A stretch of DNA of 54,513 nt from Girardia tigrina (GCA_001938485.1 MQRK01253783.1:4482-58994); one strand, 5' to 3'; positions 1 to 54,513 are shown, counted from the first letter of the stretch. Numbers and translations are program-made. The notes: a model not told the origin generated them from the sequence alone.

Positions 1-335
1 ATATATATATATGTTATTGCATACTTTTTCTACATTGATTACAATTTTTTTAAAAATTTGTAAATTATATCTAATATATTAAATAAATATATTATTTATT
101 TACACAATTTAAAATTTTTATTGCATAAAATTATAATTATAAATATTTATTTAAAATTTCTCATCATTTCATTATTAGAACAAAATTTGACATCATCGTG
201 TTGTTTTAATGATATTTTTTAGTATTTCGTATTTTGAAATTTATTCTAAAGTCAATTAAAATATCCTGTTCAAACTGAGATCAAATATTTCACTGGATTA
301 AGTTAAATATTATTATATTTTTGAAATGTGAATTT

Positions 336-1243
336 TTATATTTTCAGAAGCAATTCTTTTCTAGTAACACAATAACCTTTTTCGTGGTCATTTACAGTTC
401 TAGATGCAAATGCAATTACTTTCTCGTTTTCAATATTATCATTTTGACTCAAAACTGCGCCGATAGCTCCAAAACTTGTATCCGTGTCTAAAATCATTGT
501 TTTCTTCATATCCGGATATGCTAATATTTGAGCTGTTGCCAATTCACTCTTCAACTTATTAAAACTCGACTTGCAATCTTCCGTCCAGTGAATTCTTTTC
601 TCTTTTTCACTCAGCATAGCACACAATGGTGCGGCAATTATTGTGTAATCTTTAATGAACCAACCATAATAATAGTTTGCTAACCCTAAAAATGACCTCA
701 GCTGTGTAATACATCCTGGGCTTGGAGCTTGCATAATCTTTTTGATTTTATCATCGTTCGTTTCAACGCCCTTGTTGCTGATTGTGTGTTCCAAAAACTT
801 AAGTCTTCTGGTTCCAAAAACACATTTATCTGGGTTCGCCATCAAACCAGATTGCTTAATTATTGTAAACACTTGTTCTAATATACTTAAATGGTCTTTC
901 TCATTCTTAGCATAAATTAATATATCATCTAAATATACAATAACTCCTTTATAAAGCAAATCCTTAAACAATAAATTCATAAGGCTCAGGAAAGTTGTTG
1001 GAGCTGTGCATAATCCAAACGGTAAGCGATTGAAACAAAATTGACTGATTTTAGTACTAAAAGCTGTTTTAATTTTGATGCTTCATCCAGTTCCACCTGA
1101 TAATACACTTGGCCTAAATCAATGGACGATAAAATTACTGACCCCCTAAAGTATCCAACAATGTATAAATATCCGGCACAGGAAATGTAAATTCCTCCGT
1201 AACATTATTCAGTCGTCTAAAATCTAAGCACATTCTGATGTCG
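336..1243 (-). pseudogene. Ty3/Gypsy RT-RNase H fragment, frameshifted
   Basis: IRMCLDFRRLN near 1240; VYLDDILIY, LRSFLGLANYY, LDTDTSFGAIGAVLSQ, YCVTRKELL in ORF 336..980. Confidence 0.9.
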
Positions 1244-2270
1244 CAGTTGAACTCAAAAAACGGATGGGGACCTGAGTCAACAAAAATGTTGTCGAAAGAG
1301 GGGAACACGACAAAAGAAACACTGAAGAAGTTTAAGATAGAAGTATTTTATTCAAGCCCGTATCACCACAATACCAATGGAATTATAGAACGACAATTTA
1401 GAACAATTAGAGATGCTCTTAATATCAGAATAAAGGATGGATCGAATAGAGATTGGACGGAAGTATTGTCAGAAATAGAATTTATGATGAATAGTACCAT
1501 TCAAGCTACGACAGGTATCTCACCAGCAGAAATAATATATGGAAGGAAATTAAGACATTGATGGAAAAATAAAGAAGATAAAAGAAACCAAATGGGAAAA
1601 GAAGAAAAAGCTCTAGAAACGAGAAGAATTTTTAGAGTTGGAGACCAGGTATTGATAAAAAGAGAAAATGCATCAAAAGAAGACGACCGATATATTGGCC
1701 ATGCAATGATAATAAGACGGAGACATGAAAGAAGTTACGAATTGCAACTCTACAATGGTAAAATACTAATAAGAAATGTAGAATGGCTAAAGCCATTTAA
1801 ATCGAGGGGATGTGATGGAAAATTTGGTAAGTTGTAAGTTTGTTATTTGTATGCTGTTTAGATTCGTGACTCTCCTACTCAGATGGGATTGATATGTTTA
1901 TTGATTAATTATTTGAATCTAATGAAATTAATTTAATGATATTAATTTTAAGTACTAATTAATTAAAGTTTTATAATTATGAATTTCAATAATATTTTTA
2001 GTAAACGATTTTAACTTATTAAATTTAATATATTTTAAAAATAAATGTTTATTTACAAAATTATGTAGTGCCTTTTGTGAAAAGGATAATGTGAAAATTT
2101 GATCAAAGTATTAAATTAACAAAGTTTTTGCAAAAAAAGTTCAACGATTTTTCACACATGTTTAAACTGTTTTATACAGAAATGTTTAGATTTCTTTTCC
2201 TTACTTGCTTTATAATAAATTTATTTTTTAGTAACTATTTAATTGAAAAATAGAGGTTTAAAAATTTTTG
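1244..2270 (+). mobile_element. Ty3/Gypsy 3' end: integrase C-terminus, PPT and partial 3' LTR (from 1811)
   Basis: SSPYHHNTNGIIERQFRTI, TGISPAEIIYG, RNVEWLKPF; GAGGGGA then TGTGATGG at 1811; shares the TCTCC..CAGATGG motif with the other LTRs here. Right end approximate. Confidence 0.85.
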
Positions 2271-2430
2271 GTACGAAATTTTCCCTTCTTCAAAAGATAA
2301 AAAAATTCTCTTGGCCAAATAGAGTTCTGACAGCATAAAGAATGGTTATGATTTTTTTATATTCTAGTCTAAAATAAAGAAACATTTGTTTAAATAATCC
2401 TAAAATTATTATATTTAAATTCAAAAAATT

Positions 2431-5400
2431 ATGGAATTCGATAATTCAAGTATGTTTTGATTGTTTTACATTTTTTAATAACTGGTGTGACGAAACTCTA
2501 GATTTTGAAGCGAATTTTGATTTTGTAAAACATTTGATTGATAAATGCAGCTTTTTTTCAATTGATACGGAATTGACGGGACTGCATGAAGGCAGCGTTA
2601 ATTTCTATGACACACATGAAATGCGCTATAAATTCCTTAGAGACAATTCCATGCAGTACACAATCACCCAAATGGGTATTTGTTTCTTCACGTACTGCAC
2701 GGAAAAGAAACGGTTTTTTTATTGAATAATGACAAAAATTTAATTAATATTTTGATTATTTGATTTTAATGAATGTATTAATAATTTTGTTAAATTAATT
2801 ACTATTTTATTTATTTAATTATTTGAATTAATATTTTTTAAATAAATTAATTAAAATAATAATTATTTGAATGAATTAAATAATATTTTTATTTCTTAAA
2901 TTAATTAATAATTATTTTTATTTTTTAAGTAAATTAATTTAAATAATTATTGTATTAATTATTTAATTAAATAAATAATAAATTAATTATTTCATTAAAT
3001 TAATTAATATTTAACTTATTTGATTAAATATATTACTATTTTAATTAGTTTTCAATATCATCCAATTAATTTCCAATTACGACCATTTTCATATGAGATG
3101 GGAAAAGGCGATTTCAATCTCAATCCACAAACAATCGAATTTCTAAACAAAAACAATTTCGATTATAATCGATGTTTTCGTGATGGTTTTTTTTCAATCA
3201 ATTTTTTCTTTATTTCCTGCAAAAATAAATTCAGGAATACCTTTTTTGAGTTTATCGGACTATGAACGGAAAAAGGAATTAATTGAATATGAAAAAAAGG
3301 GAAATCTCTCGCGATTATCGATTGATATCGATCCTGCAAAATATTATCATTTAATAGATTTAATGTAACATTTTTTTCAATACGAATGATCGACGAAGGG
3401 TTACAGTTCTGTGTTTGCTTCCAGAATTTCTCTTTATACTTACAGATTTTAAATGATTTTTATTAACAAAAAAATATTTTTTCCGTCAAAATAACTATTT
3501 AATTATTCAGCGATATTTTTTATTTCATGTCAAATAATTACGTTTTAAATATTCGAAAATTTCAAGCATGTTTTTATAAAAACAAAAATTTAATAATCAA
3601 GAAATGTTGATTATTAGATTTTTTTAAAAAAAAACTAATATTAAAAAAGAGCGATAGGCGGTGTGAGGAATTAGTTAATTTTATATCGCTAGCAAATTTT
3701 AATAATTTGGAAATTGTATGCATTAAAATGAGTTTACAAATGACGTTCGTATAAACGAATCTATAAGCTCATTTTAATATCAGAATAGATAAATAAATAA
3801 AAACAATTAAATTATATATAAGCAAACTATATTGAGGAATATTAAATAAACTTCGATATTTAGATAGGGATATAATAAACAAAATAAAACCCAGATTTCA
3901 TCCATCTTTCTTTCAAACATCTTAACGCTCCACTTACAATACGGGGATAGTGTAATTTCTGTACCAATGTATAATATTTGTATATGTATATATTTATAAT
4001 TACTTATATACATTTACCCAATTATTTATGTACTCTTATTTGGTGACCAGACAATTCGACACATGAATGAAATGAAATATTTTCATTGTAACTAGATATT
4101 TTTTTAATCTTGATATTTTTAATAACTAGATTTTTATTTTGGCATAAAATTATTGCGTGAATGAAAATCATTTTTTTTCAGAATTTCTTTGAAATCGAAT
4201 TTGAAAAAAAATTATAAAACTAAAATTTTTTTTCCGAAATAATTGGGATGAATTTATTTCAAAAGTTCTATCAGACATATTTATAATGTGTGTCAGACAA
4301 ATGAACGGATATTTAAGAAACAGAGGTGAAAAATATTGTTTTATAAAAGTTAGTGCCGACTTATAACAGGTTAAATAGAGCTTTACAAAAAATCCATAAT
4401 TTCCGAGGAAGTAAATTTCTTATTCAATATTTGGATGATTCGATATACTTGAATAATCTTCGTGAAAAAGAAATCGATTGTTTATGAAAAATAATATTTG
4501 ACCTCTAGCATCTCTGATACAAAGAGAAAGTTCACACAGATCTTAATCATTAGTACACACCTCATTTAAACTCGTTTTACTTTATTTAAAATGTTAATAC
4601 AATCACCAGTGAAGTTATTTTTAAAATTGGTGGAAATATGTATCCTGGAATACTTCAATAGTGTCCATATTATGGAGCCACTTTTTAAATTATTTATTTA
4701 AATTCATCGGCAATGGCGCCAATAATCTCACTAGTCACACCAATAAAATTATTTAATATAGAATTATGTTGTGATTAAACTTTATTACTCGTCAGCACGG
4801 TTGATGTATTCAGAGGAGCTGTTTTCATGAATTTATAAAAAAATACTATTGATTAAGCAAAAACAAGTATAATTCAAAATTATTTAGTATAAAAGTGTGT
4901 ATATTGAAAGTATTAAAGCAATTACTTGTATACATTTTAAAGCAATAAAAATGTTGTCCAGAAAGATTATAAATTTATATAAATTCAGATAGAGATAATA
5001 GTGGCGAATAATTCAGTAGGATAAGTCATTTATTATAATTGAATTCATTCAAACATAACAGTTACTGTTACATGAAAGCAACTGTAAATACTTTATTCGA
5101 TAATTCTATCATTCTTAAATTTGATTAATTTTACTCTCCCAAAGGGTAATTTTATTTACGATTTAATAGTATTAAAATTAGAAAATACTTTGATTTTTGT
5201 GATAGTTCGATTGTTAAATAATTATAAAAAATTATGTTATTGTTTTGTCTAAGCCTTCTAGAATTGTTCGGCAGCAAAAATGCGTCAGTAGAGTATATCG
5301 GAACTAAACTAGCACGGGCCATAAGAGTACAAATAAATTTGAATATGGGTTACTTAGCATTTTTAATCTCATAACTTGTTAAATGTAGTTAATTTACTTC

Positions 5401-8400
5401 ATATTCATGGAATACACATTGTCCTTTTATTAAATAAATTAGGATATTTTTCAATCTAAATTTAAAATTAATTTAATTTCAATATAAGTTTACTTTTAAA
5501 CTCTTGTGACAAGGAAATTTAAATCGTGTAAAACTGTGAAACTGCTCCCTCTGCGACGAACCCCACATTGGGAAAGACTGATTTAAATAATGATAATATC
5601 AGAAATATTCTTTCACATCAAAGGCCGATAACAGAACTGTAACCGCCGGATTTATTGTTCAATTAATTTTCAAATCCATTTGACGACAGAAATCGGTGCG
5701 AACAGTTTCTCGAAAACGACTCTGAGCAGGAATTTACAATCGATATTCCCTCGAAATCATTCGATAGACATTTGATTCTCAACGAATTATGGAAAAGGTT
5801 GATTAACTTATTTTCAAAACATCGATCAATGTAAATAAAACAGAGTCGGTTGCATTAACGGAAAATACATTTCTCTCATACAAGAGAAAGATGAAACCAC
5901 TTCGAAAACGATAATCAAAATCAAAAAATCGGATAATAAAAGATTAGAAATTGAACAGGAGATAACGGAAAAGTATTCGAATAGACAAGTAAATTAATAA
6001 CGATTGTTGTTGGAGCGTAATTAATTATCGATCGGAAAATCAATAATTGGCAGGCAAATGCAGAGACTCCTGCGAAGTTTTCGAAACTGATGAAATATCT
6101 TTGCGATTCGGTAAACGATTTATTATTGTATTAAGGGATTTCATTTCCGGTTAGAAAAAAGTCGTCGTCATTCATAATGGACTTTTGGATTTGATGCACT
6201 TCTATGACAAATTTCTGGAGCCACTTCCTAATGTGAGATTTGATTTATTTTGACCGAAAAAATCACATTATTAAAATTTAAGAAAAATATGAAATAAATA
6301 AAGAATATGTTACATTTGCGAAAGTTATAAAAATGTTTAATTACATATTTCTAGATTTAAATTTCAAACTAATATTCGAATTTTGATTATAATAAACGAA
6401 AAAAATAAAGACGAAAAATATGTGTACTTTTATATTGTTAAGATAACTCACACATTTGATAGAACATTTATTACATTCACATTTCTTATCATCTTTATGA
6501 TGATCAATAGTATTGCTTTCACTTAGATTCATCAATCAATTTTCAATATCTCTCATTATAATCTGAACTAACTTGAGAAAATTATTTTATTTAAAAATAT
6601 TTACTTTAAATTTTATTGGCTGAAATAAAATATTTTTATAGTCATTTTTTAATATTAATTTAATTTTAATTATTTAAAAATTTACAAAAATAAAATCAAT
6701 GAAATTATTTAAAAGTTACAATAATAAAAATTAAAAATTTGAATATTAAATCTAAATTTAAATAAATTAGTTTCAGATTATAAGAAATTAAATATTGATA
6801 ATCCATCTGGTTAGGAGAGACATAATCCCAAATCAAACTACAACATTTAAACATACAAACACTAAACAAAAACATCCACACACCAAATATTCCTCACATA
6901 TATATTGCGTATCAAAACATTGAAAAACAGTAAAATTCAAGATCATCATTTAAAGAGAATTGAAAGACTTTTGAAATCTTTTCGGACTAAAATGTAACGT
7001 AAAAGGTGGGAATATTTGGTAAGAAGAAAAATTGTAAAGTAATTTTATGCGTAACGTTTTTCTTTACGATTGTATTTTGAATTTTCACAATTTTATGTAA
7101 TTTTTTAAAACTGAAGAGTTTCTAAATTTTTACAAGAATAAAGTTTGTAATTAAAATTTTAAATGATTTTGTATCTTTATTACGAATACAGTGTATGATT
7201 ATGTATGGAATATCATAAATGTCCGTTCATTTGTCTGACACACATTATAAATATGTCTGATAGAACTTTTGAAATAAATTCATCCCAATTATTTCGGAAA
7301 AAATTTTGTAGTTATATAATTGTTTTTTTCAAATTCGAATTTTAATCTTTTTCAAATTTTGTTAAACCTTTTCTTTATACTTTATTCTAAAGAAATTCTG
7401 AAAAAAATGATTTTCATTCACGCATTAATTTTACTTAAAGGATTATATTGCTACTACACTTTTTTTTACACTTGTACGGTTCCTTCTTGGGTTTTTTTTT
7501 CAATTGGTATTTTATGTATGTACTGGTTCTTCTCTGTTTTGAATTGGGGGTCTTTATTCAAAATAGTTTTGTCCTTTGGGTTTTAGTCGTGCGACCATTT
7601 TAAAAATTTAAATAAAATGAGTCGCTATTAAAATATAATATATATCATTTTTATCTCACATTTTATTTTGTTTTTGCAATTTATTGACGTAAACTAATAT
7701 TAATTGAAAGCTTCGGTAAAATTTTCACTAATGGATGAAAACAATTTCGAAATTTAAGGAAACCTAAAAAAATCGAATAATATTAATATATAATAAAATT
7801 TAATTAAATCAATAAAATGTGATGCTTTTTCTTCGTTTCTTTTTAACTAATCGTAGTTGTTTAATTTTATATTCTACAATTCTACTGTAAACATTTCATT
7901 AATCTATTCTTGTATCTTTATTACGAATACATTGTATGATTATGTATGGAATATGGTATCCTCTACAAGACCTCAGCATCTTTACTGTTACATACAAATA
8001 CTTGTCTAAATTTTACATGACCGTTACATAAACTTGGCTGAAATTCGTTCATATAATTATGTTTATTGTCGAATATCCAGCCAATGTATTTTTTAATTCA
8101 TGAATTGTTTATAATTAATAAAATAAATTGTCAAAAGAATTTATTTCCGTTTTCGACATTTCCTTAAACTATGTGAAAATTTATTTCTCGTGTTTGAAAT
8201 AATCGATGAAAATTAATCTTTCATTTAGGAATATGAAACATTCAAGGGAAAAATTAATGAATTATTTCCAAAGTGAATTTTTTTTCAATTAGTTTTTGTA
8301 TAATAATCGATGGGTTGTAGAATATTCGACACAAGATATATGTTTACGGATGAAAAATTTAAGGTGAATTTCCCATCATTATTTGAATAAGTTAATTTGA

Positions 8401-11400
8401 TGGCAAAAATTAACAGGAAATGAGAACATTTAACCTGGAATCTCTTTATGCTTTGACTAAATCAGAACCATTTGTCAGTCCTGACCTTCGTAAGGAGTTT
8501 TTTATTGGATATTATGAAACAGTTTAAATTTATAATATCCGGGCACATTTAAATATCTCTTTGGTGATATGTCATTTCAGTGAATTATTGAACGATTAAA
8601 TCCTTGTTATAATACAATCAATCTCATAAGTTGTTCAATTTTCATCTTCATTTTATGTACATGTGGAAGTCTAAATATATTATTGAAAAATTATAGTTCT
8701 TTATGTACATAAAATCAAGATGAAAATTGACCTGGTGATGAAAACGTCTAGAAATTTGTTACCTGTTTTAAAATTCAAGTCCAAACATTTTGTTTTATAT
8801 GTGTGTATTTAACCGTCTAGTAATAGTGCTGTTCTAATAAGTGTTGACTGAGCAATTATTTTCCTAATTTGAAGGGTCACAAAATTTAATTTTATTTCAA
8901 TATTTTTATTCTGGGTACATAAAGGAAACACTTATGTTTACATTTTTTAAATTCTTTTTATCTTTACATTTTTTTTCAAAATGACATCCATCAACTTCTA
9001 CAGACATACCTTCTACAGTGTAAAATCTGCACGCATCACATAGGAAGTAATCTTTCACAAGGCTTCAACGCTGAACTCATCCAAGTAGTCACCAAAATTT
9101 TCCTACCACTTTGAGCTTTATTCGGTTCTTGATCAAAAGACGTTATCATCAACACAGAACTTTATTTCTACCACAATTTGAGTTTTTTTAAACAAATATT
9201 TCCGAGTGAACTTTTGCACTTTCTTTTTACACAAACCATTATAAATAAGAATTGCTATAAATATAAATATGGTTATTGTATTTTTTACGAATTAAAATTC
9301 TATACTTTTTTTAATAAAAAATTATAAAGGGAATTATAATTTTGTCACAAAGATTTTGTTGCGTCTTTTATTAAATTTCAATTTCATTGTACCTTTAAAT
9401 TTACCTGTTTCCCAATTAAATTTCCCAATTCTATACAATTGCATTTTTCATTTCGTTTTCATAATAGTTTTAAAAATTACTTTGGATTTAATAATACTTT
9501 GAAAATAGAATTTAAAATCGCAATTTCGTTTATTTAACAACTTTTAAATTACCCTTTTTTTACTTAAAAATAAAATTATATTTCCATTAATAATTACGTT
9601 TTCCAAAATAAAATTAAAATCGCATTTTCATTTAAATCGATTTACGTGTTTTACAATAATATTTTGATTCCAACTACAATTTCCAGAAAAAAGAAAATTA
9701 TAATTACATTTTTAATTTACTTCGATTTAATCGTGTAAAATAAAAGTTACAAAAAATAGTTTAGTTTATTTTCATTTCGCAAATAAAATATTAAACTTTA
9801 TATAAATTTTGATTTTATTTCAATTAAATATTTTCATCAAATTTGAAATTAAAATTTTTTACTTTGTAATAAATCTTTGCATAAATCTTTTAATAAACCT
9901 ACCGTAAAATTTATTTTATTTCTTACATGAATTAATTTTTACATTAAATTTCTGAAAATCTTATTTTAACAAATCTATAACAATATTTTACGGAATGTAA
10001 TTGATTAATTAATAATTTGATCAGATTGTAAATTCAAAAATTTTATGAACTCAACAACGCCCCCAACAAGCTTAAATGCCTGATGCATACCAAGTAGAAT
10101 TTTGTTTTGTGTCGTCCTCTCGAAAAGCGATTTCGAACTACCTCAGATCACAATTTGTTCTTTACCTTGTTTGCATGATTATTTTTTGCCTTTTCAGATA
10201 TTTGTTTGGTGTCCTGTATCTTGGAGACTCCAATATTGGCCAAGTTTCTTACTAAGTTTGCAACGGTTGCCATATTTCTCTGGATCATGTCATTGGTGTA
10301 CTGAGTTTTCCTCTTGTTTCTCTTGGTCTTCTTACGGCCCGAACCTAGTTGGTTTTTCTTGATTCCTGTTTATTCTTATTTTTTATATCGCGGTTCGCAG
10401 TGTAAGTATTGTGAGGAGCAGGTACACTCTTAAATTTTTTGAAATAATTAATTTTTATAAATAATTTCTAAAATAAGAAAATATCTAAAATCAAAAGTTT
10501 TTCTAAATAATTATAATTAAAATATATTTAATTAATTTTTAAAAAGTTATTTTCAAGAATAATTTATTTTTAATTACTAAAATTTCAGTTGGAATGAATT
10601 GTTAAATAATTGATTTAAAAAATATATATAAAGTCAAGGAAAATTATATATGTATTACATTAATTTTAAAAAGTTATTCTCAAACAATAAATTAATGGAT
10701 TTTTAATTGATGGAAATGTAGTTTTTAAAAACAGATAATTTTTAAATATTAAAGTTGTTGGAAATTCTGTAAATTAATAATTTGACAAATAAATAAATTT
10801 TTTAATAGCTTTTTAAAAATAAAACAAACATTAAAAATTTAATAAATTTTAGAGTATAACAATAAATTTAAATATTCTAAATTATTTTTTTGTATTTAGA
10901 GTATATAAATATTAACTGGGTTTTAAATTAAATATTGAATTAAGAACAATTAAATTGATAGAAATCGTTGTAAATTAGCTAAAATGTGTTGTAAGAACGA
11001 TGTACAATAAAAATTAAGGTGTGTAAATCTTATAATGTATTTTAAAGAAATTATATAAAATATTAATAATTTAATGTAATCAAAAAAATAATAAATTCCA
11101 TTTTAAATTAAGGTTTTTAGTAAATAACTTGTCAGTATTTATAATCCAATATTTTTACGTATAATTAATCTTGTCAAAAGAAAACAAAAGAAAAGTTCCT
11201 CAAGAAAAATAGTTTAAATAATTGTTATTGTTATAGAAATAAAATTTTATCTTGATGAATTCTAATCTTTATAAAGAACCCAACAAATAATATCCAGACA
11301 TCGCATACTTTCTAAATAACTACTCTATCAAATTCCGTTTCATATTTGACTAAAAAATAAAAATAAAATTTATTTATAAAAAGTGTTTAAAACAATATTG

Positions 11401-14400
11401 ATTGTTACATTGATTTAAGGACGCTTTGTATACGAGGAGTGGTCGATAAATATCCGTTTTTTCTAAGAAAACACTTCTTTCTACAAGAGATTTCCTTTTA
11501 GCAGTATAAACTTCGTCTAACTATTCTTTAATATTTCGATTCTCAGAAAAAAAAGAATTCTGGTAACCCTTAAAATGGGTCTTTGTTTTAGTGATGATCT
11601 CGCTATTCTAACCTTTTCACTGAGCCATTCTTTTGAAAAGAAATAATAATGGAATTGGGAACAATCAAGAGAACATGACTGATGGGTTGAGAAATCGTAA
11701 CTAAATTTGTATAATTTTGTAATTTCCACAAATACGATCGATTTCGCTTAAATTTTTGTCGAATCGGTTCAACAGGTCTGCATAATATACGCTCGTGATC
11801 GTTTTGCATTTTTCACGGTTATTGATGTAAATTATACCGTTCGCATCCCAAAAATATGTTCATGAATTTGTTAACCAAACAAGCACCTTAACTTTATGTG
11901 TACTTCTTCACTTGTTCTTTGGTATTTGCTGTGTTTTATTGTATCGATGTTTTGTCTATGGCTACGAAACAATGTAAAAAGTCTTTCTGATCGCGATTAA
12001 TTATGATCAAATTCTTTTCAAAAGGTTAGACAATTCAGTTTGTTGTTGATAGCTGACCGAGATCATCAAAATTCCAAATATTCATGTCAAATGTCACGGA
12101 CATTTAGTCAATCGTCGATCGTAGATTATCATTCCATATACTTTATCAAATATTTTTTGCGTGGTCCTAATTTAGGAGGCTAAGACACTTATCACTTAAA
12201 ATGCTAGTCACCTCGTTTAAATTCATCTGTCCAAGATTTTCTTGTTAATATATAAGGCTAAGAGGTCCCATCGTTCAATTCAGTTAGGATTTAATCTTTC
12301 CTTTTTTACAAAAATAAGTATTCAATCACGGCACGATATTCGTTGTTATTTATTTGTGTAAAATACAAAGCGTTCCGTTTGCAGTGACTGGTATATGCAA
12401 CCTACGTGATTACCAGAGTGAAAATTGGAAAGTCACCATTTGAAGACTAGTATTAAGTTGTGTAAAAACATAATTTCAGTCTTTTTCCTTGAGGGAAATT
12501 AAAGGTCGCAGTAAGTTATTAAATTGGATGTATTAAAGTATTTAATATTTAAATATTTAATATCACAGATCAGTTTAATAAACGGTGTTTCAAGATAGAT
12601 TATCAAATGTTTTCTTAAGGTTTCAGGAAATATTTGAAAATGTTGTAATGTATTGCTCCCGCAATCCATAAAATATAAAATTCTTAAAAATCATTATCAA
12701 GTTTATTCCTTATTTCTATGATCAGAGAGAAAATTGGCTTCCTATTTTATAAACCACAGTGATATATGCTGAACGAATGATTTACTTAAGAGATATACCC
12801 TTTATTTATTTTGTATTATCTCAGTCAATTTAATTCATCTTAATCTTCTACACTTGATAATTATCTCCTTTCCATTGCATATCAAAAATAGAATTATAGA
12901 TAAATTATCATGTCAGACTTTTTTAGTTCAATAAAGAATAGTTCGTCTATTATAAAACAGGATCCAAGAGCAAATCTGCATTGTCTATCATTAGTTATTA
13001 CATATTAAACATTTAACTACAAGACATTTGTTTTTAGTACTGGATTCATTAGGAGAAGAGTATAATTTCTCTGAAAACCAATCATTCCACAACGCACATT
13101 ATGATGCCATGATTACAGGCAAAGTATTCATCAGTTTAGCAACAAATTTGAGTAACTGTTTTTGTGCGATAAGCAAATTTTATTTATATAAACTAATACA
13201 GATAACAATGATGTTGAGTTTTGGAATAGAGAGACATTCGATATTCCTCCGGTTTTAACTAAGCATCTTAATCGGTAGTTTTGATATTATAATTAATATT
13301 TTATTTCAGAAATTTCTAGAGTTAAAGTAGTCAATGCAGATATAATTTCATTAAATTTAAATCCCGGCTCTTCTGAAAGTATAAATTAGTGTTAGATTTT
13401 ATATTTGGTTTACGATTCGCGTTGTACAGATGAATGTGTAAGGAATCGAGTGTTCGTTATGACGATTCCCACCGACTGGGATAAGCACGACATCATAGTC
13501 TATCTTGCTGAAACACTGAAAGGTAAAAAATGAAATCTTCAATGGAAATTTTTTTTAATACGTGTCATAGAATCCGAGGAAATGTTATATGAAGATTTGG
13601 AAATAAAGTGGCTAAATTGCTCGTCACTTTGTATAAAGATTCCTATTTACATTGATCTTAATGAGGGTTAATGTTTATTTTATTTTATTATTTATCATAT
13701 GCTACCGGGATGTTCCGAAAATAAGCACACCCAAAAAGAAGCGGATCTGCGCTGATTTTTTGCTTCCATATTGTGCGGGCAGGTTCACTCTTTAAATCTT
13801 TGAAATAATTAATTTTCATGAAGAATTTCTAAAATAAGAAAATATCTAAAATCAAAAGTTTTTATAAACAATTACAGTCGAACCTCTATTTAACAAAGTG
13901 GAAGGGACCAAAAAATATTTCGTTAAATTGAGGTAAGTCTTTTTTCTATGCGATATCAGTGGCCAGGTTGATAGCTATTCGCTAATTTAATTGTAATTAG
14001 GAACCCTCGATAGTTTAATTAAATTTCATGTTCTCATAAGTGATAAAAAAATAAAAAAAGGTTTTGTGGATTAAGGTGTGTCCACTAAAAAATTGCACAA
14101 GTTTTAAAACCACCATAACTTTTTAATGTAATATTATTTAATTTCGTAAATTTGGAATTTAAATATTTGTTTAAATAGGTTAGAAATAGTAAAGCAGGTA
14201 TTTAAAATTTTTGGTTTAATATGTTTTATTTTAGAGACAATTTTAATGATTTCAAAACGACATGAAGATATAATCAATTTTTTCAAAACGCACAGTAAAA
14301 GTGAGACTGTGGCAAAGTTTACTGGCATTCATTTTTCCAGAAGAGGTATATATGCAATAATACAACGCTATGAGAAGACCGGTAGCATTGAAAGAAAAGT

Positions 14401-17400
14401 AGTAAGTGGAAGGAAACCTGTTAAAATGACGACAGACAAAAGGAAGAGACTTCTGCAGCGTGCAACTTTGACTGTTGGAAAAAGTGTGAGAAAGTTAGGT
14501 ATAGAAATGAATGTTTGAAAGTCTTACGTGCATAAGATGCTCAAGACTAATAACATAGTGTTTCGAAAGAGGAAAGAAGCCCCAAAGGTTACTCCGACAC
14601 AGATTATTCGCCAGAAAGCCAGGTTGCAAAATCTCGCTAAAATTGTTGTGGAAAAGACCAAAACCGACTTTGTACTTGATGATGAGTTGTATTTTACACT
14701 CACCGGAGCAATGACATCGGGTTATTATGTGGACCAAAAGAAGTTCGGTGATGTACCTGATAATATTCGCCTTAAATTTCGAGAGAAATTCACAGTAAAA
14801 GTTTGGGCAACTGTTTCCAGACGAGGTATTTCAAACCTGTACATCAGGAAATGGAAATCTGTAGCTTCTAATTCGAATATTTATATCTCCGAGTGCTTAA
14901 CGAAGCGTTTGCTTCCTTACCTCAATGAAAAATACCCAGCTGGTCACTTCATCTTCTGGCCAGATCTTGCTTCTTGTCACTACGTCAAAGCAAGTCTGAA
15001 GTGCTTAGAGGACAACAAAATTCAATTTGTCAAAAAAGATTTGAATCCACCTTGTGCTCCCCAAATACGCCCAATTGAAAAGTTTTGGGCTCATTTAAAG
15101 GAGAAGGTGTATGAAAAGGGTTGGACTGCCGATTCTGAAGACCNNNNNNNNNNNNNNNNNNNNNNNNNNNNNNNNNNNNNNNNNNNNNNNNNNTTTAGGA
15201 CATTATTTGCAAATTTTAGACAAAGAATAATGCTTGCTAACTCTTATGGCCTTAGTAGTTTGATATAATAAAATAGTTATTGTGTTATTATGATCTAGTC
15301 TTTGTTCAGATTTCCGTCAATTTGAAGGTCTAATTAAAAAGTTATGGTGGTTTTAAAACTTGTGCACTTTTTTAGTGGACACACCTTATTTATTTAACTA
15401 TAGCAGCACAAGTACTGATCAGAATGAGGGGACATTACATGTAATACAATGTCATCATGAGATAAAATCTGTGATTTTTGTCTGCTGTTGAAAATTTGCA
15501 CGTTGTTGACCAATAATTTGTTCAAGTTCATCAATTTGTAGGCTATCAATCCCCCACTGGTTGCAAAAGGAACGTAGAATATTAATACTGTCAATTGCCG
15601 CAGCCAGAGTAATAGGAGGTTTTTCGACGTTCATCATATCGACACATTCGTCCGACTCTCTAACAACCTACTTTCGTTTATCTGTTCCACTCATGTTTGC
15701 ACAGACTAGCACTGTTAGACGAACCTTGCTTTTCTTTTCCACAAAACATGTTTCTCCTTTGAAGGCAAGAGTGCGCGATGGAAGCAGTTTGTAGAAGAGA
15801 CTTGTTTCATCAGCATTGTATACGTCTTCAGGCGAATAGCGATGTAGATAAGATGGAAGGATGTTCTTAACTCAGCTTTCACCAGCCGGTGAATCTGCTG
15901 ATGTAGATTCTCCACACATGGCTTTGAAACTTCTCGATGTATCCATTATTTCCTTTGAATTCTTTCATACCAAGACTTTCAGCAAATTTCTTTGCCTTGG
16001 TTGCGAGAAGGGGTCCATTCACTGGAACATTTTTGGAACGCTGCTGAGTAAACCACAAAAGGAGAGCTTGTTCCAAATCATCGCTAGTTACCTTTTTAAT
16101 ACGCTTTAACTCTGAGTCACCAGATGTTTAGGACCACTTAAAAGTTTTGAAATTTTCAAGTATTTTAAATATCTGAAATTTTTCAACGCGGCATTGACTT
16201 TCGTTATACAGGTTAATTTATACCTAAAATTTTTGTTCGGTGCAGGAAAATGCTTTGTTAAATAGAGGGAAAAATATATGAGGATTTCTGCCCTCCTAGT
16301 CGGGACAAAAAATTTGCTTCGTTAAATAGAGACTTCGTTAAATAGAGGTTCGACTGTATAATTAAAAAAATATCTTTAATTAATTTTGAAAAGTTATTTT
16401 CAAAAATAATTGAATTTTATTTGCTAAAAAACTTAAAATGAAATTAATTATGAAATAATTGATTTAAAAGAAATATATTGAGCCAAGGATAATTATGTTT
16501 TGTATTAATTTTAAGTCATTCTGAAAAATAAATTAATGAAATCTTTATTGCCAGAAATATAATTTAAAAAAAACAGATAACTTAAATCTTAAAGTCAGTT
16601 TGAAATTCTGCAAATTAAAGATTTGATAAATAATTAATTTTAAACAGTTTTTGTAAAAAATAAAAATAGCCCTTACAAATTTTATAATTAATGAATCGTA
16701 ATAATAAATTTAAATATTGTAAATTATTTTTTGTATTTAAATTGTATAGATAATAAAGGATTTTTAATTAAAAAATTGAGCAAACACATTGAAATAAGTT
16801 TAAAATAATAAATATATTTTGTTAAGTTACTTAAAACATGTAAAAAAATGAAACGAAATAAATCTTTAAAATAATTTTGGGTAATAAAATGTTTTTTTTT
16901 AAATTGAAATATTGATAATAAATAAAACGTTAAAATATTTTATTAATTAAAACGTTTTTACAAATAAAATAACATTAAACTAATTTTAAAGTTTAAAATT
17001 TTTGAAATTTAAAGTTCACCAAAAAGAACCCCCTAACATCAGTATTTATATTCCCATATTTTTGTATATTAAGAATCTCGTCAAAAAAGAAAACGAAAGA
17101 AAGTTCTTCGACGAAAAATTGTTTAAATAATTGTTATTAGTGTTAGAAATAAAATTTGGTGTTAATGAATTATAATCTTGATTAAGAACCCAACACACAT
17201 GAATTGATCAAAACAATAATTGGTCGATTTCGAGGTAAAAATGGCAGTTTCCAACAGTGAGCTATTATTTTTTTGATCAGTGCTCATGGATGCAAAAAAT
17301 CAGCGTAGATGCGCTTTGTTGGGTTCTTGATCTTTGCTTGCGATTGGAAATTTTGCTGGAAAACCGCTCCTTTATGATTTGACAATTCAATCCGCTTTTC

Positions 17401-20400
17401 TTAAACTTCATAGCTCAGTTTAACGAGTTGTTGAAGTAATCGCTTGATTCCTCTGTCATCGAAACAAACTGACATCATAATCTTCTCTTGGTGAATTTTG
17501 GCTTTTTGTGTCATCTGAAATGATTCATCTTGCGTCACCTATGATCTTTTCAGGTTAACGTTTTAATAAACTATCCACTTTTTGGTTCAAAAAACCAAGA
17601 GCCTCATCTGTTATTAACGGCGATTAGTAATGGAATGTCAATCGTTTGTTTATAAATAATAGCCAAATATTTAGCCACTTTGGAACCAGTAATCCAGACC
17701 CTTCAGTCTCTAGAATTAGATTTACAAGATTCTCATCAACACTTTTAGCTGAAGTGTCTTAAGCTTGTTGCAGCTAGAAAACTGTCCAGTATAGTATTAG
17801 TACGTGGACTTGCGATTCAGTACCAAAAGGTAACGTTTTCCTGATAGGTATTACGGAAACGTATAAGCGGGGTCCGTAAAAGTCTTAAGTTCTCTTTAAT
17901 AAAAAAGTTAATGACCCGACAAAGATGTTTTAAAATTGCTAAATTATTTTCTTTAAAAAGTTTACATTCGAATTATATTATTTTAAATTTCTTTATAAAA
18001 TAAATTACAGAAATATTATTTCACCAAAGTGTCTGATAGTATTCGAATGTCAATCTTTGCTTTCCAACAATAATTTAAATGATATTGTCTTAAATTTCTA
18101 ACTTGATTGATTTTACAGTGAGCAAAAAAAGTATGGAAACATGAGATTATAATTTTTTATTTCGTTCATTATTTTTCTCTGAAAGTGGTATAAATCTTTC
18201 CTTAAGTGCTTTCTGGTACAGTTTTAGGTGAGCTTTCCAACGGTATAATAAGCAGCAAGATACATAATTAATATTTTGTAGGATATGCACCAGCATTCAA
18301 AGCTGCTTGACAACGACGTGGCATTGAGTGCACAAGGCGTTCACAAACGCTAACAGGAATCTCAAACCAAATTTCCCGTATTTTTTTCATACAACTGATT
18401 TGCGTTCGAGAAATGATGAGCTCCAAGACATCTTCCGGTTTTAATCCTGAAGATGTTCAATTGGAATGAGGTTTGGCGACTGTGATGGCCATTTCAGGAC
18501 ATTGATTTTATTCTTCTCAATCCACTCTGTTAGGAGTTTTGATGAATGCTTCGGATCATTGTCCTGTGGAAATATCCATTTTCGAGGCATTTGCACTCTG
18601 GTATATGTCAATATTGCTTTTTGAAGGATGTCACGATACATAAATCGATCCATGATGACATTGATCTGCATTAGGGTATCTGTTCCAGATCTTGAGAATG
18701 CTCCCCAAATGAGTATATTTCCACCTCCATGCTTGGCGGATTGTACTTTTCTCCATTTGAGCGCATATCTTTACATCGTCCATCGGAACTAAATAGGTTG
18801 AAGTTTGATTCATAAGACCAGATCACAGTAGACCAGTGCTGTGTAGTCCAGCATATATGCTCTTTTGTGAAGGCAATTCTTTCCCGGTGATTCTTAACAG
18901 AAACATAGGGCTTTTTAGCCGGTTTTGCGTGCATGAAGTCCAACACTCTTTAGACGGTTTCGAATAGTTTGTTTACTCAAGTGGTGAAGGTTCAAACTGT
19001 CTTGAATGGCTTTAGCAGTTAAGAATGGTTTTTTTGGCCTCTTTCACAATAGTTCCATACATGCGTTCGCCTGTTTTACGAGATCAAGTAGGGGGAAAAT
19101 GTATGTTCTCCCCACATGACCCCCCCCGTAACTAGTTACCGCGCGGTTATTATGGCAACGTAAGCAGTTACCGCGCATGGTTACCATAGCAACAGTCGCG
19201 GTTACCATGGCAACGGTCGCGATCACCTTAGAAACGATTCTGATTGGTCGATGGTTCCCTAGCAACGGTCGCGATCACCATAGCAACGGTCATGGTTACC
19301 ATAGCCTAGGCAGCAACCGTTCCGGTTCACTTGGTGATGGTAACCACGGGCTTTGTACTTTTAATTATTGATTGATGGTGACTTTATATATGGTGGGGAG
19401 TGGGGAGTGATTATATATTATTTTTACTTATATATAAGAAGTAATAAAGGGGGTAATATTAGTTATATATNNNNNNNNNNNNNNNNNNNNNNNNNNNNNN
19501 NNNNNNNNNNNNNNNNNNNNATAAGAAGTAATAAAGGGGGTAATATTAGTTATATATTATCATTATATATTATCTCCCCACTCCCCACCTATATTAATCT
19601 CGGCCCCGATCGATATATCGATTTTTTATTGATTCTTTGGTATTAATGAAAAATTTACTAAGTCAATAAAAAAAAACAATTTCTCAAAAACTTATATTCA
19701 ACTCAAAAAAAATTGTACTTTTAATTATTGATTGATGGTGACTTTATATATGGTGGGGAGTGGGGAGTGGGGAGATAATATATAATGATAATATATAACT
19801 AATATTACCCCCTTTATTACTTCTTATATATAAGTAAAAATAATATATAATCANNNNNCACTCCCCACTCCCCACCATATATAAAGTCACCATCAATCAA
19901 TAATTAAAAGTACAAAACCCGTGGTTACCATCACCAAGTGAACCGGAACGGTTGCTGCCTAGGCTATGGTAACCATGACCGTTACTATGGTGATCGCGAC
20001 CGTTGCTAGGGAACCGTCGACCAATCAGAATCGTTTCTAAGGTGATCGCAACCGTTGCCATGGTAACCGCGACTGTTGCTATGGTAACCGTATGCGGTAA
20101 CTGCTTACGTTGCCATAGTAACCGCGCGGTAACTAGTTACGGGGGGGTCATGTGGGGAGAACTTATATTTTCCCCCTACTAGATCACCCACATTTTTTTA
20201 CATCTTCAACGCATCCACAGCTTTGGTACTTTAATTATTTTAATAACAGTACTGCTCTGCACTCAGAAAGCCTTCTCAATGTACATTTTCTTCATTTCAC
20301 CATTCATAAAGAGGTTCACCATCCTTTTTTGAAGATCGCTTGACAAAACTTTCTTGTCGGCATGGTACTGCTGTGTTGAAATAGAAGTTCGTTCAAAATA

Positions 20401-21567
20401 AAAATGAAATGAGAAATTTGTGACACTGCTAATATAGTATTGTCGAAAATTCCAGAAAATAAGCATTAATTTATGCAATTGATTAATTGATTTTTCCATT
20501 TAGTTTCAAATAATGTTTCCATACTTATTTGACCCAAAATTTGGGAAATTTATCATTAAATATAGTAAAAATGTGTCTCAAAACCATTGGAGGGTTTTGC
20601 TTATTATACCGTTGGAAAGCTCATCTAAAACTGTACCAGAAAGCACTCAAGGACAGATTCATACCACTTTCAGATAAAAATAATAAACGAAATAAAAAAT
20701 TATAATCTCATGTTTCCATATTTTTTTTGCTCACTGTATTTATTTATTAACAAAACGTTATTTTTAACTGAGATTTTTCTTTTTCTACGTCTTTGTACGA
20801 GTGGTGTCCCAAAAGTTCGCGGACTGATAAGTAACAACAAATTCAAAAAGTTTATTCCAGTTAACAAAATTGATCAATCCTCATCAGAATCGCTATCGAA
20901 CTTTTCAATATAATCACCATTCAGTTTCACACACTTTTCCCATCTCTCTGTCAACTTCCTAATACCATTATCAATGAAAATACGCGGTGCCTCCGCAATA
21001 CACGCACTTGAATGATTGACCTCCAATGATTGACGCCTTGTCTGGAATCGTTACACCCACTTAAAGACAATCGGTCTTCCCATTGCGGCATCACCAAAGA
21101 CACACAATATCTGCAGTTGGGTGTCTTCCTTCCAGAGGAAATAGATGATTGCTCGTTGAGATTTCACTGCCTCTTCCATACTAACTACAAGAGAGAAAAA
21201 TGACAAAATAATACACTCGTATGTCACACTCATGCCGACGGACAGCCAATGAGAGTTCACCTCAAATTAGTTGGCTCCCCCTTATGTCATCGTACACACA
21301 CCGCGCGTTACAGTCACGCACGCACGTGACCACGCCGTATTCTCTCAATCCGCGAACTTTTGGGACACACCTCGTAGTTTGCGTGGAATTTCTCTATTCA
21401 TCACACATTTATTACTTGAACAATTTTCAGTTCCAACCGAATCAGTTGATCAAGAATCACCAGTGAAAATTGTTCCATTTTACAAATATTTACAAGTGCA
21501 GGACACCGAATCCGATCAAATTGACGAAGAGGGTTTTGTTTTAAAGAAACGAAGACGACGGCATTAA
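2431..21567 (+). CDS. PARN: Poly(A)-specific ribonuclease PARN-like (CAF1/DEDDh nuclease + R3H-like + RRM), copy 1; 17 exons, 538 aa
   Basis: GT-AG reconstruction, all phases consistent, 1617 nt: 2431-2449, 2502-2712, 3049-3185, 3235-3364, 5690-5797, 5844-5988, 6054-6110, 6155-6232, 8229-8272, 8321-8363, 8417-8489, 13038-13151, 13202-13274, 13320-13378, 13430-13522, 13571-13666, 21431-21567. Motifs: MEFDNSNFE..FFSIDTELTGL, QMGICFF, FLNKNNFDYNRCFRDGIPFL, HNGLLDLMH, FPKIFDTRY, FHNAHYDAMITG (all DEDDh residues present); RRM-like IPTDWDKHDI/IKWLN; basic C-terminus KKRRRRH; no C-terminal TM helix (argues against PNLDC1). Confidence 0.9.
4154..4315. repeat. Dispersed repeat; inverted copy at 7216-7424
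   Basis: ~160 bp reverse-complement match (ccgaaataattgggatgaatttatttcaaaagttctatcagac...). Confidence 0.85.
6436..6898 (-). mobile_element. Gypsy solo LTR with 5-bp TSD
   Basis: TG...CA ends; TATAT at 6431-6435 and 6899-6903; similar to the LTRs of 22565-26246; near-copy at 45980-46367. Confidence 0.85.
7216..7424. repeat. Inverted copy of 4154-4315
   Basis: Reverse-complement match with an extra ~45-nt segment. Confidence 0.85.
10410..11285. mobile_element. Probable solo LTR, second family
   Basis: TGTG...CAACA ends; colinear with 13772-17195 after removing the nested insert; TSD not clean. Confidence 0.55.
11433..12480 (-). pseudogene. Highly degenerate mariner remnant
   Basis: TA-CGAGGAGTGGTCGATAAAT mariner-like terminus; SHQSCSLDCSQFHYYFF resembles decayed HPPYSPDLAPSDYYLF. 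Right end approximate. Confidence 0.6.
13875..16356 (-). mobile_element. Tigger/pogo transposon, degenerate, carrying a nested DD37E element
   Basis: TIR CAGTCGAACCTCTATTTAAC at both ends, TA TSD; LEQALLLWFTQQRSKNVPVNG (CENP-B HTH), IYNADETSL, QTKITDF. Confidence 0.9.
14074..15386 (+). mobile_element. Tc1/mariner-superfamily DD37E transposon; one in-frame stop
   Basis: ~54-bp TIR AGGTGTGTCCACTAAAAAA..., TA TSD; ORFs 14246-14518 and 14528-15268 are in the same frame; VLDDELY / FWPDLASCHY / RPIE with 37 residues between D and E. Confidence 0.92.
18116..20736 (-). mobile_element. Tc1 (DD34E) transposon, degenerate, ~135-bp TIRs
   Basis: CAGTGAGCAAAAAAA TIRs, TA TSD; VIWSYESNF, FPQDNDPKH, WPSQSPNLIPIEH. 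Confidence 0.92.
19087..20180. mobile_element. Non-autonomous Polinton/Maverick-like element (long TIRs only)
   Basis: AGTAG...CTACT termini; exact 6-bp TSD AGATCA (19081-19086, 20181-20186); TIRs >400 bp; no credible ORF; contains two N gaps. Confidence 0.75.
20798..21374 (-). mobile_element. Internally deleted mariner
   Basis: TIRs (..GTGTCCCAAAAGTTCGCGGA), TA TSD; QRAIIYFLWKE..VFGDAAM..VFKWV N-terminus joined to C-terminal remnant. Confidence 0.85.
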
Positions 21568-22329
21568 TTGTGTTGCTGTCCTTAGCATTTTGTATGAATA
21601 TATATTAGGATTTGATATATTTTTGCTTTATAATTATATGCCTATTTTTTATGCATGTGTTTTTGATATTCGATTTCAAATGGGTGATTATCACTTATGG
21701 AGTACTTTTGTAGTGATCACAGAGTCGGCTTTGTTGGGGGCTGCGGCACTGCAGCGTCGGTTTGGGTCTCTGGGTTGAGGGTCAGAAATTCTATTTCAAT
21801 ACCTTTAATGTCAATTTTGCGTGATAGATTTCTTATGATTGATTCATTTATCTTTGATAAATTGAGCTTTAGTTTAAAAAATATTTCAGGTAATAGTGAA
21901 TCGGAGAATGATATTTAGTTGAACTGACTCGTGATTTATTAATTGCAATAAATTAGGGACATTTTTTCTTTCTCAAATTCGAAACTGTTGATCTAAAAAA
22001 TTAACAGTCGATTATCTCAAAAAAAATAATCAATGTTGTGTACTATTATGTCCATTTAATTATGTTATACGGTCGAATCCAGTTAAGAATATAAAATGTT
22101 AACTTTAAATGAAATATGTTGCAAATCAGCCAATGAAAGCAATTTAAAATCATGAAAAACTGTCCTGAAATGCAATATAACAATATCAAAGTCCATTTAA
22201 GAATATAATGATTATGGAAAAATTTTTTGTACCAAATACACACTAATTTACACATATGCCCATACTTACACATACCATAAACACACCGTTTTTAAGACCA
22301 CTTAAGTATACATGAAAATTATTTTAATA

Positions 22330-22560
22330 AAAAAAATCATGAAAATTATCTTAACAGTCATCGAAATAATCTTAAAAATTATCAAAATTGCGTTAGAAAC
22401 CATCACCATTACCTTTAAAACAATCAAATTTATCATAAAAACCATCGAAAGCACCTTCAAAATAATCAAAATTGCCTTAAAACCATAAAAATCACATTAT
22501 CAACCACAAAAATACCTTGAAAACCATAAAAAACACATTTACAACCTTCAAAAATCAATA
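22330..22560. repeat. Degenerate ~21-bp minisatellite
   Basis: About ten units resembling aaaccatcaaaattaccttaa. Confidence 0.6.
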
Positions 22561-22564
22561 TCAT

Positions 22565-25500
22565 TATTAAGAACATTTAAACAAGTCTCGTTTAAATCTT
22601 TATTGCAATTACATTTAGAGTCATTAAGACTCTCAGAAGGTCTTTCATCGTTTGTCATCATTCTAATTGGTTTTTAATCATGATTATTCGAACAATTTTT
22701 TTAAATTATTTTTTAAAATTTTTAACCTCTAAAAAATATTTATTAAAAATATTAAATTTTACCATTTTTCAATAAATCCCAAAATAATAAAAATGTCATC
22801 AAATTATTGAAAATGCATTTTTTTTAAAATTTTACTAAAAATTATTAAACTTAATTTTAATTCTGAAATTAAAGATATGAACTTATAAAATGATTATTTT
22901 AATTATGTTGGAATAGTCAATCACTTTAAATTTAAATAAAAAATACCTATTTCCATCTGGTTGGGAGAATCACCATTCTAAATTCAAAATACTAAATCAA
23001 CATACAGCATCCATACATTTACACATTCAAACAATTTAATATATTCCTCACATCCCCCTCGGTTTAAATGGCTTTAGCCATTCTACATTTCTGATCAAGA
23101 TCCTGCCGTCCTCTAGTTGTATTTCATAACTTCTTTCGTGACTTTGCTTTATAATTTTAGCTGGTCCCATATAACGGTCATCATCTTTTGATGGGTTAAC
23201 TTTCTTTATCATGACTTTATCCCTGACCTGAAATATTCGTTTTGTTTCAATTATATTTTTATTTGCTTTTTCTCGACTTTTTCCTTCTGTTGTAGTTTTC
23301 CACCAATGCTTTAGTTTTCTTCCGAAGATTATCTCGGCTGTAGATATTCCAGTTGTTGCTTGGATTGTACCATTTAACATGAATTCTAATTCTTCCAACA
23401 TTTCTACCCAATCTCTATGCATTTCATCCTTTAATCTTAGATTTATGTCGTCTCTTTATTTGTTGTCTCATTTCATACATATCGAAGTCCTCTTTTATGA
23501 ATTGTAAACTTTCTTACTTCCTGCGTGGCATAACATTTTATGTATATCTTCTATGAAGTCTGTTCTCTTCTTCCGAGGGATCCAATATTTGTTATTTCTT
23601 GTCGTCACGATATTGTTTTTTAGAAGTCATTATTTGTCCTTCCTATTCTAATATTTTCTTTAATCTGTTCTATTTCTTTATCATTCGTCTGCCAAATGAA
23701 CTCTTCTGAACCTTCAGTTAATGCAAGGATTCTAGTTTTAACTTTTCCTTTTTTAGCGTCATCTTGCATTGTCTGACATTGTACACATAGTTCACATATA
23801 TTTCTTGACATTGAGTCTGCATTAGTGTGTTTTCTGCCATTGCGGTATTCTATCCTCATGTCTAGTCCACTAAGGAAGTTTATCCAAGTTTAAAATTGTG
23901 GAGTTATTAGATTCTTCGTTGCCATCATGAATGTGATGGCCTTATGGTCCGTTCTAAGTAGAAACTTAATTCCGTATAAGAAATGTTTGAAATGTTGGGT
24001 AAAGTAATAGATTGCTAACAATTCTTTTCTTGTAATATAGTATCCAAGTTCGTATTTGTTCATCTTGTGGGATCCATATACAATTACTCTTTCCCTTCCA
24101 TATGCATCCTTCTGTGCCAGTACTGCCCCGATTGTATCAAAACTGGCGTCTGTATGCAGTATAAACTCCTTTTCGAAATCTGGATATGCTAGGATCGGTG
24201 TTTTTGTCATTTTATCTTTTAATGTCTGAAATGCTTCGTCACATTCCTTTGTCCATGTCAATTTTTTATCTTTATTTTTTCCACATAGCCCTTCCAGTAT
24301 TTTTGAATATTTTGCATAATCCTTCAAAAAATTTCTATAATAGTTCGTTAGCCCCAAGAAACTTCTTAAATGTTTAATGCATGAAGGATTTTGAAATTTG
24401 TCGATTGCCTCAATTTTCGTTTTATCCGTCTCTATACCATCTTTGCTCACGACATATCCTAAAATTGTTGTCTTTTCTACCATGAATTGACACTTTTCAG
24501 GGTTTATCCGAATGCCCGATTCTTTAATCTTTTGAAATATGTGTTCGACTCGTCTGAAATGTTCTTCTTTGTCTTTTGCCAAGATTAGAATATCGACCAG
24601 GTATACAACAGCTTTTTTCCAGTTTAATTCTCCTAACACTCTTGTCATTAGTTCTTGAAATGTTGCAGAGGAAGCTGCAATTCCGAATGGCATTCTTTTA
24701 AAACAATATTGGCCGTTCTTTGTCGAAAATGTAGTTTTTAATTTTGAATCGTTCTCCAATTCAACTTGGTGATATGCACTCCACAAGTCGATCGTGCTGA
24801 AGTATTTCGCTCCATTTAATGTATTTAGCATTTCTTCTACATTTAGCAATGGAAATGCTGGTCTGATTGTGACTTTATTTAATTGTCGAAAATCAACGCA
24901 TACTCTGATATCCTGTTTGTCTTTTTTCCATACGCAAACTAGCAGAAACTTCCACGGCGAACTGCATTTTTCAATGATATCATTTTCATATCATTGGATT
25001 CTCATAACATTGTGTTCTTACATGTCCTTTCTTATTACAATGGTTGCATTTAACATTTGGACATTCCCGTCTCACATGTCCTTCTTCATGGTATGCCCGA
25101 CATATGATCCTTCTCGCATTAAAATTTCTTCTTGGTTCTTCGATCTTTTTCTCTTCGTATCTTGGTCTCTGTCTTCTTGTTCTATATTCTACTTTCTTCA
25201 ATTCTTTATTTTCCTTTGTCGTGTATGCGTCCACTCTTATATTTCTGTCTTTAAGCTCAAATTCGTAAATTTTCACTTGGATATTTTTTATATCTTCTGC
25301 TTTTGTGGCATTTCTCAGAGTCATTTCTCTTCTTACTTCTCTATCTTCGATGGGATTGGCGTACGCTAGATCTGAATGTTATTTTTTCCTAGTTTTTTTC
25401 TCAACTGCTTTTTCCACTAGTTCATCAATCTTTTTAAATACTTCTGATGGATTTTTATCCCCGATTCTAATCTCTACAAGCTCTTTTATTCTCTCAAAAA

Positions 25501-26246
25501 TATTTTTTTCTTTTGAGAATGCACTTCTCATTCTTGTTTCCCAGCTGCCTTCTTGTGTTTTCTCATATTTGTTTATCGCTTCTGGGGTCATGAATGCTGT
25601 AACTAGTATTGCTGTTCTTTCTTCCTTAAATCCCAAAATCTTTGAATATCTCTCAAAGCTTATTAGGAATTCTTCTAATTTTGCCTTTGACCCATCGAAT
25701 GTCTCCGGTCCCTTGATAATTAGTGTCACGTGGTCGTGTGTCGCCATATTAAGAACATTTAAACAAGTCTCGTTGAAATATTTATTGCAATTACATTTAG
25801 AGTCATTAAGACTCTCAGAAGGTCTTTCATCGTTTGCCATCATTCTAATCGGTTTTCTTATTTCTGTTTTTAATCATAATTATTCGAACAATTTTTTTAA
25901 ATTATTTTTTAAAATATTTAACCTCTAAAAATGTTAATTAAAAATATTAATTTTTACCATTTTTTAATAAATCCCAAAATAATAAAAATGACATCAAATT
26001 ATTAAAAATGCATTTAATTTAAATTTTACTAAAAATTATTAAACTTAATTTTAATTCTGAAAATAAAGATATGAACTTATAAAATGATTATTTTAATTAT
26101 GTTCGAATAGTCAATCACTTTAAAATTAATGAAAAATATCAATTTCCATCTGGGTGGGAGAATCACCAGTCTAAATTCAACATACTTAAATCAACATACA
26201 GCATCCATACATTTACACATCCAAACAATTTAAAATATTCCTTACA
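22565..26246 (-). mobile_element. Ty3/Gypsy retrotransposon with two LTRs; protease and integrase core deleted
   Basis: LTRs 25747-26246 and 22565-23052; TSD ATCAT (22560-22564, 26247-26251); PBS-like TGGCGAC after 5' LTR; PPT GAGGGGGA; gag with two CCHC-type knuckles; RT/RNase H 23890-24849 (YLVD replaces YLDD); integrase tail 23048-23422. Confidence 0.95.
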
Positions 26247-26275
26247 ATCATTAAAACTATGTATCAAAAAAACTA

Positions 26276-28133
26276 CTGTAAAATCCCGAGTATAAGCTGC
26301 TACACGTATGGGCTGCAGAGAGTCTATTTCTGGAAGTGTACTTTTTAATCGTATAAGCTGCAACACGTATTAGCTGCACTATTTGCAACAGATTTTCCAC
26401 TTTTTAACATGCTGCTCATTTGTCCTTGCAAGAAAATATTGACTGTCTATCTATATTGTAAAGGTAGGAATTTTAAGTAGTTTTTTTAGGGTTTTATGTT
26501 TTTACTTTTACTTTCTTTTTAGAATGACTGAACAAATTTGATCTGGTACAACTGATTTATAAAATGCTACCTGTTCATGAAATAGTAAAAATTTATAATT
26601 TTTTTTAAATATTACTGCAAGGTCATTTTCATTTTGTATGATTTTTTTATATCCGTAACAATGGCTGACAACGAAGAACCAATCCAAAAGAAACTACGAA
26701 GATCTTTTACTTCAGCAAAGAAGAAAGAAATTATTGAATTAGCACGTCAATTAGGAAATACAAGGGAAGCTGCGCGACGATATGGAATTAACGAAACTGT
26801 GATTCGACGGTGGAGCTCCCAAGAACGTGTTATCAAAACAATGAATCCAAATCGAAGAGCGTTGCGTTGTGGCAATGCTAGATACCCAGAATAGGAATGT
26901 AAATTATACGAATGGGTGGTAAGGCAACGTGAACGCGAACTTCAAGTGTCAGTTACACAAATTCGATTACAAGCACAAATTATTGACAAAGAGATGAAGG
27001 TTGAAAGATTTATTGCGAGCTCCCAGTGGGCCGATAATTTTATAAAACGCAAAAATTTTGGTGTTCGACGGCCAACAACAAAGCAACAGTTACCCAAACA
27101 GTTGGAATTTCAAGTAGCTAAGTTTAGAAGCATCATCACTGACTTGGTTAAGGATTTGCCCGATAATCAAATGGGGAATTTGGATGAAGTGTCCATTCAA
27201 TGTGACATGCCTTTAGATTATACAGTTGATACTAAAGGTGCCACCAAAGTTCGAATTAAGACTACAGTAGATGAGAAAAAACGTTTTACTGTCAATCTAT
27301 GTGTTCTCAAAATGGTACTAAACTTCCTCCTTTTGTTATTTTGGACAAAAAGACACTTCCAAAGATCTGCATTCCTGAATCAAAGCTTATTGTTGCAGCT
27401 AATGGATCCAGTTGGATGAATCACGAAACGCTTGAAATATGGCTCAAAAAAGTATGGAAGAATCGAAATACATTGCCGCCAAAGACACCATGGGACCAGG
27501 ATCCAAAAGTACCATCGTTGCTGTTATTTGATATGCATTGTTCACATCTCGTCCCTAATACACTTGATAAAATTAAGAAAGAGTCCAAAGTAGCTGTCAT
27601 TCCAGTCGGACTGACATCAAAGCTGCAGCCATTGGATCTCACTGTTAACCGTTCCTTCAAATCTAAATTGCGCAAGAAGTGGGAGGATTGGATCATCAAT
27701 AAATATGAGAATATCAAACGTACTAAGTCAAACAACATGAAAGCCGCTGACTGTGATACTATTTTTGAATGGATTGTCTCTTCTTGGGAAGAAATAAATA
27801 TTTCAACCATTTTGAATGGCTTTCGAGTTTCTTTCGGTGAAGATGATGAAGAGAATGAAACTGAAGTGAATAGGTGCAGACCAAGTATTGTAGAAATTCC
27901 TGAATTTGCCAATTTATTGGAAAATTTCACTGTAATTGAGGATGAAAATACTGATGGCTTTGAAGAGTGTGACGTCGAAAATTTGGATGTACATGTAAAT
28001 AAATAAAAAAGTTTATTTTCAAATTACTAGTAAATGATTTTTAGTCGTATAAGCTGCGCATCGTATTAGCTGCAGCGCAAAAATGTCTTATTTTTACACG
28101 AATAAGCTGCAGCTTATACTCGGGATTTTTCAG
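26276..28133 (+). mobile_element. pogo-family transposon, near full length, one stop and one frameshift
   Basis: TIR CTG(T/A)AAAATCCCGAGTATAAGCTGC, TA TSD; RRSFTSAKK HTH, ASSQW, GNLDEV, LLLFDMH, KLQPLDLTVNRSFK. Confidence 0.93.
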
Positions 28134-28725
28134 TATATCATTTTTAACAGGTGATAAATTTTCATTTTACAATTTTTAATTTTAATTAATGATCATTTAA
28201 TGTTGATCTGGCTCAGGTTTCGTGTATCTGATTAACGCGGATGTTCAAGGATTTCTTTATATTTACGAGTCTCCCCGGTTGTGCTGGTATCTATGCGACG
28301 CATGTTATTCGGTTCATGGAGGTATTCTAGTTTTAATTATCGCTTATTCAGATCGTCAGCTGTCGGTTGCTTACATTCTTGGGACGACTGTGGATTCAAT
28401 CAGAAACTCGGGCAGTTTAATGATTCAAGTTGAATCATCTCGGTAATTTATTTAATTAATTAAGGATTCTTTAAATAAATTTTTCTTTCTTTTAAGGGTT
28501 TTGCAAAGGCTCGTTTAGATGATAGAACAATGATGAAGAATCTGGCTCCGTCTGACATGATACCTCTGGATCCTTGCTGTCTGTGGGGTTAATTGTGCTA
28601 GATGCGATCTATCTAAACATACTAGGGAATATTCGAGTTAGACTATTCTCTCTTTTCTCTTGTAATTTTCGAAAAGGTCGGATTGTAACAGTTATATGCC
28701 TGAAAATGCGGAATATATAATCATC

Positions 28726-28758
<33 letters not shown>

Positions 28759-29099
28759 CATCGATAAACATAAAAAATTGCGCGGTTACTAGTTTTCAGC
28801 ATTTTATCTAAAATCTTTTAAAAGCTAAGATTACTATAATTTGTTAAGCTTGTTCATAAACAAATATATTTTGTAAAAAAAATCCTTGTTTTTAATTCCC
28901 TTTGAACATTTATTAATATAACCTCAATATCCCTACAATAGCAATATTTTTTTTAAAGATTGCAACAATAATAATACATTTTGCAAAAGTTTAAAGTGAG
29001 ATTGGAAGTCATTTTGAAAAGTTCGAAAAACCCCATAGTACCAGTTTTAGTGTTGTAAGAATTAATAAAGAAATATTTTTATAAAATAAAAATGTTTTT

Positions 29100-29322
29100 G
29101 GAAGATGCGGTCAAATGACCGTTTCCCAAAAGTCCAAAATTAATTATTACGAAATTTTTTATTTTAAAATAATACAATAAATTGAAAATTAGCTGTTATG
29201 AGGGATACTATTTTGAATAGTATATTTTGAAATATCTGTTAATTTAAATTTATTGTATTTTAAAATAATAAATTTCGTAATTGATATCGGTCTTTTGGGA
29301 TTCGGTCATTTAACACAAATCC
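29100..29322. mobile_element. MITE-like hairpin (possibly MULE-derived) ~150 bp upstream of PARN copy 2
   Basis: ~80-bp imperfect inverted arms (AAATGACCG..TCCCAAAAG / CTTTTGGGATTCGGTCATTT). Confidence 0.7.
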
Positions 29323-29471
29323 GTTTTTTAGATACAATAAAAATTAATATCCAGGAATAATTAACTAAATTTTTCATTTTTTTATTAATAATAAATTTTA
29401 AATTAACAAAAAAAGCAAAACAAAACGTTTGTTTAAATAATCATAAAATAATTTTTAAATTCAAAAAAAAT

Positions 29472-32400
29472 ATGGAATTCGATAATTCAAGTATGTTTTG
29501 ATTGTTTTACATTTTTTAATAACTGGTGTGACGAAACTCTAGATTTTGAAGCGAATTTTGATTTTGTAAAACATTTGATTGATAAATGCAGCTTTTTTTC
29601 AATTGATACGGAATTGACGGGACTGCATGAAGGCAGCGTTAATTTCTATGACACACATGAAATGCGCTATAAATTCCTTAGAGACAATTCCATGCAGTAC
29701 ACAATCACCCAAATGGGTATTTGTTTCTTCACGTACTGCATGGAAAAGAAACGGTTTTTTATTGATTAATTACAAAAAAATAATTAATATTTTAATTATT
29801 TAATTAATTTAATAAATATTTAAATTATTTTAAATAAATTAATTAAAATAATAATTATTTAAATATAATAATTATTTAATTAAATTAATATTTTTTCTTG
29901 TTTAATTAAATTAATTATAATTTTAATTGTTTTATTAAAATAATTAATATTTTACTTATTTGAGTAAATTATTTAATAATATTTATTAGTTTCCAATGTC
30001 ATCCAATTAATTTCCAATTACGACCATTTTCCTATGAAAAGGGAAGAGACAGTATTTCTATCGACCCAAAAACAATCGAATTTCTAAACAAAAGTGGATT
30101 TAATTTTAGTCGATGTTTTAATGACGGTTTGTTTTATTAAACAATTTTTTGTGTACTTGGTTATCGGTCCTGTATTACTAATTTTCTTTTACCCAATGAT
30201 GTTTACGGCACCACAAAAATGAACAATAATAAAAATTTCAATATACAATAAACAATTTCCAGTATAGTTCCGTAGCCGCCCAAGTAAATATAAAAATATA
30301 ACAATAAATAAAATATTATAAGCACACCAGGAAGAATATTTATTTAAAATTTTTAAAAGTAACCGAATAGTAATCTAAAATAAATACATTGTTTACGCGA
30401 TCACGAACTTCTCTGACTTATTTTATGTATATTTTTTAATTAAATTTGTTTTTTACCATTTTTAAAAAACTTTTTCTTATTTTTGTATAGAAAAATTAAC
30501 TGAAAATAATTTAAAAAACAGAAAAAATTATTCAATTTTAAGTATAGCAAAATTTAAATACAGTCACCCACACTATTGTACCATTTCTATATTGTGCCCC
30601 CTCATACATCGCCATTTTTTAAAAATTGTACATATTTTAATAATTAAAAAAAACACTTACGAATTGACGAATTTTAAACTGAAATACTACACTGTCTAAT
30701 AAAAATTTTAAATTCTTTTGACATTAATTAATATTTTAAAAAATTTATTTGCGTAATGAATTTTTGATGGATTGTATCAATTTCTATCATTTCTAATTAA
30801 AAGCCAAGAAAGTGCAAAATTTTTATCTTCTATCCAACCATACCAATACCCGGACATTCATAAAACGCCAAGACTCCAAATGGAAAGAAGAAGAGAACTC
30901 TCTTAAACCGGTATGACCCATAACCAAATACAACAAACGATTTTTTTGTTTATTCTCCCTTAAAAACTAATTTTAGGAATACCTTTTTTGAGTCTTTCGA
31001 AATATGAAATGAAAAAGGCTTTAATTGAATCTGAAAAAGAGGGAAATCTCTCGAATATATCAAATGATATCGATCCTGCAAAATTTTCTCGTTTAACAGA
31101 TTTAATGTAAATTTTCTTTTTCTAGACGAATATTCGTCGGAGGGATACAGTTCTGTTTTATTCCTGAATTTATCTTTTTTTTACTTACACATTTTAAATG
31201 ATAATATGTATATTTATGTATTGATTTTATTTAGGTTTTGGTATACATATAATTAATTGCACATCTAATATTTAACAATTATTTTTAACATCAATATCAG
31301 TTCTTAAATCATTTGTTAAATGAGAACAAATTGCATCCAATTCAAGTGTCATTGCATGAAATAAAAAAATATTCCAATATGATGGAAATCAACTATTGTA
31401 AACTGTTATTATTAATATTTTCATAAAATCAGAATAAAAATCCGTTAAATTATAAATTTTTAACTGAAAGAGATATTGACGTAATGAGCAAAGTATTTTA
31501 ATTGATCAAAAATCATTGAAACTGTGATAATGAAATGAGCATTCTTTCGCAATGAAGGTCGATAACAGAACTGTAACCGCCGGATTTATTGTTCCATTAA
31601 TTTTTATATCGATTTGACGACAGAAATCGGTGCGAAAAATTTCTCGAAAACGACTCTGAGCAGGAATTTACAATCGATATTCCCTCGAAATCATTCGATA
31701 GACATTTGATTCTCAACGAATTATGGAAAAGGTTGATTAATTTATTTTCAAAACATCGATCAATGTAAATAAAACAGAGTCGGTTGCATTAACGGAAAAT
31801 ACATTTCTCCCATACAAGAGAAAGATGAAACCACTTCGAAAACGATAATCAAAATCAAAAAATCAGATAATAAAAGATTAGAAATTGAACGGGAGATAAC
31901 GGAAAAATATTCGAATAGACAAGTAAATTAATAACGATTGTTGTTGGAGTGTAATTAATTATCGATCGGAAAATCAATAATTGGCAGGCAAATGCAGAGA
32001 CTCCTGCGAAGTTTTCGAAACTGATGAAATATCTTTGCGATTCGGTAAACGATTTTCTATTGCATTAAGGGATTTCAATTTCGGTTAGAAAAAAGTCGTC
32101 GTCATTCATAATGGACTTTTGGATTTGCTGCACTTCTATGACAAATTTCTGGAGCCACTTCCTAATGTGAGATTTGATTTATTTGGACCGATGAATTATC
32201 ATTATTTGCAATAAAAAAATCATTACTCATTGAAAAAATTATGTAGATCTATTAAAATGATTGCGAAAGTTTGTGCCGATTCGGAATTAAATTCAATGAA
32301 TATGAAAATTTAATAATCATTTCTTATCGCCACCATTTCCCAAAACTGTCTCATCGTTTTACAAGTTTCTCGATTTCTGGCACCTTCGACGGAATTTCGA

Positions 32401-35400
32401 CCATTTAAATTATGATGTAGTAATGGAAACCGAGTAAAATCTGAAGAGACAAACTGCTTGGAATACGGTGGGGGCTGCAGGATATTTGCTGTAGCTTTTT
32501 CCTGTTGTAGAATCACGCTTTTTCGATAACTACAATGTTTATGTTTAGCTCGAAGGTTTTAATTTAATTTAATTTAATTTAATCGCACCGCTTAGGTGTA
32601 GTTAAATCAAATGCAAGAAACGTCTCTACTTTCAAATAGATGTCTTGATGACCGGACTGAGTCTACCTTCGCTTCGTCACGGCGAAGAATTGCACTCTCT
32701 TACAGTGTGCAACTAGGGGTTTTGACTGCTCGTGTGTTAAGCAGTGCCTTCTCTAATTATTTCCTCGTCAGATATATAGAGGAGATGTTGGCTATAATGC
32801 TTGGCGCATATTTCAATATTTCGCTTTGCAATTCTGGTCACATATGTCTTAACTTCCTCGTCATTCCATCCAGTGACGTGAAGTAAGATTGTGTTACACG
32901 GGTACAATCTTCCAAGGCATCCGACGACGAAGGGAAAAATCTTAACTTCTTTCTTGTGGAAGCGTTCTATAAGATCCATTTGGACATCAAGGTAATGGTC
33001 ACAGGCTCTTGTATATGTGTCATCAAACTGTCCATTTGCGTCCCAGGGGCTTTTGACATCAATAATCCAAGAGTTGGGTCCAAGGTCGACATAAATGTCC
33101 ATAATCTTCCATGTTTTATCCAGGAAGGTGTGCGAGAATTCGGTAAAGACAGTGTTTTTCCGAACTTCTTGCCGAGGAATTTTGCGAGTTCAACCTTGAT
33201 CTTGTTGTGTTTGGACCTGGCAAAATCCATGGAGTAGTTACAATGGTTGAGGATATGGCTGGGGGTTTCTAGTTTTAATCCGCATTTTCTGCACTTGTTG
33301 GTGGTTTCGGGAGAGAAAAGGTGGTCGCGGTAGTTGCATTGGAGGAGATCTAATCGGGCTTTGTGGATGAAATACCATCCTTCAAAGGTGATCCATCCTT
33401 TCATGATTGATTTATTCAAGTATTCGTTGCTGGTGCTGACGTCGACCATTTAAATTATTATTTAGTAATGGAAACCGAATAAAATCTGAAGAGACAAGCT
33501 GCTTGAATACGGTGGGGGCTGCAGAATATTTGGTGTAGCTATTCCTGTTGTAGAATCACGCTTTTTCGATAACTACAATGTGTATGTTTCGCTCGAAGGT
33601 TTTCTTTTATTCGATGAGTTATTCACAGTCCTTGTCCGTAGAGCTTCCATTTCCCGGCCATATTCAGCATCCCGGGAAACGGGAATTTTCACAGCCTTTT
33701 CTCGACTCTTTCACTTTCCGTGGATGTCGGGTGGATAGTTTTAGGCTTTCTAGAATTTTTTTTACATTTGTTGTTATAGCTGCTTTTTCGAGCTTACTTT
33801 TTAAGTCACTTATCGAATGTACTAAAACTATTTCTTCACCAGCCTCCACATCCGCATCTTCCGTCGTAATTCCAACATCATCTGAATCACTTTCCTTTTA
33901 AACTTCAACAGTGGATGAACATTTTAAATTATTTATGATTTTCTGTGCAAAAGTTATAATTTGAACTTGTACTAGCTCTTTCAGAAAAAAATGTATTTGA
34001 ATTAATACACCAAAGCCCCGCTTTGTGTCTCTATTCGGTTCCGAAAGTTGAGACGCTAAATGAGTTTAGACGCATAACGAATATGTGGTAATATCGATCA
34101 GAAAGACTGTTACAATATGTCTATCTAAATAAAAATCAAAATAAAACAAATGTTTATCATGACATAGTACGAAAATTGCGCTCTTAATCCATTAAAACTA
34201 ATTAATAATATAAAATCAGTAAAAAGTGAGTGTGCATTATAAATGTAATTATTAAAACTTCTTTCAAAATCAAAATTTACTTTCTAAAAAATTTTTCCAA
34301 AGTGGTTTGTACTGCATTGTCTTTTTTTCCGCATAAATTTCTTTATAGCAGTTTATGCTACCCAGAACTGATCTGTTTATCCTCGAACTTCTTTCGTGAT
34401 TAGGGTCATCTTGATTAAATATCTGCAGAACTTGATCAATTAATTGAAAGGCTTGAGCTAAACGTTTCATCGTTAACGGTTGTTCTACGGCAATATCTTC
34501 GATTTTTTCCTCAGAATCACTACTGTGTGCTGTCTGAAATTCAATTTCCATTGATTGAGAAGTTGTTATCTCTTCATTGTGCGAATCCAATAGTTCTTCT
34601 ATATCTTCGACCTCCATTCCTTCAACTTGCAATGCGGATGCTAAGTCAACTATCTCTTTAGTTGCAGTTATCCTATCATTATTCGTGTCATTTTCCAATC
34701 GGCTATGTACACATTCCGGACATAATTTACGCCAACCGCTCATGCTTTTGTTGGACACTTCAATATGGCAAAAAATATTCAATAAATAAATAATGCAAAA
34801 AATATTTAATATATGTTGGACATTTTATATGACAAAAATAAAAAATCAATCGACGCAAAAGCGAATAGACGCATAGCGGGGCTTTGGTGTAATTGTATTT
34901 GCAAAAATAAAAATTTTATTTCAAAGATTAACAAGGTTGAGTTGGAGTTGATGTCGGAGTCGGTCAATTTTAGCCCGACTCCGCAGCCCTGTATTTTGAT
35001 GGAAGCTAAATTTGTGAATTTAAGACTTATGTTTACAAAAAGTTATTAAATGTGAAGTTTTGAAACAATCCCGGAATTTGGAAAAATTAACCAATTTACG
35101 CCGTCCGTCCTCATTTGAGGACGCTTGAAAAAATAAACATTCAGTGACTTGAGAAGAATGTTTATGAAATTTCTCAAGTTTTATCACGTCTGTATAAAGA
35201 AAGTAATGAGCCAATGACCTTAATTTGCTTAAATTAGACTTGAGATTTTGGGTTGAGATTTTACAGTCACTGCAATATCATATCTTAGTGCGGACGAGTG
35301 TAGTTGTTTCTGTTTCTAGATTTCTAGTTCCTGTTTAACAATTTTTAACACCAAAGTTTTTATAAATAAAAAGATATTTCTTTCTATTTTTAATTTAAAT

Positions 35401-38400
35401 GTTTTTACAAACGAAAATATAAAATATCTATTTCAAAATATTCAATTTCAATATTTAATTAAAAAAAATATTTTTTTACCATGTGGCCCATTTGGGGATC
35501 ACTTCCTTTTATTCCGCTAGCAACACTAATATGCCAGTTAAAATATTTTTTCATAAAAGTAATGATTATGATTAATACATATAATATTATAATACACAAA
35601 ACTACTGTCTTCACGGTGCTTAAAAAATTCTTGAGTAACTTACTATTTAAAAATAATGTTATTTTATAGTGAATTGAATCCATAGAATTATTATACTTTT
35701 AATACAAAATCCATTAATCCATTTTAACCAATATGGTCGATAATGACCACAATTATGAAATTTTTTGTGGTACGAATCGATGACAGTTAATTACGTTATA
35801 TTGATATCAAATCATACGAGCGTGATTATGTTGACGTTTATGGATTCTTTTATACTGCAAATAAGATAGAACGTTTAAAACTGTATAAAGTATATGATTA
35901 TCTATGGAATATCATGTCCTCTACAAGAGTCTTGTAACCAGACCTCAGTATCTTTGATGCTACATACTCATGCTTGTCTAAATTTTACATGACCGTTATA
36001 TAAATTTATCTGAAATTCGTTCATATAATGATGTTTATTATCGATTATCCAGCCAATGTATTTTTTAATTCATGAGTTGTTATAAATAATTGATGAAAAT
36101 TAATCTTTCATTTAGGAATATGAAACATTCAAGGGAAAAATTAATGAATTATTTCCAAAGTGAATTTATTTTCAATTAGTTTTTTTTATAATAATCGATG
36201 GGTTGTAGAATATTCGACACAAGATATATGTTTACGGATGAAAAATTTAAGGTGAATTTCCCATCATTATTTGAATCAGTTAATTTCATTATCAAAAAAT
36301 TAATAGAAAATGAGAACATTTAATCTGGAATCTCTTTATGCTTTGACTAAATCAGAACCATTTGTCAGTCCTGACCTTCGTAAGATTTTATCACATTGAA
36401 CAGTTTAAATTGATAATATCGCGACACCTTTATATAAATATCTATATGCGAAATGCCATATTAGTGACTTAATGAACGCTTAAAATTTCCCTTTACAGAG
36501 TTATTCAAATATATATTAGCGTTTATTCAATTTCATATTAGCATTTTAAAATAAATGTAGAAATGCACATAACATGTGTATTTGTTTAAATATTACATGT
36601 AAAATAATTACGAAAAAGCTAAATACAGTCCACCCTCGTTTCTTTATGGTGGGGCACCTTGATTTCTGGGGAAATATTGGTTTTTGGGGCAAGTTTTAAG
36701 ATAATCGCACTATTACATATTATTTATATTGTATTTTTATTTCAAAAGTACAATTATGTTTCGTTTTTTGGGGCATATTTTTTAAATTTTGTTTAAATTT
36801 ATATTAAATTTTGTAAAAAAACATTATCCCAAATGACGAGAAAACTAACATCAAGCGAAAAATTTGAAATTGCGAAATGTTTGAAGGATGGAAAAACAAC
36901 AGAGAGAAAATTAATTGAAAAATTTTCTACAAGTAAAGGTGCCCTTTTTAGAATTAAAAAGAATTTAGACAATATTCTTAACATTTGGGATGAAAGAAAA
37001 TGTGACAAACAAAAATCGGAAGAAACTATGAAAGAAAATCCATTTAATAAATATAAAGAGCTTAATGGTTCGGTCTTGGAAGTTTTTAATCGCCTAAGAT
37101 CTTCATCGATTCCATTAAATGGAACGATAATCAAAACCATCGCTCTGAAAATTGCAAAAAAAACTTAGATTAGAAAACTTCAAGGCGTCTAATGGTTGGA
37201 TGGAAAATTTTAAAAAACGGAATAAATTGGAGTTTAAACGAATTACCGGTGAATCAAGATCTGCTGATTTGGAACATTTAGATGAATTTTACGATGTTCT
37301 TAAAACAAAACTTGGACAATATAAACCTCGGGATGTGTGGAATTGCGATGAAACAGGACTTAACTATCAGAACGTTATTGTTGAGGTTTATGAAGAAAAT
37401 TTATCAGAACCGCTGGAGGATACCGGCACAGCTGAAATTTGTGAAAAAGTTCGTTATGATAAACTAAATCTGGGATGGGAGAAACTTAAAGAATTGGAAA
37501 ATGTTCAAAAAGAATACATCAAGTTTAGAATGCAATTTAATAATTTTTTAAGGAAGGAATTTAAATTTGGGAAAACAATAACTGATTATTTTAAAAATTG
37601 GAATAAATTTTATTTAGTTTTTCGATGTTTTTTAATTTTTTGGGTGTTTTTTGGTTTTTGGGGCAAAATTTGATATTTTTGCCCCAAAACCGAGGGTGGA
37701 CTGTACATAAAAAATATTAAAAAGCGTTCATTTAGAATATAATTTATTTCATATAAACTGCTCTCATTCTTTCATTTTCGAGCCAATTTCTCATGTTTCT
37801 ATAAAAGCCCTGACATCTAAAATTTCCTCGATTGTACAGTGTGCTATTGCATTTTTCTGCGAGTAGTACGCACATGTTATCAGTTCAAAAAGGTTCCTCG
37901 ATTGGATTTAGTTCCGGAGCAAAAGGAACCGAAATTTGTATGAGATATTTCGCGATGTTAAATATTGTTTGAAGCAATTTTATTTGCTAAACGCCGCATT
38001 GTCCATGATTAGAATTTTACTTAGATTACCATTTAAATAGTCACCAAGTCCTTCGTTTAAAAATTTAATAAAAGTTTCTGAATTATAAGCGCCATTGATA
38101 TATTTATAAAATAATAAACCATTATCCCAATGGCGCACATCAGACTGCGATTTACACCTTTCTTGGTCGGCATGCTGAAATAGACTTTAGTATTTTCGAT
38201 CGCTGAGTGTTTGCGTTAAATCCCGTTTCATCGAGAAAAGCAAAATTTTCATCGGGAAATCTCGAAAGCTCCATTGCATAAATAGCTCGAGCATTGTTTT
38301 TTTCCGGTGTGTTTTTCTCGATCGGTTCACACGTTAATCTTTTTCGAGTAATTTACATACTCACTAGTTTTCTGCTGATAGTCGGCTGGGGAAGTTGAAC

Positions 38401-41400
38401 TGAATGTAATTCATGAATATTATTAGCTAGCTCTTTCAATTTGAGCATTATTGCAGGAAATTAAGTTATTGAGTTAGCCAAAAAGTCATTGCGTTTTTTA
38501 CTAAAATATTTATTATCAAAAAATGACATGGATGCACAAATAATTTTACACGATATACTGTCCATTATTTTCAATCACTTTCTTCCACCTTTCCGGTAGC
38601 TTCATTATTCCTGATTCATAAAAACCTTTGCCGTTGTCAACAAAAAAGCCGTCTAGAAACGATTTGATGTCATCATTACTGGCGAATGTTTTTCTGTTTA
38701 AGGAATTCTGCAGTGATCTAAATAAGTGAAAATCCGATGGGGCCAAGTCTGGAGAATACGGTGGGTGCGTCAAAACCTCCCAACCAAGTGATAAGAGTTT
38801 CTGGCGAGTGGTCAAACTTGTATGCGATCTTGCGTTATCATGCTGAATTACAACTACAGGGTGTCCCAAAAATATGTATACACATTAAAAATTTAATTTT
38901 ATTGATTAAAAAAGTAAAAATAAGTACGAGTAATATTTATTTATATTGGTCACAGTTTGTTCTCAAACTGACGTCCATCTTGATCCAGACACTTCTGACA
39001 ATGCGATAAAATTCAATAAAATTAAATTTTTAATGTGTATACATATTTTTGGGACACCCTGTACTTTTCGATTTGCCAATTCAGGACGTTCATGTTGAAT
39101 TGAATGAGCCAATTTCTCCAGCTGATCACAATATCTGTCTGAATTGATGGTTTCATTCCTCGGAAGGAGATAAAAAACACAATTCCTTTAAAATCCCACC
39201 AGACGGAAAGCATAACATTCTTTTGGTGAATTTCTGCTTTTGGGATCGTTTTAACATTTTCATCGCGATTTTGTAAATGTAAAATATAAATAAATTATCA
39301 AAAAGTTTTATGTATACAAAATCACGATGCCAATTATCCTCGTTATTAGACTAAAAATCTCTTGAAATACATTTAATGATTTTAAATTTAATTCCATGTT
39401 TTTATATTTCTTTCTTTTATATGATCGCCGATCATATCGATCATTAATCGGTCTTTGAAGTCCTATATCATCAAATTATTTTCCCAGTTTGAATAGTAAC
39501 AATAATTATATTTAACTGAAATATGCTAAAAAACATTCAATGTATCATTATTTTAATGAAATGCCTGTAAATATGTTGTTTCAAATGCTCTTTTACAAGT
39601 GGACACTACTTACAATCGATTGGTTGGGATCTGGCGTATCATCCGTTGTAACCGACTTCTAATTTCAAGATTGGATGATGTATTTGTTCGATCTTTTATA
39701 TGAAAACACTCATCATCCTCAAAATCCATGTTGCAACCTCGATATTTATGTCCACATACTGTTGCAAATTTCCTAATATTCCATGCGAACTCCTGATTTT
39801 ATTAAATAAATTTCTTTTACAAAGGTTTATCAGAATATCTACGTAGATATTCTGATACCATTCACAGTTGGTCAATAGTGTTAATGTCTGGATTTGAAGA
39901 CCCTCTTAATTGCAAAGCCAATAAATAAGATATTAATTTTTTTGAACAATATTTTTTAATAAATGCTCAATAAAATAAAAAGTATTTTTCAGTAAAAAAT
40001 ATGTGCTTGGTAAAATAAATAGTACTTGCTTAGTATTTTCTGTTGTTTTATTAAAAATAAAAAAATGAATAATGTTAGTGTAGCTCTTTTTGGTCGACAT
40101 CTTACTATTTTCTCTTCATTTGATATTTGCTTTGTACTTGCTGAAGGTTTCCCGTATTTTAAGCTCATTGCTAAGCAAATTACATGTTTGGACCTGTATT
40201 GCTTTAAATAGATAAAGAAGTTACATACGCCGTCTTGCCGGGAATTAAAGTCGTGACTCGTGAGAACTTTCCAAACTACACTCTTCTTGCGTTATCTTGG
40301 CTGTTTCACCTCTTGGATAGTAATAAATCTTCGAACATACGTGATCAAAGTTCTTTATTAAGCTTCATACACTGACATGCAGTCGTCCAATCTTGAAGTG
40401 AAATTGTCGCATTGTAAACACAACAGATTTTTCACATGTAAACACTTGAAAAATTATCTCTAGCGACAATTTCTCTTTTAGAGTTTACTCCTTTTCTATT
40501 ACTAAGTTAAACGATTCCAAAGCATTGTTAGTATATGGTGTATTATATCTCGTACCTTCATACAATTTTGATCGGATGAGAACTACATATCATTCATTTA
40601 CGAAATAAAATCGCTTTAATTAAAAAAATAGAAAAATGAATAAAATCCTTCTATTTCTCCTACATACTACTACTTGTATTCGAAAACAAGATTCAAATGC
40701 TTAATAAAATTTTGTTGCACATGTGTCCAGCACATAATTTCAACTTTTTTACCAAATTCCTCCAAAAAGCCCCTCGTATAACTTCTGAAGCTTCGGATAT
40801 CAAACTTTCAAAATTAATGAATTATCTAAAATTGTTTTTAAAATAACTTTAGAATAACTCTTTCATTCGAACAAACAGAAATGCAAATATGATGGAAGTA
40901 ATTACAAAGATTCTGAAAGCAAATTGATAAAATTGGTACGACCGGAAAACCCAAGAACCCGAACTCCTAATCACAGCCTTTTTTGAAATGTTGTTATATT
41001 TTGCTGTAATAATTCATATCTTCCCCAATTTTTTTTATTTATTTCTATGACCAGGGAAATTTTAGAACCAATACTTTATATATTTAAAAATACTCCATAA
41101 AACAAATAAGACAACTTTTTGAATATTTTATTTTATGTACAAATCAATAATTAAAAAAACATAATTAAATAATATTATTTAATAAAATTTTAATAATTAA
41201 AATTCAAATTGGTAATTTATATAATATTATAAATAATCATTTAAAATATTTCTTGAAAAAAATTTTTTAGTACTGGATTCATTAGGAGAAGAGTATAATT
41301 TGTCTGAAAACCAATCATTCCACAACGCACATTATGATGCCATGATTACAGGAAAAGTATTCATCAGTTTATCAACAAATTTGAGTAACTGTTTTTGTGC

Positions 41401-44400
41401 GATAAGCAAATTTTATTTATATAAACTAATACAGATAACAATGATGTTGAGTTTTGGAATAAAGAGACATTCGATATTCCTCCGGTTTTAACTAAGCATC
41501 TTAATCGGTAGTTTTGATATTATAATTAATATTTTATTTCAGAAATTTCTAGAGTTAAAATAGTTCAAGCAGATATAATTTCATTAAATTTAAATCCCGG
41601 CTCCTCTGAAAGTATTAATTAGTGTTAGGTTTGATCTTTAATTTACGATTCGCATTGTACAGAGAAATGTATACGGAATCGAGTGTTTCATATGACGATT
41701 CCCACCAACTGGGATAAGCACGACATCATAGTCTATCTTGCTAAAACACTGAAAAGTAAAAAATAAAATCCTTATGTAAAAGAAAAAAAAACATTAATAC
41801 GCGTCTTAGAATCCGAGGAAATGTTATATGAAGAATTGGAAATGAAATGGTTAAATTGCTCGTCACTTTGTATAAGGATCCCAACTTCCATTGATTTTAA
41901 TGATGGTTAATGTTTATTTTATCATTATTATTTCTATCATTATTACTAATAATTATTTATTGTACATTGTTTTATTATAGTTATGAATAATGTCTCATTC
42001 AATAATACTTAAAATAATTTTATTACAAGATTATCGAAATTTATGATGAGAAAATATTTTCGTTATTAAAAAGTGAACGCCATTTTTCACAATTTATTTT
42101 CGTAATTAATTTGCGCGGATTACCCAGTGCCATCTTCAGACTAAATTAACAATGGCTATTTGCAGCTTATATATGAGAAAGGTGATTATGTAATCAATCA
42201 TGTAATAATGACTCTATTTGAAAATGTTTAACAGAGAAGTTGAGTGTGAAGCTTGAATATTAATTTTTGGATCCATGGATCTTATTAATAAGGCCTCACA
42301 CGTTATTCTCTCCCAGTAATTTTAAATCGATTACACAGAATTTGAAAATCATTTTCTCCGATTTTCTTTTTACATTTTAAATTATGTTCGGCAATATTGC
42401 TCCCATTATCCAACCGACTATGCTCTTTGATCCGTTTGCAGAGATGACGAGATGTCTCTCCAATGTATGTGGCGTTACAGCCATTACATGTATATTTATA
42501 AACAAGAGCGGAGCACAAACCGAGAAGAGTGGGAGATTTATTACTGAACATATCACGAATTCTATATGATTGGGAAATAATTTTTAGATTCATGATATTT
42601 GGGATCAAACTTTTCAAAATTGATGATTTTAAATGTTTAAAACCCTCTGAATAAGGAATCGATAAGATATACCTTGATTCAAGTGGGTTATAATTTGTAT
42701 TAGGGGAAATGGTCGGTTGGATAATGGGAGCAATATTGCCGATCATAATTTAAAATGTAAAAAGAAAATCGGAGAAAATGATTTTAAAATTCTGTGTAAT
42801 CGATTTAAAAATTACTGGGAAAGAGTGACGCATGATGCCTTATTAATAAGATCCATGGATCCAAAAACTAATATTCAAGCTTCACACTCAACTTCTCTGT
42901 TAAACATTTTCAAATAGAGCCATTATTACACGATTGATTACATAATCACCTTTCTCATATATAAGCTGCAAAAAGCTAGTGTTAATTTAGTCTGAAGATG
43001 GCACGGGGTAATCCGCCGAAATTAATTACGAAAATAAATTGTGAAAAATGGCGTTCACTTTTTAATAATTAATATCAGTTGCCATTATTTTTTACATTCC
43101 TTAGAAAATATTTTCGACTGTCGATTTGTATCGCAACTTGTTGAGATGTTTTTCCAACTGGTTTTTCTCACACATTTTGTGATTTTATTCTAAATTTTTC
43201 ATTATTCTTCCTTTTCTTTCAAAAAAATTGTATTATTACCGTATTTCTTCTACTATAGCGACAGTACTTAATTAGAGCGCCATTAAATACGCTCTATTAG
43301 ACAGGCCTGGTAACAACCATTTAAAAAATAAATAATCATCCAAATCATCATTTGGCCCCTATCCAATTTTGGCGAGTTATCCAACTTACTGTATCTTCGA
43401 TTTACTATGAGGTGATGTTGTGCAGCAAATCGGCTGTCATGCGTAAGTAATAAAGTGTGTGTATGCGTAACACACCGCCCGACACCTACAATAATCTCAC
43501 TTTATGCCTGTACTGATTGGTGCTTCTAAGCTAAAAGCGTGTACAGTTACCTACCATTTGCTTTCTGGTATGACAGATTGATATTGATTCATTGTTGTGT
43601 TTTACCAACGAATATCATCAACATTGGAGATAAAGATGAATGGAATAAATATGAGGCAACTCTCACTTCGAACAATCATCGTTATAGGACTTCATACACA
43701 CTTGGATTCAAGTTAAGTGTAACAGAGAATGCCAAGACTTCCAACAGCTCTGCATCCAAACATTTTGAAATTAGTCGATCTGTCATCATCGAATGGGGAA
43801 ACAAGAGAAACAATTACAAAATGAGATCCAAATATTTCCCCAGACAAGCAAGAGTGTACCTGTGTGGTGGAGGAAGGAAACTGACTTCGACTGAATTAGA
43901 GGAATTATTTGAGTGATATGAGGAAAAATATAGAAAAGAAGAAAGACGACTGGTGGATAAAGCCAGAGCAATCTATAACCGTAAAACAGCGGTTGGTAAG
44001 AAACTGAAAATGAAGTTTTCAAAAGGTTGGTTGGAAAAATTACATTGTACAGCATCGTACCACAACTATTTGCTAAAAGCCACCCCATGACTATATTTAA
44101 AAGCTTGTGTCCTTTATTCCCTTTATTTCCCAAAAGTGACAGCAAGACAACTGTTTGAAATCTTTGAAGGTAGTTTTAGCATCCCCTTGATTTTTGAAGT
44201 ATTTCTCTTGGAGGAAATGTCAAGATGTTTGAAAAAGTGATAATCAGTAGGTGAGAAGTCAGCAAAATATATAATCTAGATCCTTCAAATGACTCAAAGT
44301 GTCGTAGTTAAGTTCGTTCAACAGTTGCATTGTCAGACGTGCGATGAGTGACCGAGCGTTGCCGTGGAGAAGAATTGGCCCCTTTCTATTGACTAATATT

Positions 44401-46772
44401 GGTTGTTGGAGTTTCTGGTTCATTTTGACAATTTCCTGACAGTATCTCTGCCGTAATTGTTTCTCCTGGATTTAGGAAGCTATGATGAATAACACCGGTT
44501 CCAATCCACCAAACAGTCACCATCATCTTTTTTTTGGTACGATCTCGGCCTCGGAAAGGGTTTGCGGAGCTTGATCGTTGTCCAACCATTGAGAAGAACG
44601 TCTTCGATTATCGTAGAGAATCCATTTTTCATCACTCGTTACAATTCGGTCGAAAAACGGATCATTCTTGTTCCGCAGAAGAAATGAAGACGATACCTCA
44701 AAACGACGCATTTTTTGATTGTCATTTAATTCGTATGGAATCCAGTTTTCCCGACTTCCCAATGTCACGTAGATGGTTTGAAATTGTTCCTATCGTGACA
44801 CCTAGTTCCTCCGCAAGCTATCGAACTGTTGTGTGTGGATTTGCTTCTACTAGATCCTTCAAATTTTCATTTTCAATAGCAGGTTTCCGTCCACGCCCAT
44901 CATCACCTTTGAGGGTCTCATCTCCTTCTTGAAATTTTTTGAACCAACTTTGTAACACGTTCGTTTGTGGTTCCATCGCCCAATGTACCGTTAATATTAC
45001 GGGCGGTCTCCGATGCTTTGTAGTCAAGTTTGAATTCATATAAAAAATTGCTCGTAATTGCGCTTTTTGCATATTGACAACTATTTGAATAAACACGATG
45101 TTTTCAAGTTAATATTTAAACAAAGTATCATAGAAATACAGTCGAACCTCTATTTAACGAAGTGGAAGGGACCAAAAAAATACTTCGTTTAATGGAGGTA
45201 AGTCTTTTTTTCTATGCGATATCAGTGGCCAGGTTGATAGCTATTCGCTAATTTAATTTTAATTGGGAACCCTCGATAGTTTAATTAAATTTCATGTTCT
45301 CGCAAGTGATAAAAAAATAAAAAAGGTTTTGTGAATTATTTATTTAACAATAGCAGCACAAGTACTGATCAGAATGAGGGGACATTACATGTAATACAAT
45401 GTCATCATGAGAAAAAATCTATGATTTTTGTCTGCTGCAGAAAAGTTGCACGTTTTTAACCAATAATTTGTTCAAGTTCATCAATTTATCAATCCCACAC
45501 TTGAAATTTTCAAGTATTTAAAATATCTAAAATTTTTCAACGTGGCATTGACTTCGTTAAACAGAGGTTAATTTACATCTAAAATTTTTGTTCGGTACTG
45601 GAAAATGTTTTGTTAAATAGCGGTCTTCGTTAAAGGGAGGTTCGTTAAATAAAGGGAGAAATATATGAGGATTTCTGTAGTCTTAGTCGGGACAAAAAAT
45701 ATGCTTCAATAATTGGAGACTTAGTTAAATAGAGGTTCGACTATAGAGTTTTTCATGAGCTTTAAAATTATGTATAAAACATAAATAAATGATAAAGATT
45801 TATTTCAAAACACGATCAACAATCAGGACTATTCACAAAACTACATTATTTATTAAATAGCTATTCGTTAATTTAATTGTAATTGGGAACCCTCGATAGT
45901 TTAATTAAATTTCATATTCTCGTAAGTGATTAAAAAACAAAAAAGGTTTTGTGAATTATTTATTTAACAATAGCAAGAGAACTCACACATTTGACAGAAC
46001 ATCAATCAATTTTCAATATATCTCATTATAATCTGAACTAACTTGAGAAGATTATTTTAATTAAAAATATTTACTTTAAATTTTATTGGCTGAAATAAAA
46101 TTTTATATAGTCATTTTTTAATATTAATTTGATTTTAATTATTTAAAAATTTATAAAAATAAAATCAATAAACTTATTTAAAAGTTGCAGTAATAAAAAT
46201 TAAAAATTTGAATATTAAATCTAAATTTAAATAAATTAGTTTCAGATTATAAAAAATTAGATATTGATAATCCATCTGGTTAGGAGAGACACAATCCCAA
46301 ATCAAACTACAACATTTAAACATACAAACACTACACAAAAACATCCACACACCAAATATTCCTCACAAACCTAATATACATATTTTTGTACCTCGAAAGT
46401 TAATTATTTGATCTTTTTTTACGCTTCTGTTTAATTAAACATAAATGATAACGGACAATTTTAGTCCGACTCCGCAACCCTATGTGATATATAAACGCTA
46501 AACTAAAGTCTGATGACGGTTGATCCGTCGAAATTGATCAGAATATTTTTTTATTTAAGTTCTTTCTTTTTTTCTGATTTTTATTCCGTGGAATTTCTCT
46601 ATTCATCACACATTTATTACTTGACCAATTTTCAGTCCCAACGGAATCAGTTGATCAAGAATCACCAGTGAAAATTGTTCCATTTTACAAATATTTCCAA
46701 GTGCAGGACACCGAATCCGATCAAATTGACGAAGATGGTTTTGTTTTAAAGAAACGAAGACGACGGAATTAA
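29472..46772 (+). CDS. PARN: PARN-like, copy 2 (tandem paralog); 17 exons, 538 aa, ORF intact
   Basis: Same exon sizes as copy 1: 29472-29490, 29543-29753, 29990-30126, 30977-31106, 31624-31731, 31778-31922, 31988-32044, 32089-32166, 36116-36159, 36209-36251, 36307-36379, 41271-41384, 41435-41507, 41553-41611, 41663-41755, 41810-41905, 46636-46772. Catalytic IDTE, HNGLLD and HNAHYD retained; no stops. Confidence 0.9.
30151..30934. mobile_element. TIR-bounded insertion in intron 3 of PARN copy 2
   Basis: GTGTACTTGGTTATCGGTC / GACCCATAACCAAATACAAC inverted ends; flanking duplication AAACAATTTTTT / AAACGATTTTTT; removal restores a 54-nt intron resembling the 49-nt copy-1 intron. Confidence 0.7.
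32561..33441 (-). mobile_element. 5'-truncated RLE-type non-LTR retrotransposon (R2/NeSL/R4-like)
   Basis: CRKCGLKLETPSHILNHC knuckle, KHNKI, DI..IIDVKSPWD, FPFVVGCLG; (TTAAA)n tail; flanked by direct repeats 32397-32560 and 33442-33603. Confidence 0.88.
34008..34889 (-). mobile_element. Tigger1/TIGD1-like element, internally deleted
   Basis: TIR CACCAAAGCCCCGCT, TA TSD; WRKLCPECV, IEELLDSH, DPNHERS..CYKEIYAEKK. Confidence 0.85.
36626..37703 (+). mobile_element. Tigger element, internally deleted
   Basis: TIR CAGTCCACCCTCG, TA TSD; FKASNGWMENFKKR, GESRS, VWNCDETGL; KTITDYF tail. Confidence 0.9.
38469..39270 (-). mobile_element. Mariner (DD34D) 3' half
   Basis: TTGAGTTAGCCAAAAAGT terminus; MLSVWWD, QHDNARSH, HPPYSPDLAPSDFHLF. 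Confidence 0.9.
38857..39061. mobile_element. 205-bp Tc1/mariner MITE nested in mariner
   Basis: ~44-bp TIR CAGGGTGTCCCAAAAATATGTATACACA, TA TSD. Confidence 0.9.
39500..41010 (-). pseudogene. Degenerate MULE-like transposase
   Basis: Manual translation: LISEASEVIRGAF..IMCWTHV, PYTNNALESFN, KHVICLA, KVGRPKRA. Boundaries approximate. Confidence 0.6.
42063..43068 (-). mobile_element. Penelope-like element 3' fragment with inverted pLTR
   Basis: GIY-YIG LVYKYTCNGCNATYIGETSRHLCKRIKEH; inverted arms 42063-42418 and 42712-43068. Confidence 0.92.
42985..43034 (+). ncRNA. Minimal type I hammerhead ribozyme motif (Penelope pLTR)
   Basis: tttagt-CTGAAGA-t-GGC..GCC-GAAA-TTAA-TT-acgaaa; the inverted copy near 42097-42146 has a broken core (GCGCAAA). 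Confidence 0.75.
43239..44080 (+). pseudogene. pogo-like transposon 5' remnant
   Basis: TA-CCGTATTT terminus; RTSYTLGFKL..ASKHFEISRSVIIEW..GGGRK. Confidence 0.65.
44130..45860 (-). mobile_element. Mariner, degenerate, with nested Tigger
   Basis: WIPYELN, IVTSDEKWILYDN, KKMMVTVWW, GRGRKP. Ends approximate. Confidence 0.88.
45139..45743 (-). mobile_element. Non-autonomous deletion derivative of the 13875-16356 Tigger
   Basis: Same TIR and flanking sequence; shows the empty TA site of the DD37E insertion. Confidence 0.9.
45980..46367 (-). mobile_element. Truncated Gypsy LTR, close copy of 6436-6898
   Basis: High identity, with a deletion in the U5 part. Confidence 0.85.
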
Positions 46773-48007
46773 TTTTGTGACAATCCATTGATTATGGACT
46801 TGTATACGTCTGTGTTTTGTAAATATATTCGCATACTTGTTGCACTCGAATCTTTTGCTACTTGATCTCAACATGGTGTTTGGGACTCATGGAGTATTTT
46901 TGCAGTTGTAATTTTTCTTATTAGTGTTTTGTGAGACTTAACGTTTTGGAACACAATGATTAATTTTTTGTAAATGATTAATCTTTTCAGAATGAATTTT
47001 GTGTGTATATTGTGACTAAAATATCATGACTTTTCTTGGCAATAGATTTTATTTCAAATAGTTAATAAATCAGAGCATATTTTCAAGTTCGATGTACTTA
47101 TATCGATATAAATATCTTTTATTTTATAATATCTTCTCCTGCCCAGAAAGGACTATCTAATGCTGAAAGCGACGAAGCCAATAACTATTTGTAATAATTG
47201 TTATCATGCCCACTGTTGGGACTAGTGAGTTTTTCCTTCGTGTCATCCTCGTGCCTATTCATTGCACAGGCACCGAGGCAGGCGATGGAAAAACTCCCTA
47301 AATCTAAAAAAACAGAAAATATTATAATTTATAATTAATTAATTAAAAAATAGAAACTTTTAATTGGTTTTGACCCTTGGATCCTGTCGATTTGAATATT
47401 TTCTTGTGAGAATTTGATGGCCTGATTTGTTGACGTGGGTTTGATCGGAATTTTGGCCATCTCCGGGTAGTTTCTATCTGAGGACTGTTGACTTAGTGAA
47501 GGATAATTGAAGGTTGATTGTGAGAATTGTCTGCTTGCTGGTTCTGTGAGTTTTTGTGACGAAAGATTGGTATAAATTCATCCGAATTTGTGCACTTGAT
47601 CAGACTTTTTATTGAATAAATTTTATTATAGAAAAAGGATTTTTGTTTTGAACTTAGGTAATTTTTGGATTTTATTTCCTTTTTTGAAGTTGATGGAGGT
47701 TGGGGAGCACCTCAAGGCTGCCTATCTGTCGATAGATAACGGTAGGGGCTTATAGTTCCTGCCGAAACTATTGACGATCAGGTAGGGAATATGAACAGGT
47801 TGTGAGGTAATTTGATGACTGCCGATCCGTTACTAGATTAACTACAGGTGCTTGTAGTGCCTGCCGGGACTATTGACGATCTCGAAGTTTGAGAAAGTCC
47901 TTGCCAAGTTTCATTTCTAGAAGAGAATTCGTTTCTCTCAGCCTCCATCAATTATTTTTTGTGTTGTTTCTTTTTTATTGTAATCCACTCATCGTTATTA
48001 TTCAGCA

Positions 48008-48783
48008 TGAATAGAAAAAAATAATGAAAGCCAAGAGCAACAAAAAGAACTGCTGCTGGAGTTGCAGAAATGGAAAGGCGAATGTGCCAAGCTGAATGCC
48101 GAATTGACGAAGAGGACAACCGAATTTGAAGACTACAGAAAGAATTCCGTTCCTCTATCATTCACAAACCGGTTGTGGATAAATATTTGTTAGGACAACA
48201 AAAAATAAAGTCCTTGCAAAACGAGGTCACCGAGATGAGAATTCAACAAAATATGTCCAGCTACTACAAGAAGGTGATCGAAAAAGTCTCGGAAGAGCAA
48301 CCGGAAACAATTCTAGATACAGCAAGCAAGATTGGGTCAAATACGGAAAAGAAACCTCTGGTGACGAATCCAAACATTTATGGGTCAATATGAAAGGATA
48401 TGGCATCATCTTCCTCTGGGGTGCTCAGCAGATCCCAGAAGCGGCGTGAGCAGAGAACGCGAAAAGCTCAAATGTTTCAACAGGTCAAGAGTGAGCTGCA
48501 AGCTGTTTTTAAAACCAGTCATATTGAGTTTGACGTCCAAGATAGAAAGACGGTAATCAGAAATGACACCAGTCAAAGAGAATCTTCTGATTTTGATACC
48601 TCGCATCAAATTTCTTTGTTTCTTCCAACAAATAATTTCCAAGAGACTATAGAACAACAAGAATGGCTGGACCTTAAGTCAACATTTGAAATTCAGAAGG
48701 AGAATCATGACCGCTTACAGTTCTGCTCTATCACAACTGGTAAAGGTGAAGAGTTTGTAAATCTATCAGATTTGGATGACTAA
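48008..48783 (+). pseudogene. Disrupted ORF of unknown origin (coiled-coil N-terminus)
   Basis: ESQEQQKELLLELQKWKGECAKLNAELTKR, then a frameshift into 48175-48393 and the in-frame 48400-48783. Confidence 0.35.
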
Positions 48784-49339
48784 AGACGATGGGTGGATTG
48801 CCTTTGATTAGCATTTTCTTGTGTTATATTTTCATAAAATAATGTCAACATATAATTTGTTCATGTTCTTTTAACTTTAATCTCTGGTATGAAAATGATA
48901 AAATCATAACAAGAAATATAATAGTCAAATCAAAAAGAAACATGTTGAGAAGAAAATAAGATAATCAATTAATTAAATAGAAGTAGCATAAGCCAACTTT
49001 CTTAGACCAATAATATATTTAAATACAATGTAGAACCCAATAGGTACTTCATCAACTTCACTGGCGAGATCAAAGGGCCAGATGGGGTTGATTGGGTACG
49101 ATATGGATCTCCAATAAGTGTAGTTAGGGGGGACACTTAGTGGAGAGACATATCTAAATAATATGTTGGGTCAAAATAAACTAAGATGCTAAAGCATAAC
49201 ATGAAACACATAAATTTGAATTAATAAAATTAAAATAATAATACTCGTATAAAATCTAGCACTAATAATATCACACCCAACACCACAAATACATCTGTTA
49301 ACAAATTGTACGTGAAAATTTAAATTGATTAAGTGTATA

Positions 49340-49478
49340 CAGTTGAACATTTCTAATCCGTCCGTCTTTAATCCGGCAGGTCCGAAAATCCCCATTTTTC
49401 TATCACGGTATTTGTTCTGACTCTCTCTATTCCGGCATATTTTGAAATCCCCTGCCATGCCGGAATAGCCAGGTTCTA

Positions 49479-49481
<3 letters not shown>
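49340..49481. mobile_element. Tigger-type MITE followed by (TA)n
   Basis: Imperfect CAGT(T/A)GAAC TIRs, TA flanks; (TA)n at 49482-49524. Confidence 0.65.
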
Positions 49482-49528
<47 letters not shown>

Positions 49529-49621
49529 AACTACAGCATACAAAAATGAAAAAGAACCAATAATATTTTAACTGTTTTTCTTGTGCAAACGGCATTAAAA
49601 TTTGATTATGGCATAAATATA

Positions 49622-49830
49622 CCGTAAATTCCGGATTGTAAGCCGCACTTAAAAAGCTGAAATGAGTCATAATTTAAGAGTTGCGACTTAAAGTCCGTTG
49701 CGGCTTATACATTTTTATAATGTTTTTATTTGTTTTATAATGTTTATAATTTTTTATATAGTGTTAAAGCTTATAACGTTTTTTTTTGGGAAAAGCAGGC
49801 AATGTGCGGCTTATTGTGCGGAAATTACGG
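49622..49830. mobile_element. pogo-type MITE
   Basis: CCGTAA(A/T)TTCCG...TAAGCCGCAC imperfect TIRs, TA TSD. Confidence 0.75.
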
Positions 49831-49989
49831 TATAGGGGTCAGAAAAATAAAATCATACACAATTACATACATATAAACACATAAACAAAATGAAAAACAC
49901 ATCATACGTACAAAATTTTTTATATTCATTAAGGGCCTTTAACGTTTTAGTAGGGCAAAACTTAAATTTTAAATTAATAAAATTTCAAA

Positions 49990-50724
49990 ATATCAGTGTT
50001 GAGAGACGTGGAGGAAATAAGCCCATCATCATCACTGAAAGTTCTGGAGAGACGTTACTCGACTACCTGGAGGACTTCCTCGAGACAACATTATCAGAAA
50101 TCAAAATGTTTCTGAAAGAAAATACGGGTATCAATTGCTCCATTCCCACAATAAGCAGATTCCTCTCCGGGAAATTTTACACCCTTAAAAAAGTGAGGCA
50201 CGTTGTCGATCAACGAAACAGTGACCGGGTAAAGGAACTCCGATCAGCTAATGTGCTGAGGCTCCTTCATGAAACTTTGAGCTCAAAGTCGTGTATATAC
50301 ATTGATGAAGTGGCCATCAATAAATGCCCTTTTACGCACAACGGCCGATCAAAATGGGGTAATCGGATCTATACCCCAGTCCTAACAGCTCAAGGAAAAA
50401 ATATCTCCCTCATCATGGCCATTTCTACAAGTAGGCCAGTACATTTTAAGGTGATGGTCGGTAGTGTGAATAAAGATAAATACCAAGAATTCATTTCTGA
50501 ACTCGTACTCCACCTTCCTCTCACAAAACATTATTTGATTAATGAATTTACACAGACATTGTCACTCCGAACCATATGAAAGTTCTTTACTTGCCCCCAT
50601 ATCCCCCTTCCTTAATCCCATCGAATCAGTCTTCAGTAAACCGAAGAGAAGTGTTCGATCGGCGTTAACATTAGCGCCAGGGATTTCGGAGATGACCCGA
50701 TCTCAAAGACAGAACCTGCTTTAA
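49990..50724 (+). pseudogene. IS630/Tc1-like (DDE_3) transposase remnant
   Basis: RRGGNKP, CSIPTISR, IYIDEV, GKNISLIMAIS, PISPFLNPIESVFS. Confidence 0.85.
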
Positions 50725-51079
50725 TATATTGGTGAATATTCAAATCTTAGAATATTATCGCCACATCAAAAAATTTTTTCCATCTTCGCTTATGAAAATT
50801 GACATAAACGGAGATTGATTATTGTAAATTTGTAAAAAAATGTATATAAAATGTAAATAAATAAATATATTTATTAAAAAAATCTTACTTATTATTGTTT
50901 TATTGATTTTTTATTGTAATTCAAAATATATCCATTGTAAACGGGTGTACAATAAAGCTGCAATTTTCCAACTGGGTGCATGAAAGTGAAAAAGGTAACC
51001 TACATTAACTATTTAATCTGAGATGTGAAGACATTGACAGTCTAAATATTTGATTAAAGATGATAATTAAATTTCAGCA

Positions 51080-51720
51080 GATATCCTCGATGAATCAACC
51101 CCTTTGATGGGTCAGGCTCTTCTTCGTAACCTATTTTTAGAAATCAGGAAATCAAATATTTTTGCTTTGCTAACTGATGAGTCGAATGATATCAGCAGAA
51201 AAGAGCAGCCTTCTATTGTATCCAGTGGGTTGGTGATAAATTTACAATACACGAAGACCTTATTGGCATGATATACATTAAAAATACAGAATCAAACACT
51301 ATCACATGTGTTATCAAAGATGCTTTGATTTACCTTTTTACCCTTATCTTCTTGTCATGATCAAAGCTACGATGGAGCCACAAACATGATGGGATACCTA
51401 CATGGTGTGGCAGCACAATTTAAAAAAAGAAGAAGTGAAGGCGATGCCCGTTTATTTTTTAGCTCATTGTTTGAATCTTTGTCTTCACGATGCTGCAAAA
51501 ACTTGTATCATTGTTATAGACACCTTTAGTGTCATCCAGGAAATTTTCCATGCTGATTGCCAATTCTCCAAAACGTCACCAAGTTTTTAAGAATGTAAAA
51601 GCAGAACTCTCTTCTAAAACCATTGGTTTGAGGCATCTTTGTTTAACTCAAGCTCAATTCAGTCTGTTTCACATAATTATGAAACACTCAAGTAGGCACT
51701 GGAAGAAATCAATGATAACA
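51080..51720 (+). pseudogene. hAT (ZMYM1-like) transposase remnant
   Basis: FALLTDESNDISRKEQ, QSYDGATNMMG, AHCLNL, SPKR. Confidence 0.85.
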
Positions 51721-51871
51721 ATATATATGATGAAAAAAAAATTTATAACAATCTATTTTTAGTAACTTAAGAATTCTAGAAAATGCAATTTTCAAAATTC
51801 TAAAAGTAAATTTTTACTTTATTTTATATGTTAATATTAAATTTTCTAATTTATGCCTTTTCTGTTGTTTT

Positions 51872-52518
51872 TAGACGCGGGCACGTTTAAAAATTTTTTA
51901 AACGTTTAATCGGTCTTCGTTTAGCAAATTAAACGTTTAAAAAACGTTTAAACGATCTCTAACAGCATTGATAGATGTGGGTAAGTTTTAAAATTTTATA
52001 AACTTTTAAACGGTCTTCGTTTAGTCCAATAATTAGACGTGGGCACGTTTTAAAATTTTATAAACGTTTAAACGGTCTTCGTTTAACAAATTAAACGTTT
52101 AAAATTTTAATTATAAGCTTCATCAAAAACCAATACTTTTTCTTCAATACAATACATCTCGTTTTTTAAAACTTTTTTACTCGAAAAAATTTAGAAAATC
52201 AACAAATATAATTTAAATTTACGTCTAACAAAAAAAATTTACCGGAAATTTTGATGCAATTCTCAAATATGATATTAATGCCACTTTTCATATCTTGTAT
52301 TTATAGTCCCACGAAAAAGCTCAATAGATTGGGACAATGTGTTCTTTACAAATGAATAGGCCTTAGGTAGTGTGATAAAAGTTTCAAAAAAGTGTGAGCC
52401 ATATCGTGAGTTTTGAAATATGAACTTAAAAACTATACGCTCGTTTATAAATTGCTAAACGTCTTAAAAATCGAAAACGTTTAAACGGTCATTTAAACGC
52501 GAAACGTGCTAATCTCTA
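51872..52518. mobile_element. Non-autonomous TIR element (hAT-like) with reiterated left end
   Basis: TAGAC(G/C)..GCACGTTT left and TAGAGATTAGCACGTTT right (reverse complement); many AAACGTTT motifs; left unit repeated near 51971 and 52035. Confidence 0.55.
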
Positions 52519-53999
52519 TACAAGACCGATTACACGGAATAAGCAAATCAATCCAATCAAATCCAACAGAAGCATCAAAGAAGAAAAGCAGGTTACTGTT
52601 GTGATGGCGATTTGTGTGGTGGGGTAAAATTGATCGGCGATACCAGGAAGAAGGAAGACAATCCAATAATTACAAGTAGTATTCAGGTACGGACCGTCGA
52701 TACGAATGTTTAGAAGTGTTAAATTTCCGTTTAATGGATTTATTTGAAAAAGGAAATTAACTGTCCTTTCGCTGGTTGATCAAAGTCCACAGGAACGGTC
52801 TAAGGAATGTTAAATCATGGAACATCCGAACATGGTCGGTCGGATTTTACTGGAGGTTCGAAGAGACATCGTAAGTTAATTTAATTTAATCGCACCGCTT
52901 AAGTGAGGCTTATCGGGGGCTGCTGGTACTTTTTAGTTGAGGTGGACCCTCTGAAGAGCCTTCGGCTCAATATCATTGAAAGAGATAGGAGGCCCACAGT
53001 GTGTGACAGTTAATACCGTTCAATTTAATACTAAAATATTTAAAATTAAAATGAATATTAAATTAAAATATTTTTTATTTTAACTTTTTATTATTAATGG
53101 AAATTAATATTGAATCAAAAAAATCAATTTAAGTTTTTTTAACTTTAGTATACCAAAAAATACCAAAACATTTAATTCGGCAGAAAAAAAATACCGAAAC
53201 AATTAAATTTATAAAAGTTTTAAATGATTAATTTTTTATTAAATTTGAAAAATTATAAATTAAATTTGTTCATTATTTTATTTTAAAAATGATTAATATT
53301 AAGAAATTTGAAAATCTTTTATCAGAAATCTCCATATAAGATAATAATATTAATTTAATTTTCATGTAAATTAATTTAATAAATTAATGGTTTTAGTTTT
53401 TTTTAAGTTTCTCTTATAACTATGACTAAAATAATAAATAATTACTAAATCCTGTATCCAACCACTAAAATTTAACCATCTTATTATTATTCTACAATGA
53501 ACCATAGAAACCAGTATTTTTGCAGTTTCTTGTTACCTGACAATTTTTTTATTTTTTTGAAACAATGAATGTATGAATATTATTCATAATTTATGTAAGG
53601 TAATCGAAGGGGTCACGTACATATTAATCGAAAACACGACAAGGCATAACTAATTTAAAAATTAAAATGACAGCAATGATTCAAAATTCTGCAAATGAAC
53701 GACAAATAAAAATGTAAAAAGTGCCTTGTAATGTAGCCCGTAGCCCGTAAGGTGACATCCGACCCGTAGGGGCTCTACCCCAGGCTATCAGCGTTGCCTT
53801 CCACATCGGTTACCGTGAAACGCTTATTTTCAACATTAAATAAATAGGGGATTCTATTGAGCAGGATTTGTTAGATGCAAATAGAGGACCATTTTGTAAT
53901 GATTTTCTTACAATAAATAATAAATATTTTGATGATTAGATTACATTAATTTTTGTTATTTTTTCAGTGCATATAAAAACATGTATTACTATAAATAAA

Positions 54000-54134
54000 T
54001 TATATATTTTTGTGCCTCGAAAGTTAATTATTTGGTCTTTTTACGCCTCTGTTTAATTAAAAAAATATCCAGATGTAAACATGTAAATAGACCTAAAAAG
54101 GAGTCGGATAATTTAGTCCGAATCCGCAGTCCTG
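54000..54134. repeat. Dispersed repeat end (CAGGGCTGCGGAGTCGG-type, hAT-like); also 46375-46481 and 34944-34991
   Basis: Three copies of GTCGG..AATTT(T)AG.CCGA.TCCGCA..CCT; two share ~80 bp upstream. Confidence 0.6.
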
Positions 54135-54513
54135 TTATAAACAACGGCATAACACTTTAAGCTGTTCAAAAAGTTTAATTTCACAAAAATAAAGTTAATG
54201 ACAAAATTGTATACAAAATGGCTAGACGATTGCATTTATTGATATTAATGATTCATTTTACGAACCATTACTTTTCAATGTAAAATAATATTTTACGCTA
54301 TTAAATTTTAGTTTTAATTGTTTGTTACATTGGAGACCACAAATATAATTCACGGCACAATTAGATGTATTGATTTTGCACTTGAAAAAATACTAATATC
54401 AATAACAGAATTTTAAAAAAAATACTAAGCACTTTTCATAATGCACTCAAAAGGACAAAATAACTTTTCTGGGTCAGAAAAGACAATTTTAGTGTACCCT
54501 CAGTTTTCAATTA

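What the first reader, a model, noticed from the sequence alone, without database searches (positions are those of the whole stretch)
3365..5689. Complementary arms near both ends of long intron 4, kept in both paralogs
Seen: GGTTACAGTTCTGT (3399-3412) is the exact reverse complement of ACAGAACTGTAACC (5631-5644). Copy 2 retains the pair with one mismatch (31143-31157 / 31564-31578), although its intron is 517 rather than 2325 nt with an unrelated interior. Pairing would leave ~80 nt between splice sites. Inference: an RNA bridge that lets a short-intron spliceosome handle long, TE-filled introns.
Basis: partly seen in the sequence, partly recalled or inferred. Interest (0 to 1): 0.7.

Follow-up and report, generated by a model that had tools for sequence, protein, structure and literature searches.

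The report
Transposon end relics bracket long introns
The matching sequences at both ends of this long intron are real, and about one long intron in ten in this animal has such a pair; they are most likely leftover ends of a jumping DNA element that first stretched a short intron, and any help they give to splicing is untested.

Summary
The 14-nt arms are confirmed. They lie in intron 4 of two tandem PARN-like paralogs, and RNA-type contigs join 3364 to 5690. The match is beyond chance (p about 0.001). It belongs to a real minority class: 5 of 61 long introns of unrelated genes carry equally strong end-to-end stems, against 0.64 expected (p=0.0002). About 90% carry none, including PARN introns 8, 11 and 16, so this is not how long introns are generally handled. 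Both other arm pairs I searched genome-wide are transposon terminal inverted repeats with 8-9-bp target-site duplications. One is copy 2's own intron 3 (453 genome hits vs 6 control; 49-nt empty site in copy 1). The other is a kinesin intron (14 vs 0; perfect 8-bp duplication). Intron 4's arms start with GG and are flanked by a decayed direct repeat (p 0.03-0.18), but no parent family was found. Retention in both paralogs is no more than inheritance gives, and G-U bias is not significant. Best reading: relic transposon ends sitting where a yeast-type zipper stem would; co-option for splicing stays open.

The parts
2431..21567 (+). PARN-like (CAF1 family) gene, copy 1; 17 exons, 538 aa
   Evidence: ORF reconstruction; Pfam PF04857 on exons 2 and 3; joints
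29472..46772 (+). PARN-like gene, copy 2 (tandem paralog); 17 exons, 538 aa
   Evidence: copy-2-type contigs
3365..5689 (+). Intron 4, copy 1 (2325 nt, GT-AG)
3399..3412 (+). 5' arm, copy 1 (likely left transposon end)
   Evidence: origin inferred
5631..5644 (+). 3' arm, copy 1 (likely right transposon end)
   Evidence: origin inferred
3391..3399 (+). Left copy of a decayed 9-bp direct repeat (possible target-site duplication), copy 1; 5 of 9 match to the right copy
   Evidence: not significant in copy 1 (p 0.11-0.18)
5644..5652 (+). Right copy of the decayed direct repeat, copy 1
31107..31623 (+). Intron 4, copy 2 (517 nt); part of the interior matches a dispersed repeat
31143..31157 (+). 5' arm, copy 2
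31564..31578 (+). 3' arm, copy 2
31135..31143 (+). Left decayed direct repeat CGTCGGAGG, copy 2 (6 of 9 match to the right copy)
   Evidence: p 0.03-0.05
31578..31586 (+). Right decayed direct repeat CGCCGGATT, copy 2
30127..30976 (+). Intron 3, copy 2 (850 nt): a short intron lengthened by a TIR element; the in-locus precedent
30152..30169 (+). Left TIR core of the intron-3 element (family with 453 genome matches)
30915..30932 (-). Right TIR core of the intron-3 element
30140..30148 (+). Left 9-bp target-site duplication AACAATTTT
   Evidence: 8 of 9
30936..30944 (+). Right 9-bp target-site duplication AACGATTTT
3186..3234 (+). Intron 3, copy 1 (49 nt): the empty site

Best explanation
The arms are likely the surviving outer ends (terminal inverted repeats) of an old cut-and-paste DNA transposon that landed in a short ancestral intron 4 before the gene duplicated. 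Introns here are normally about 50 nt (shown). The first insertion into such an intron must leave its two ends within a few dozen bases of both splice sites (follows from geometry). Later insertions and deletions replace the interior and erode the inner TIR, leaving a short GC-rich inverted pair 70-90 nt apart in effective distance (shown for two other introns, inferred for intron 4). The RNA helix is predicted to form, but as a by-product; splicing of long introns here does not generally depend on it.
For: (1) Precedent in the same gene: copy 2 intron 3 grew from 49 to 850 nt; its arms match a family with 453 hits vs 6 control. Other members have conserved sequence running inward from a GG-rich terminus. 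A 9-bp duplication is seen here (8 of 9) and in 2 of 5 other inward-facing pairs; removing the element gives 54 nt. (2) The strongest stem among 61 other introns (kinesin, C219643) has a perfect 8-bp duplication and 12 further family hits vs 0 control; removing it gives 45 nt, and a paralog has a 46-nt intron at the same position. (3) In the intron-3 case one arm departs from the family within a few bases of the 18-nt core, and in the kinesin case both do within about 30 nt, as a short arm like intron 4's would need. (4) Intron 4's arms begin GG and are flanked by a decayed repeat (6 of 9 in copy 2, p 0.03-0.05); removal gives 72-74 nt, inside the short-intron range (5-95%: 43-91 nt, n=139). 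(5) Enrichment stays on Watson-Crick-only scoring (6 of 67) and antisense scoring (5 of 67), as for a DNA inverted repeat. (6) The window holds several other TA-flanked TIR elements.
Against: No parent family was found for the intron 4 arm: 4 exact 14-mer hits vs 2 control, and 178 vs 325 with one mismatch. None of the 26 one-mismatch loci examined shared flanking sequence with it; one showed a loose inverted partner 289 nt away and one a local hairpin. The duplication is not significant in copy 1 (p 0.11-0.18). A perfect 14-bp core beside a decayed duplication is better preserved than even decay predicts. Five of the eight arm-bearing introns show no clear duplication and were not searched genome-wide. 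In the kinesin case both arms share one change absent from the 12 other family hits, which could be compensatory or a subfamily variant.
Confidence: 0.62

Rival explanations
1. Transposon-derived, then co-opted: insertions into short introns are tolerated better, and their outer TIRs kept by selection, when TIR pairing restores a short effective intron (a zipper stem).
For: The geometry fits the yeast zipper window (stem at least 10 nt from the 5' site, 42-85 nt linker; PMC12350175 passages) if the branch point lies about 25 nt from the 3' end (inferred, not mapped). G-U outnumbers A-C 10 to 4. Sense scoring gives 8 hits vs 5 antisense. 5' sites of arm introns are slightly weaker (0.35 vs 1.01 bits, p=0.10). 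The intron 4 core is perfect while its flanks decayed.
Against: G-U excess is not significant against the swapped-pair background of 0.59 (p=0.25). Both mismatches in the intron-3 TIR pair and the one in copy 2 intron 4 are uncompensated. About 90% of long introns lack arms.
Confidence: 0.22
2. A zipper stem evolved de novo by point mutation under selection for splice-site pairing, with no transposon origin.
For: No repeat family for the arm; stable predicted helix; known in yeast (PMC12350175).
Against: The same geometry is produced by demonstrable TIRs in the neighbouring intron and in a kinesin intron; a TSD-like repeat flanks the arms; no compensatory change is seen.
Confidence: 0.11
3. 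Chance complementarity inherited through the duplication.
Against: p about 0.001 per intron, and a class-level excess at the same positions.
Confidence: 0.04
4. A general RNA-bridge rule lets a short-intron spliceosome process long, TE-filled introns.
For: Short introns dominate (median 50 nt); end stems are enriched.
Against: 59 of 67 independent long introns (up to 19 kb) have no significant end stem; no length trend; arm-less long introns have stronger 3' sites than short ones (p=0.004), which points to ordinary signal strengthening.
Confidence: 0.01

Closest known systems
Non-autonomous TIR DNA transposons with GG termini and 8-9-bp TSDs: Merlin (PMC8101967, passages read) or Mutator (features recalled)
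   Same: Inverted ends starting with G/GG and an 8- or 9-bp flanking duplication, shown for the intron-3 and kinesin elements and suggested for intron 4.
   Different: No transposase was linked, so the superfamily is unassigned. The intron 4 arm is 14-15 bp, shorter than the 24-462 bp Merlin TIRs, and has no detected family.
Zipper stems of Saccharomyces cerevisiae introns, e.g. RPS17B (PMC12350175, passages read)
   Same: A helix joining a strand near the 5' splice site to one upstream of the branch point, leaving a short linker; present in a subset of long introns (32 of 88 in yeast).
   Different: Yeast stems are probed in vivo and RPS17B's is required for efficient splicing. Here nothing is probed, the fraction is about 10%, and the traceable cases are transposon ends.
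(AC)m-(GT)n bridging introns of zebrafish (PMC4691745, abstract and outline read)
   Same: Complementary sequences at opposite intron ends, in a minority class of an animal's introns.
   Different: Those are simple repeats with shown function and U2AF2 independence. Here each intron has its own unique arm, and pyrimidine content at the 3' end is no lower (0.65 vs 0.65).
Introners and euglenid or Fritillaria transposon-derived introns (PMC11282704, passages read)
   Same: TIRs and TSDs near intron ends; in euglenids TIR pairing brings the ends together.
   Different: There the element is the intron. Here it sits inside a pre-existing GT-AG intron whose splice signals lie outside the element.
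Repeat-derived stems in very large mammalian introns (PMC2773006, passages read)
   Same: Hypothesis that transposon-derived inverted repeats shorten long introns.
   Different: Those are many internal SINE/LINE pairs in introns over 50 kb; this is one terminal pair from one element.

Membership tests
TIR DNA transposon relic (intron 4 arms) | Terminal inverted repeats | tested here: met
   14/14 and 14/15
TIR DNA transposon relic (intron 4 arms) | Target-site duplication | tested here: inconclusive
   6 of 9 in copy 2 (p 0.03-0.05), 5 of 9 in copy 1 (p 0.11-0.18); an alternative TA|CAGT reading is also possible
TIR DNA transposon relic (intron 4 arms) | Other dispersed copies with the same ends | tested here: not met
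   an old or low-copy family could escape these searches
TIR DNA transposon relic (intron 4 arms) | Empty site in a paralog or ortholog | tested here: inconclusive
   both copies carry the arms; no third close PARN copy found
TIR DNA transposon (copy 2 intron 3 arms) | TIRs, TSD, dispersed family and empty site | tested here: met
Merlin superfamily | Terminal GG and 8-9-bp TSD | tested here: inconclusive
   family columns -2/-1 are G in 73%/62% of 37 ends; TSDs 9 and 8 bp; Mutator not excluded
Merlin superfamily | IS1595-type DDE transposase | not tested
   no autonomous element was sought
Zipper stem | [quoted passage not shown] | tested here: inconclusive
   34 nt from the 5' site and 45 nt from the 3' site; branch point not mapped
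Zipper stem | Helix forms in vivo and promotes splicing | not testable with these tools
   folding prediction only
Zipper stem | Signs of selection on pairing (compensatory changes, G-U bias, excess conservation) | tested here: not met
   small numbers, low power
Known structured RNA family | Rfam match | tested here: not met
   0 matches in the window at gathering thresholds

The most novel reading that the evidence does not exclude
In an animal whose introns are normally about 50 nt, DNA transposons that land in introns bring their own rescue: TIR pairing folds the insertion out and restores a short intron, and selection then keeps only the outer TIRs. About a tenth of long introns would thus carry transposon-made zipper stems, giving a route by which intron-definition genomes expand.
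Probability: 0.22. Interest if true: 0.62.

Novelty: new member of a known kind. Interest (0 to 1): 0.32.

Why it matters
As it stands, it is a caution with a measured size: in genomes with tiny introns and many DNA transposons, end-to-end intron complementarity arises as a by-product, so the usual test against shuffled end pairs comes out positive without implying a splicing function. If co-option were shown, it would link transposon ends to zipper stems and explain how short-intron genes survive large insertions.

Tried and rejected
General rule: rejected (59 of 67 independent long introns lack stems). A first sample of 28 introns showed no excess (2 vs 1.3, p=0.39); the excess appeared with 33 more (held-out mean p=0.0003). 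Composition artefact: rejected (own-composition shuffles expect 0.54; parallel-orientation control 1 of 61; shifted windows 0-1 of about 50). Of 155 long-intron calls from the spliced alignments I kept 64 (61 independent), by exon credibility and before scoring; the 91 dropped calls gave 1 hit, about the chance rate. Intron 2's complementarity is AT-only low-complexity sequence and was not counted as an arm. Tc1/mariner reading (TA|CAGT...ACTG|TA): possible, and such elements occur in the window, but it leaves three further complementary bases outside the TA unexplained. A shared CAGTTCTGT between the PARN arm and a myosin intron arm was not shown to be a family. Blast of the other arms against 1.4 Mb of fetched DNA found no arm matches except for the two known families (low power). 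No run was on record as RNA. Variation inside the arms in related samples could not be read, because 129 difference rows were not shown. Rfam: none. Other CAF1-family loci are too distant to give an empty site.

Full report
Observation. The window holds two tandem copies of a PARN-like gene (Pfam CAF1 on exons 2 and 3), each with 17 exons, 16 GT-AG introns and an intact 538-aa frame. Contigs from 3 of 4 runs laid join 3364 to 5690 at GT..AG, and introns 3, 5, 6 and 7 are confirmed too. The runs are only guessed to be RNA, and both paralog types appear in them. The genome is a 1.43-Gb AT-rich assembly of an animal with no close named relative: the best named CCT2 matches are molluscs and fish at about 76-80%. 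Several CCT subunits occur as very divergent copies, so old duplication or a mixed assembly is possible.

Is it chance? No. Against dinucleotide shuffles the end-to-end duplex has z -3.6 (copy 1) and -3.1 (copy 2), and against 5534 swapped end pairs p=0.0011. The helix is in the predicted minimum-energy fold of both whole introns, with pair probability near 1 in the 517-nt one. Introns 8, 11 and 16 show nothing significant. The two copies are one event: their intron ends are homologous for about 90 and 80 nt. The one change breaks a pair.

Is it general? I called introns in CCT, myosin and kinesin genes with a profile-guided spliced aligner. Of 155 long calls I kept 64 (61 independent) on exon credibility, before scoring. 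Short introns have a median of 50 nt (n=139). Five of 61 long introns exceed the 99th percentile of swapped pairs against 0.64 expected (p=0.0002); the first 28 alone were not significant and the 33 added later were. The excess survives own-composition shuffles, a parallel-orientation control and shifted windows, and the 91 dropped calls give 1 hit. With the PARN introns, 8 of 67 independent long introns have such stems, starting 12-36 nt from the 5' end and 28-74 nt from the 3' end, with no length trend. Arm-less intron 8 is spliced, since contig ends run from exon 8 into exon 9.

Where do such arms come from? Copy 2's intron 3 is 850 nt where copy 1's is 49 nt, and it has its own unrelated arms (z -5.7). 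That arm matches 453 places vs 6 for the control. Family members are conserved inward from a G-rich terminus and variable outward. Inward-facing pairs have 9-bp duplications here and in 2 of 5 other pairs, and removing the element gives 54 nt. The strongest stem in the outside sample, in a kinesin intron, is bracketed by a perfect 8-bp duplication and has 12 more family hits vs 0 control. It leaves 45 nt on removal, and a paralog has a 46-nt intron there. GG termini with 8-9-bp duplications are described for Merlin elements (PMC8101967, passages); Mutator is similar (recalled). No transposase was linked.

Intron 4 itself. Its arms begin GG and are flanked by CGTCGGAGG / CGCCGGATT in copy 2 (6 of 9; p 0.03-0.05) and a weaker version in copy 1 (p 0.11-0.18); removal would give 72-74 nt. 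Against this, no family was found: 4 vs 2 exact, 178 vs 325 with one mismatch, and no shared flanks in 26 one-mismatch loci. No third PARN copy offers an empty site. The transposon origin of intron 4's arms is therefore inferred by analogy, not shown. Five other arm-bearing introns show no clear duplication and were not searched genome-wide.

Selection for RNA pairing? The excess persists on Watson-Crick-only and antisense scoring (6 and 5 of 67 vs 8 on sense). G-U outnumbers A-C 10 to 4, but swapped pairs already give 0.59 (p=0.25). Arm introns have slightly weaker 5' sites (p=0.10) and equal 3' sites, while arm-less long introns have stronger 3' sites than short introns (p=0.004). One shared change in both kinesin arms could be compensatory or a subfamily variant. 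These tests have little power, so co-option stays open at about one in five.

Mechanism. Shown: short default introns, many TIR elements, insertion with TSD in two introns, loss of the inner TIR, end-proximal stems in about 10% of long introns. Inferred: intron 4 arose the same way before the duplication; its interior was later replaced independently in each copy (part of copy 2's interior matches a dispersed repeat). Predicted only: the helix forms in the pre-mRNA. Untested: any effect on splicing.

Known systems. It would work like a yeast zipper stem (PMC12350175, passages) or the zebrafish AC/GT bridges (PMC4691745, abstract and outline). TIR pairing across introns is described for euglenid and introner-type introns (PMC11282704, passages), and repeat-derived stems were proposed for giant mammalian introns (PMC2773006, passages). 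PMC8052449 was seen as a search listing only. Nine searches of the held library showed no paper on TIR relics at both ends of conventional long introns as a class; the library lacks most subscription journals and no supplements were read. One look-up of earlier scan notes (8 of 43 shown) had nothing on this feature.

Verdict. Real, non-random, one of a minority class, most likely a transposon footprint in zipper-stem geometry. Interest 0.32.

Noticed in passing
window 2431-21567 vs 29472-46772: Paralog identity is mosaic: exons 3-4 are 79-85% and exons 14-16 about 89-92% identical, while exons 1-2 and 5-13 are 97-100%. This suggests patchy gene conversion or local divergence. The depth of copy-1-type and copy-2-type contigs differs between runs.
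   Followed up: partly
G000, about 30 contigs: Many dispersed copies match only CCT profile positions 1-82, as if a gene start had been captured by a mobile element; a PARN-like N-terminal piece is similarly multi-copy and often broken.
   Followed up: no
G000 C248085, C94104, C253498; C234412, C237610, C225889: Three very divergent CCT8-like and two or more CCT1-like genes: old genome duplication or more than one organism in the assembly.
   Followed up: no
G000 C214194, C225480, C188385 and others: More than ten distinct kinesin motor domains are encoded without introns, alongside intron-rich kinesins; possibly a retrocopy expansion.
   Followed up: no
window 13874-16359, 14072-15388, 18114-20738, 19082-20185, 38852-39066, 45138-45745: Nested TIR elements, several TA-flanked Tc1/mariner- or pogo-like, in introns 16 and 11; the element at 13874 is shared by both paralogs, with a further Tc1-like insertion in copy 1.
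   Followed up: partly
window 4204-4318 and 7213-7327: A 115-nt, 94% inverted pair lies in introns 4 and 8 of copy 1, bracketing exons 5-8; it could favour skipping or circularisation of these exons.
   Followed up: no
window 2713-3048 and 29754-29989: Intron 2 is almost pure A+T with a 29-nt periodicity and self-complementary ends in both copies.
   Followed up: partly
L079 (G000 C195778, myosin intron 4072-5705 in my numbering): A 14-bp end-to-end stem shares the 9-mer CAGTTCTGT with the PARN intron 4 arm; no family link shown.
   Followed up: partly
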